Origin: Balanoglossus misakiensis
Lineage: Eukaryota; Animalia; Hemichordata
Length of the DNA: 64,000 nt
Reading direction: 5' to 3'
Assembly (NCBI GenBank): GCA_040954595.2
Contig: CM082591.2
Location: forward strand, 8,710,293-8,774,292
A model generated the notes under the pieces. That model had not been told where the DNA came from, ran no database searches, and was given only the letters and a program-made list of their open reading frames with translations. Positions 1 through 64,000 of this stretch are shown here, piece by piece. Every line of letters begins with the position of its first letter. The stretch's first letter is position 1. The translations under genes were made by a program, and so were the position numbers.

Positions 1-487
1 ACAATAGACACCGACCACAACAATAACACGGAAGTTATCATCCGAAACAGGTGCGAATTGATTATTTCTTCAGACTCCCTCCCTATATTTTACACATGGT
101 GACATTTACTAGTGTCCTCTACAGCTATTTTGCAGAATTATTCTCTTCAAAACTGAAAAATTACTGACTATTATTACGGGCTTCTTCGACGTCCGACGCG
201 ACGACGTGTCGCCGCCGGGCGCCGGCCCGGGTAAAGTTATGCTAGTTCAAGTTACGTTCACTTCTACTGGAGCCGAATCATCGCAAAATAATTACTTTAA
301 GATGTTAGCCGTTTCATAAATAGAGAAAAAAACTGTGATGTGGTACATTGGCGATATTCTCGAATATTTCTCTGATCGGTAACAAGTTACGGGCATCGCA
401 TCGGCAGCTCGTTTCGGCGGTAAAACAAAGACCGCTGCCGGGGATGCAGCTGAAGGTCTCGGTCGTCTTCTACCTCGATGTTCTCAG
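1..487 (+). repeat. Left long inverted repeat of ISL2EU-type element (truncated by window edge)
   Basis: Reverse complement of 3537-3993, with a few substitutions and ~30 extra GC-rich nt at ~195-224 in the left arm. Confidence 0.95.
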
Positions 488-1527
488 TCGCTTCAAGACC
501 CCTCGTCGATAGAAGTAGAAAACAGTTTCGGCCTGACGGACATTTTCCGGAGGAAAACGACGATGCCAGACGTTCAAACCTGCTTGGCATCTTGCAGACG
601 TCAGTTCCCGATGGTTGTTACCAAGCCATGCGTGAGAAAACTTTCCAAGCATCGGAAGAAGTATCGGACTGTGTAATAATCGACGGATTCTCCGAGGAAA
701 CAGAGTCAATTTTGTTGGATGACCCAAAAGAAATGGAAGAAAATGAAATTTTAAAGATTGCAAATTTATCCAATACTACTGATGAATTTCTTTCAAAACT
801 TAAGAATATAAATTATAGTGATTATGATATTCATATGTTAGAAAGCAAAACTGTAGGTCAGCATTGTAACAGTTTATGGCGCAAGCAACGTACCGGAAGA
901 CTGACTGCATCAAAGTTTTACTCAATATATACAAAGGTGAATACAATTAAAAGTCATGCAAATAATGTACATAATGTTGATTCTCTTTTAAAAACAATAT
1001 TTGGACATGATAGTTCTATTGACACTGTTGAATCCGTTAAGCACGGTCGAACACTTGAACCAGAAGTGAAGAAATTGTACATCGACCTGATGAGCAAACA
1101 TGAAGGGTTTTGTCAAAGGGAGTGTGGTCTGTTCATTGATAAGCAGAAGCCTTATCTTGGTGCTTCTCCCGATCTTGTTGTAAGCTGTAAATGTTGTTGA
1201 GTGGGATTAATGGAATGTAAATGTCCCTTCCGAGTTCGCCATGAAGTTCCGTCGGTGTATAATTTAGAGTACATACAATTAGATGATAGTGGAAGTGTTA
1301 AATTGAAAAAGAATCACCATTATTTTGCACAAGTTCAAGGTCAGATGGCAATAACCGGCACACAGTGGTGTGATCTTTTCATATATACTTTTGCAGGGCA
1401 TCTTAAATTTCGTGTTTACTTCGATGAGAAATATTGGTCAGACCTTGTGACCAACCTCGACTATTTTTTTCATACATATGTAACTAATGAGTTATTAACT
1501 TCTTCTGTACCTTATAATTGTCAATGA
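478..1527 (+). pseudogene. YqaJ/lambda-exonuclease-like protein, one in-frame TGA at 1198-1200
   Basis: Motifs TVGQ..NSLW...RTGRLTASKF, HGRTLE, CGLFID...YLGASPDLVVSCKCC*VGLMECKCP and YFAQVQGQMAITGTQWCDL. The two track ORFs are in the same frame, separated by a single stop. Confidence 0.9.
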
Positions 1528-1544
1528 GGGATGGTGTGCGTATA

Positions 1545-1554
1545 GGTGCGTGTT

Positions 1555-1593
<39 letters not shown>
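1545..1593. repeat. (TG)n microsatellite
   Basis: Direct TG run between the convergent stop codons. Confidence 0.95.
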
Positions 1594-1595
<2 letters not shown>

Positions 1596-1760
1596 AAGAC
1601 TTATAGTACTTATAGTACATTTAGAATTTCATATCAGGAAAGAAATAAAATGAGAAGTTTTTTATTTGAAAATTAACATTGTATTTATTTCGTTACTCAC
1701 AATATTGTGGAAAAAAACCGTGTTCTATAACACTACATGGTCCATACATCAGATCATGGC

Positions 1761-3398
1761 TCACATACACAGTTTTGGATATGTGTTACATATCGCTGCA
1801 CATATCGTAACGATGTCATCAGCTTTATCTAAAAGTGTGATTGGAAGCTCATTTTTCAAAATTTTGAATGTTTTCAACCTTCTTATAGCTTTTTCAACAA
1901 ATATTCTCAAGTTTGCAATTTCTTTTGTTCGTAGAACGTCACGTTGGGACATTTGTTCGTCACCGCGTTTGCCAGGAGGCATGTGGAGATGACAGTGTCT
2001 AAGTAAGAGGTCATCAGCAATAGTATAACCTTTGTCTGCCATTATTTCGTCATTGTATTCCAGTATGTCGTAAAACCCGCACTGTCGAGTCAAGTAAACG
2101 TCAGACGTTCTCCCACCCCATGTCTCAGATATAAAATTAAACATCCCACATGGCATAATTGAAACTAAAAATTTAATTGTTTCATGATGTTTGTATTCAG
2201 AAAATGTGGCTGCACGCACAACCGGATCCTTTGGTGCTTCAATGAAAACCTCGGTACAATCTATAATGTGTCTAACATTCTTATATTTTGATTTTCTGAA
2301 TTTCGTGGGACAGTGTTGACTTGCCACTTCTCTCGGGGGATTGTAAATTAGACATTTCCATTCACGAGCTAAAAATCGCAACCACGTATTGATGATGTTA
2401 CTAACAGTGCTTGAACTTACACCAAAACGGTCAGCCAGATCTGCATTTGTGCTCCCGAGACGCAACTTCATCAGTGTTAGAAGGAATTCATCCTTTTGTC
2501 GGAGTCGGCGACTTGGTCCAGATTTTGTTGGCGTCCGGGTAAACCTACGCACCCTAGTTGACAGTTTGCTCGGGCCCAGCCAGTATTTCAGTTTCAATGC
2601 CTTAATTCGAATAACATTATCAAATAAATTATCAAAAGTTTTTTTGTTTGGCAGTCCTGTAAAAAGTCTCGTTTTTCTATCATCAGAAAGATTTACATGA
2701 CTGAAAGGCTGTTTGATTTTGTCGGTGAGTTTTTTTTCCAGATTATCCACCTCTCGTTTCAATATACCTGTATATTGCCTCAGCAGGTGAATCTCCCTGT
2801 CTTTGGCTTTCAATTTCTCGGCACATATTTCATTTGTACATGTGCTGGGTTCACAAGGTGGAGAGCAATAATCATGATCGTTTGTAGGCTTATGAGTTAA
2901 TATGGGTGATGGTGGTGTAAATGACGGCATATTGGCAGAGTCCTGTGGTGCATCGCTGGTTGTTGGCAAAGATGCGCATTCGCCACTTCCACTATCAGTA
3001 TCACACTCGACTATGTCAACGACCCTGCTCACTGGACTCCGTCTGGACTTGATGACGTGCCGTTTAGAATCAACATAGCCGAGGTGCAGAATGGGATCAG
3101 GGTGTTTACTCGTTGGTCTACCGTCTATGAAATGGCGAGAACAAACCCTGGAATATCTGTTTGGTTTCCAATTTTTGCCGGTAGCGTCTTTTCGATTGAT
3201 CAATCGTTGCCATCTGAGTCTTCCTGATGCATCTTTGAGTGCCGTTGGAAACGGGAAAAGGGCAAATGGTGGAGGACAATTGCACCGACCCTGTCCAAAT
3301 AAGCAATTGTGATTTGAACAGACCTCTGTCATCCATTTTTCCAACCTGGCGCCACTGTTTCCACAGTTGACTACGCAGCAATTACGATGTCCTGGCAT
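1761..3398 (-). CDS. ISL2EU/Harbinger-family transposase (THAP, HTH_Tnp_4, DDE_Tnp_4), 545 aa, apparently intact
   Basis: THAP-like CCVVNC...FPFP...W...RVCSRHF..P; HTH LMKLRLG..NADLADRFGVSSSTVS; catalytic motifs IIDCTE, YKHHETIKFLV, WGGRTSD, MADKGY, RIFVEKAIRRLK. Confidence 0.93.
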   Translation of the reverse strand: MPGHRNCCVVNCGNSGARLEKWMTEVCSNHNCLFGQGRCNCPPPFALFPFPTALKDASGRLRWQRLINRKDATGKNWKPNRYSRVCSRHFIDGRPTSKHPDPILHLGYVDSKRHVIKSRRSPVSRVVDIVECDTDSGSGECASLPTTSDAPQDSANMPSFTPPSPILTHKPTNDHDYCSPPCEPSTCTNEICAEKLKAKDREIHLLRQYTGILKREVDNLEKKLTDKIKQPFSHVNLSDDRKTRLFTGLPNKKTFDNLFDNVIRIKALKLKYWLGPSKLSTRVRRFTRTPTKSGPSRRLRQKDEFLLTLMKLRLGSTNADLADRFGVSSSTVSNIINTWLRFLAREWKCLIYNPPREVASQHCPTKFRKSKYKNVRHIIDCTEVFIEAPKDPVVRAATFSEYKHHETIKFLVSIMPCGMFNFISETWGGRTSDVYLTRQCGFYDILEYNDEIMADKGYTIADDLLLRHCHLHMPPGKRGDEQMSQRDVLRTKEIANLRIFVEKAIRRLKTFKILKNELPITLLDKADDIVTICAAICNTYPKLCM

Positions 3399-3536
3399 TC
3401 TTAGACCTAGATAAAATACAATTTATAATAATTTTCTGATTGAATCATTACTAGCCCCCCTATAGTCAAAATAACAAGTGGGTCTCACAACACGCAACTC
3501 GTAGTAAGTCAGAATGACTTTTAGTGACTTTCAGGC

Positions 3537-3993
3537 CTGAGGACATCGAGGTAGAAGACGACCGAGACCTTCAGCTGCATCCCCGGCAGCGGTCTTTGTT
3601 TTACCGCCGAAACGAGCTGCCGATGCGATGCCCGTAACTTGTTACCGATCAGAGAAATATTCGAGAATATCGCCAATGTACCACATCACAGTTTTTTTCT
3701 CTATTTATGAAACGGCTAACATCTTAAAGTAATTATTTTGCGATGATTCGGCTCCAGTAGAAGTGAACGTAACTTGAACTAGCATAACTTTACCCGGGCC
3801 GGACGTCGAAGAAGCCCGTAATAATAGTCAGTAATTTTTCAGTTTTGAAGAGAATAATTCTGCAAAATAGCTGTAGAGGACACTAGTAAATGTCACCATG
3901 TGTAAAATATAGGGAGGGAGTCTGAAGAAATAATCAATACGCACCTGTTTCGGACGATAACTTCCGTGTTATTGTTGTGGTCAGTGTCTATTG
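3537..3993 (-). repeat. Right long inverted repeat of ISL2EU-type element (probably extends to ~4620)
   Basis: ctgaggacatcgaggtagaagacg...gtgtctattgt is the reverse complement of 1-487. Confidence 0.95.
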
Positions 3994-4629
3994 TTTACCC
4001 TGGTTACGCAAGAGAGCGCCCGTTGATGCCCACTTGACCTTTGCCCCAACCCCACAATGCATCGCGCGCCTGAGATTCGTGATTCGTGTATCCCGCAGAT
4101 GCCACCAATTGTGACGGAAGCCCGGGCGTTCCGCCTATGGAAAACCGGTAGCGCAGACGGACCCGCTCGAGCCTCTCACAAACAGCGCTGTCTTCACACA
4201 CGCGGCGGTAGGAACTCGCCGGAAAGCAAGCGTCTCGTCGAAGAAATCTGCCCACACCGAGCAGCTGAGGTAAACACGTCTCAGATCTCGCGATCGGTGA
4301 CCCGGGCCGGCTATCCGGGAGGGATGAAACAGGACTAAACAGGAAAAGTCGCACAGGGCCGAAACTGGGGTTCCTTCCTCAACAGTACCACGCCAAAACT
4401 CTACAAAACAACATGGTTGCAGGCTAAAACGAGGCTAAACATGTGACCCAGAACGCACTTCTGATTGGTGTAGATACACCAAGGGCAAGATAGGGAAAAC
4501 CATCCATCCTTGTCAACCGTACAAGACAACCCAAAACGGTCACCATGGTAACACCACCACGACAGTGAAGCCATAGAAAAACACCATGCCAAATAATAAA
4601 TCACATGGAATAGCAATTCCATAACAACA

Positions 4630-5600
4630 TATATATCATGAGTGATTTACATAATTATTTATATTTAATTAATTATTTATAAATAATTTAAGTGCAAGTC
4701 TATGATATATATATCATGAGTGATTTACATAATTATTTATATATAATGAATTATTAGCTCTGCTGTCACTTGTGTCAGCCGAGCAGTAGCAGTAGGTTGA
4801 TAAGTGTCCGTCCGTCGTCCGTCCGTCGCCCGTCAACTTTTAGTATTTCAATCTTCTTCTTTAAAACGACATGGCATATTTAGCTGAAATTTGGGTGGAA
4901 TGTGTGTTATGGTGCCTCTACCAGTCCCCAGACCAGGAACTGGCGACCCGCCGTTTGTTTCCAACGCCAAATTTGATTCTAATGTTGAATTTACGAGAAA
5001 ACAATTTATCTGACCTGTAGTTTTCTTGGCTCGCTTACGTTTTAATTTGGAAATTTACTTTAACAAATCATACGCCACCGTTTTGATGACTGGCCCCTAT
5101 TTTAATAATGGTATCGCCATTACCGGCCAACCTTTGACCTCGGGGACCACAATGTGGAGCTTTCGATCAGCTTTTCGCGTTTCAATCAAACATTGAAATC
5201 ACGGGCTAAAATCACTGACTAGTTTATACCTTTTTCGCTGTTTCATCTAACCTTTGAAAGGAGTATAGTAAAAATGAAATGACGGCGTGTAATGTGCATT
5301 TCTTGTTCACGTGTGGAGACTATATGTGTGCGTAATGATCCAAATGCAGGGGTTGTGTGAACAGGCCTTAAATAATGAGTTGGCGTTAAGTAATGAGTTG
5401 GCGTTAAATAATAAGTTGACAAACGGCGAGAGTGCATTTTTCATGGTTTAGAAATCACTTATTTATATATAATTCATTATATATGAATAATTATGTAAAG
5501 CACTCATGATATATATATATAATAGACTTGCACTTAAATTATTTATAAATAATTAAGTAAATATAAATAATTATGTAAATCACTCATGATATATATATAT
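4630..5600. repeat. ~125-bp AT-rich inverted repeat pair (4630-4752 / 5471-5597) with repeated atcatgagtgatttacataatt motif
   Basis: The arms are near-exact reverse complements. Further motif copies continue to ~5680. Confidence 0.85.
4753..4910 (+). mobile_element. Helentron-associated (HINE/DINE-1-like) fragment
   Basis: ttagctctgc...ccgagcag subterminal IR, then (GTCC)n microsatellite, then atcttcttct...gctgaaatttgg, the usual HINE layout. Confidence 0.55.
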
Positions 5601-8067
5601 ACACTTAAATTTGTATTATTTATAAATAATTTATGATATATAAATAATTATGTAAATCACTCATGATATATATATAATACACTTACATTTTTATTATTTA
5701 TAATTAAATTGTCAGGACTTAAATGGTTTGCAAATCTATAATTACATACATATAAGTATGTTAAATAACGACTTTTGAACAAATAATACAGCTAAATAAT
5801 AAGTTAACACATGGCACCCCATACGGCCCACCCGAATAGAACTCAACTAGCAGTAAGTTGCATGTATATAATGTTGATACCCATTTACTAAAATTCCCTA
5901 GTAAAACGTTTACTTACATTCATCAAAGTGGTATCTGACAGATTTTCTTGCCGACGTCGACTTCACTGCTGGCAACTTGGCTTCTGTCGTCTGCAGCGGA
6001 TAGCTCCAAAACGAGGCTGGGCGGAAATGACGCAATGCAAGAGACGCGCTTTTTAAAAAATATAGCTCCGTTTTGTCAGATAACGGTAAAGTATCATCTA
6101 CGCAGTACGTGTAAAAAAAACTGTAATTTGTTTTCACGTTTAATTCTATCAAATGAAAATATACAACATCATGCTTGGATATTGGAGCATATTTTCTACG
6201 AAGATGGTATTTTTCTAACCAATTGTATGTGGATTTACCAAAAAGTGTGTTTCTTCAAAGCATTTGGTAAGGATCTCTGACGAAATAAAATACAGTACAC
6301 TGTCGATCATTCAGTTCAGCTTACTATTTACACGATATCGGAAACTTGATCGTACTACTGTCGTATCTCTGACAGAGATAAGTGGCATACTGAAGGATTC
6401 AAATTGCTAAGCAATGGTAGATATGGATATTTTTTCAAAATCAAGCAAAATGCTACTTTTTCTTGATTTTCTTTACATTGATTGATACAGAACCATGTCA
6501 GTGAGTGAGTGAGCGGTTGGTGATTAACGTGAGTGAGTGAATGAGTTTAGGAATTTGTTATGGACCGGTTTAATAATCATGATGAAGACATTGCCTCAGA
6601 AATAATTAACAGCATTGTGTGTCGGGTAATATTTTTGTTGCTCATTTTCACGAAAATGTATAATAAACTCTGAAAATTATCGCCCGTTTTTGTTCATCCA
6701 TTCTTGGCAGTGGCCGGCTACCGTACAACAATAAACAGTGAGTGGACTATTTTGTTATTGTTTAATACAATTGCCCTGTATGTCCCTTGAACAATTATAT
6801 AATCTTTTTCTTCAGATTATGACAGAAATTTCAAGAAAAAGAGTAAGTACTTCCTACAAGAGGTACTTGAAGGCCCAAACTGGTTATGACAGTATTCCTA
6901 CAAGTTCAAAACGATCGTTTATGGAAAGTCTGGCTCACGTTCATAATGAGAATGAGGACAACACTGCAACTGTTCCGGATGTTACATCTCATTCTGTAAC
7001 CAGTGACCAAGACGCTGATGGGACTGCATCAGATAATTACAATCGGCATACTCCAAACTTAGATTCTGAACATCACGACCAACAGGGGAATGTCAGGTAC
7101 GTTTATGACATAGTTAAACATTACACAAATTACACACACTACCCAATGGCAGACTTATGGCAGACTGTACTCATAAAATTCGGCTCTATTTTTAAACATC
7201 TTCGTGTTATTTTATTTTAGGTTAGTACCTTTACATTTTGTGTGTTTCTAAGGCAAATGATCAATTGCTTTCCAACTTTTGATTTTTGAATATCACCTCG
7301 GATTGGTCATTTTTGTTCGATTATATTTCTTACCTGTGTGTCGCTCGTTTGTAAACGTTGTAACCGCGTATCGTGTACTCGTATGTGACGTGAGCTGCTG
7401 CTGGTAATCGGGCACGTACACAGTACGTGGCGACCCTGTGATTTATGCAAATATTATTCACGTAATAAGCCACCAGACCACCCATATCTTTTTACCGGGC
7501 GCAGCATTCATTTACTAGTTCGTAGTACTAAATTGTGTACGGTGAATGTGTTTGAGTTCAAAACCAATTGACTTGAGTCTTTCTTGTATATACATGTACG
7601 TGTCTTATTTTCTTTGTATCAATGTCGGTTGAGAATTCACTTGTCTTTTGTTATTTAGTTAATGGAAATGCAGGGTTTGTACGTGACAAATGCTATCCGG
7701 AGTCCAGAGGTCGCGTTTACGTGTAAATCCTGTGCATTTGATACGCAAAAGAGGCATTCAGGACGCAATATTTCCTTGACCTGCAAGCATCGGGAACGCA
7801 TAGCATGTAACTCAGTACGCGTTTCTAAGACAAACCGTGCACTCACGAGTCTGTGGGAATATATATGCACACTCTAAAGTGCAGTGACACGCGTAAGCAC
7901 ACACGTCACCTGATTATTCCGAGCATTTGTTAAAATGTTGCAATATTTCGCGTTGCCACACTAATAAAAGTTTTAGCGATGATTAGTGTCCACTAACTAA
8001 GGGCGTTTGACATTTCTCGTGGTCATGAGGACACAGTCACTTCAAGCATGCTTCAAGGTCACGGAGA

Positions 8068-8270
8068 TAGACCATGAGCCAGTAGGGGTTTACCTCCCCC
8101 GCCCGGGGGAATTTTTGAGACAATGTTTTTCTGAAAGCCTATCATATACTGAGTAAAATTCACTTTGTTTGCCATCTGGGCACCGGGGCGTTTTCGAGTT
8201 ATTGGCTTCTAAATTATATTGGGTAACGTATGTAGGAAAGCCTAAAAGTGCATATAAATTGACGTAGGGG
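8068..8270 (+). repeat. Extra copy of the first ~200 bp of the fold-back terminus (tagaccatgagccagtagggg...)
   Basis: Near-identical to 9606-9808 and to the reverse complement of 14120-14324. Confidence 0.9.
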
Positions 8271-9532
8271 TTTTTTTTTTTTTTTTTTGTAATGATCTGA
8301 TACTTTTTTTTTTTTTTTTTTTTATTTATTTCCATTCATTTAATCTTACATGTATCATAAAGATAAATCGTGTTTTGATGAAAAAAAATAAATAAATAAA
8401 TAAAAAATAATACTATATAAAAAGAGATTCACCAGGTACATTTGTTTAACAAAATAATTACATCTCAGACGGAAGCAAGGATTTTCTTCCAATAATGGGT
8501 GAAATCTAGATTATTATTCCTTTTGAGTATTTGGTGCATAAATTGTAGATATCTGTAAAATATATCGAAATTGGTTTTTGCTCTAATGCTGTTAATATCA
8601 TGTTGTAAATGGACCCATGAAGCGAATACACAATACTTTGCAATAGTAATGACAATGTTTACAAATCTATAAAGAGGATGACTGTACATAGTTTTGTAAC
8701 CAAGAATAATAGTTTCTAAGTCGACCTCATGACATATGCCAAGTTTGCTGAGCAAAGCAGATAAACGCTGCCAAAAATCCCCTAAACGTTGACATTTTAA
8801 AAATAGATGCTCATAAGAATCAGTTACATTACAAAGACAACATAGATCATTTTTACTAATTTTCCATCTTAAAAGATTGATGCCACATGGCAAAATGTTA
8901 TGCATAATCTTAAAGTTAAATTCAGCAAGTTTCCTATCACAACACAATCCAGTCGTTTGGTTAACCCATATAGTTCTCCACTGTAGTGGAGTAGTCATGG
9001 TCAAACGACGATTCCATGTATTTTCACAATATGGACGAATAAAACGATTTTGCACAAAAATACTGTAAAAAAATTTTGAAGTAAGGCGAGACAGATCATT
9101 AGGTAAAACAAAAACTTTTCCATTGACATGAAGAAAATTCTTTTCTCTACGCATCTGATGCAACTGAGTACCTTTCAACACAGACTTCCATTCTCTGGGA
9201 ATAAGATTCCGCAACTTCATCCATTCAACTATCCAATTTGACTTATTCTCGAGTTTTTGTAACAACAGTGTAGGTGGAAGAAAATCGCCGTTGGTATCGA
9301 CAATGTCCTGGACATAGATAATATTTGAGTGAATCCAACCAGGGAAAAAAAGAGTCTTACCATTATCTGAAATGTTGACATTACCCCAGATAATTTGATT
9401 ACGCACATCTAAATGACTGAGTTTGGATAAAGTGACGCAACCACCTTTTGCACTATGCCAAGCTGAAATTACTTGTTTATAGAAAAAGGGAATTCTCTCG
9501 AGAAATGGGAAACAGGAAATGTTGCTAAAGTT
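8271..9532 (-). mobile_element. 5'-truncated L1/Tx1-clade LINE (ORF2 C-terminus with zf-RVT, 3'UTR, polyA)
   Basis: ORF 8465-9565 has PFFYKQVISAW, QIIWGN, FNFKIMHNILPCG, CCLC...DSYEHLFLKC..L..FW. Poly-T tracts at 8271-8325 on + are the polyA tail. Confidence 0.88.
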
Positions 9533-12500
9533 GAAATGCATCAGCGTAATTGGTGAGAATAACACAGCAGAGAATGCTCAGCATGCATCTTCGAAGAAAG
9601 GGTCTTAGACCATGAGCCAGTAGGGGTTTACCCCCCCCCCCGGGGGAATTTTTGAGACAATGTTTTTCTGAAAGCCTATCATATACTGAGTAAAATTCAC
9701 TTTGTTTGCCATCTGGGCACCGGGGCGTTTTCGAGTTATTGGCTTCTAAATTATATTGGGTAACGTATGTAGGAAAGCCTAAAGTGCATATAAATTGACG
9801 TAGGGGGGTAAATTAGTCTTGTAAAATACTGTCTCTCTGAATGTATACCTAGAACAACAGGGAAGTATTTGGTATCAAAAGAAAGCTTAATAAACAAGCT
9901 TTCCATTAATTACAAAATAAAAGTGATATGACAAATCATGACATCAAAGTGACGTCATAAGTCAAAATACCCTTACGAAAATGGTGTTCTGTTCACCTAT
10001 AAATGTGAGGTTTTGCAAAACACGTCTCTGAGCAATTGTACTGATGAAAACTGTGATGTGTTTGGTATCAACAGAAAGCTGATTCAGTAAAGTATCTAAT
10101 TATTGCAAAAAATTGATATAATAATCAATTACGTCATCATTACGTCATACTTCCAAGTACCCTTACCAATTAGTGACTATGATGACAAGTTATTACCCTA
10201 GGAGATAGGTGCCTTTAAATAAAAAAATTGGTAAGGAAGGTTTGTGAACTCCATTCTATGTAAACAATGGTGCTGATTCCAAAAAAGTCAGTCTTATTGA
10301 CCCCACCCAAGACAAAATTGCCAGGCCAAGGTCATTTTTAGAAAACACTAAAAACACACTATTTTCGTCACATTCGAAGATCTGATGACATATGATATGC
10401 CTATTCTATGTAAAATTTGGTTGATATTACGAAAAAAGCAGTCTGACTGACCCCATCCTAGACAAAATTGCCATTTTGGCACTTTTTTGCCCAAAGAAGG
10501 TCATTTTTAGAAAACACTAAAAACACACTGTTTTCATTACATTCGAAGATCTGATGAAATATGATATGCCTATTCTATGTAAAATTTGGTTTAAATTACG
10601 AAAAAAGCAGTCCGACTGACCCCAAACGAGACAGAATTGCCTTTTTGACCATTTTTTGCCCAAAAACGTCATTTTTAGACAAAACTTAAAACACACTCTT
10701 CTCTTCATATTGATTGATTTGATGATATATGGAAAGTCAATTCTATGTGTAAAGTGGTGACTATAAAACATAAAGCAGTCTTTTTGACCCCAATCAATAC
10801 AAAAATGCCATTTTTGGCCACATTTTTGAGGTCAAAAAAGGTCATTTTTACAAAAAAACTAAAAACAAACTGTTTTCTTCATATTCAGAGATCATGTGAT
10901 ATATGAAAAGTTTATGCTATGTAAAATAGTTCTGATTCCAGAAATAGCAGCCTTATTGACCCCCACTCAAGGCAAATGTGCCATTTTTGCCACTTTTTGC
11001 CCCAAAAATGTCATTTTTTGAAAACACTCAAAACTTATACATTTTCTTCACTTTCGGAGATCTGATAATGTATTATATACCCACCCTGTGTAAAATTTGG
11101 TAGGTATTCAAAAAAGTAGGTTATTGGCGCCACTCAAGATTAAAGTGCGTTTTTTGGCAAGTTTTTGCCCAAAAAGGCCATTAAAAAAAATAAGCAAACT
11201 TTTTTCTTTATATTTGGAAATTTGATCATGTATGAAAAGTCCATTTATGGAAAAATTGGTGTTGACTCTAGAAAAAGCAATCTTATTGATCTCAATGAAG
11301 ATGAAAATACTTTTTGCCCAAAAAGGGTCATTTTTTAGAAAATACTAAAAACATGCTATTTTTTTCCCTTTGGTGATCTAATAATAAATAAAAGTCCCTT
11401 CTATCTTAAAAGTAGCGATTTTTCCAAAAAAGCACTCTTACTGACTTCACAGAGGGAAAAAATGCCATTTTGGCCACTTTGCTCAAAAAAGGTAACTGTT
11501 TGAAACTTCTTTCTTTATTTTCAGAGATCTTATGATGTACGGAGAAGGTCCATTTTTGTTGAAAGGGAGCCGATTCCAAAAAAAAATTATTTTCAGCCCT
11601 ACAAAATTGTCATTTTGGCCATTTTTTGGTCAAAAAGGTCATTTCAAGAAAAAATGAAAACAAGCTGTTTTTTCTTCGTATTTAAATGTTTGATTATGAA
11701 TGGAAAGTCCATTTTTTGCAAAAAATATGCTGATACCAACACAACAGTCTTATTAAGACCCCACTCAATACAAAATTGCCACTAAGCCATCTTCTAGTCA
11801 ACAATTGTCTTTTTCAGAAAACAAAGTAATTGGTGTTTTTTGCCTTTTGAGTTTTGATGTTATATTTGCATATTTAAAATGTCATACCATATGATATCAG
11901 TTGAATTGATGATATTGAAAGGCAGAGTTGCCACAATTTGGCACATTTAGCCTAAAATGGAACTCAACAATAAAACGAGACGATCCATGTATTCACACTG
12001 TATACTATAAGTCGGTTATACATGGTATAATTTTTTTTATGTACATCTATACCAGCTCCGGATAGATTGTTGACATTTATCCTCTTCGTTCTGAATACAA
12101 AATCAGAAATTATATTATATCATGATACCTCCGTCATTTTGATTGGACAGGGGTGCAATCCCACGATGCTAAATACTCAATAGAGCTAAAACTGGACCCT
12201 GAACTAGCACACAACAGGGAAAATGTGGGTTTAAACCTAATAAATATAATAAAAACTCTTAAATTCCTTAACGTTTCAATTTGGAGATGCTCTAAGTGAA
12301 TAGTTGGGACTTTGCCATGTGCAGTGCCTGTCTTTTTGTCGCCTGTATCATGTTTAATGCTTGGTCCTGGGCGACGTGTTTAGATTCATCGATGCGACTT
12401 TGGTTCAATTCGTATAACTTCTTTTCATCGTCGCAAACCACGGCCCTTTTACGGCAGCGCTCTGCTCCCCGCAAAGAGGCCGTGGTATAATACGGCCATG

Positions 12501-14397
12501 TATTCAGTATTTGGTCTAGGCGCTTTCACAGTACATCCAACAACCAATCAGATTGCTTGTTACATCCCATTCACGCATCTCATTACATCTCATTCTAAAC
12601 AACATGGCGGCTTCCAGTGGCAGTGCTCCGAGTCTGAGTGAGAGCGAAGAACGTGCAGTTTTGATTGGCCAGATTATAATGATGTCATCTCATGAATATG
12701 CATTACCAATATGTTCAAATACTAGCGCAGTACTCCATTTTAACCAGAGTACGTGATTTCGATAGTGAAACGAAAGAAATACGTAGTCTGGTGGGGCGAG
12801 AATGCTTCTTTTACTCTCGACGCTGTTTCATCATCATTATGAGTTCAATTTGGGCTATCTCCAAATGCAAACATTTTTTTCTCTAGAAAATGTTTAAACT
12901 GATAAATTTATCTTAAGTAGGTCTTTTTAGGCAATAAATTGCCAAAAACGCAATTTTGACTAGAATGGGGTCAATCAGATTTTTTTTACATAGAATGGAC
13001 TTTTCATACATAATCAGATCTCTGAATATGAAGAAAACAGTTTGTTTTTAGTTTTTTTGTAAAAATGACCTTTTTTGACCTCAAAAATGTGGCCAAAAAT
13101 GGCATTTTTGTATTGATTGGGGTCTAAAAGACTGCTTTATGTTTTATAGTCACCATTTTACACATATAATTGACTTTCCATATATCATCAAATCAATCAA
13201 TATGAAGAGAAGATTGTGTTTTAAGTTTTGTCTAAAAATGACGTTTTTGGGCAAAAAATGGTCAAAAAGGCAATTCTGTCTCGTTTGGGGTCAGTCGGAC
13301 TGCCTTTTTCGTAATATAAACCAAATTTTACATAGAATAGGCATATCATATGTCATCAGATCTTCGAATGTGATGAAAACAGTGTGTTTTTAGTGTTTTC
13401 TAAAAATGACCTTTTTGGGCAAAAAAGTGCCAAAATGGCAATTTTGTCTTGAGTGGGGTCAGTCAGACTGCTTTCTTCGTAATATCAACCAAATTTTACA
13501 TAGAATAGGCATATCATATGTCATCAGATCTTCGAATGTGACGAAAACAGTGTGTTTTTAGTGTTTTCTAAAAATGACCTTTTTTGGGTTAAAAAGTGCC
13601 AAGTGGCAATTTTGTCTTGGGTGGGGTCAATAAGACTGACTTTTTTGGAATCAGCACCATTGTTTACATAGAATGGACTTCACAAACCTTCCTTACCAAT
13701 TTTTTTATTTAAAGGCACCAATCTCCTAGGGTAATAACTTGTCATCATAATCACTAATTGGTAAGGGTACTTGGAAGTATGACGTAATGATGACGTAATT
13801 GATTATTATATCAATTTTTTGCAATAATTAGATACTTTACTCAATCAGCTTTCTGTTGATACCAAACACATCACAGTTTTCATCAGTACAATTGCTCAGA
13901 GACGTGTTTTGCAAAACCTCACATTTATAGGTGAACAGAACACCATTTTCGTAAGGGTATTTTGACTTATGACGTTACTATGATGTCATGATTTGTCATA
14001 TCACTTTTATTTTGTAATTAATGGAAAGCTTGTTTATTAAGCTTTCTTTTGATACCAAATACTTCCCTGTTGTTCTAGGTATACATTCAGAGAGACAGTA
14101 TTTTACAAGACTAATTTACCCCCCTACGTCAATTTATATGCACTTTAGGCTTTCCTACATACGTTACCCAATATAATTTAGAAGCCAATAACTCGAAAAC
14201 GCCCCGGTGCCCAGATGGCAAACAAAGTGAATTTTACTCAGTATATGATAGGCTTTCAGAAAAACATTGTCTCAAAATTTCCCCCGGGGGGGGGGGGGGT
14301 AAACCCCTACTGGCTCATGGTCTAAGACCCTTTCTTCGAAGATGCATGCTGAGCATTCTCTGCTGTGTTATTCTCACCAATTACGCTGATGCATTTC
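9533..14397. mobile_element. ~4.8-kb fold-back (palindromic) composite non-autonomous DNA element
   Basis: Arms 9533-~10930 and ~12985-14397 are reverse complements. Internal terminus tagaccatgagcc at 9606 pairs with ggctcatggtcta ending at 14324. Confidence 0.9.
10199..13728. mobile_element. Fold-back element family B, copy 1 (TAGGAGATAGGTGCC ends, inverted arrays of ~170-bp repeats)
   Basis: The terminus recurs at 17318, 20808 and 25178. The unit anchor ttctatgt recurs every ~150-176 bp. Confidence 0.85.
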
Positions 14398-14500
14398 CGG
14401 ATTATATTCCGTCCTCGCATGGATCCATCGCTCTTGTTGTACCTGTTTCAAGTGTACCATGTGAAAGGGGTTTCAGTACGCCATGTGAAAGGGGTTTCAG
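14330..14500 (+). pseudogene. hAT transposase C-terminal dimerisation domain remnant
   Basis: NYADAFPD....IALVVPVSSVPCERGFS matches the hAT dimer motif; a short tandem duplication repeats PCERGF. Confidence 0.7.
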
Positions 14501-14544
14501 AACCGTATCATGTGTGCGAAATGTAGTCGTCTATCTGACCGTCG

Positions 14545-14612
14545 CGTAGCCCTGCGTACATGTCTGGGTGTTCCCGGCGTTGCGAGCACACAGACCTGTA
14601 CGCAGGGCTACG
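14545..14612. repeat. ~68-bp hairpin / micro-MITE
   Basis: cgtagccctgcgtacatgtctg ... cagacctgtacgcagggctacg. Confidence 0.75.
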
Positions 14613-17317
14613 TGGCGTTGCTAATCTAATGCTGATAAGCTATTCACATGATTCATGGTCCAGCAATGCCCTGTGAGCGCTGCGAGATTTCTATATTGAC
14701 CAGACTGTGGCCATTTTCAATGTAAAGCCGCGAAAAAAATGAATAGTAATCAAACTAAACTCTTTGATGTTATACCCATTTAATATCAAATCTTGTCTGT
14801 TCTGAGTTTACCATTCAAAGTGTTAGACTGCACTGTCATTGATACAGTAGTTATAATTTTGGTTATTTTTTTAATTTTCAGAAAACTTCATGACTTGTGG
14901 CAGTGCATCCATGAAGTTGAAGAAAGAAATTTTGAGAATATGGATACAGATGATCCAGGTGATTTTTCTTTTGGTGATTTTTGTTCTTTTGACAATAATG
15001 ACAATGAACAATCGTCCGAAGAAGAATCCGACAACATGGGTGAATTAAAAGGTCTACAAGATACCGATGCATTTATATATGAAGGTGCTCAAATTAATCT
15101 AGCAACAAGCATGCTTCTTGTACATACATTTGTGCAGAAACATTGCCTCACTTCTGAGGGTACCTCTGAATTGCTACAGCTTTTGCAACTTCATTGTAAA
15201 ACTGGAAACTGTTTACCTAAGACACTGTATTCCTATAAGAAATTTTTTAGTGATATGCAGCAGCCAATGATTTATCACAAGTATTGTTCATATTGTTTAC
15301 TTGGCGTTCAGACACCCGACAGTGTTAATGATAAATGTCAAAATGCAGTCTGTGGGAAAAGTTTGAACGTTGAAGGAGGTATTTCGGTCTTTGTTGAGAT
15401 CCCAATAAAAACTCAGCTTCAGTCACTTTTCAATCGGCCAGATTTTGCTGAACGTTTGCAGTGTAGATTTAAATGGGTCAAACATCAGGCAGGGGCTATT
15501 GAAGACATTTATGATGGCAAACTTTATTCAACTTTAGTTAATGAAGCCATTGTGAAAACAGAATATGATTTAACCTTTATTTTCAATACAGATGGGGCGT
15601 CACCCTTTCGAAGCTCAAAAACCAGTTTATGGCCAATTTATCTTATGATCAATGAATTAACATATTCAGAGAGAAAACGACCTGAAAACATGATCCTGGC
15701 AGGTTTATGGTTTGGCAAAAACAAACCAAAATGTCCCTGTTTTTGCGTCCCACAATTGCATCACTCAAGCATTTGGAACAAGGTGTAAAATTGAACATCC
15801 CAGGTAAGGAAGAGCAGGTGGAGTGTAAAGAGGATATTGTTGGCCACAGTTACTGATTTACCAGCCAGGGCATGCATTTGCTCCATGAACAAGTATAATG
15901 GTGAGTCATCCTGTATTAAATGCCAGCAAACAGGAAAAGTGGTGAAGGTCGGATAGGGTCAACAAGGGTCTTTCCCCCGTGTATGGACAATTTGGATGGG
16001 TCTGCCAGAATTGATGAATCAGTGCAAAATGATTCTGTAAATGTGGTTCAATTAAACAAACCTGTCAATGGCATAAAGGGTCCATCATGGTTGTCACATT
16101 TGTCATCTTTCAGTTTTGTTCGTGGTAATGTGATTGACTACCTCCATGGTGTATGTCTTGGTGTGACTAAACTTTTGCATTCACTCTGGTTTTCTACTGC
16201 ACACACAAATGAAATATTTAGTATTTCAGACAGATTTGATCTTGTCAATAAACGACTTCTTGACATATCACCACCTGATAACATGTCTTGGCTCCCCAGG
16301 TCAATGGATGATTCCAAATACTGGAAAGCATCCGAGTGGAGGAATTGGCTGTTATTCTTTGGTCCAGCTATTCTGAGTGACATATTGATGCCAGAATACT
16401 ATGCACATTTTATGTTATTTTGTGAGGCCATTTTTTTGCTGTTGAAAGAGTCCATACTGAAAGAGGATATTGCACGCAGTAGGGCACTTCTAGCTCAGTT
16501 TGTTGCCATGTTTCCGGTCATGTACAAGGAAAGTGCAATGACTCTCAATGTTCATCAGCTGATCCACCTTCCTGATGATGTTCTGTATGTTGGTCCATTG
16601 TGGTGTGTGTCTTGCTTTCCATTTGAAGATGCAAATGGATTTTTGTTGAAGTTGTTCAATGGCACACAACATATTGAGAAGCAGATAGTACATGCTGTGG
16701 CAGTCATGCAGAAGGTTCCTGAGCTTGTACAATCCACTGACAAGGACAGTGTGGCATATAAATTATACTTCAGACTATCCCAAAAAAAAAATCCAAAACA
16801 CCAAGGCCATTTGCTTGAAAATCAAATATATCTAATAGGATCGTCAAAACTGGAAAAAGAAATACCTCCTCCATACTTGGGTGCAATCAGACGAAAATGT
16901 GTGTACCAGATTGCAAAAATAATCTCTTTCAAACGAATTAAATTAAAGGGGGCAATATTTTTTTCTCAAGCATACTCACGCATGCACTTGAGAAACAGTT
17001 ATACAGTTGAATTTATGCAATCTCACTCAGCAATGTATGGTTTCATTGAACTTTTCCTTCAAGTGAAGCCAATGTGTCAGTGTGTAGGTACCTGTTCCTG
17101 TTTGACTGAAAATTTTGCTAGGGTGCATCATTTGCCAGTGGTACAGAACCACACAAGTGCTGTTTCGTATATGAAGAGAGTGAGCCAAATCACTCCAGGC
17201 AGAATAATTGCTGTGAATCTAAATGATATCAAGAGAAAATGTGTCTTTGTACATGTTAATGATTCAGATTTAGATTTTGTGTGTACAGTGCCAAATACTT
17301 TGGAGAAAGATTTACCC

Positions 17318-20300
17318 TAGGAGATAGGTGCCGTTAATCAGAATTTTTGGTGAGGAAGGTTTGAGAAGTCCATTCTATGTAAAAAATGGTGCTGATTCCA
17401 AAAAGGTCAGTCTTATTGACCCAACTCAAGACAAAATTGCCATTTTGGCCATTTTTAACCCAAAAATTGTCTTTTTTAGAAAACACTAAAAACACACTGT
17501 TTTCGTCACATTCTGAGATCTGATGACATATGATATGCTTATTCTATGTAAAATTTGGTGAATATTACGAAAAAAGTAGTCCGATTGACCCAAAACAACA
17601 CAAAATTGCCTTTTTGACCATTTTTTGCCCAAAAAAACGTCATTTTTAGAAAAAATTAAAAAACACGATTTTCTTCATAATGATTGATCTGGTATATATA
17701 TGGAAAGTCAATTCTATGTTAAAAGTGGTGACTTTAAAATATAAAGCAGTCTTTTTGACCTCAATCAATACAAAAATGCCATTTTTGGCCACTTTTTGAG
17801 GTCAAATAATGTCATTTTTACAAAAAAACTAAAAACAAATTGTGTTCTTCATATTCAGAGATCATTGGATATATGAAATGTCCATTCAATGTAAAAAATG
17901 GTGCTGATTCCAGAAATAGCAGTCTTATTGACCCTACTCAAGAAAAAATACCATTTTTGCCACTTTTTGCCCCAAAACGTCATTTTTAGAAAACACTCAA
18001 AATTTATATATTTTCTTCACTTTCGGAGATCTGATAATGTATTATATGCCAACTCATGTAAATTTGGTGATTATTCCAAAAAAGCAGATTTATTGACCCA
18101 ACCTAATGCAAAAATGCCCTTTTGGAAAGTTTTTGCCCAAAAAGGCCATTTTTAGAAAAAAAAATAAAAATAAACTTTTCTTCATAAAGCTCAGAGATCA
18201 TGTGATATATGAAATGTTCAACCTATGTAAAAAATGGTGCTGATTCCAGAAATAGCAGTCTTATTGATCCTACTCAAGTAAAAATGCCATTTTTGCCACT
18301 TTTTGCCCCAAAAACGTCATTTTCAGAAAACACTCAAAATTTATATATTTTCTTCACTTTCGGAGATCTGATAATGTATTATATGCCCACTATATGTGAA
18401 AAATTTCCAAAAAAGCAGTTTTATTGATGCCACTCAAGATAAAAGTGCCTGTTTGGCAAGTTTTTGCCCAAAAGTGTCATTTCTAGAAAATACGAAAAAT
18501 ATGCCATTTTCTTCCCATTGGTGATCTAATGATAAATAAAAGTAGGGACATTTAAAAAAAAACACACTCTTACTGACCCCACAGAGGGAAAAAAATACCA
18601 TTTTGGCCTCTTTGCTCAAAAAGGTAACTGTTAGAAAAAATAAATTCAAACTTATTCCTTCATATTCAGAGCCCTTGTGATGTATGTAAATTCGTTTTTG
18701 TTTTGTTTTGTTTTTTTGTGTGCAAAAAATATGCTGATACCAGCACAACGGTCTTATTGACAAAATTGCCATTTAGCCATCTTTTGGTCAACAATAGGCA
18801 TTTTCAGAAAACAAATATAATTGATGTTTTTGCCTTTTGTGTTCTGATGTTGTATATGCATATTTAAAACGCCATAACCATATAATATCAATTAAATTGA
18901 TGTTATTGAAAGACAGGGTTGCCACAATTTGGCACATTTAGCCCAAAATTGAACTCAACAATAAGATGATCCATGTATACGCACTGTCTACTATAAGTCG
19001 ATTATGCGTGGTGTGAAATATTTAGGTTCAGATATGCCAGCTCGGGAGAGATTGTTGAAATTTATTCTTTTCAATCTGAATACAAAATCAGAAATTAATT
19101 ATATTATAATTTATACCATGATACCTCCGTCATACTGATTGGACAGGAGTGCAACCCAACGATGCTAGAATACTCAATAGAGCACTGCTAAAACTGGCCC
19201 CTGAACTAGCACGCAGCAGGGAAAATGTGGGCTTAAACCAAATAAACATAATAAATACACTAACATTCCTTGACGTTTTAATTTGGAACTGCTGTATGGG
19301 AATATTTGGGCAATGTGCAATGTATTTTTCTTGAGTAGATCTATTTTTGGTTACAAATAGCCAAAAAGGCAATTTTGACTAGAGTGGGGCAAACCAGACT
19401 GCCGTTTTTGGAATAGTCTCCAAATTTTACACAGAATGGACTTTTCATACATGATCAGATCTCTGAATATGAAGAAAACAATTTGTCTTCAGTTTGCTTG
19501 TTTTTAATGAACATTTTTGACCAAAAAAGTGGCCGAAATTACAAATTTCAATTGAATAGGGTAAGTAAGACTTCTGTTTTTGGAACAGTAACCACGTTTC
19601 AATATAGAATGGGCTTTTATTTATAATAAGATCACCAAAAGTGAAGAAAAGAGAATGCTATTAATATATTCTTAAAAATAACAATTTTGTGCAAAACTTA
19701 GCCAAAAAGGCGATTTCATCATGGCATTTCTGGAAACAACACCTATTTTACAATAAATGTACTTTTCACACATCATAGAATCTCCAAATAAGAATCAAAC
19801 AGTTTGTTTTTAATGATTTTCGAAAAGTGGCTTTTTGGGCAAAAACTTGTCAAAAAAGAACTGTTTCCTTAAGTGGCGCCAGTAAAACTTTTATTTTTAA
19901 TTTTTTCACATAGAGTGGGTATATAATACATCATCATCTCCGAAAGTGAAGAAAATATAAAAGTTTTGGGTGTTTACTAGAAATGACACTTTTGGGCAAA
20001 AACTTGCCAAACGGGCACTTTTATCTTGAATGGCATCAATAAAACTGCTTTTTTGGACATTTTTCACATATAGTGGGCATATAATACATTATCAGATCTC
20101 CGAAAGTGAAGAAAATATATAAATTTTGAGTGTTTTCTAAAAATGACGTTTTTGGGCAAAAAGTTGCAAAAATGGTATTTTTTCTTGAGTAGGGTCAATA
20201 AGACTGCTATTTCTGGAATCAGCGCCATTTTTTTTACATAGAATGGACATTTCATATATCCAATGATCTCTGAATATGAAGAACACAATTTGTTTTTAGT

Positions 20301-20808
20301 TTTTTTGTAAAAATGACCTTTTTTCACCTCAAAATGTGGCCAAAAATGGCATTTTTGTATTGATTGAGGTCAAAAAGACTGCTTTATATTTTAAAGTCAC
20401 CACTTTTAACATAGAATTGACTTTCCATATATCACCAGATCAATCATTATGAAGAAAACCGTGTGTTGTAAATGTTTTCTAAAAATGACGTTTTTTGGGC
20501 AAAAAATGGTCAAAAAGGCAATTTTGTGTTGTTTTGGGTCAATCGGACTACTTTTTTCGTAATACTCACCAAATTTTACATAGAATAAGCATATCATATG
20601 TCATCACATCTCAGAATGTGACGAAAACAGTCTGTTTTTAGTGTTTTCTAAAAAAGACCATTTTTGGGTTAAAATTGCCAAAATGGCAATTTTGTCTTGA
20701 GTGGGGTCAATAAGACTGACTTTTTTGAAATTAGCACCATTTTTTACATAGAATGGACTTCTCAAACCTTCCTCACCAAAAATTCTGATAAACGGCACCT
20801 ATCTCCTG
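17318..20808. mobile_element. Fold-back element family B, copy 2
   Basis: taggagataggtgccg...cggcacctatctcctg ends; ~171-bp units (anchors ~17371, 17542, 17712, 17884, 18053, 18223); central spacer homologous to 11800-12290. Confidence 0.88.
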
Positions 20809-20889
20809 GACTAATTAGATTTTAATATAGGGTTATTTCACAAAATATTGCCATGTACCGGTATGGACTCTGTATGTGGGGTATTGGAT

Positions 20890-21389
20890 CACGGGCGTCA
20901 TGGAACAATAAAGTGTATAGATATTAATAAACTTATCATAAACGCGACGTCCTCAATGAACAAAGAATAAAATATTTCATGGGTTTGTTTGGTGTGGACG
21001 AGAAATGCACTAAAGCTAGGTCAGTGTTAACTTTATGTGCAAAACCACACCGTACGCGTACCTCTTTAGGGGATAGGCACCGTGTGTGTATACGATCTCG
21101 TCTTCAGCAGTAAAGGCGATGTCTACGCATGCGTGCGCGCCCGCAAGTGATCTGTGTACGAACGCGTCTGTCCTGGCTAGCAACGGAGTCGTACGATCGT
21201 CTGCTCCATCACTTCCGCGTTCGGCGGCGCTAGTGCGTTCGCTCGCATATTTTGCGAGTCCAGATGTAGCTAGGCCGTTCGTGAGTGTAGTTCTCGTTCA
21301 CATAAAAAAAGGAATAACATAATTTATTGTGTGTTCGTTTAGACCTATGCTAAATTATCCATACACTTTATTGTTCCATGACGCCCGTG
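20890..21389. mobile_element. 500-bp MITE with 29-bp TIRs and 7-bp TSD (P-like)
   Basis: TIR cacgggcgtcatggaacaataaagtgtat / atacactttattgttccatgacgcccgtg, flanked by direct attggat on both sides. Confidence 0.88.
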
Positions 21390-21819
21390 ATTGGATTTGC
21401 CTACATTAAAGCTTCTCCAACACACTACATACATGGAGTCCTCATTCATAGCCCTATATTACATCTGACTTGATGCAATTGTTTTTGCCAGAATTCAGAG
21501 TACAATTGTTTGACTTGTATACTTACATTCATGATAATGTATAATGTATATTTTGAATGAGTCTGTCACAATTTTCAGTCAGGAGTTCCTGTTTGTAGTA
21601 TTGTTGATACATTGTACTTGGTGAGACATTATAGACTGCCATTTAATTGATTATGTGATTAATAAATAAATCAATTGAATTGAAAATTGTTTTCCTTGTC
21701 ATCTTTTCATATAGCTGTGCGTGCCCACCGAGTATGCCTGCAGTGCCCTATATTTTATATAAATACAAACCCATGCCCTCAACAATACATGTAATCTAAA
21801 TTAATCACTCTTCTTTTTC

Positions 21820-22293
21820 TACTTATGTGAATTCCATAAGAAAAAAACATTATATTCATTAGTCTCATGCAATGCATCATATGAAAAAGATTCTGATTAG
21901 AAATAGTTTGAAGACTTTGAACAAATATTTTTTTTTATCAGAATCTTATAAGAATTTTATTTACTTATAAGAATACTATAAGAATTGTGTTTGCTTAGTA
22001 TTATGTCAAATGTTTGAGCATTGAAAATTTTTACACAATTTTTTTTTCAGATTCTTATAAGAATCAAATTTTCTTATAAGAATCTAATAAGTTTTGTTAA
22101 AAATCTGAACTGAACTTAGAATGTTATAAGAAGTCAACTGATGAATTCTTATACATTTCTCATATGATTCCTTTTAATTTCTTATATGATTCCTTTTCTT
22201 ATAAGTATCTTATATGAATCTTATAAACTTATAAGAATCTTATAAGAATCTTATAAGATTCTTATAAGATCTTATAAGAAGAAACCGTACGGG
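21820..22293. repeat. EnSpm-type subterminal repeat array (palindromic cttataag) and terminus ...ccgtacggg
   Basis: More than 10 copies of (tt)cttataag(aa), ending in a CCC-type terminus downstream of the EnSpm transposase. Confidence 0.65.
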
Positions 22294-23340
22294 TGACATA
22301 CTAATTGAAAGCATTCAACACCCTACGAGGATTCGTGCTATCCTTGTTAGTCTCAGCCAGGTGAAGTCCGGAAATGGGGACTTATAGATTGGGCTCTGCC
22401 TGTGCGTGCATCCGTGCATGTGTCGTTTCACCGACATGCCTGGGTCGATTTTTTTCAAACTTGACACAGGTATGCAACATGTCGCTAAAACGATGAAGTA
22501 GAGGTAAATGAAGGAAAGCAGCGTATCACCAGATCAGATTGTAATCAGATTGATGAGTATCCTGATGTAGGGAATGATTAGACAACACAACATACTGTGT
22601 TCTGTGCCGACTATACTCTTTATTTGTGTCTGACTGACTTTTCGATGGGAGTAAAAGATGTACAGTTTATGTAAGAAAGTATAAAATGAGAAAAATCCTT
22701 TCAATAGAAACAGTGGTGAAAAGAAAGACAAATATCATACTAAAATATTGGCAGCATTTATCGTAATGAGAATGATTTGTCAGTTTTGTAAATGCAAATG
22801 TTTCCACTTCTATTCAATCAAGTATTGTATAAGTAAGATTAGCATTCTTGATAAATATGTTATTCCTTTTTTTTTCATTTTAGTAACGCAAGACAATCCC
22901 TATAAAGTAACGCCATCACTGTCATTCTGGTCCCCCTGGATAGCTCCATGCTCCAGAGGAAGCCAAATTTACAACACAGAATACAAGAAGTGCCCTGGGC
23001 GCTCAACATCTACACATGAGGAAGACTTGGATGATGAGAAAGAACTGACAGAAGAGCTGTTGCTATAGAGTTGCTCTGTGAATCAAAGGTATCACATTGA
23101 AGTGAAAGAATTGCCATAGTTCAGTGTTTTCATTGCACTTGATTTCTTTTAATGTACACATGCCTCAGGCCTAAAAAGCATGAGTTTAATTTTATTTTTG
23201 ATTTCTGTATCCATCTACCGGTATGTCTCTCTGTCACCATCACTGCTTTGCTCCTCCACTGTACTGTTAGCACGCTGAATGTAGTCAATCTGGAGTAAAA
23301 ATGGATGATATCGTGATAATAGTACTTACTTACGCGTTAA

Positions 23341-23526
23341 AGGTATACAGTCACCTACAATTTATATACGCCCATATATGGCTGAAATTGCCTTTTTGAG
23401 GGTTCTAAAGAATGTATGGTGGCGCTCTTTTTTCTGTGTGTGCCACCCACTGAAAATCAGTGATTGGCTAGATCTCAAGTTTACCATAGTAACTTTAGCT
23501 AAATTTCCATAGGTGACCGTATACCT
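23341..23526. mobile_element. Kolobok-type MITE, TTAA TSD
   Basis: ttaa|aggtatacagtcacct ... aggtgaccgtatacct|ttaa. Confidence 0.85.
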
Positions 23527-24029
23527 TTAATAGGACCATAACCCTAAACATAAGCACACTAATGGTAACAATATGAGTCTCCCTGAAGGGCTGTGCATCT
23601 ATTAATTCCTACATTTAATTCACAAATCATTTTGTTCAACAATATATGGGCCTTTCTATCTATGTCATGCCCTGGAGAGACTCTATTTTATGAATGAGCA
23701 CTTACCTGTTCACTAAAATTTGAACAAACCGGTGTTATTCAAAAGTTTGCAAAATAACAATGTACTTCTCAACTCAATTAATTTCTCATCGGCTTTTAGC
23801 TGTTTCAACAGGATTAAGGAATGGACAGTAATGCAAATGTTCAATATAATTTATGAATAAACTGAAATGTGTATTAACTTATGTTCTTGTTCTGCTACCT
23901 CAAGAATGCTGTCTGTTCACAGTAAGTAGTGTTGTTATATTAGTGTAAACTTAGATTTTGCTTTTAAAACAAATGCACTTGAGAGTAGGACAGTCTCCAT
24001 GATTTCCAAGATCCAACCGATGCAAATGA

Positions 24030-25178
24030 TACTTTTTGGGCAAAAACTTGCCAAAAAGGCACTTTTATCTTGAACACATCAATAAAACTGCCTTTTGGGA
24101 TTTTTTTCACATAGAGTGGGCGTATAATACATTATCAGATCTCCGAAAGTGAAGAAAATATAAACGATTTGAGTGCTTCTAGAAATGACGTTTTTGGACA
24201 AAAAGTGTCAAAAATGGCAATTTTGTCTTGAGTATGGTTATTAAGACTGCCATTTCTGGAATCAGCACCATTTTTTACACAGAATGAACATTTCATATAT
24301 CACATGATCTCTAAACTTTATGAAGAAAAGTTTGTTTTTATTTTTTTTTCTAATAATGGCCTTTTAGCCAAAAACTTGCAAAAAAGCCATTTTTGCATTA
24401 TGCAGGGTCAATAAATCTGCTTTTTTGGAATAGTCGCCAAATTTTGCATAGGGTGAGCATATACATGTAATACATTATCAGATCTCCGAAAGTGAAGAAA
24501 ACATATAAGTTTTGAGTGTTTTCTAAAAAGGACGTTGTGGGGCAAAAAGTGGCAAAAATGGCATTTTTTCATTGAGTAGGGTCAATAAGATTGCTATTTC
24601 TGGAATCGGCACCATTTTTTTTACATAGAATGAATATTTTATATATCAAATGATATCTGAATATGAAGTTTTTTTGTAAAAATGACCTTTTTTGACCTCA
24701 AAAAGTGGCAAAAATGGCATTTTTGTATTGATTGAGGTCAAGAAGACTGCTTTATTTTTTTAAGTCACCACTTTTAACATAGAATTGATTTTCCATATAT
24801 CACCAGATAAATCATTATGAAGAAAACCGTGTGTTTTAATTTTTTTCTGAAAATGACGTTTTTTGGGGCAAAAAATGGTTAAAAAGGCAATTTTGTGTTG
24901 TTTTGGGTCAATTGAACTACTTTTATCGTAATATTCACCAAATTTTACATAGAATAAGCATATCATATGTCATCAGATCTCAGAATGTGACGAAAACAAA
25001 GTGTTTTTAGTGTTTTCTGAAAATGACCTGTTTTGGGTTAAAAATGGCCAAAATGGCAATTTTGTCTTGAGTGGGGTCAATAAGACTGACTTTTTTGGAA
25101 TCAGCACCATTTGTTACATAGAATGGACTTCTCAAACCTTCCTTACCAAAAATTCTGATTAACGGCACCTATCTCCTA
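24030..25178 (-). mobile_element. Fold-back family B, copy 3 (right arm only)
   Basis: Same ~170-bp repeats, ending in aacggcacctatctccta. Confidence 0.85.
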
Positions 25179-27620
25179 GCGTAGTAAGAACACCAAGTTC
25201 AACTACTATTACTAATATCTAAATATAGTGTACAGTTCATGGGTCTATAAAGACTGTGACAGCGTTTTACTATTACATTTCAGGTAAAGCGGAGACCATG
25301 TCAGACTGTTTGAAGGCTTTGTTTACCATCTATTTATTCTGCCACAAAATCAAGGTATTAAAGGCTGATGGTGTAGATTTTTCTAAAGCATCTTTATGTC
25401 CTTGAATCCCATACTGGAATTGTAGAACATGCTAGAGAGGACCACTGTCATGTGCTGGAGAGAATAGCTCCCTGTGTCCGTGCTGGTACGATACCCAACA
25501 TTGATGTCAGAAAATTTGTTGAAACACTCCAGGTGTGTAAATATATGTACATTCATTTTCTTTAATAAACATTGACAAACTCATGTAATTTGAATCTTGC
25601 ACTTTGTGACAGACCTTCCCTGTGATGCAATGCATGTCAAATGCAATGACCCATTTTGTTGTTTAAGGCAATTATCATATTTCCATTCAGTGGGGTTGGC
25701 CATAAGCAGTGAATAAAACTTAAAAGGGAGAATTACTAATTTTGACATTTTCATTTGTTTCCTAATATTTTCAAAATCCTTTATGCAATGCAGCAACCGC
25801 ACTTTGAATACAGAACAAACAAATAATACACTGGAACTGCACATTTTTGTTTAACTACTCAGAAATTAAATTCTGTGTCTATTTTGTGATAGGACTTACA
25901 TACACGGGTATGAAGAAAAAGGCAGATTTGTCAAACTTGTCAGCAACTGGCACAAAGCAGCAGATGGCAGAGAGATTACTAAAGAAGAAAGGAGGAAGTT
26001 CAAAAAAGATATGTTGAACTCCATCTTGGTTGACTGGATGCCCTGGCATCATTACAATCCTGATTACAGTACTATTGATCCCCTTAGGTATGTCAAAAAG
26101 CCAGCAAGCCAGCAAGTCAATAATGACCGTCTTTTATTCTGCAAATATCCTCTCTTTTCTAAACAGGTCTGATTTTATGTGCTGGTTTCATAGTCCTCGT
26201 TACCAAACTGTTACTGGGTTGATATTTCAGAGAAGTGCTTTTGCTTGCATAAATGCTTAGTGGTTTATAACTACATGTAATTCTTTACAGACCAATCAAG
26301 GGTTTATGTGGGTTGACGAGATTATAGTTGCTTTGATTGCCAACATTGAAAGTGTAGAATGGAGACGTCGTCAAGGAGGGCTGCCAGAACATCCTAAAGC
26401 TAGTACGACAGATGATGTGGAGGGATTTATTTCTCTCATTCATTCAATGCTGGGCCCAGTCTTTTCACCGCAAGACTTTCCGTGATAATTACAAGTAAGC
26501 AATTACCTAAATTAGTGATATATGTTGACCAGTCATCAGTCACAATGCCGACCTGAACACATCATGTTACTGGCTATAATGAATATAATTACCAAAAAAC
26601 ACATTCATATGCAAATGACTGGTGCCATGACGGTTATGTCCAACTATCACAAAACTTGTCACATTACTGCTCAGGGCACTGTATACTATTATTACATTCA
26701 TTTATGACAGGGGGTCATTTTAATGCACTCTCCTATACATATTATTTTTTCCAGAAAAATATGCAATGAATTTACGAAAAGAGTGGACCCAGATTAACCA
26801 TATTACTACTGGACCGTGAGTGATACACACTTCAACTTAGGACCATTGCCTTCATTCAACCAACCCTCAGGTGAAGTGGAAAGGCTTGATAGAGTCCAGA
26901 TTCGAAGGAGATCCGATCCTGCTGTTTTTCATGCCAACAGGGCATCAGTGCCACAAAGAGGGTCGCTAACAGTGCGGGCACAATTTTTTCAGGCCCCAGA
27001 ATGTCTACCCCCAATTGTGGCTGCCTTAAATAGGTTTTCACTTTGCGCTAGGGGGTCAAATCACATTGCATTCTGGTCGAAAAGTCGACAACCCACTGTA
27101 GTAAGAGATAGAAGAAATGATATGTTTACTGTATTTCATGACTTCCTTGGGTCAAACATGTTTGTCTTTGTAGTTACCATTTTAAACCCATTACACTTTT
27201 TTAACATTTGGTTATTTTTTATGTTAACAAGTTTCAGAATGACCCATCATCACTTTAGCTTATAAACTCCTTTTCCTTAAACATGGCAAAAATCAGCCAT
27301 CTTAATAATGTTTTATTTACCCATTAATTAAAGGGTACATATGATAGGTAAAAATACAAATGGTGGGTAAATATGGAGTCAGGAAATAGCCACAGCTAGT
27401 CTAGCCTGTACTCCTACAATATAGCTTGCTTGGTTACAGAAAAAAAAAAGATAATGTTGAGGGAACACTTGAAGCGTGATTCAAGTACGATCTCACTACA
27501 ACAGTGTAAAGTTATCCATTGCAAATGGTAATGGAAAAAAGAAAGGAACAACAATCACAAACAAACAAACAAAACAGCATCATACTACATCAAGAAAATT
27601 ACAAATTCATTTGTACTGGT

Positions 27621-30557
27621 TTAAGAGGTGTTGTTTAAATGTCCTACGAAATTGGCATAAAGTATTTGAAGACTTAATTTGTGGAGGAATATCGTTCCAG
27701 ATTTTTGCTCCAGTATGTGATATCGAGAACTGGCCTGAGTTTGTTTTGGCATGGAACGGGCGTAGATAGTGATGTAACCAAATTCTGGTATTATGCTCAT
27801 GACTTGTTGGTTAAAATAATCTGAAAGTGAATGTGGAGATTTCTGGTGATATAAATAATAAATGAAGGAACCTAGTAAATAACTGTGAAGCTTGGTAATA
27901 TCCAAAATATTCAGTTGATTAAAGAGAGGAGAAGAATGGTCCATGTGTGATTTGAAAAGCATTATACGTACAATTGTTTTTTGGGCAACTTGGATACAAC
28001 GTAACTTTGTGGGGTAAGTATTGCCCCAAACCTCAAGACCATATGTAACATGGGGGAGTATGAAGGCGTTGTAATGCAAAATTCTGATATGGAGTGGTAA
28101 AATATTTCTAATCTTGTATAAAATTCCACAGTGCTTCCTAATGAGATTATTTATTTTGTTAATTTGATGTGACCATGACAGATGCTTATCCAATAAAACC
28201 CCAACAAATGGTATCACATCAACCTCTTTGATTTCTTCATTCTGGATTTGCAATGACCCAAGAACATTAAGTTTTTTCTGCCGACCCCTAAAAATAATAA
28301 AGTGAGTCTTGGCCCTATTAATTGTTAGTTTGTTGGCATTGCACCATTGCTGAACATCATTTAAATAAGAGGATATATGAGTCAAGTTAATACTATCTGC
28401 ACCTGAGAAGGAATGGAAGAGATTGGAGTCGTCAGCAAATAAACGGAAATCAAAAAATGTAGAAGAATTTGGAAGGTCATTGATATAAATAAGGAAAAGG
28501 GTTGGGCCCAAAACTGATCCCTGTGGGACTCCATTGTGGATCAAGGACTTTTCTGAAACATGACTGGTTAATGTGACATACTGTGAGCGGTCTGTGAGGT
28601 AGCTGTTAAACCAATGCTGGCAGGGGCCCCTAAACCCGTAATGTTCAAGCTTGGACAATAAAGTGGCATGGTGAATGGTATCGAAAGCTTTGCTGAAGTC
28701 AATAAACACCCCCAGTGTGGAATTCCCCTTATCAATTTCTTTTAACAAGTGGTTAACTAAGTTAATCAAAGTGTGCTTGGTGCTATGGTTCTTTCTAAAG
28801 CCATACTGGTGCTTATATAATATATTATATTTATCAAGGTAAGTAATCACTTGTTTGTTTACCACTTTTTCTATCACTTTACTGAACATTGATAAAATGG
28901 CGATGGGTCTGTAGTTCCCAGCAATGTTCTGTTCTCCTTTCTTGAAGATAGGTTTAACCTTAGCGACTTTTAAGGAATTAGGGAAGACACCGGTACAGAA
29001 AGACATATTTATGATGTGGGTCAAAGGTTGAGCAATAACATCAGCTGCATCAATTAGGAGTCTTGGAGGAATATTATCCCACCCACTGGCCTTTTTACTG
29101 TCAAGATGCACCAAAATCTCTTTTATCTCAGCAACCGTAACAGGATGGAGAAAAAAAGAGTTTGGCATAGGATCATTCATATAATTTTTAAAATCTTTTG
29201 TGGTTTTTGGAATGTGTTTTGCCAGATTTTGACCCACATGTACAAAGAAGTCATTAAAACACTTAGCCATATCAGCTGGCTTATCTACCAACCTTTCAAT
29301 CCCATTTACATTGACCTTTAACTGATCTGGTGCTTTATCTAAAGTAGTGTTTTTACCAAGCAACTCATTTACAACATTCCACACTTTACCATTGTTGTTT
29401 ACAGTGAATAAATTAGCATAATACACCCTTTTGGCTTTTCTTAAAACACTTGTAAGAATATTTCTGTAGGTTGTGTAGCGAGCAACAGCACTTGGTTCAT
29501 GTTGTGTGGTGACAACTTTAGCATATAGTTTGCGTTTGGTGCGAATTGACTTCTTAATAGCTTTGGTAATCCAGGGATTTTTGTTACACTTGGCCTTAAT
29601 AGTTTTAACCTCAAGTGGGGCATGATGGTCACACACCTGGCTGAACAAATTGCTGAAGGTGTCAAAAGCAGTGTTTACACAGCTATTGTTATGCATAACA
29701 ACGTTCCAGTTAACATTAATTAAATCAGAAATAAAACGAGCAGAGTTATAGCGCCTGAAATTCCTTGTACAAACTGACCGTACAAATGGCGTGTGGACAT
29801 TGAAGTTGTTGAAAATAGAGAAAATAGGTAAGTGATCTGAAATATCAGCAATAATTGTACCAGCATCAATGTGACAAGAGCTAATATTGGAATAAATATG
29901 ATCAATGGTCGACTTGGAAGTACTTGTAATACGAGTTGGGGAGGAGATTAACTGTTCTAGATGAAGACATTGCATCCTTGGTATAAAATCCCGAGCACTT
30001 GAATCTGGACTTGACACATCAATATTAAAGTCACCCATAAGAATACAATGTTTTTTATCCAGTTTCAAAGAACAAAGAACATTAAAAAGACTGTCTTCAA
30101 ACTCTGTGACACTAGTTCCTGGTTTGCGATATAACACACCGACAACTATGCGATTCTTTAACCCGCATATTTCAAACCATAGTGATTCAGAATGAACCAC
30201 ATTAAAGTTTAACAGTTTGTATTTAAGAGAACAATGAATATATGCCCCTACCCCGCCACCCCGACCGATGTTTCTGCTATTTAACTCAAAAGAGTAATTT
30301 GGCAAATTAAAAAAAGTTGGATTATTGATTTGCCAGGTTTCTGAAACACCAATAATGTGAAAAGGACTGGTGATACATTCATTATACAGGAGACGTACAT
30401 CGTCTATACTATTACAGAGAGATCTTGCATTAATATGAGATACTGAGAAAGAATGGCTGGATCTAGAGCTAAATTTATCATTAAATGTTGACGGTTCTAG
30501 TATATGATTTGTAACTGTGAAAATGTCATCATCTATGTCATTTACTGAGTTTGGCAT
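27621..30557 (-). CDS. LINE ORF2: APE endonuclease + reverse transcriptase (probable frameshift near C-terminus ~27790)
   Basis: HINARSL, GVSETW, GGGVGAYI, MGDFN, TIDHIY, SDHLPI; NYRPIAIL, QYGFR, DFSKAFD, GVPQGSVLGPTLFLIYINDL, LFADD. Confidence 0.95.
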   Translation of the reverse strand: MPNSVNDIDDDIFTVTNHILEPSTFNDKFSSRSSHSFSVSHINARSLCNSIDDVRLLYNECITSPFHIIGVSETWQINNPTFFNLPNYSFELNSRNIGRGGGVGAYIHCSLKYKLLNFNVVHSESLWFEICGLKNRIVVGVLYRKPGTSVTEFEDSLFNVLCSLKLDKKHCILMGDFNIDVSSPDSSARDFIPRMQCLHLEQLISSPTRITSTSKSTIDHIYSNISSCHIDAGTIIADISDHLPIFSIFNNFNVHTPFVRSVCTRNFRRYNSARFISDLINVNWNVVMHNNSCVNTAFDTFSNLFSQVCDHHAPLEVKTIKAKCNKNPWITKAIKKSIRTKRKLYAKVVTTQHEPSAVARYTTYRNILTSVLRKAKRVYYANLFTVNNNGKVWNVVNELLGKNTTLDKAPDQLKVNVNGIERLVDKPADMAKCFNDFFVHVGQNLAKHIPKTTKDFKNYMNDPMPNSFFLHPVTVAEIKEILVHLDSKKASGWDNIPPRLLIDAADVIAQPLTHIINMSFCTGVFPNSLKVAKVKPIFKKGEQNIAGNYRPIAILSMFSKVIEKVVNKQVITYLDKYNILYKHQYGFRKNHSTKHTLINLVNHLLKEIDKGNSTLGVFIDFSKAFDTIHHATLLSKLEHYGFRGPCQHWFNSYLTDRSQYVTLTSHVSEKSLIHNGVPQGSVLGPTLFLIYINDLPNSSTFFDFRLFADDSNLFHSFSGADSINLTHISSYLNDVQQWCNANKLTINRAKTHFIIFRGRQKKLNVLGSLQIQNEEIKEVDVIPFVGVLLDKHLSWSHQINKINNLIRKHCGILYKIRNILPLHIRILHYNAFILPHVTYGLEVWGNTYPTKLRCIQVAQKTIVRIMLFKSHMDHSSPLFNQLNILDITKLHSYLLGSFIYYLYHQKSPHSLSDYFNQQVMSIIPEFGYITIYARSMPKQTQASSRYHILEQKSGTIFLHKLSLQILYANFVGHLNNTS

Positions 30558-30599
30558 GAAGCAATATATGGGAAACCAAGAAAATGTCTACAAGATGGT

Positions 30600-31412
30600 T
30601 TATACAATCTTGGCAAGGTCCAGCTCATTCCTTATCACTAGTACAGGTGACTGCTCACTTTTCTTCACAAGAACTTCACCGTTCCGCGTCCACGCATACT
30701 TATAGCGTGCTGATTTGCGCTTCACGTTCGTCATCTTAAAAAGTTTGCGTGCTTTTGGAGTTAGATTTTCATTTACGTAGATTTTGTTCCGATTGGCATA
30801 TCCAATATCTCCAGTTGTAATGGTCGCTAGCTTCTTTTTGTTCCGGTGGATATAGTCGCGTTTCTTCCTGCTTAAGAATCGCACAATGATTGGTCTTGGG
30901 AAAGTAGGTGCAGCATTGTCACCTGTATGCTTTTGACCTAATCTGTGGGTAATCACAATGTCGTGGTCACTGATACCTGGATCGATCTTTTTTAGCACTG
31001 TTGTTACGATTGCATCTGTATTTTCTCCATCATCTGCACTTTCAGGAATTCCATGAAGTTCAATGTTTTCACGTCTATTGTATTGATTCATACTTTCCAT
31101 AGATTTCTCGAGCTCTGTGATGCGAGTGAAAAGCTGTGCATTCGTTTCTTTGACTTCTTTATTTTCAAGCTCCAAAGTAGAAACTCGTCCACGTACTTCC
31201 TCTACAAGTCCGTTGAAGAACTCCAGTGACGAATTTATTGTGCTTTGGCTTTCTTTGAGCTCAGCAATACTGATCAATAGTGCCGGTATGTGATTTACAT
31301 GTGAACAGATTTCAGCAAGCCGGTTTTCTATTGATTGTGGTGTGCCAGCTGGAGGTGTTGATTGGCAAGAGTCTGATGATCCAGATGGTGTTTGGTCTTT
31401 TCTTCTCGGCAT
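30600..31412 (-). CDS. LINE ORF1 (coiled coil + RRM-like)
   Basis: Heptad region, then QYNRRENIELHGIPE, HRLG, PRPIIVRF, IYVNENLT, YKYAWTRNGEVLVK. Confidence 0.9.
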   Translation of the reverse strand: MPRRKDQTPSGSSDSCQSTPPAGTPQSIENRLAEICSHVNHIPALLISIAELKESQSTINSSLEFFNGLVEEVRGRVSTLELENKEVKETNAQLFTRITELEKSMESMNQYNRRENIELHGIPESADDGENTDAIVTTVLKKIDPGISDHDIVITHRLGQKHTGDNAAPTFPRPIIVRFLSRKKRDYIHRNKKKLATITTGDIGYANRNKIYVNENLTPKARKLFKMTNVKRKSARYKYAWTRNGEVLVKKSEQSPVLVIRNELDLAKIV

Positions 31413-34400
31413 CGTGAATGAGCACAGGTGTTCGATTACACAACGTGGGTTTTAAACAAAGGAGCAGAATTCCAGTACTATTTTGCATGCATAATGAGAT
31501 CGACTGGAACTAACGGCAGGATTCTGTGTGCTGGCTTCGACTTGATAGATAAAAATCAAAACTCACTTTTGACAAAAAGTTACAGCAATCTTCCGCAAAA
31601 ATCCGTTGCCAGCTAATAGTCCACGCCTTCAAAAATCGACACATTGACCGGTGATGAAAAAAAGTTCCAACTAAGGAGTGATTTTTGGCTCTTGAAATTG
31701 TGTCGACCATGTGAGATTTCTATCACCCACCTAGGCAGCCAAAAACCTTTTTAATGTCGGGAGAATTCCATGACCTGGGTGCATGTCCTTATTTAACAGA
31801 ATCGCTCTGACCAAAGCAAAAAAATTTCAGGTCATAATTTTTTCTATTTCAGATTATAATTTTCAGATATTGGTCTCTTCAAAAACACCAGTTGATGATC
31901 AATTTATTGTGTACTGTTATTTTTGAAAGAAAAATCAACATTCAGGATCAGTTGAAATGCTTTGACAATTTCTCCCTTTTTCTATTACATCCATATCCTG
32001 TCATGTGCTGACTCGACTGTAGTATTTTAAATGTGGCAAAATACATGAATGAACTGTTAAAATAAACGGTTTTACCATATACTTTCCCCAGTTAATGGCA
32101 GCAAATATGTGTCACAATTTTAAACAGCATATTTTATAAATAAATGCCAGTACTAGTCAATGCTCTCTGGTCCATCATTGAGGCAGTAGTATCTAGCTGT
32201 CTCCTCTTGTCATGATAGTCTTTTTCCTGTCTCACTTTGATTTTCTTTTACAGTACAAAATTCCTTATAAGTTTCTGTAACCCAAACTATAGAAGACTAA
32301 TGGTTATTCTACACAGCGAACAAAGTGGCAATTTATGCTAATTATCCAAGCTACTGTTAAATGTGTACATGGTGTGTAAATGGCAAGGTCTGGTTCACTG
32401 AGCTGTAGGTAACACACATGTAATGCTAGGCACCTCAACGAGCATTAATCATATAAAGTAAACTTCACACATTTTGTATTTTGTTCAAATCATTTAATTA
32501 GGCAAAACCAAAATAATATATACATGTACATTTATAAGTTAAATTGATCCAGTATTGGACCCAAAATGGGTACAAAATATATACACATAGTCGCATAATG
32601 ATGACCCTCTTCTTGTCAAGTTGGCGGCATTGTAGGTGAGGGAAGGACACATTTTTCATGAGTAGAACAAAATGTGTTCACAAACCATTCACACAAGGTC
32701 TACTTTGTTAATGGACTGGACATTTCCTTGAATGTGCCAAAAGTAATTTGAAAATGCACCCTTTTAAAAAATTCCCAACTCCTCCAGAAGTGTTTTTGAA
32801 TTGAGTCTTAGAGCACTTTTTTATTTTTCATGAAAACAAATTCCTCCCACATGCTGTGTATTTTGGTTATAGTTATCTTCACGTAAAACCCAACTAACAT
32901 CCATGGTGTCCTAAACCTGATGTGATCAACAGATACTGAAAGTTTGCCTTCCGTTAAGGGTTTGTGAACATATTTTGTTAATTCACTTGGTATAAAGCCA
33001 ATATGTTGCCATCCATTGCCCACATCCAAGTCGACTGCAATTGCATTCTTGTATATTTTGTTTGTAAGATCTGGCCATAAGCATGCTTTAACAGGAAGCT
33101 TCTGATCATAGAGTCTAATGTAGCCACGCTCAAGAATTTCCTGTCTTCTCCTGTCATGACATACCCCTAACACCTTGAATGGCACACTGTGTTCAATATT
33201 ATTGAATGGCACACTGTGTTCAATATTATTGGGATCATCTTCATCATCAATGTTATTAATTCTTGCTATACTAGCAGTGTCACTACTAACACTGGAAATA
33301 GACATTAACTCAAGAGAATCAGCTAGTGAATTTGTGTTGTCATTTACAATAGTCCACTTCCACCACATTAAAAAGGATCTACCATTGATATTAACAAGAC
33401 AACAATCACTCTTGGAACACTTTATCAGTGATGGCATGTTAAAAAATTGAGTCTTTCATCTGATAGTTTAATTACACCATGTGACATGTCAGCAAATGGA
33501 GAAGACTGGGGTGTGATGATCTTCACAATACGTAAACTAAGTGTAATAACAGGACAGCATGGCAATGTCCAATCCAAAGCGTCTTCTAGTCCCGTTACTT
33601 TGATTTCAAGATTCACAGACTGAAAAAGAGTGTACAGAATACATGCTGTATTAAGGCTTCATTACATATAACTTTGGGCTATTTAATTGTCCCTTTCTGT
33701 TCAGTATATCAACTGTAGTTTCTTGTTCAACACTCCACAATAGAAAGAAAGACAAAATAGCTAGCAAATATGTGTGAAATTTACAAAGTCAAAAACTTCC
33801 TGTATTAATTGATCAATAGACAAAATATGGCTGACTCTATTACAAATGCATGTGAGGTATGACCATGAGGTATGACCAAGAAAACTTGCACGAGTAAGGT
33901 AACATCTAATGCAAGATGAGAGGTGGACTAGCATTCATCAAAGTGTTTACATGATTATAATGACTCATTTTTCAATGCTGAATAAAATATCCAAATTATC
34001 TGACCTTTTATCTTACCTCTGTAAATATGGACGAAGGGCTGTAGTTATTAATGACGGATAAATCATTAACTGAATTATTCCCAACAGCAAGGCCAAGAGC
34101 GGTTTCTTTACTCAACATTCTGTAGAGCATGGTGTTAAGAACAAATATTTGGCAAATGATGATACAGTGTAGGTATTAGTGAATCACATATACAAACATT
34201 TAATTCACAGATCAAAGCAATTTTTAACATTGAAGTATGTTCAAGACCACTGGTTCAATTGTGATACAGAATATAATAAGATAGTATTAATTCATAGATA
34301 TACAATTAAAGGATACCTTCCAATGTAAGGCATGTCTTTGTACGATGCACCTTCATCATAGGTGTTGAGGGGAACTATGCAGTGCGTGTCCAAATCGAAG

Positions 34401-35489
34401 ACCAAATGATGACTGAAAATGTTCACTGCCTTTTGAAAATTCTGTACATAATCCACGGGTACTTTTATTTGCATATTTAGATATAGCCCCATCCTAGGAA
34501 TAGCCTGAACAAAAGCATACATATTACCAATATGCAAATGAGTATAACATATACCTTAAAATGTTGTATTTCTTAAGAATCTCAATACAGAGATGTACAA
34601 AATTTAATATACTGATTTTAAACTGCATATACACTTGCAGGTGTCATCGGTACGACTGCTAGTGTAACATGATTAAGGATTCTGTCACATGAATTTACAA
34701 ATTTTTGTGTAACACAATACAGTATAATATCACATTTACCTGGAAAATATCCTTATCTTTAATTTGTTTAACAAATTCCACTGATCTCTTAATTCCAACT
34801 CCAGGAATTGATGGAAGATAGTCGCACCATGCTAACACACTTATATAAATAAACTTCAGGAATGACCATTTCTCCATTTCAAAGCACTCCTGAAGTTTAC
34901 TGGCATCAACCATGGGTGCTGTTCCAAACTTGCTATCTGTTTTGGTGAAAACCTGTAATCATATTTGGAAAACAATATGACTCAGAAAATACTAGTACAT
35001 CCCATACAAAACTCACATGCTTATTAACCAGTTTATAAGCCATTGTTTAGCATGCTACATGCTTATTTGTGTATGTATGTATGGGGTGCAGTTCTTAGCA
35101 GTTGCACCCCATACATGTCTATTTTCTAGAGTCTACATGCTTATATCTGAGATGATTAGACTTCAACTAGCATGTACATGTTATGGGCCAAGCAGTCTAC
35201 ATGCTAATGATGACTGGGGTGGTAAAAAAATAACCATGTATGAAGCATGTACACCATTTAGCATGTGATTCTGACAATAGCTAAAGTTCACACGCATGTA
35301 TCTAGCATTGACTGAAGTCCACAAGCAAGTAATTACGGGGCATGTACATAATTTAAGTAGTTGATTAATCCACGTGGCCTCATGACCTCTACTTCCGGGT
35401 CAAACAAAAAATAGCGTCAAGGACACTGTGGTCCCATTTGAGGATTATGCGGAAACAGTGACACACCAGAATAAAAATTACAGGTGACA

Positions 35490-36250
35490 TTGCAAGCAGA
35501 TCTGCAAGCAGCAATATCGGGCCCAAGCTAACATAGCACATAGCAACATAGCAATAAGCATATCTGCTCTGGATGCCAAGATATGGAAAAGTAGGTCAAA
35601 GGTCACCTGAGGTTATGCAAAATTTGGGCAAGAAATTTTGACCCTATACTGGTCCATGTTCAACAAAAACCAAACCTATAGCCCTATTGGTTCGCCTGGA
35701 ATTAGGTATGCACATAATTAATGAGATATACAGGTGTCACAGGTGACCCCAAATTTTGGCTTTTCAATTTTAGTCCCAACCCTCCAAACGCCAAGTCTGT
35801 ACCTGCTCTGGATGCCAAGATATGATAAAGTAGGTCAAAGGTCACCTGAGGTCATGTAAAATTTGGGCAAGAAATTTTGACCCTATACTGGTCCATGTTC
35901 AACAAAAACCAAACCTATAGCCCTATTGGTTAGCCTGGAATTAGGTATGCACATAATAAATGAGATATGCAGGTGTCACAGGTGACCAATATTTTGGCTT
36001 TTCAATTTTAGTCCTAACCCTCCAAACGCCAAGTCTGTACCTGCTCTGGATGCCGAGATATAGGAAAGTAGGTCAAAGGTCACCTGAGGTCACCCAAAAT
36101 TTTGGCAAGAAATTTTGACCCTATACTGGTCCATGTCCCACAAGAACGAAACCTCTAGCCCTATTAGTTAGCCCGGAATTAGGTATGCACATAATTAATG
36201 TGTTAAGCAGGTGTTACAGGTGAGCCCAAAATTTTGCCTTTTATTTTGGC
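35490..36250 (-). mobile_element. Helentron-type non-autonomous element with three ~239-bp tandem repeats
   Basis: Units start at 35564, 35803 and 36041. The end motif gcaagcagc...gggcccaagc is the reverse of the 39075-39105 HINE end. Confidence 0.75.
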
Positions 36251-36399
36251 CCCATTGTGCTCACTGACCAATAGACTTCACTGTACAGGACTATTGCACT
36301 GACCAGAATTCCACGATAAGACGTGGACATAGCTTAACCATAGAGGTATAAGTAAAGTTATAAATTTAATAAAAAGACTAAAAAATTCATAAAAAATAA

Positions 36400-36762
36400 A
36401 ACATCGATGATATTAACTTAACACTTACAGGTCGATGTGAGGTTGACATATGGTACATGCATACCAATTTTTAAAGCAATCTGACGAGTAGTTGTTGACT
36501 TTCAGAGTTTTGATAAATTTCACATTTTTCCAGCTAATTTGCATATTTTTGGGCCTGGCAACTTCGTTTGGACAAACTCCCATCTACAGCCCAGCCTACA
36601 CTACACACCAAATATTGAGGTGATACGCGCAGCGGTTTTCAAGTTTTTGATGTGGACGGACATACAGACATACATCCATCCATACATCCATACATACATA
36701 CAGACGCAACTGATCCCATAAGGTCCCATGGTATATATGCCTATACCAATGGGACCTAAAAA
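36400..36762 (-). mobile_element. HINE-like element with (CATA/CATC)n; related copy at 47281-47520 (+)
   Basis: aggtcccatggtata...tataccaatgggacct hairpin plus microsatellite; the reverse complement resembles 47283-47520. Confidence 0.65.
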
Positions 36763-37087
36763 TACAGTGTGCGCATGCGCAAACTCCAACCCCCATATTT
36801 AACGGTTTTCTGGTTGACAAGTTGGATTGTACGTCGCGTACATCTTGGAGTACAATGTCGCAGCCCAGTAAGCTATTGTTTATCCTCCACTTGTACATTT
36901 GGAAGGGCGAGTTTACACTTTTATCGATGCTGCAGTTTGGATGAATTGACTGTTCAAAATAGATAAATGCAGAGCATTGCTTTAGTTAGACTTTGTTGTT
37001 AGCGCAGGACGTTCATGGACATGGTCAGTGTATATAGGTCAGTGTTACCATATTGGCCAACTGTGCTAAGAGTGTGAGTGTACGATC

Positions 37088-39110
37088 ATTAGGGGACCAA
37101 GCACCCTCAGGCGCTTGGTCCCCTTCTGTTATTGCTGGAGTTTTTCTTCTTTCTTCTTGAGTCGTTTTTTTGCTCCCGTTTTTCTCTGAAATTCCGGCAC
37201 CTGCGCCTATGAAGTTTGGCACGGTGATTGGGGCCCATGAGTACTGGTGCACCTGCCCTTTGAATTTGTAATTAGTCACGTGACTTGGTGGCTATAATCG
37301 AGCGAAATTTTCAAATTGACCTAATTTGCACGTTAATGGGGGAATGTACATTCTTTTCGCGATTTTTGTAGACCATGTGGCCAAAATCCCCTGTGCCAAA
37401 TTTCAAGGTCCTAGGCCACGTCGATTTTGAGAAGAAGATTTTTGTAATATTTTTCGCATTTTTGGTGGGCTGAGGACGGACACTGGGGCATCGGACTTTG
37501 ACCGTCATTACGTAATGTTGTGGAGATCTCATTAGCAGGCTACTCACTTCTGGCGGGTTGCAGTAGTCCTTGGAAAATCGGCTGAAATACGTAAACAGAC
37601 CAGTGATTATATTCCACAGAATGAATTTTGGGATAACACATTATCGGAGTTCAGGCTGTGTTAGGGCGTTTTATTGAATTACGCTGAGTTTGTTAGCTGT
37701 TGCTGTTCAAATGTTTCTATCCAGACCCGGCTACACTGGTTAACATTCAATGTAATGCGGCAGCGGACTTTGACCCTCAGTCGCTAATGTGGCCGAAATA
37801 CGTCAGCAGACCAATGATTTTCTTGCACGAAGGGAGTATGGTACCAGCAATAATCAGAGATCAGGCTTCGTTGCCGTTCAACAGTTCCTACTTCAGTCGT
37901 GACGTTGCAACTGAACGTTCAGTATGGGGGTTGGCCCGCAGGTGGCCGTGGGGGTTATCAGGTCGCCCGTAATGGCACGCAGCTTCATGCAGCTGTATGG
38001 GACCAAAATAATACGCCCGATTCGGGGTTCACCTGTGAAACCTGCGTAACTCAATTATGTGCATGCGTAATTGTGGGGTCAATGAAAGGGATGCTAGTGT
38101 GGTATTTGTTGCAAATGGATCAATATGAAGTCCGATTTTCCTGTCAAGTTATGGGCGATCTTATGTGACATTTCACCTACTTTTGCTTAGTGAGCATCCA
38201 CAGCAGATGCATGCAGTTTTGGCGTGGGGGGGGGGGGGGGGCATATACGGATGGGACCATAAAGATATACCAAAGGCGGGGTCACCTGTTGCACCTGCCT
38301 AAGTCATTGATTTTGTACATTTAATTGGACACTAACCAACAGGGCAATATGTGTGGTTTTTGTTCCACAGGGACGAATGTAAGTGTCAGTTTGTTTTTGC
38401 CCAAATGTATAAGGTGATTTGGATGACCTCTGTCATACAGTGCCATATCTCAGCCCGTTGTACAAGTGCAGCTTTGGTATTCGGAGCGAAACTATCATGA
38501 AATGCCAAATACAGGGGGATACCTGCGACACCTGCTTGATTCATGTATTACGTGCATACCTAATGGTAGGCAAAGTGAAAGGGCTGCAAATGTAGGATTT
38601 GTTGCACATGACATAAACAGGAATGACAATTTTTTGTCAAATTTTTGGGTGACCTGCTTTCCATATGTTAGCATGCACATCATATATAGCCAGGTGTTTG
38701 GAGGGGTAGGGTAGGACCCTCTGCGTCATGAAATGCTAAATTCCTGGGGCTACCTGTAACTTACTTGCGTAACTCATTATTATGGCCATATCTAATTTGA
38801 CAAACCCAAACAGCGAGGATTTTCCGTTGTCTTGAATATGAACCACATAAGAATCCTAATTTTTGGCCCAATTTTTGGGTACCCTCAGCTGACCTTTGAA
38901 GTAACTGAAGTACTTACAACGTAGAAGTTCACCTTTGGTTGTTGTGTTTGTACTTGTAAGACATCCATTTCGGGTGGTTGCCTACTTCCTCATATCTCCA
39001 CATCCAGAGCAAATACAGCCTACGCATTTGAATGGTACAACCCTGAATGGAGTCTAATGGTTATTAACTCTATGCTTGGGCCCTTTCAACGCTGCTTGCA
39101 GCTTTATTTT
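37088..39110 (+). mobile_element. Helentron-type non-autonomous element
   Basis: 5' hairpin ggggaccaagc...gcttggtcccc, CTT-rich tract, degenerate internal repeats, 3' gcttgggccc...gctgcttgcagc end. Confidence 0.7.
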
Positions 39111-41269
39111 AATTTAAATTTGCTGCAAATTTACGTGGACCTCACAGCAATTGGTTAAATGCTATGTGGCTCGCTCCTGACGGGGTTAACAGTCTGGCTG
39201 AACATATTTAGTGCATGACATTAAATTTTAGCCTTTGAGTCGCTTTGTGTCCACACACACAAAGTTTAAGCATAGACCATGACAAACTTGAATTCTGCGT
39301 GAAAGAATATAGCTTTTGTTTTGTCTCTACTCAATTGAAATTGAGAAAATAAAGCATCTCAAGTTGATCTTAATTGGTTTGTCTTGCTTCACATTTTTGA
39401 GGTAAGCCTTACTATTTTTTAAGTGAAAACTCATGCCAGAAGAAGTGCTGCGTGAAGTGTTATTGTTGTCACTATTACTTCTGAACTTTGTGGGATAACC
39501 AAGCAATTTATAAATACATAACATAACAATGCACTGTAATATTTAGGCTGCATAATTTTGCATGTCGATTATATATGCATGTACATGCATGGCAGTTATC
39601 AAGCATGTACATCATGCTTAAGCATGTACATGTATGAAGCAAGATCAACTATGTATATGCAAATATTTTTCCAGCAATGTACAGGTTTATGATTAAGCAT
39701 GTATATGAAAATGTTCTTAGCATGTACATGCTTATTGTACAATCTCATTTAAATAATTCAGCCTATATACATGTCACATGCTTGTAAAGTCCATAGATGA
39801 TTGCAGAAAGCATGTACAGTCTTAACGTACAAATTACCAGTCAAGTAACATGTACAGGCTAATACCTGACCACTAAATACATGCTTAAAACAGGCATGCG
39901 AGTTTTGTAAGGGATGACATACATGTACTGTCTTTGTAAGCAAAATCAAAAAATGTTTAGACTAATGAAACTTACTTTAGCTGCTCCATAAACAATGGCA
40001 TTAGAGTCTTCTGTCATGACGCCATAAACTTTGCCACACATCGACAAACAGACCATCTGGGCATCTGCCTCATATGGTGCAACTATGTAGTCAATTTTAT
40101 GTTCACCAAGACTCTATAAAAACAAATAAATGCGACAAAAATTCTCTGTGAAAATGTGTAGCAATACTGTGATTTTAACAATGATACACTTATTGTTGAA
40201 AGTTAGCCATTTATTTTTTATAAAACAACTAGTTGTTCAAAGCAATATGAAATATTTTTACCTTGATTACTTTTTGTACCATTGCTTCGGTGATTTTGGC
40301 ACTGGCAAGAAAATGTCTCTGGGAGTCGCAGTAGTTTTTCTGCTCCCACATTCTGTAATGAAAGTTCACGTTGCCTGGGCAAAGCATAGAAATCAGTTAG
40401 TGAATTGACATAAGACACCATACTTAAGAAATATATACAACAGCAGCAAATCAGTGAAATTGGACATTTTGATGCAAAAACGAATCTCTTTACCTTTTAC
40501 GTTTGTTATTTTTGATTTGCTTGGGGGAATATGATTGTCCAGCAAACACAACCAGTGGCTTGATTCTGAGGTTTTTAAATTTCAGAACCACCTTTAGGAA
40601 ATATTTTATGTATCTAGTGTAACCAAAAAATGTTAAAAAATAACATTGTACATAAAAAAATAATGACATAATAACAAGCTACAAAATTACCAGACAGTGA
40701 TTCTTGACATGAGGAAAACCCTCTGCAGTAACTCTGTCACTAGACAGTGATTAACATAACAATGACAAAGTGTGGCTTATATTTGCACTCCAATAAACAA
40801 CCAACATCTTTCTATACAATTTCTGTGTTGACCAAGACGTTCACATTTCAGTTATAATCTCCCAAATGGCGGTTTTCCACCAACGTTTGGGGGATTACTA
40901 CGTACAAAGCTGGCCTGGTTTGGCATGATTAACAATGGTCCCACATAATAAATTAAAAGCAAATCATAATGACAAATGTATAAACAAATAAAAATTTAAT
41001 TCAATAAAGATATATTAAAAATATAATTGTACCTGTCTGTTGGCAAGTTCATTGCTAGCTCTCTTGCACAGCCACAGGAACCTTTATGCAAAAGCATGGA
41101 AGCGTCCACTGCCAGTGTCTTTCCACTAAATTTCTGCAGCTGCACATGACCTGTTGCCGTATTTATTTGGCTGTATAGGTTCTTAATCCCCATCGCGTAT
41201 TTCGACCTATGTACACAAGTTATTATTATTAATATTATTACTACTCCTATAGGTGGTGTTGTGGTTGAT

Positions 41270-41510
41270 TTGCAATGTGGAAGCCTCAGGCCAAGCAAGA
41301 TGCCACAAGGTATACTGGCAGTCATTTCTATGGAAAATGCATGATGCTTGAGTTGAAGCATCGACATGAATATCAGTGATGGCCTGGGGTCAATGAATTT
41401 GTGTGTACCATTGAAGTATGTCAGGTAATTCAGCCACCATTCTATGTCAAGTTGGAAGTCACAGGAAAGAAGCACTTTGTGGGATGGAGACGGAGATGTG
41501 AAGCAAGTTC
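41270..41510 (-). mobile_element. DIRS/Ngaro retroelement RT-RNaseH fragment
   Basis: KVLLSCDFQLDIEWWLNYLTYFNG resembles the DL.WW..FL...NG motif of tyrosine-recombinase retroelements. Confidence 0.6.
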
Positions 41511-42227
41511 TGGCTGGTGTTGTCAGGAAGTAAGACAGAGGTGTAGCTGTTGTTGGAGTGTTAGTGTTCATGCTTGTAGCATATGAGAATGGACTTACTT
41601 TTAAATGCGTTGTTACAGGTACACTGGCTTGTTCAGCTTCGGAGATTGTACAAACAGTAGGTAGTTGAGCTTGCAGCAGTTAGATACACGCAGACCTGGA
41701 TACACACACCATAGACCCCAGAGACTCTTCGGTCTATGCACAGACATACACGGCAGGCATACAAGGGAAGCGCATATAACCGGAAGTGAACGGGCTGATG
41801 TCTCGCAAGAGAATGAAAGCCTGAGGCTGATATGGTTACGATTCACCGCTAGAGGGCGTTTGCGTTGCAGACACCGCCTGCACGTACCCATACTTCCAAC
41901 AGAAATCAATTTTCAAGAGTACTGCTTCCACACGATTGCATGATCTACCATATCTGTGCAATACAAAGCAAAGAGAGAGCATTTGTTAAATATTAAACTA
42001 CTTTGGTTGGTTAATTTGAGAACTTTTAGACAAATATGTGGCACAAAGAGAAATATTGAAACACATAAAATTATTTAGACTAATATTAACAACAATAATT
42101 GGATAAAACTAAATTATTCTGCAGTTTTTATATTTGAGTTAGTATAAACTATTTATCAGAGTCATTTTATTTTTATTGATACTAGTAAGTAGAATTTAAA
42201 ATTTCAAAATGTTGATATAGCTACATA

Positions 42228-42441
42228 GATTTAATATTTTCATGAAAATCATGAGTGATTTTAACCTATTTTGAAAAAAAATTTAATGACATTTTTCTAC
42301 AAGAGATAAATTAAAAATATAGTTTTAGTCACACTGTCAACAATACCTGCCAGCTGGTGTTCATATAGAATATAAAATGAAGAAGTGTTTTTTTTCAAAA
42401 TAGGTTAAAATCACTCATGATTTTCATGAAAATATTAAATC
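42228..42441. repeat. 54-bp perfect inverted repeat (42228-42281 / 42388-42441)
   Basis: gatttaatattttcatgaaaatcatgagtgattttaacctattttgaaaaaaaa and its reverse complement. Confidence 0.9.
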
Positions 42442-42787
42442 AAGCACTACCGATGTCATCACATTTAAACTTTCCGGTAGATCAATAAACGAGTCTTGAC
42501 CATGAGGACCTCACGGTTTTGTACTGTAAACAGTAGTCATGTACGTACTGGCATTTAAGGTATCACTCATCAAATAATTCCTTGTCATATTAATATCCTC
42601 GTCAACATAATTACATGTCTGCTATCTACCACCACACAAACCGATTACGTGCCTAGCTTCACTATTCACAGCCGTACGTATCACTGTTACCGATCAGGCC
42701 TAAAGAAATACGCGTCGGCAAAAAAGTTATGAAAGTCGCCGAAAATTCGAGTGACAATGCGAGATTCGACTCGAAATGCCTTGAATG

Positions 42788-43140
42788 GCACACTAAATGT
42801 GTCATTCAATGTAAAAACTCACCTCAAAAGTTCGTTTTCACTGTGATTCCCATAAAAATCGCCTCAGCAACGTCTTAGATCTGATCTGTCAGCTGACCTA
42901 AAGTTTTACCTTTTGACCCCGTGACCTCGCGCAGAGCGTCATGGGTATCTGGAACTGGCGCACTAAATTTGTCATTCAATGTAAAAACTCACCTCAAAAG
43001 TTCGTTTTCACTGTGATTCCCCAAAAAATCGCCTCAGCAACGTTTGTTTACAATGTCTGCTCTGATCTGCTACGCTGACCTGAAGTTTTACCTTTTGACC
43101 CCGTGACCTCGCGCAGAGCGTCATGGGTATCTGGAACTGG
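42788..43140. repeat. ~170-180-bp tandem duplication in a CpG-rich, promoter-like region
   Basis: cactaaat.tgtcattcaatgtaaaaactcacc...gggtatctggaactgg occurs twice. Confidence 0.9.
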
Positions 43141-43579
43141 AAACGCGCGAGATTTGTATACAAGTATGGCGGGCGCTCTGCGACCTTGGATACACCGTGT
43201 TCGAAATACGGACTTGAGAGAGGGCTCTCTAGGACCTTGGAATCTGAAATGTGTAAGTAATCGTTTTCCTAGATGTTTATTTGTTGCAATGAACGTGGTT
43301 TGCGGCTTGCAAGAGTAAATTTCAGATAAAAGGATATCGAACTTGTTCAGTCTGACTTGATGTTCCAGCAAACGAGTGTTTCCATGTAAAGCCCAGGGTA
43401 AAGACTTAGTAAAGGAGCGTGAAAAGGGCCTTACAGGTTTTGAACAGTCATGAAACTTTACAGGTCGTGGCACATATATGTAAGAAATGTGTGTGCCAAG
43501 TGTGAAGTCTCTATTTTTATTGGACCGGAATTCGTCCCAAAATGTATGGAGGCATGTCACGTCGCTGTCAAATATCACA

Positions 43580-46500
43580 TTTATAAACCCTAAATAGAGT
43601 TGATATACTGTTTAACCAGATAAATAATTTAGCTTTGCTGCAAAGGAATATGGCTGTTACTGTAGTACAATGTAAAATACATTGCATTTCTCACTGTAGA
43701 ACTTCATAAACAAAGCATGATCTCATACAGTAGAACACATGGATGAGAGTAAATGTACTCCAATGAGACATAAGATTTTTTTTCATTGCAATATTTCACT
43801 TTTTAAAAAAAAATTGCAGGATTTTTTCACTGTACTGATATTCCTTTAATTTTTGGCCATTTTGTCATAAATAAGTATTTCTTGATATACTATCAGGCAA
43901 TATCATTTATTAGACTGAAGTATAAGCATATCAGAGGTTATTTAAAGCTTAACTGTTTTTATCAAGTTGGAGCTCATGGAGCTTTTATGTATATACCCCA
44001 CATTCTATATGAAAGCTTGAACTGTATAAACACAGATTATAATGTATTCTCTGAACTACAATTTATATTGAAATGTACATTAAAATGTACTAGATATTTG
44101 GGTGTTTCCAAATGAGTATATACAATCCTGAAACACCAGTATACATATACATGTATCTGTATCTTGGACAAAGATACACCTATTAAAAATGTTCGAGCAG
44201 AATGTCTCAGCAGTCAACATGTGGTTGTTTTCTGTGATTTTAAGATTTGTTTACAAAGGATGGACAGAATAAACATTGGCAAAATTTTAGACAAGGATTA
44301 TCATGCATAAAGTTACCACCATTTTTAAAATTCAGGACACACCTACAGTCTCCTATTCCTATACGAACACCATGAGAAGGAAACTGTTCCATTACAACAG
44401 AGACTAACTTTGCATGAGCATATTGTCATTAAACACAACTCAGACTATATTTTTCAATAATGGTGCCAAGTGTAAATGATAAGAATGCCGAACTTCCTGT
44501 TACCTTTCTATATATTCATATGGAGCTGTGTTTATGCAATCTCTACAAAATATGATGTAAAAGTTTGTAGTGTTCAATGTGTCTAACTCAGACAGTCAAC
44601 GTGCACACACAGCTATTCCATCTACTTCCACCACTGCGCCATCTGATACTGGAGCCATATTCAAAGTGTATTTTCGATCATGATGTCCACTGTAACTGAA
44701 GTCGGTCTGCTTGACATAATTGATGTTTCCCACAAGCTATTACAATGATATTATTCAGCTGTTTGATGAACTTGGTGCAGGTTGGAACAAATTAGACAGG
44801 GCTACCGCGACCAAAACGGTGTGAAAAAGTAGGTAAATAGGGTTAAGTAAAAAATTAAATGAAACAATTTCTTTTTCTGTCTTTTTAAAAATCCATAATC
44901 AAAAGATCTTTCTATGCTTACACTTCTACTTTATTGCTAAATAAACTAGTCTTCAATTGTTTTAGCAGTACAAAGATTTTAAGAAGTCAAAAAACAGTCT
45001 GTTCCAATTTTGATTTGCCGTACGCTTCTCTAGCCTAATGACTGAGATAGTAGAGTTTCAAAATCGCATTTCCAAAGAATGCTGTGACAGAATTTGTCAA
45101 TAAAGATTTCAGTTTGTGTGCATTCATTGACGTGATGTGTATTTTCCATCTGCACACATACGTTGCACTGCATATTTTGACTAATTAGTGTGATGTAATG
45201 CTATTTAAGCAAGATTATGATTGAGTAGAAACTAATATGCATATTCGACTTGCAGATGGTGCCTTGTTCTTGTACTGGTATATTTACATTTGAAATCATT
45301 TGGGCTTTGACGTTCTTGACGCATGGAGCAAAATTTTATTCCAAATTTTTGCTTTCAAACAAGTAAATATCAGGAAAAACTTGCAGTAAGTGAGTGTTTG
45401 TACTCCCGCTTACCATTTTGAAAACCAACGGAAACCCACTTCGGGAAAATTCTGAAATTGCAGTTAGACCACAGGGAGTGATGCTGTGGAGCGAAATAAA
45501 TCCAAACTGTAATCCTAAAGGTTGAATAAATTCTAACCCTAACATGTCAACAAGTGTGACCATATTTGTAAATAAATAAACACATAAATAAATGAATAAT
45601 AAGCCAACCTGTTGCACTGTTAAATTATAGAGATTTTGCAGCTTTTTCAGCCTTTTTTCAATCTCGAAGATATTGATTCTACGCTTTGCTAATATTTCTT
45701 ACCTAGGCCCCCCATACACACCACACAGTAACATGTTGTTTGTGGGCTTCGTGTCGACTTTGCTATGGTCATCATGGTGGTGGTACCATAACACACTACA
45801 GTATAACTTTTGAGACAGGCAATTTTAAGGCAACGTGATAGCGAAGAAACTGACCAGTCGTGACTGTTAGATAGGGGATTTGATTGCATGATTTATCAGA
45901 ATTGTAATTGCTGTTAGATTTTTTAGCATTATGACTGTTATAAGCTACCAGTGTCTGCTATGTCCCGATGTTGGCATGTGGCACAAGGATAATAAGTGTA
46001 TCAGATGATAAATACCAAATTATCTTAAGCCTCAATGTATGGATTACTTGGCCACATGATTGCACATCCTGTATATTTTGAATAATACGTGGCATATGCT
46101 AAAGCTGTTTTATGAATGGTTACTAATACTGATTTCTTTGCCTATTTGATTCACAGGTGCTGCCTCAAATCGTCTGCAGTTGCTGTCATGCCCAGTCTAC
46201 GCTACGGTTGGCATATACTTCTGCCACCAAGCCATGAGGTATACTGACAGCCACGTTTGAAACATTTATGTATACTGATATTCAAAACTTAAATGTCAAG
46301 GTATGCTTTATAATTGCTACAAATATACATTTTTGTGGTAATCAGTTTTATGAAGAGTGAGTTGGATCAAATGAAAGTTTTCTTTTTTCACAACAACCTT
46401 AAAGTAATCCTTGTACAGTGTTACATAGATGCCAAGTGCGTGTACATGTTCTGTTGTTTACAGATATTTCAGTTTCACTTATCACTTGATTTCCATGTTT

Positions 46501-47870
46501 TGGTATACCCATGTAAACCTTCTTTACTGCAGTACTGATGTAAATTGAGTTTCAAGATTTCTGTTTCAAAGAACGCTGTGACACATTTCCCTGATGAGTT
46601 TTCCACTGTTGTGCATTATCATACCACAGTCTGACCCGACATTATACCATATTTAGCATATTTTCAGTAATTATTATGGCAGAATTCTATAGCAAGGTTA
46701 TGATTGGTAACTAATTAATATGCATATATTTAATTCACAGTCTTAAAATTAAATGTCAGCATTTAAACTTGTGAGGAGGAGGAGAAGAATAAGACGCTGG
46801 CCACATCGAAGATCACTTTCTGGTGAGCACAACTTGTGGTATAATAATAATAATAATAATTTTTACTGTCATATTTAATTGCTATTGCACACACAAAGAA
46901 ATGTGTTGTGGTGTTTCAAGATAAAAAAGAACATTACATTACAGAAAAGGTTCGAGAAAAACGTACAAACAGAATGAAAAGAACAGTGTCTAGGTATAAC
47001 GCAACAACTTCAGATATGCGGAATGAAAAAATCTATGGGAGACGAGATTGATGAACTTTCACAGCACATGGTTAACCATCATGTAACATGTGAATTGCAG
47101 TAGGGAAAAAGCTGTTCAAGTGACTGATTTGAGCTCCATAGCTAGTTAATGCTAAAATGTGTTGTCCAAGGTATGAGTGGTTTTTGCACTATAATTTGCA
47201 ACAGAAATAGACACTGAGCACCAGCCCACCCTCCCCACTTGCTGACTTGTATGTATGTATGTAGGAATTTTATCAGAATTATTAGGCCCATTTGGTATAT
47301 GTATTTATACCACGGGACCTTATGGCGATCAGTTTCACCTGTATGTATGTATATATGGATGTATGTCTGTATGTCCGTTCACATCAAACGCTTGGAAACC
47401 ACTAGCATATCACCTTGATATTTAGTGTGCAGATGCAGGCAGGGCTGTAGATGGGAGTTTGTCTAATAAGATGGGAAAATGTAAAATTTGTCAAAACTCA
47501 GAAAATCGACAATCTCATATGTACTTTTAATTATGTCTATTAAATGATATTTCATGATAATAGATCAAGCTCAACACTTATTTATGACAAAATGGCCAAA
47601 AATTAAAGAAAAACGAAAATTCCTATAATTTTTAAAAAAGTGCAATATTGCAATGAAAAAAGAAAATATAATGTCCTAGCGGTGTACATTTACTTCCATG
47701 AGCTCAAGTGGACGAGATCATGTTTTGTTTATGAAGTTTCATAACCGGAAATGCAACTTTTTCATTGTTTCTTGCATTTTCCCACAGTGGCTGCCATAAT
47801 CGCTTGCGGCAAAGCTTTATTATTTATCTGGTTAAAACTTGCATATGCACTCATATTTAGAGTTTATAAT
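43580..47870. repeat. Degenerate ~300-bp inverted repeats (43580-43880 / 47575-47870), probably an old TIR element or two MITE copies
   Basis: e.g. ttaatttttggccattttgtcataaataagt vs acttatttatgacaaaatggccaaaaattaa; tttaaccagataaataa vs ttatttatctggttaaa. Confidence 0.7.
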
Positions 47871-49169
47871 GCTTGTGTATAGTTCACTGCCTTCATCTGC
47901 ATGGACTAATGGCAGTACAATTTGAAACAAAAATTATGATAATTATTCCCAAAGTTGCAGCTTATGTGCCTGTAAAGTATATGGTCATTGTGACACAGAC
48001 CAAAGAGTCTGAGTGTTTTATTAAAAACATCAAAATTATACAATTTTTATGTGGTATGTCATTGTGTATGTATGTGTACATGTAACGTTTATGCATGGAC
48101 ATACATGTATGTCCATGGTTTATGTTGTCCCCAAAATATACAAAATGTCCCCAAAAGTAAATAGTGTGGGGGGGGGGGGGACACAGTGTCCCCTGTTATA
48201 AAATTCCTGGCTGCAACACTGCAGCTGACTTCTTTGAAATTTAGTATGAAGCTACCTATAGGTGATCTGAGTTACCGTAATTTTGTTTAAATTGAGCGAT
48301 TTAATTGGTTTTTCTTTCATCTGAAAGCGCTCGTCTGATTACTTTCAATTTTGTTGGCATGTTCCTATGGGTAACCCAAGTATGATGTTGTAAATAATGG
48401 GGTGAAAATTGCGTGCTTGTGTTATTGGGGAAATTATGAGACCGCTTGTCAGATTGCTTTGAAATTTGGTAGTCATGTAGTGTTTGAAGTAAGATATTGG
48501 ACAATTTTGGTGATATTTGCATATTTTTTTTGCCACTTTGAACAAATATTGTTTTTCTCTAAAATTGCTTGTCGGATTTCTTTGAAATTTGGTAGGAATA
48601 ATTTTTCTGTGATTGCTTTGGAATTTGGGATACAAGTTCATAACACTATATGTGCAACTTTTATTACCTTTGAACACTGAGCTCCCCAGGGTAATATGAC
48701 CTTAACCTCCCAGGTATATCCTGAGCTCCCCAGGGGGGTCTTGTCTGAAATATCATTTCTTTCTGAAATCATATTTGTATGCCCTTATGTATTTTTTAAG
48801 AGGTGTAAACATTAGTCAAGTCGAAAATTTCCAAACCCTAAGAATGTTCTTTCCTATGATTTTTTTCCTGATGGGCCCCTAGAACTATTTCAGCTTAGTT
48901 GCCAAAATGGCACTGTTGGTCATTTCTTCTAATTTGCATGATCAGAAATGGCCACCGAAAGACCTCCTCTAAAATTAAATTTTGCCCTTTTTTCTCAAAA
49001 TGATGTGAAGAATCTAATTTTCAGGATTCGCATTCATATGGGTACCTTAAACAATACAACTGTATTGCAAGTATGGCAGTGTTGGGTAACTTTTCTCATT
49101 TGCATAATCAAATATGGCCGCAAAACACTACTAAAGGTGAAATTTTGCCACGTTTCCTGAAATGATGCG

Positions 49170-49823
49170 TAATATTTAAATAATAACACATGATAGCGAG
49201 GGCAATATCACGATTTGAAGCCTGCACGAGGGATGGTGATCTCTGACCATAATATTGATGATGCCCGAGTCGCAGGCGAGGGTATAATCAATATTGTGGT
49301 CAGAGATCACCAGCCCGAGGGCAGGCTTCAAATCGTGATGTTGCCCGAGCATAATGTGTTATTAATTTTATTACGCCGAACATTTGAACGTACATACACT
49401 GCAGCATGTAGCATGTAGACTCGCGTCCATATGTCGTACGTTGCTGAGAATGTAAAATGTCTCAATCTCCCAAGAATTATACGATACCTACTTCGAACTT
49501 AGATTATTTTGAAAATACTGCGCTGTTGGTTGCGATTTTGGTGTATTTACTGCCCGTTTGCAGTAAAATATCATCCAGTTGAACAGGTGTTAAGCCTGTG
49601 TGTCGCTTTGAAGCCATATAGATGCGGGAGTTGACTGATCGTGAAGGAAGCCATTGAACGACAGTTTGGAACGCGCAGAAGTCGCGCGCAGAACACCAAA
49701 ACAACCCAGCGGGCAATATCAGGGCTTTATCAACACTAGCCATGTTATATCACTTTTTTTTCTATATCACGTGAGCGCGTCTCAGCCAATCACGAAAACG
49801 GTATAATACGTGAGGTGTAATAA
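49170..49823. mobile_element. Crypton-like non-autonomous element with ~180-bp internal hairpin (49182-49362)
   Basis: aataacacat...gggcaatatcacgatttgaagcctgc / gcaggcttcaaatcgtgatgttgccc...atgtgttatt hairpin, and a cagccaatcac...gtaataa end. The superfamily is inferred. Confidence 0.55.
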
Positions 49824-50803
49824 CACATTTTAAGGACTTGCATCCATATTTTAAACAATACAACTTTATTACAAATATGGCAGTGTTGGGCAACTCTTCT
49901 AATTTGCATAATCAAAATGGAAATTGAACATTCTCTTATCAAAGCAATTAATCTGATTCTGAATCCGTTTTCCCCCCAAAACAGAACACGATAAAATTTA
50001 TTTGCCAATGGCAGTATAACATAATTAACACAAAATCTGAGATGTCCTAGGATATGTCCAATTTCTGAAAATTATATACATGTTGTAGGATGTAAAAGAC
50101 AACCTGCACTGAAAACTTGTGAACTTGGCATGGGCAGGCAGATGGCATAATAAACAGGGATGGGGGGGGGGGGGTATACATCTCCCCGTTGCCATTTTTT
50201 TGGGGGGGGGGGAAGATATCTCTAGCATGTGAGTGACATCATTTTAAAGGGCCTTGGTCCCCTCAACAGAAGGGTGTGTGCCATATGTGCTGGTAAACAA
50301 GGAAGCAAACGAAAACAATTTAAGGCCTGACTGCATAACTAGAAAGAAAACACACTGCAGACACCCATTATAATAATTTATATCAATGATAGTGATGTTC
50401 GAAAGATGCTATGATGATGTAAATTTTATGTTAATTAGATATACTCTGCCAAAAATATGATTTGTCCCCCTTTCTAACCTGCTGTGGGTCACAATGTCCC
50501 AATGCTTTGTTAACGTCACACAGTTCTGTGTGGTTTGAGCTAATAGTGTGAATTTTCTATCTTTTATGCATTTTTTGGTCTTGGTCTACATTTTGGTTAA
50601 AAATCTACTTTTCTGGAATTGATCATCCGATTTCTTTGAAATTTAGTATGAAGCTTTATTTAGGTGATCTGAGTTACCCATAGTTTTGTTCAATTTGTTG
50701 CAAAATTTGCATATTAATAGTTTTGGAGCAATTTTTGCCTTTTTTTGCCTTTTTTTGGTCATTTTTTTTCTCTCTAAAACCACTTGTCAGATTGCTTTCG
50801 TAA

Positions 50804-51587
50804 GGGGCCGTTCAATTTTTACGGCTGGGGGGGGGGGGTGGTCGGCAAAATCCAGGTCGGGGGTCACTTAAATTTTGAAATCCAAAGTGGGGGGGGTCAT
50901 CCTTTTTTTTAAACGGGGGGGGGGTGGGGTCACATTCTTTTGCCTCTGACATTTGGCTTTTGAGTCCACAAAATTGCTGTTTTGCACCCTTTATTTTACA
51001 AAATTTTCTAATGTGGGAGGGGGACACACCTTCCCCTCCATTCTTCGCCACATTTCATTTATTGGCTGGTTTGTCTAGTGTACCAGGGCAGACTACTTGC
51101 CACCCTATCCCACCCATGCTTACTTTGAGTGGAGTGGCAAAAGTAAAATTGGTCTTCCCAAACATTGAGTTAATTTGCTTTTGAGTTCATTAAAATGCAA
51201 GGGGGGGGACACCCCCTCCCACACCCACCCCCACCACTTTTCTTGTTTTACCAATTCTAGCAATTATTGTATTGACTTTTCATTTTAATTTATTCATAGA
51301 TTTCTTTATTGCAACGATATTCTATTATATACTTCAATTACTTTAAGAAATTTATAATTGAGGTGTGAGGAGCCTCATTCCCTTTATTGCATACAGTGTA
51401 CATAGGTTCAGGACGGCAATTTTTTTCGGCGTGGGGGGGGGGGTCCATTATATTTTTGGGCCTGTCAAAAGGGGGGGGGGTCATCATTTTTTGGTCCTGG
51501 GTGAAGGGGGGGGGGGGGGTCGGCCTGATTTTAAAAACTAATGACACAAACTTGCCGGGCCCCCAGCCGTAAAAATTGAACAGTCCC
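50804..51587. mobile_element. Zator/Harbinger-type MITE, TAA TSD
   Basis: taa|ggggccgttcaatttttacggctgggg ... ccccagccgtaaaaattgaacagtccc|taa; poly-G subterminal tracts. Confidence 0.85.
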
Positions 51588-53195
51588 TAAGTTAATGTGA
51601 TTGGCTTCTTTAGAATTATAATGGAATCAAATCATAGGTAATTTGGAACTTTTATATTTTGTAGGATATTTTGTCTTCTTCCACATTAAAATTCATCTCA
51701 AGAAAAGCAATTTATAAGGCCATAGTTCTTTGTAATAAAGGAGGAACCCACTAGTGAGATTTGAATACACAGTAAATTCCTGCATCTGGTTAACTGTTCT
51801 ATTTGGTGTGTGGACAGTACATATGCCATTTGCAGCTTATGGTTCAGTCAGTGTTTGCCTGTTGATCTCTCTATGTGTGTGCACGTCTGCCTGTATATGT
51901 ACTCCGATGTAGACTTTCTCTTGTGTAATCCCTCAATGGGACAACTGTGTTCATGACGCGACTTTTTTATTTTGGTCTACTCTCAAATAATATGGCGTAT
52001 TTTCAGGGTTTTCATATATAGAATTGATTTCCTATACTATTCATACTACAGGTCAAAGAAATGCGCGAAATGTTGGGTCAAGTGTAATTTGTAAAACAAA
52101 ATATTGAACATTTTATGAATGGAAATGGTTATAAGCCTGAAAGAGGGAATTGTATTTGTCATTAAATTTAGAGGGAAGTGGTCATCCTACCCCGTGGGTG
52201 TCCCCCTTGATAAGAATATGTCCTCCCCATACAAGCGCAAACGCCACTTCATTCGCCACGACCTAAAAGGATCTTCAGTTGCTGTCATGCCCAGTCTACG
52301 CTACAGTTGGCTGCTTCGTTCATTCTAAGAATTATCTAATTTCAGGGATTTGTGGATGAATTGTAATGTTTATAAACAAACGAGCGCAACACAATGACCA
52401 TTTCAATTGACGTAATAATTTCTGATGGACTTATCTTCAGTTTCAACTGAGTTTGAGAAATCCCATATAATCATGTAGCATGGAAAAACAACCTCTTTAT
52501 CCAAAATATATGTTCATCCCTAATGATACGGTCACAAAGAGCCATGCACTCTGCATCATCCTGTTTCTCCATCTTGTGATGGGGGAACAGGATGATGCAG
52601 TTTCATCTCCTCTTTTTGCAATTTTTAAGCATGTTCATCTGGTGGGTTTATGACGACAGTACATATGATCCATACAGGCTGATGCATGAACAGCCATGGG
52701 AAATATATCAATGCACTCATGAACTAGATCTGCAGATAGTGTCATACCTTTTAGAGCTTCTTTCGTGATCTTTATAACAGTCAGTTTGCCAAAATGGCCA
52801 GCACAGACATTGTTCCAAATACCTTTCATAGTGCAGACAGACAAGGCTTGGCATAAAGCCTATGTTGCTTGTAAGGAACACATCTCCAACTGGTACTTTG
52901 GGCCACTCAAACTGCCCATGTACAGATAGGAAACCCACATACCGGTACTTCCATTCCTGAACCTTTCATTAGTTTTGTGGAGCAGCGTAGGAATTAAGAT
53001 TGGCTCGACAATTTGCACACTTAATTGCCTATAAGCATAAAAAGAAACATTTCTGGTCAGGCCTTTCTTTAAAAAATGGTGTGATGACGCGAATTTAAAA
53101 AGAAATTTCCTCAAGGGAGGAAGGATGGTCAGTTCCATAGTTTAATCAATGTAGTCACATGTGTAGTGAAATTAACTTTTTATCTTGGTGGTAAT

Positions 53196-53521
53196 TTTGA
53201 TTGAAAAATAACATTTCAAAGACAGCATGAATAAATTTTAGTACCCATTTTGCAAGATCAGTTTGCAAGATAAATTTTTACAGAAACGGGTGATCAATTT
53301 TTTTAATGATTCATGTTATCAGGGACAGCTTGTATTCATGAAGTGGGGATGTTTATGGTGGGACTCTTTGAACATGGCTGTACCCAAAGTGTGTGTACGG
53401 TGGATAAAAAATACTATCTTATGTTTGATAAAAAAAAAAAAAATTATCTTGCAAACTGATCTTGCAAAATGGGTACTAAAATTTATTCATGCTGTCTTTG
53501 AAATGTTATTTTTCAATCAAA
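53196..53521. repeat. 78-bp perfect inverted repeat (53196-53273 / 53444-53521), 170-bp spacer
   Basis: tttgattgaaaaataacatttcaaagacagc...gtttgcaagataa and its exact reverse complement. Confidence 0.92.
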
Positions 53522-53839
53522 TCTTGAAACTACTTTCCCACAATATAAAATCATTTTGATCTTATACTAAAGCTAAATAAGTAGTTATAGTAGTAGTTTT
53601 ATACTTTTGTAAGTGTTTTACTTGTCTCTAAATGTTAGACCTGCAAAATTGGAAGGCTGGTCCATCAATAAAAGTAGACTTTTTCTGTTCATTGATCATT
53701 ACCAACCCCCACCCACCCATGTTGATGGCAGGCATTGAGGATGCAAGGTACATTCATGTTAAATATTTTTATTGAATAATACTGAGATCAAGTTGAATAA
53801 AGAAACATTTTGAACAGCTAGTGTGCCACTGTCCTGTAA

Positions 53840-53970
53840 GACATGAACTTTATAATAAACAGTAGACATGAGACTGTAATGCAATGCCGTGAATTCAGCT
53901 CTTCTATTATCAGTGGTCGCGCTTCTTTTTTTATTTCCTGAGTCTGTGGGGAAGCAATGAAACCACAAAT
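53840..53970 (-). pseudogene. Possible THAP-domain remnant
   Basis: LWFHCFPTD...NRRAEF resembles the THAP FH.FP.D...R motif, but is degraded. Confidence 0.3.
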
Positions 53971-54999
53971 TACTTCCTCTGCTCTTTTGACTGCATCTTT
54001 ACCTAATTTGCGTATCTTGATTAGGTTGTTGGCGTTGCTCTAATGGTCTCAAAATGTAACCATTGAGTACTTGATAAAAACAATTGTGTCATTTCAGTCA
54101 ATAATCTTTGAGGCCGAGCGTAGTCTTTAGTGTACTGTGTCATGCGGTTGCCCTCACATCCAGTGATTTATAGTCAGCTGAAACAGAACGTAGTTTGCCA
54201 AGGCAGCCACCAAAAAACAGAAAAAAGGGTTTGTGCCTTGTTATTCAAGTGACGTGCGCACTGACCAGAAGCATTTCATTAATTTGGCCTAATTAACAAA
54301 TTAACACCAGAAATGGATTCAATGTATATAAACAAATTAAAAAATAATATATTACACAATAATCATGAAACAAGACGGGCAAAAGTTAAATTATACAGGG
54401 GTGTGTGGCGCCCATTTTGAATTATGCAAATTAGAACAGTTGTCTAATATTGCCATGTCAACCAAGTTGAAATTGTTTTAGGTACCCATATTAATGAAAA
54501 CCCTGAAATAAGATATAACATACCATTTTAAGACAAACATGGGAAATCACATTTTAGGGGTGTTAGAGGTGTTTTTTTGCACGTGTACTCTAGTTTCGAA
54601 TGACATACTAAGATCGATGATGCATGGTCAACTTTTTTACCTAATTTAAATTAAATGACATAATTTTTAACCCAAAAACGCCACCATTTCCGGGGATCAA
54701 TAATATATGCAACTCAAACAAAAGTTCAAAAACTCAGCCTGCAGAATATATATGGTTTATGGGGGTTTTAACTTTGTCTTTGATGAGGAATAGGCCTCTG
54801 AAAAAGTCTTGACGGTTTCATGCAATGCCACCTTAAGCATAGTCATAGTATCCAACAAAATTAGTTTGTTCCTACACGAATAGCGAACACTTTGCTCCCC
54901 CCCCCTCCCCATGAATGGCTCTTTCCACAACCACATTTTATTGAGCGAAATATTGAATTGAATTGGACTGGACGCTCGTTTTATCATGGAAAACCAAAC

Positions 55000-55810
55000 C
55001 ACTCTCAAATGACTTGTGATCAGAAACGAAACGGTGTCACTTGTCGCATATTCGGATATACAGAATTTTCATACTGGCTGTATGTAAACAGCAAAGACCT
55101 TTAATAATCAACAGTCATTGTCCGCTCACCGTGTGCCCAATCAGCCATTGAATTGACTACCGTAGCAAAATAGCTTTGTGGGTAGAGATGATAACAGTCA
55201 GTCATTTTTGGTAGCACTACTGTGAAGCTGGTGAAATCTCTCCAGTCACTATGCTCATAGACCCATCCGAATCAAGTTCACTGATCCAGACTTCAAATTT
55301 ATCGGTATTGAATTTGAAAAGGGAAAGAGTTTCTTTTCCATGCCTATAAAGAAATAGTGGCCAACTGATGCAATATGCGCGATTAACTCAGTCAGTGTCC
55401 ATTGCAATGACGTGGGTGGGGCCTGTTCGTAAAGAACTACATGTAACTGGTGTTCCTTGGATGTTTGTAGTCAATCAACATTGTTTGTCCATGGTTTGAC
55501 AACAAGAAAATACCAACTCTTGTTTTTATTTTATCTTTCATTTGCGGGTGTTTGTTCCAATAGAATAAATGTATGAAGATTTGTCTTCTACATGTATCTA
55601 CTGTAAAATAATTAAAAGACAATGACACACGCATTTGTTGCCATGTTTTATTCATTAGGCTACAAAATTGAGTTTTTAATTTCTTCAAGCGTCTCCGTTG
55701 TATGTCTGCTTCAATATAAGCAATGTTGCACATCTTGTTACATATGCCCATAGTGTAAGCCTGATAAAAAGGTGTGATGCCACTGCAGTGATCTTGAGGG
55801 TTGTGTTGGA
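55000..55810 (-). mobile_element. Heavily decayed L1/Tx1 endonuclease-region fragment
   Basis: Fragmentary TLKI..., FYWNKHP...KIKTRVGIFLLSN and KFEV motifs in the expected order, with many stops. Confidence 0.35.
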
Positions 55811-56199
55811 CTGCATATTTTCCTGCGCAGTGGGTTTATTCTGGCTAGATATAATATTTACACTCACAGATGTTACTCTATCAGTTGGTGGCATTGAATT
55901 TGAAGGCGGCACTTTCACTTTGTCTTTCAGCTTTGCAACATGGACACCAATATAAAACTGCGCAGTGGAAATGGTAATGGTGGAAGTGGTCAGCATTGGT
56001 TCCCAAGTGATTTTCCTGTGGATTTTCCCAACATTACCAGCGATCGCATTCTTCGTCAAATTGTTCATGAATCGTTAAGCCGCTAAGACACTTCAGGTTA
56101 GGTTGACCCCCAACTTTTAGAATTTGCATGGCCAATGGGGGAGAGGGCAGTTTTTTCCTCATTTATAATTTGTTTGAGGTTTTTTCACTGTCCCCAGGT

Positions 56200-56389
56200 G
56201 CGTAATCATCATTATCATCACCAACTTCATCATCATCATCATCATCATCAATCACAATCATCATCATCATCATCATCAATCACAATCATCATCATCATCA
56301 CAATCATCATCATCATCACTTACCTCCATACATACCTACAAACCAACAAACAAACAAACAAACCTTCTTCCATCATCATCATCTTCATC

Positions 56390-56425
<36 letters not shown>

Positions 56426-56454
56426 TTCATCATTACAATCATCATCATCATCAT

Positions 56455-56487
<33 letters not shown>

Positions 56488-56761
56488 TTCATCATCACAA
56501 TCATCATCATCATCATCATCATCATCACCATCATCATCATCATAATCATCATCATCATCTTCATCATCACAATCATCATCATCTTAATCATCATCATCAT
56601 CATAATCATCATCATCATCATCATCATTCCATCATCATCATCATCATCATAATTTTCTTCATCATCATCATCTTCATTATCACAATCATCATCATCATCA
56701 TCACCTTACCTCCATACCTACCTACAAACAAACCAACCAACAAACAAACAAACCTCCATCT

Positions 56762-56794
<33 letters not shown>

Positions 56795-57811
56795 TTCATC
56801 AACTTCATCATCACAATCATCATCATCATCATCTTAATCAAAATCATCATCATCATCATCACCATCATCATCATTCCATCTTCATCCTCATCTTCATCTT
56901 CATCATCTTCATCTTCATCATCATCACAATCATCATCATCATCATCTTCATTATTATCATCTCAATCATCATCATCATCATCATCTTCATCTTTATCTTC
57001 ATCATCATCACAATCATCATCATCTTCATTATCATCATCAAATCATCATCTTCATCTTCATCATCATCATCATCATCATCTTCATCTTCATCATCTTCAT
57101 CATCATCATCATCACAATTATCATTATCATCATCATTATCATCATCTTCATCATCTTCATCTTCATCATCTTCATCACCTTACCTCCATACATACCTACA
57201 AACAAACAAACAAACCTCCATCCATCATCATCATCATCACCTTCATCTTCATCTTCATCATCTTCATCTTTATCATCATCATTCCATCATCATCATAATC
57301 ATCATCTTCATCATCATCATTTTCATCATCATCATTCCATCATAATCTTCATCATCATCATCATCACAATCATCATCATCTTCATCTTCATCATTATCAT
57401 CATCATCACCTTACCTCCATACCTACCTACAAACAAACCAACCAACAAACAAACAAACCTCCATCTATCATCATCATCATCATCTTAATCATCATCATCT
57501 TCATCATCATCACAATCATTATCATCATCTTCATTATTATCATCTCAATCATCATCATCATCATTGTCATCTTCATCTTCATCATCATCACAATCATCAT
57601 CATCATCATCATCTTAATCATCATCATCATCACCATCATCATCATCATAATCATCATCTTCATCTTCATCATCTTCATCTTCATCATCATCACAATCATC
57701 ATCATCATCTTCATTATTATCATCTCAATCATCATCATCATCATCTTCATCTTCATCATTATCACAATCATCATCATCATCTTCATCATCATCATCATCT
57801 TCATCATCATC

Positions 57812-57842
<31 letters not shown>

Positions 57843-57857
57843 CATCATAATCATCAT

Positions 57858-57888
<31 letters not shown>

Positions 57889-58453
57889 TTCCATCATCAT
57901 CATCAATCACAATCATCATCATCTTCATCTTCATCATTATCATCATCATCACCTTACCTCCATACCTACCTACAAACAAACAAACAAACAAACCTCCATC
58001 TATCATCATCATCATCATCTTCATCATCACAATCATCATTATCATCATCATCTTCATCTTCATCATCATCACATCATCATCATCATCATCATCATCATCT
58101 TCATCATCATCCTCATCATCATCATCATCATCATCATCATCCCATCATCATCATCATCATCATCTTCATCATCATCATCATCACAATCATCATTGTCATC
58201 ATCATCATCATCTTCATCATCATCAACGTCTTCATCATCACAATCATCATCATCATCCCACCATCATCATCATCTTCATCATCATCATCTTTATCATTTT
58301 CATCATCATCATTCCATCATCATCATCACAATCATCATCATCATCATCATCTATATCTTATTCATTTTCTTCAACTTCATCATCTTCTTCATCATCATCT
58401 TCATCATCTTCATCACCTTACTCCATACCAAACAAACAAACAAACCTTCATCC

Positions 58454-58492
<39 letters not shown>

Positions 58493-58692
58493 TTCATCAT
58501 CATCATCACAATCATCATTATCATCATCATCATCATCTTCATCATCATCATCTTCATCATAATCATCATCATCATCATCATCTTAATCATCATCATCATC
58601 ACCATCATCATCATCATAATCATCTTCATCTTCATCATCTTCATCTTCATCATCATCACAATCATCATCATCATCTTCATTATTATCATCTC

Positions 58693-58726
<34 letters not shown>

Positions 58727-58822
58727 TTCATCTTCATCATCATCACAATCATCATCATCATCATCATCTTCATCATCATCATCTTCATCTTCATCTTCAT
58801 CATCATCATCTTAATCATCATC

Positions 58823-58854
<32 letters not shown>

Positions 58855-59118
58855 CATCATCATAATCATCATTCCATCATCATCATCATCATCATTCCAT
58901 CATCATCATCAATCACAATCATCATCATCATCATCACCTTACCTCCATACCTACCTACAAACAAACCCACCAACAAACAAACAAACCTCCATCTATCATC
59001 ATCATCATCATCATCTTTATCATCACAATCATCATTATCATCATCATCATCATCATCTTCATCTTCATCATCATCACAACCATCATCATCATCATCACCA
59101 TCATCTTCATCATCATCC

Positions 59119-59158
<40 letters not shown>

Positions 59159-59984
59159 CACCATCATCCTCACCATCATCATCATCATCATCATCATCTT
59201 CATTATCATCACAATCATCATCATCTTCATCATCATTATCATCACCATCATCATCATCATAATCATCATCTTCATATTCATCATCTTCATCTTCATCATC
59301 ATCACAATCATCATCATCATCATCTTCATTATTATCATCTCAATCATCATCATCACAATCATCATCATTATCATCATCTTCATCATCATCATCTTCATCA
59401 TCTTCATCACCTAACCTCCATACATACCTACAAACAAACAAACCTCCATCCATCATCATCATCATCACCTTCATCTTCATCATCTTCATCTTCATCATCA
59501 TCATCATTCCTAATCATCATCATCTTCATCATCATCATTTTCATCATTTTCAACATCATCATCATTCCATCACAATCTTCATCTTCATCATCCCAATCAT
59601 CATCTTCATCTTCATCATCATCATCATCATCTTAATCATCATCATCATCATCCCATCATCATCATCAATTTCATCATCCTCATCTTCATCATTTTCATCA
59701 TCATCATTCCATCATCATCATCACAATCATCATCATCATCTTCATCAACATCATCATCATCTTTATCTTCTTCATTTTCTTCATATTCATCATCATCATC
59801 TTCATCATCATCATCACAATCATCTTCATCATCGTCTTCATCATCATCTTCATCATCTTCATCACCTTACCTCCATACCTACCTACAAACAAACCAACAA
59901 ACAAACAAACCTTCAACCATCATCATCATCATCACCTTCATCTTCATCATCATCATCATCATCATCATCTTAATCATCATCATC

Positions 59985-60016
<32 letters not shown>

Positions 60017-60445
60017 CATCATCATCATAATCATCATTCCCTCATCATCATCAATCACAATCATCATCATCTTCATCTTCATCATTATCATCATCATCAC
60101 CTTACCTCCATACCTACCTACAAACAAACCAACCAACAAACAAACAAACCTCCATCTATCATCATCATCATCATCATCATCACAATCATCATCATCATCA
60201 TCATCTTAATCATCATCATCATCACCATCATCATCATCATAATCATCATCTTCATCTTCATCATCTTCATCTTCATCATCATCACAATCATCATCATATT
60301 CATTATTATCATCTCAATCATCATTATCATCATCATCATTTTCATCTTCATCATCATCACAATCATCATCATCATCATCATCTTCATCATCATCTTCATC
60401 ATCTTCATCATCTTCATCTTCTTCTTCATCATCATCATCTTAATC

Positions 60446-60495
<50 letters not shown>

Positions 60496-60802
60496 AATCA
60501 TCATTCCATCATCATCATCATCATCATTCCATCATCATCATCATCAATCACAATCATCATCATCTTCATCTTCATCATTATCATCATCATCATCACCTTA
60601 CCTCCATATACCTACAAACAAACCAACCAACAAACAAACAAACCTCCATCTATCATCATCATTATCATCATCTTCATCATCACAATCATCATTATCATCA
60701 TCATCATCATCATATTCATCTTCATCATCATCACAATCATCATCATCATCATCATCTTCATCATCATCCTCACCATCATCATCATTATCATCATCATCAT
60801 CC

Positions 60803-60834
<32 letters not shown>

Positions 60835-61197
60835 CAATCATCATTATCATCATCATCTTCATCATCATCATCATCATCACAATCATCATCATCATCACAT
60901 CATCATCATCATCTTCATCATCATCATCTTCATCATTTTCATCATCATCATTCCATCATCATCATCACAATCCTCATCATCATCATCATCTATATCTTCT
61001 TCATTTTCTTCAACTTCATCTTCATCATCTTCATCACCTTACCTCCATACCTACCTACAAACAAACAAACCAACCACAAACAAACAAACAAACAAACAAA
61101 CCTTCATCCATCATCATCTTCATCATCATCATCATCATAATCATCATCATCTTCATCATCATCCTCACCATCATCATCATCATCACCATCATCATCC

Positions 61198-61250
<53 letters not shown>

Positions 61251-61779
61251 CAATCATCATTATCATCATCATCATCATCATCTTCATCATCATCATCATC
61301 TTCATCATCACAATCATCATCATCATCCCATCATCATCATCATCCTCTTCATCATTTTCATCATCATCATTCCATCATCATCATCACAATCATCATCATC
61401 TATATCTTCTTCATTTTCTTCAACTTCATCATCATCTTCATCATCATCTTCATCATCTTCATCACCTTACCTCCATACCTACCTACAAACAAACCAACAA
61501 ACAAACAAACAAACAAACCTTCATCCATCATCATCTTCCATCATCATCATCATCATCATCTTCATCATCATCATCACAATCATCATTATCATCATCATCT
61601 TCATCTTCATCATCATCACAATCATCATCATCTTCATTATTATCATCTCAATCATCATTATCATCATCATCATTTTCATCTTCATCATCATCACAATCAT
61701 CATCATCATCATCATCTTCATCATCATCTTCATCATCTTCATCATCTTCATCTTCATCTTCATCATCATCATCTTAATC

Positions 61780-61829
<50 letters not shown>

Positions 61830-62138
61830 AATCATCATTCCATCATCATCATCATCATCATTCCATCATCATCATCATCAATCACAATCATCATCATCTT
61901 CATCTTCATCATTATCATCATCATCATCACCTTACCTCCATACCTACCTACAAACAAACCAACCAACAAACAAACAAACCTCCATCTATCATCATCATTA
62001 TCATCATCTTCATCATCACTATCATCATTATCATCATCATCATCATCATATTCATCTTCATCATCATCACAATCATCATCATCATCATCATCTTCATCAT
62101 CATCCTCACCATCATCATCATTATCATCATCATCATCC

Positions 62139-62173
<35 letters not shown>

Positions 62174-62534
62174 CAATCATCATTATCATCATCATCTTCA
62201 TCATCATCATCATCATCATCACAATCATCATCATCATCACATCATCATCATCATCTTCATCATCATCATCTTCATCATTTTCATCATCATCATTACATCA
62301 TCATCATCACAATCCTCATCATCATCATCATCTATATCTTCTTCATTTTCTTCAACTTCATCTTCATCATCTTCATCACCTTACCTCCATACCTACCTAC
62401 AACAAACAAACCAACCAACAAACAAACAAACAAACAAACCTTCATCAATCATCTCATCTTCATCATCATCATCATCATAATCATCATCATCTTCATCATC
62501 ATCCTCACCATCATCATCATCATCACCATCATCA

Positions 62535-62583
<49 letters not shown>

Positions 62584-63289
62584 CAATCATCATTATCATC
62601 ATCATCATCATCATCATCATCTTCATCATCATCATCATCTTCATCATCACAATCATCATCATCATCCATCATCATCATCCTCTTCATCATTTTCATCATC
62701 ATCATTCCATCATCATCATCACAATCATCATCATCATCTATATCTTCTTCATTTTCTTCAACTTCATCATCATCTTCATCATCATCTTCATCATCTTCAT
62801 CACCTTACCTCCATACCTACCTACAAACAAACCAACAAACAAACAAACAAACAAACCTTCATCCATCATCATCATCTTCCATCATCATCATCATCATCAT
62901 CTTCATCATCATCATCACAATCATCATTATCATCATCATCATCATCATCTTCATCATCATCATCTTCATCACCATCATCATCATCATCATCATCATCATC
63001 CCATCATCATCATCATCTTCATCATCATCATCTTCATCATTTTCATCATCATCATTCCATCATCATCATCACAATCATCATCATCTTCATCAACATCATC
63101 ATCATCTTTATCTTCTTCATTTTCTTCATATTCATCATCATCATCTTCATCATCATCACAATCATCATCATTATCATCATCTTCATCATCATCTTCATCA
63201 TCTTCATCACCTTACCTCCATACCTACCTACAAACAAACAAACAAACAAACAAACCTTCATCCATCATCATCACAATCATCATCATCGC

Positions 63290-63336
<47 letters not shown>

Positions 63337-63955
63337 CCATCTTCATCATCATCATCACAATCATCATCTTCATTTTCATCATCACAATCATCATCACCAC
63401 AATCATCATTATCATCATCATCATCATCATCATCATCTTCATCATCATTATCATCTTCATCATCATCATCATCTTCATCATCATCATCATCTTCATCATT
63501 TTCATCATCATCATCATCATTTCGTCATCATCATCACAATCATCATCATCATCTTAATCATCATTATCATCATCATCTTTATCTTCTTCATCTTCTTCAT
63601 CTTCATCCTCACAATCATCATCACAATCATCATCATCATCACAATCATCATCATTATCATCATCTTCATCATAATCACCTTCATCATCTTCATCACCTTA
63701 CCTCCATACCTACCTACAAACAAACAAACAAACAAACAAACAAACAAACCTCCATCCATCATCATCATCATCAACATCTTCATCTTCATCATTTTCAACA
63801 TCATCATCATTCCATCACAATCTTCATCTTCATCATCACAATCATCATCTTCATCTTCATCATCATCATCTTAATCATCATCATCTTCATCATCATCATA
63901 CCATCATCATCATCATCTTCATCATCATAATCATCATCATCATCATCATCATCTT

Positions 63956-63988
<33 letters not shown>

Positions 63989-64000
63989 AATCATCATTCC
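56200..64000. repeat. Complex (CAT)n-based satellite with ~18 interspersed caccttacctccatacctacctac(aaac)n cct(c/t)catc anchors
   Basis: CAT/CTT/CAC triplets throughout; anchors every ~230-550 bp; the array continues past the window end. Confidence 0.97.

What the first reader, a model, noticed from the sequence alone, without database searches (positions are those of the whole stretch)
22886..43140. Candidate large, unclassified DNA transposon: P-like transposase convergent with EXO1-HIRAN
Seen: a + strand spliced gene carrying REDHCH (DxxH-like), WHKAADGR, DWMPWH and PEHPKASTTDDVEGFIS (like the P-element D..E.FS catalytic Glu motif) ends tail-to-tail with the minus-strand EXO1-HIRAN gene. 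Removing the LINE leaves ~1.5 kb between them, and both genes show similar decay. Inference: they are two genes of one element that carries its own DNA-end-processing enzyme, as ISL2EU carries a YqaJ exonuclease. I cannot assign this transposase to a named superfamily, and I did not find the termini.
Basis: partly seen in the sequence, partly recalled or inferred. Interest (0 to 1): 0.85.

Follow-up and report, generated by a model that had tools for sequence, protein, structure and literature searches.

The report
P-like transposon carrying EXO1-HIRAN gene
This is a broken copy of a jumping gene from a widespread marine-animal family, related to the fruit-fly P element, that carries a second gene for a predicted DNA-end-binding (HIRAN) protein, here fused to a copy of the DNA-repair nuclease EXO1, which likely steers repair of the break it leaves so that the element gains copies.

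Summary
Both genes are real, both are decayed, and they belong to one element. The transposase family is predicted to fold like Drosophila P transposase (best Foldseek hit). It has D/D/DxxH/E, but a Myb/SANT-like N-terminus instead of THAP and two extra insertions. In animal contigs picked by transposase alone, a convergent HIRAN gene follows in 44 of 47 informative loci and 22 of 22 families. In the window's clade, 6 families fuse HIRAN to an EXO1 nuclease with conserved active-site residues and low dN/dS. Relatives have CAG…CTG terminal inverted repeats, and 4 HIRAN-only copies have 9-bp target duplications. Ptychodera flava appears to carry the pair at two loci.

Corrections: the window holds only the last 30% of the transposase, and the 22886 exon does not match it. 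A right end at 41880 is only a candidate; no left end or target duplication was found. Ten literature searches found no description; Repbase and Dfam could not be checked. The role of EXO1-HIRAN is inferred.

The parts
25284..25532 (+). Transposase exon (P0015 aa ~824-910), includes REDHCH (DxxH); one frameshift
25893..26087 (+). Transposase exon (aa ~911-1009), about 33 codons deleted plus a frameshift; WHKAADGR, DWMPWH
26291..26494 (+). Transposase exon with the predicted catalytic Glu (DDVEG, E1054 of P0015); frameshifts
26755..27028 (+). Last transposase exon; premature stop
27301..31691 (-). Nested LINE (ORF1 30600-31451, APE-RT ORF2 27621-30587), inserted in a high-copy repeat between the two genes; not part of the element
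   Evidence: Pfam; joint 27300-31692
32808..33620 (-). Last exon of EXO1-HIRAN: linker domain plus HIRAN; frameshift near 33450; the conserved Asp of the PxNxxD motif is changed
   Evidence: Atlas structure hits to HIRAN clusters for P0016
34017..34955 (-). EXO1 exons 5-7 (aa ~181-349, GCDY motif changed to WCDY)
34956..39972 (.). EXO1 intron 4, swollen by high-copy repeats
39973..41193 (-). EXO1 exons 1-4 (XPG_N and XPG_I), ATG at 41193
   Evidence: P0016 against human EXO1 E 8e-77
41861..41880 (-). Candidate right terminal inverted repeat (reads CAGGCGGTGT inward), 687 bp upstream of the EXO1 ATG; about 60% likely
   Evidence: 9/10 match to left-end motif of L003 and L048; 73 of 2000 resamples give such a hit; a run contig diverges just before 41881
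23990..25180 (.). 5'-truncated non-autonomous 170-bp-unit element lying where the missing 5' two-thirds of the transposase would be; unrelated insertion, left limit approximate

Best explanation
This is a decayed, 5'-truncated copy of a two-gene DNA transposon whose transposase is predicted to fold like the P-element enzyme and whose convergent EXO1-HIRAN gene likely acts on the break left by excision, HIRAN likely holding the free 3' strand while EXO1 would resect the 5' strand. Shown in relatives: terminal inverted repeats, 9-bp target duplications (HIRAN-only forms), dispersed near-identical copies, a near-constant HIRAN partner inside the termini, and purifying selection on all three domains (about 0.93 sure that it is one element). 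Inferred: cut-and-paste through the DDE site; P-like staggered cleavage leaving 3' single-stranded tails; resection that favours homologous gap repair from the sister chromatid, which would restore the donor copy and raise copy number (about 0.45-0.5). HIRAN-only forms would protect or mark the 3' end and rely on host EXO1.
For: Fold: AF2 model of an intact relative (L002 core, pLDDT 87); the only Foldseek hits at E<0.001 are P-element transposase 6pe2/6p5a (E 2e-4, prob 1.0), ahead of RAG1, Transib and Hermes. PF21787 matches 24 of 147 members, best E 3e-6, weakly in P0015. Atlas feature hits are P/THAP9 clusters (0.95). Linkage: 41 of 47 informative loci by tblastn, shuffled control 0 hits, 3 more by profile; 22 of 22 families; median gap 481 bp. 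P. flava has the pair on two chromosomes with accessions 11-12 apart, while two accessions of one identical protein are 9 apart (adjacency inferred). Ends; homology of EXO1-bearing L011 and L017 stops exactly at the terminal motif beyond EXO1. All seven EXO1 acidic residues are kept in P0016 and L017; dN/dS for L017 vs L052 is 0.13 (transposase), 0.18 (XPG), 0.10 (HIRAN). HIRAN N, D, G, Y positions are kept in 41-43 of 42-46 rows. P elements leave 17-nt 3' extensions (PMC7776569, passages); HIRAN binds 3'-OH ssDNA ends and lets HLTF free protein-blocked breaks for resection (PMC11237066, passages).
Against: No biochemical or expression data. No EXO1-bearing element was recovered with both ends, so its target duplication is unknown. 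The window has no left end or target duplication, and its right end is weak (p about 0.04). HIRAN-only families spread recently without EXO1 (97% identical copies), so the nuclease is dispensable. The structural match to P is partial (TM 0.32 by query, 0.49 by target; 10% identity), and sequence searches of solved structures found no P transposase. Nothing shows that this family cleaves as P does. dN/dS for XPG in the two close pairs is 0.50 and 0.65, and dS in the divergent pair is near saturation (1.3-1.9). 3 of 47 loci lack HIRAN, and 2 short contigs have it in a non-convergent place.
Confidence: 0.55

Rival explanations
1. Same element, but the accessory protein works on the transposon ends or the integration product: EXO1 would create the 3' extension by resecting the non-transferred strand, or trim 5' flaps during gap filling, with HIRAN anchoring it at the 3' end.
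For: P0016 aligns with human EXO1 over the whole nuclease domain and with FEN1/XPG flap nucleases. P strand transfer uses long 3' extensions.
Against: HIRAN-only families make clean 9-bp duplications without the nuclease. The transferred 3'-OH must sit in the DDE site rather than in a HIRAN pocket (inference).
Confidence: 0.22
2. The accessory protein mainly antagonises the host: HIRAN competes with HLTF/Rad5 or end-joining factors for 3' ends, and EXO1 is a later add-on.
For: An isolated HLTF HIRAN domain acts as a dominant negative in vitro (PMC11237066). HIRAN is the constant part.
Against: This does not explain the retained EXO1 active site in 6 families.
Confidence: 0.15
3. EXO1-HIRAN is neutral captured host DNA, or a host paralogue that happens to lie beside a transposon relic.
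For: The gene has introns. In this genome the run contigs give no sign of a large family (depth is not copy number).
Against: Linkage in 22 of 22 families with fixed orientation, location inside the termini, and low dN/dS between divergent families.
Confidence: 0.05

Closest known systems
P superfamily (Drosophila P element, THAP9, Galileo, 1360, repleta P/BuT5)
   Same: Best structural hit; split RNase H fold with helical insertion after DxxH; D/D/DxxH/E; short TIRs; 9-bp duplications occur in BuT5 (PMC3698922, passages).
   Different: No THAP found; weak Myb/SANT-like N-terminus. About 160-aa coiled coil between strands 1 and 2 and about 140 aa between strands 4 and 5. D-D spacing 218 and D-E 327 in P0015 versus 73 and 228 in P. 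Second gene with HIRAN, with or without EXO1. Canonical P makes 8-bp duplications.
Kolobok lineages with accessory nucleases (KolobokP, E, D, H)
   Same: C/DxxH transposase plus an accessory nuclease; in KolobokP it lies downstream on the opposite strand (PMC9587614, passages).
   Different: Kolobok has TTAA duplications and RR..YY ends; here CA..TG ends and 9 bp. The cargo is EXO1/HIRAN, not His-Me, lambda-exonuclease, DnaQ or RecQ.
ISL2EU (transposase plus YqaJ exonuclease)
   Same: Two convergent genes with an end-processing nuclease; one such element sits at window 1-3994.
   Different: IS5/Harbinger-type transposase (DDE_Tnp_4) and a different nuclease fold.
Academ (AcademX with XPG domain, AcademH with helicase) - recalled, paper not held
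   Same: An XPG-family nuclease carried by an animal DNA transposon (recalled); 9-bp duplications in AcademH (recalled).
   Different: As recalled, XPG is part of the transposase protein and termini are TAG..CTA; here a separate convergent gene and a P-like fold. Not compared by sequence.
Host EXO1 and HLTF/Rad5 HIRAN
   Same: aa 1-346 of P0016 align with the human EXO1 nuclease domain, E 8e-77; HIRAN by weak Pfam match and predicted structure.
   Different: The nuclease is followed by an unnamed ~130-aa region and HIRAN instead of the long host tail (recalled); no translocase or RING domain.

Membership tests
P superfamily | Split RNase H fold with DDE triad | tested here: met
   Model of L002 core: D35, D257, E588 on strand 1, strand 4 and the last core helix; conserved 43/46, 18/25, 46/53; Foldseek best hit 6pe2. 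The window copy keeps only the Glu.
P superfamily | DxxH signature before a helical insertion domain | tested here: met
   His in 109 of 111 rows, Asp in only 50 of 110; follows strand 5 in the model. The motif is shared with hAT, MuDR, Kolobok and Dada.
P superfamily | N-terminal THAP domain | tested here: not met
   No THAP among the listed Pfam hits for P0015, P0011 or the top 25 families of 147 members; Myb/SANT-like hits in 3-4 members.
P superfamily | 7-8 bp target duplication (8-9 in the repleta lineage) | tested here: inconclusive
   Exactly 9 bp in 4 of 6 copies with both ends (L031, L054, L063, L081; none in L055, L062). All are HIRAN-only; none found in the window.
P superfamily | Short TIRs with CA..TG ends (end rule recalled) | tested here: met
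   CAG.GG.GGT..GAC-type ends in more than 10 families; window only a candidate.
P superfamily | GTP cofactor and 17-nt staggered cleavage | not testable with these tools
   Needs biochemistry; GTP-contact residues were not mapped.
Kolobok | TTAA duplication, RR..YY termini | tested here: not met
   9-bp variable duplications and CA..TG ends.
ISL2EU | DDE_Tnp_4 transposase plus YqaJ exonuclease | tested here: not met
   Neither domain in P0015 or P0016.
Academ | Academ transposase with fused XPG, TAG..CTA ends (recalled) | tested here: inconclusive
   Gene layout and termini differ from the recalled description; no Academ sequence was available and the paper is not held.
EXO1 (XPG/Rad2 family) | Seven acidic active-site residues | tested here: met
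   All kept in P0016 and L017; the window copy has two replaced.

The most novel reading that the evidence does not exclude
An uncatalogued superfamily-level lineage, sister to P, found from sponges to chordates. It uses a Myb/SANT rather than THAP binder and always carries its own 3'-end reader (HIRAN). One branch captured host EXO1 to build a break-resection enzyme, so the transposon controls how its donor site is repaired.
Probability: 0.35. Interest if true: 0.85.

Novelty: new variant of a known kind. Interest (0 to 1): 0.72.

Why it matters
Cut-and-paste elements gain copies only if the host repairs the empty site from a template that still holds the element. A transposon that encodes a 3'-end-binding domain and, in one branch, EXO1 itself makes it testable whether elements steer that repair choice. 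Natural with-EXO1 and without-EXO1 forms are the comparison. The family is large (4515 clusters at 50% identity with E<=0.001; how many are true members was not checked). Named members come from a sponge, cnidarians, hemichordates, a brittle star and amphioxus, and are annotated as uncharacterized or hypothetical. It also explains extra 'exonuclease 1-like' genes in at least one genome, and Dysidea has at least 8 near-identical loci, candidates for an active element.

Tried and rejected
A TIR-plus-duplication scan of the window gave only two low-complexity pairs. A candidate end at 41956 was dropped because run contigs continue across it. A candidate left end at 21113 was dropped: 3 mismatches, no duplication, and it lies inside another inverted-repeat element. 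Exon 22886 had no match in fetched proteins, loci or viral contigs. Viral contigs hold no transposase relative. Single-sequence folding failed (pLDDT 36). VIA-align was never available. No RNA holder was listed, which says nothing about expression. Contig depth was not used as copy number. Six look-ups in earlier findings were empty. Ten paper searches showed no paper on such an element in the listed rows; only the top rows were seen. AcademH and Yuan and Wessler 2011 are not held; no supplements were read. No complex prediction was run, as no binding claim is made. Host invertebrate EXO1 sequences were not fetched, so the origin and monophyly of the captured EXO1 are untested.

Full report
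Setting. The closest named relatives of both genes are from the hemichordate Ptychodera flava, which suggests but does not show the host group.

Observation. Eight minus-strand exons at 41193-32808 match aa 1-606 of P0016. The first 346 aa of P0016 align with human EXO1 (E 8e-77); its end is HIRAN-like by weak Pfam hits and predicted structure. Both genes are broken. Transposase aa 1-823 are absent from window 1-56000, and the 22886 exon matches nothing fetched. Contigs of runs X1 and X2, which are one sample, join 27300 to 31692 without the LINE, leaving about 1.4 kb between the genes.

Transposase. A profile search found 4515 clusters at E<=0.001. An intact 699-aa core from L002, folded with 147 sequences, gave pLDDT 87. 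Its only Foldseek hits at E<0.001 are P-element transposase, although the match is partial (TM 0.32/0.49). The predicted triad is D509/D727/E1054 in P0015, with the DxxH His at 884. Unlike P, no THAP was found, the N-terminus is weakly Myb/SANT-like, and two extra insertions lengthen the core (P numbering from PMC7776569, passages).

Linkage. The best 80 of 96 metagenome loci were chosen by transposase alone. In 47 of them the transposase 3' end and at least 1 kb downstream are present. Of these, 41 have a convergent HIRAN gene by tblastn (shuffled control 0) and 3 more by profile. Collapsed at 80% nucleotide identity, 22 of 22 informative families have it. L001, L045 and L046 lack it; L033 and L043 have it out of place. 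XPG exons occur in 12 of 80 loci, in 6 of 32 families. The 11 placed in the tree all fall in the clade holding the window (support 0.99, midpoint root, 5 short rows dropped including L059). Many other loci are too short to show XPG. In P. flava the two genes occur on the same contig at two loci with neighbouring accessions (adjacency inferred, coordinates not seen).

Ends. Seven copies of one HIRAN-only family in one assembly are about 97% identical with sharp limits. They have 19-bp TIRs, and 3 have exact 9-bp duplications. L081, another family, gives a fourth. Of 6 copies with both ends, 2 lack a duplication. A related end motif lies beyond EXO1 in L011 and L017, exactly where their homology stops, and upstream of the transposase in L029 and L052, so the EXO1 gene is inside the element. 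In the HIRAN-only forms with a right end, 460-970 bp separate the HIRAN match from the end, too little for an EXO1 domain. In the window, 41880 is a candidate right end (73 of 2000 resamples give such a hit; one contig diverges there). No left end or duplication was found.

Selection. Between L017 and L052, dN/dS is 0.13, 0.18 and 0.10 for transposase, XPG and HIRAN, with dS near saturation. The two close pairs give 0.50 and 0.65 for XPG, as expected with decay after insertion; HIRAN is 0.10-0.59 in the 10 of 12 pairs with a value. The PxNxxD and GY positions of HIRAN are nearly invariant; their match to the HLTF 3'-end pocket is recalled, not tested.

Mechanism. Shown: mobility marks in relatives, linkage and constraint. 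From papers: P excision leaves 17-nt 3' extensions; HIRAN binds 3'-OH ssDNA ends, helps HLTF clear Cas9 from breaks before resection, and alone is dominant negative (PMC11237066, passages; PMC4666394, one passage). Inferred: the accessory protein binds the 3' tail at the empty site, and EXO1 resects the other strand, favouring templated repair that restores the element. Rivals are action on the transposon ends, antagonism of host repair, and neutral cargo; the last is unlikely.

Novelty. Accessory nucleases are known in Kolobok lineages (PMC9587614, passages), in ISL2EU, and, as recalled, Academ. Nine-bp duplications occur in a divergent P lineage (PMC3698922, passages). Passages of PMC10045372, PMC4455052 and PMC12859917 added nothing on this family. 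Ten searches showed no paper on a HIRAN- or EXO1-carrying P-like transposon. Repbase and Dfam could not be searched; I put the chance that it is already listed there at about one in three. It works like a P element with added cargo, but it fails the THAP test, so I do not file it as a canonical P member. Verdict: real, a new variant of a known kind, interest 0.72.

Noticed in passing
window 1-3994: ISL2EU-type element: THAP-DDE_Tnp_4 transposase convergent with a YqaJ exonuclease (split by a stop), inside near-perfect inverted repeats of about 480 bp.
   Followed up: partly
window 14784-17320: Two long ORFs with weak DUF1258 and DUF4218 hits, EnSpm/CACTA-like by recall, cut off at 17317 by a non-autonomous element.
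   Followed up: no
window 10199-13730, 17317-20810, 23990-25180: Family of non-autonomous elements with long arms built from ~170-bp units; the first sits inside another inverted-repeat element, 9631-14297.
   Followed up: no
window 22886-23088: Exon-like stretch with AG and GT borders and a W/P-rich reading frame; no match found; probably a relic of a different element.
   Followed up: partly
window 56200-64000: Long CAT/CTT-rich simple-repeat array with almost no G on the + strand.
   Followed up: no
L081 (near the end of a 2.77-Mb Nitrospirales MAG contig): A complete spliced 5980-bp element of this family with piggyBac-like ORFs (by recall) on both sides; looks like animal DNA joined to a bacterial assembly rather than true transfer.
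   Followed up: partly
P0017-P0027 (Dysidea avara): At least 8 loci encode near-identical full-length transposases, which suggests recent activity.
   Followed up: no
window 43140-46300: Possible 5' end and early exons of another gene on the + strand beyond the element; seen by eye only.
   Followed up: no

What the first reader, a model, noticed from the sequence alone, without database searches (positions are those of the whole stretch)
32808..41193. Spliced EXO1 nuclease domain fused to a HIRAN-like domain
Seen: seven GT-AG exons (161, 120, 113, 138, 213, 188, 103 nt) encode the whole XPG-N/XPG-I/H3TH core of Exonuclease 1. A phase-0 junction (ttttcag|TCTGTG at 33619) then leads into a ~270-aa exon unrelated to EXO1's normal long disordered tail. 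That exon ends in a HIRAN-like motif set (FKVLG...RQEIL...PD.TN..KNAIAV...IGFIP.EL). Known: HIRAN binds ssDNA 3'-OH ends (HLTF/Rad5), and EXO1 resects 5' ends. Inference: a chimeric end-processing enzyme that grips the 3' end while resecting the 5' strand. The intron-rich structure implies DNA-level capture of the host EXO1 locus rather than retroposition. The ORF track shows only disconnected pieces of this gene.
Basis: partly seen in the sequence, partly recalled or inferred. Interest (0 to 1): 0.9.

Follow-up and report, generated by a model that had tools for sequence, protein, structure and literature searches.

The report
Jumping gene carrying a DNA-resection enzyme
This is a broken copy of a gene that joins the DNA-chewing enzyme Exonuclease 1 to two predicted single-strand-gripping domains; it sits beside a likely transposase gene here and in other marine-animal DNA, so it likely belongs to a jumping element that would process its own DNA breaks.

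Summary
The EXO1 exons, the HIRAN domain and the 34017|33619 junction are real. This copy is broken: two frameshifts, D78A, D173N, and Tyr at the HIRAN 3'-OH Asp. The same fusion occurs in Ptychodera, Saccoglossus, Glandiceps, Branchiostoma and the coral Desmophyllum, full-length in several, and as a complete spliced ORF in L005. The middle domain is a predicted SSB-like OB fold. The gene lies tail-to-tail with a P/THAP9-like transposase gene in this window and in 19 of 42 related loci, with CAG-starting inverted ends flanking the pair. Best reading: the accessory gene of a two-gene cut-and-paste transposon. It likely grips 3' overhangs and resects the 5' strand so that gap repair copies the element back; this step is untested. 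No target-site duplication was seen. I found no description in the papers searched (Repbase not searchable), and the scan had not noted it elsewhere.

The parts
41033..41193 (-). EXO1-OB-HIRAN exon 1 (161 nt; ATG, XPG_N)
   Evidence: Pfam XPG_N E 4.9e-10; 74% identical to P. flava P0003
40494..40613 (-). exon 2 (120 nt; catalytic D78 reads Ala)
40262..40374 (-). exon 3 (113 nt; 11 nt short near 40350, frameshift)
   Evidence: 124 nt in L007; an X2 contig is 11 letters longer over 40237-40737
39976..40113 (-). exon 4 (138 nt; XPG_I; D173 reads Asn)
   Evidence: Pfam XPG_I E 9.8e-13; X1/X2 contigs read Asp there
34953..39975 (-). intron 4, 5023 nt, swollen by high-copy repeats
34740..34952 (-). 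exon 5 (213 nt; H3TH region; G223 reads Trp)
34317..34504 (-). exon 6 (188 nt)
34017..34119 (-). exon 7 (103 nt; end of the EXO1 core)
   Evidence: joined to 33619 in an X3 contig
33356..33619 (-). last exon, first part: predicted SSB/PriB-like OB fold, with a frameshift at 33441-33447
   Evidence: model of paralog P0068 residues 40-135 matches PriB at Z 8.9, rmsd 3.1, 85 aligned; homology to window
33195..33355 (-). acidic low-confidence linker; 27-nt tandem duplication at 33175-33231, absent from X3
32808..33194 (-). HIRAN domain and stop codon; the HLTF-D94 equivalent reads Tyr in the window
25244..27022 (+). 3' half of the partner P/THAP9-like transposase gene, tail-to-tail with the EXO1 fusion; has a frameshift and a stop; 5' half not found in the window
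   Evidence: 37-59% identical to partner-gene pieces of L003/L006/L007/L012/L017/L021; profile hits only at 25268-27019; ESM Atlas PF21789
27621..31451 (-). LINE (ORF1 plus endonuclease-RT ORF2) lying between the two genes; passenger insertion
41851..41880 (-). candidate terminal inverted repeat on the EXO1 side, 687 nt upstream of the ATG
   Evidence: first 10 bases equal the L028/L040 terminus; only match in 56 kb on both strands; 10 of 20000 shuffles of the upstream 1 kb; no partner end in the window

Best explanation
The window holds a broken copy of a spliced gene that fuses an Exonuclease 1 core to a predicted OB fold and a HIRAN domain, lying tail-to-tail with remnants of a likely P/THAP9-type transposase gene, and it is likely the accessory gene of a two-gene cut-and-paste DNA transposon. 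Shown: the fusion, its splicing, its breakage here, open copies in other animals, the linkage to the partner gene, and inverted ends in related loci. Inferred (about 0.85): the pair is one transposon that captured host EXO1 with its introns early in animal evolution. Inferred mechanism (about 0.5): the transposase would cut with a stagger, as Drosophila P does (17-nt 3' overhangs). HIRAN would cap the 3'-OH, the OB fold would hold the single strand, and the nuclease would resect the 5' strand at the emptied donor site. That would favour homologous gap repair, which copies the element back from the sister chromatid, so cut-and-paste gains a copy.
For: Full-length fusion proteins: P. flava P0003, 635 aa; Glandiceps P0228 and B. 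belcheri P0116/P0225/P0226. Partial ones: Saccoglossus P0002, Desmophyllum P0107, B. floridae P0096. L005 is a 593-aa open ORF and the spliced form of L004, 99-100% identical in four blocks. P. flava has three subfamilies on several large contigs. Fused cores split from 10 canonical EXO1 at 98/95, and Glandiceps joins Branchiostoma (94/94) rather than other acorn worms. Catalytic residues are kept in 7 of 8 other fused rows where covered; P0116 has D173N, its cluster mate P0225 has Asp. The HIRAN Asn and Asp equal to HLTF N91 and D94 are each kept in 92 of 97 rows; D94 binds the 3'-OH (PMC5773155 passage). The partner gene lies tail-to-tail in 19 of 42 loci (4 of them supplied the queries), 15 of 23 with 1 kb or more downstream, 7 of 12 DNA clusters, and 0 in another orientation. 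Five contigs hold EXO1 exons, HIRAN and transposase together (L002, L003, L007, L011, L013). The partner piece scores 0.94-0.95 to PF21789 clusters. Inverted ends: 35 of 35 for L005 versus L003, 40 of 43 for L028 versus L040, 34 of 41 for L007 versus L012. P excision leaves 17-nt 3' overhangs and SDSA repairs the gap (bioRxiv 2022.05.24.493293 passages).
Against: No contig holds both ends, so no target-site duplication was seen. The window has only one candidate end (10 bases) and only the 3' half of the transposase. The transposase has no Pfam or PDB hit; its P-type call rests on the Atlas (PF21789 on 17-33% of cluster members, recognition score 1854, below the 2300 mark) and on recalled motifs. 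8 of 23 loci with 1 kb or more downstream lack the transposase. 25 of 42 show no EXO1 exons upstream, including L026 and L041 with 8.6 and 10 kb, and some unnamed proteins look like stand-alone OB-HIRAN genes. The OB match (Z 8.9) is only a little above the background range of 7-8. The Y93-equivalent aromatic is variable, Tyr or Phe in 40 of 97. The X3 contig over the HIRAN exon has its own stop at 33120, and X3 is not on record as RNA. No canonical EXO1 from cnidarians, amphioxus or acorn worms was in the tree. No activity was tested.
Confidence: 0.7

Rival explanations
1. Same transposon, but the accessory nuclease works on the element's own ends or the insertion intermediate (trimming overhangs or flaps during integration), not on donor-site repair.
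For: EXO1 also has flap-endonuclease activity (recalled). TSD length in Academ lineages is linked to their helicase or nuclease (PMC10045372 passage). All the linkage evidence fits equally.
Against: HIRAN protects a 3'-OH end while EXO1 removes the 5' strand; this pairing suits resection better than trimming a 3' overhang (inference).
Confidence: 0.25
2. A host DNA-repair paralog (EXO1 with OB and HIRAN), kept by the host, whose link to transposases is a relic or chance.
For: Open, spliced copies with catalytic residues in distant animals; dN/dS about 0.3-0.4 between divergent copies.
Against: Fixed tail-to-tail linkage in 19 of 42 loci and none otherwise. Inverted ends lie 109-200 nt upstream of the start of the EXO1 match in L005, L007 and L028. 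There are many broken or internally deleted copies, several subfamilies in one species, and a tree that does not follow species.
Confidence: 0.1
3. The window's allele is really intact and the breaks are assembly errors.
For: Contigs of sample S1 lack several lesions: +11 letters over exons 2-3 (X2), one gap near the T-run (X3), Asp at D173 and at the HIRAN site. One break lies in a homopolymer.
Against: The lesions include a clean 11-nt loss, a perfect 27-nt duplication and several substitutions at invariant residues. The partner transposase is also broken and halved. S1 differs by about 1% throughout, so it is another allele or copy, and it has its own stop.
Confidence: 0.1
4. This is simply the single-copy host EXO1 next to an unrelated HIRAN ORF.
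For: The exon layout matches what I recall of metazoan EXO1; no whole genome was held to find the host gene.
Against: Exact junction contig; the same fusion in at least six named species; fused cores separate from canonical EXO1.
Confidence: 0.02

Closest known systems
Metazoan Exonuclease 1 (XPG/FEN1 family; PDB 5uzv, 3qea)
   Same: Whole catalytic core, residues 1-346, E 7.6e-77 for P0003; catalytic residues kept in intact copies.
   Different: The long tail is replaced by OB + acidic linker + HIRAN; multi-copy; a separate branch from the canonical EXO1 rows.
HIRAN domain of HLTF/Rad5 and bacterial HIRAN proteins
   Same: Fold (Z 11.2 to 3k2y, 10.0 to HLTF, 7.4 to Rad5; Foldseek E 3.6e-4); N91 and D94 equivalents conserved.
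   Different: Fused to a nuclease, not a SWI/SNF translocase with RING; the Y93 position is variable.
P-element/THAP9 superfamily DNA transposons
   Same: Partner piece resembles TNP-like_RNaseH_C clusters; DxxH and acidic motifs (family motif recalled); inverted ends starting CA (P termini recalled).
   Different: No Pfam P-element hit; no THAP domain seen in the pieces tested; a second convergent gene, which P elements lack as far as I recall.
Transposons with accessory nucleases: AcademX (XPG) and ISL2EU (YqaJ)
   Same: A cut-and-paste element that encodes an extra nuclease (AcademX nuclease: PMC10045372 passage; XPG identity and ISL2EU recalled).
   Different: Here the nuclease is an intron-bearing EXO1 in its own gene with OB and HIRAN, and the transposase looks P-like. 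In AcademX the XPG domain is, as I recall, part of the transposase protein.

Membership tests
EXO1 (XPG/FEN1 nucleases) | XPG_N + XPG_I + H3TH core closest to EXO1 | tested here: met
EXO1 (XPG/FEN1 nucleases) | Intact acidic active site (D30, D78, E150, D152, D171, D173, D225; roles recalled) | tested here: not met
   Window has D78A and D173N; all seven kept in P0003, P0074, P0228 and L005
Canonical host EXO1 ortholog | Long C-terminal tail and placement among canonical EXO1 | tested here: not met
   Tail replaced; fused versus canonical split at 98/95, with canonical rows only from vertebrates and arthropods
Canonical host EXO1 ortholog | Intron positions shared with metazoan EXO1 | not testable with these tools
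   No genomic canonical EXO1 was available; exon sizes 161/120/124/138 are shared with fused locus L007; the match to human EXO1 is recalled only
HIRAN domain | HIRAN fold | tested here: met
   Paralog P0068 model, pLDDT 84.8; top Foldseek and VIA hits are HIRAN domains; 37% identical to the window ORF
HIRAN domain | 3'-OH pocket Asp (HLTF D94) | tested here: met
   Met for the family, 92 of 97 rows; the window copy itself has Tyr, X3 has Asp
HIRAN domain | Binding of 3'-OH single-stranded DNA | not testable with these tools
   needs an assay
SSB/PriB-type OB fold | OB barrel | tested here: inconclusive
   Z 8.9, rmsd 3.1, 85 aligned to PriB; nearly all rows for residues 40-135 are OB folds, but Z is near background and the domain was not folded alone
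Cut-and-paste DNA transposon | Terminal inverted repeats flanking the genes | tested here: met
   Three end pairs across contigs of related loci; only one candidate end in the window
Cut-and-paste DNA transposon | Target-site duplication | tested here: inconclusive
   No contig with both ends; no convincing TIR+TSD pair spanning the window element
P/THAP9 superfamily | P-type RNase-H-like DDE transposase | tested here: inconclusive
   Atlas PF21789 at 0.94-0.95; no Pfam or PDB hit
P/THAP9 superfamily | N-terminal THAP domain and 7-8 bp TSD (recalled) | tested here: inconclusive
   No THAP hit in the L012/L006 5' pieces tested; gene not fully reconstructed; TSD unseen
AcademX | XPG domain within the transposase protein (recalled) | tested here: not met
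   Nuclease and transposase are separate genes on opposite strands; the Academ paper itself was not held

The most novel reading that the evidence does not exclude
An undescribed, ancient lineage of animal cut-and-paste transposons, with a deeply diverged P-like transposase, captured the host resection enzyme EXO1 and rebuilt it as a one-chain nuclease + SSB + 3'-end cap that steers repair of its own excision break into copying the element back.
Probability: 0.4. Interest if true: 0.85.

Novelty: new variant of a known kind. Interest (0 to 1): 0.7.

Why it matters
Cut-and-paste transposons can gain copies when the host repairs the emptied site from a sister copy; elements are assumed to rely on the host for that. 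An element that carries its own EXO1 with built-in single-strand and 3'-end binding would show a transposon taking control of repair-pathway choice, and makes that question testable with intact copies from P. flava, Glandiceps, amphioxus or L005. It also flags many 'exonuclease 1-like' gene models in marine invertebrates as likely transposon genes, and offers a compact natural resection enzyme.

Tried and rejected
No whole genome was held, so copy number, the host EXO1 and the other element end could not be searched. A single-sequence fold of the window ORF failed (pLDDT 36), so the fold comes from paralog P0068 with 97 rows. No RNA holder was listed. An alignment search for long fused proteins found none among 4366 candidates, although such proteins exist, so it is a weak negative. 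A viral origin got no support: no relatives in viral contigs. Alternative acceptors in intron 7 do not rescue the HIRAN frame. The TIR+TSD scan across the window gave only low-complexity or chance pairs. My first linkage count was inflated by non-coding self-hits and was redone with exon pieces only. I had inferred an exon 2|3 junction in X3 from depth; one search showed that piece is unspliced exon 2 plus intron 1. An X2 joint 33623-34067 and the roughly two-fold summed depth over the last exon hint at a second copy but were not resolved, and such depth is no copy number. Paper searches (listings and abstract starts only) showed no title on this fusion or element; 'hiran' also matches author names, and Repbase and subscription journals are not searched. 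The AcademH paper was not held. No complex prediction was run.
Full report
1. Observation. The seven exons have the stated lengths and GT-AG ends, and the acceptor at 33619 exists. Exons 1, 2 and 4 hit Pfam XPG_N/XPG_I, and the ORF 33455-32811 hits HIRAN weakly (E 0.0036). The model as written is not open. The joined exons stop at codon 135 because exon 3 has 113 nt where locus L007 has 124. The last exon reads 64 codons, then changes frame at 33441-33447. Against EXO1 numbering, D78 is Ala, D173 is Asn and G223 is Trp. The HIRAN residue matching HLTF D94 is Tyr. The window copy is therefore most likely dead.

2. The fusion is real. One contig of run X3 joins 34017 to 33619 with exact removal of the 397-nt intron. 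X3 is not on record as RNA, so this is a spliced form of uncertain kind. Contigs of the same sample lack several window lesions: 11 more letters over 40237-40737, Asp at D173 and at the HIRAN site, and no 27-nt duplication. The X3 contig over the last exon has a stop of its own at 33120, so different copies or alleles are broken in different places.

3. The family. The last ORF finds Ptychodera flava (77%) and Saccoglossus (62%) proteins, the latter with XPG_I. P. flava XP_070556421 is a 635-aa fusion whose first 346 residues match human EXO1 structures at E 7.6e-77. Two more P. flava subfamilies lie on other contigs, many of them partial. The HMMER scan found 186 clusters at E up to 0.001. 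Of 25 proteins I scanned with Pfam, four had both XPG and HIRAN. Named fused forms come from Branchiostoma floridae, B. belcheri, Desmophyllum pertusum and Glandiceps talaboti. In a 19-row tree the 9 fused cores are one side of a branch against 10 canonical EXO1 (98/95), and Glandiceps pairs with Branchiostoma (94/94). The tree is unrooted, has long branches, and lacks canonical EXO1 from these phyla. The window's closest row is P. flava at 78%, so the host is probably an acorn worm (inference).

4. Domains. An AlphaFold model of paralog P0068 (97-row alignment, pLDDT 84.8; 37% identical to the window ORF) has two beta-rich domains joined by a low-confidence linker. The last domain is HIRAN (Foldseek top hit HLTF, E 3.6e-4; VIA Z 11.2 and 10.0; profile hit to HLTF E 7e-4; Atlas 0.94). 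The middle domain matches PriB/SSB OB folds (Z 8.9, rmsd 3.1, 85 aligned), which is modest evidence. The Asn and Asp matching HLTF N91 and D94 are each kept in 92 of 97 rows; the Y93 position varies. PMC5773155 (one passage read) states that D94 recognises the 3'-OH.

5. Context. A metagenome scan gave 42 loci, probably from cnidarian hosts, since L005 groups with Desmophyllum at 100/99. EXO1 exons lie upstream in 17 of 42. L005 is a complete 593-aa ORF and the spliced form of L004. One and the same other gene lies tail-to-tail in 19 of 42 loci (4 of which supplied the queries), 15 of 23 with at least 1 kb downstream, 7 of 12 DNA clusters, and never in another orientation. Its 3' half lies in the window at 25244-27022, also tail-to-tail, with a LINE in between. 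It has no Pfam or PDB hit. The Atlas places a 222-aa piece with TNP-like_RNaseH_C (THAP9/P-type) clusters at 0.94-0.95, with a below-threshold recognition score. Its DxxH and acidic motifs fit P-type transposases by my recall. Sequence just upstream of the EXO1 start is the reverse complement of sequence beyond the transposase's 5' end in three pairs of loci (35/35, 40/43, 34/41), all beginning CAG. The window has a matching 10-base start at 41880, unique in 56 kb and seen in 10 of 20000 shuffles, but no partner end. No target-site duplication could be read.

6. Mechanism. Shown: a spliced EXO1-core gene with predicted OB and HIRAN domains, linked to a transposase-like gene between inverted ends. 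Inferred: it is the element's accessory gene, captured as DNA with introns (exon sizes 161/120/124/138 are shared between L007 and this copy apart from the deletion). Inferred further: Drosophila P excision leaves 17-nt 3' overhangs and the gap can be repaired by SDSA (bioRxiv 2022.05.24.493293, passages read). If this transposase cuts alike, HIRAN would cap the 3'-OH, the OB fold would coat the strand and EXO1 would resect the 5' strand, favouring repair that restores the element. The main rival is action on the element's ends or the insertion site. dN/dS is about 0.3-0.4 between divergent copies and 0.7 between two close ones, consistent with selection at the family level.

7. Known systems and novelty. 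It works like transposons with accessory nucleases (AcademX, PMC10045372 passage; ISL2EU recalled) but differs in nuclease, architecture and transposase. Membership in the P superfamily is not established. Seven paper searches (listings and abstract starts only) showed no description. Repbase is not covered and may already name the element. This scan's earlier notes gave nothing by sequence or place and one analog by words, a fungal element with a FEN1-type nuclease and Fanzor (not checked).

8. Verdict. A real feature, broken in this window, belonging to what is likely an undescribed two-gene DNA transposon lineage of marine invertebrates. New variant of a known kind; interest 0.7.

Noticed in passing
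window 1-3994: Element with YqaJ/alkaline-exonuclease ORFs (454-1527, +) and a THAP-HTH-DDE_Tnp_4 transposase (1761-3422, -) between near-perfect long inverted repeats (1-487 and 3537-3994); looks like a young ISL2EU-type transposon (name recalled).
   Followed up: partly
window 14784-17320: Two ORFs with weak DUF1258 and DUF4218 hits, probably a broken CACTA/EnSpm-type transposase (family call recalled).
   Followed up: no
window 9631-14296, 17313-25183: Nested foldback-like elements with 99% 693-nt inverted arms and 168-170-bp internal tandem units.
   Followed up: no
window 8465-9577: 3' end of a LINE ORF2 (zf-RVT, E 4.6e-6).
   Followed up: no
window 41200-41600: Short frames that resemble a DIRS-type RT/RNase H remnant by recall; no Pfam hit.
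   Followed up: partly
window 56205-63997: About 7.8 kb degenerate ATC triplet array with a recurring longer spacer and extreme GC skew.
   Followed up: no
unnamed proteins P0137, P0190, P0117, P0181: OB-HIRAN ORFs with their own Met and an acidic N-terminus, possibly stand-alone genes without EXO1; 37 of 97 rows have a 'FKC' subtype of the HIRAN start.
   Followed up: no
L003, L028, L036, L040: Apparently internally deleted copies of the element that keep a terminus and gene ends, like non-autonomous derivatives.
   Followed up: partly
window 33528-33623: A divergent contig variant in X1/X2 and an X2 joint 33623-34067 suggest a second related copy in sample S1.
   Followed up: no
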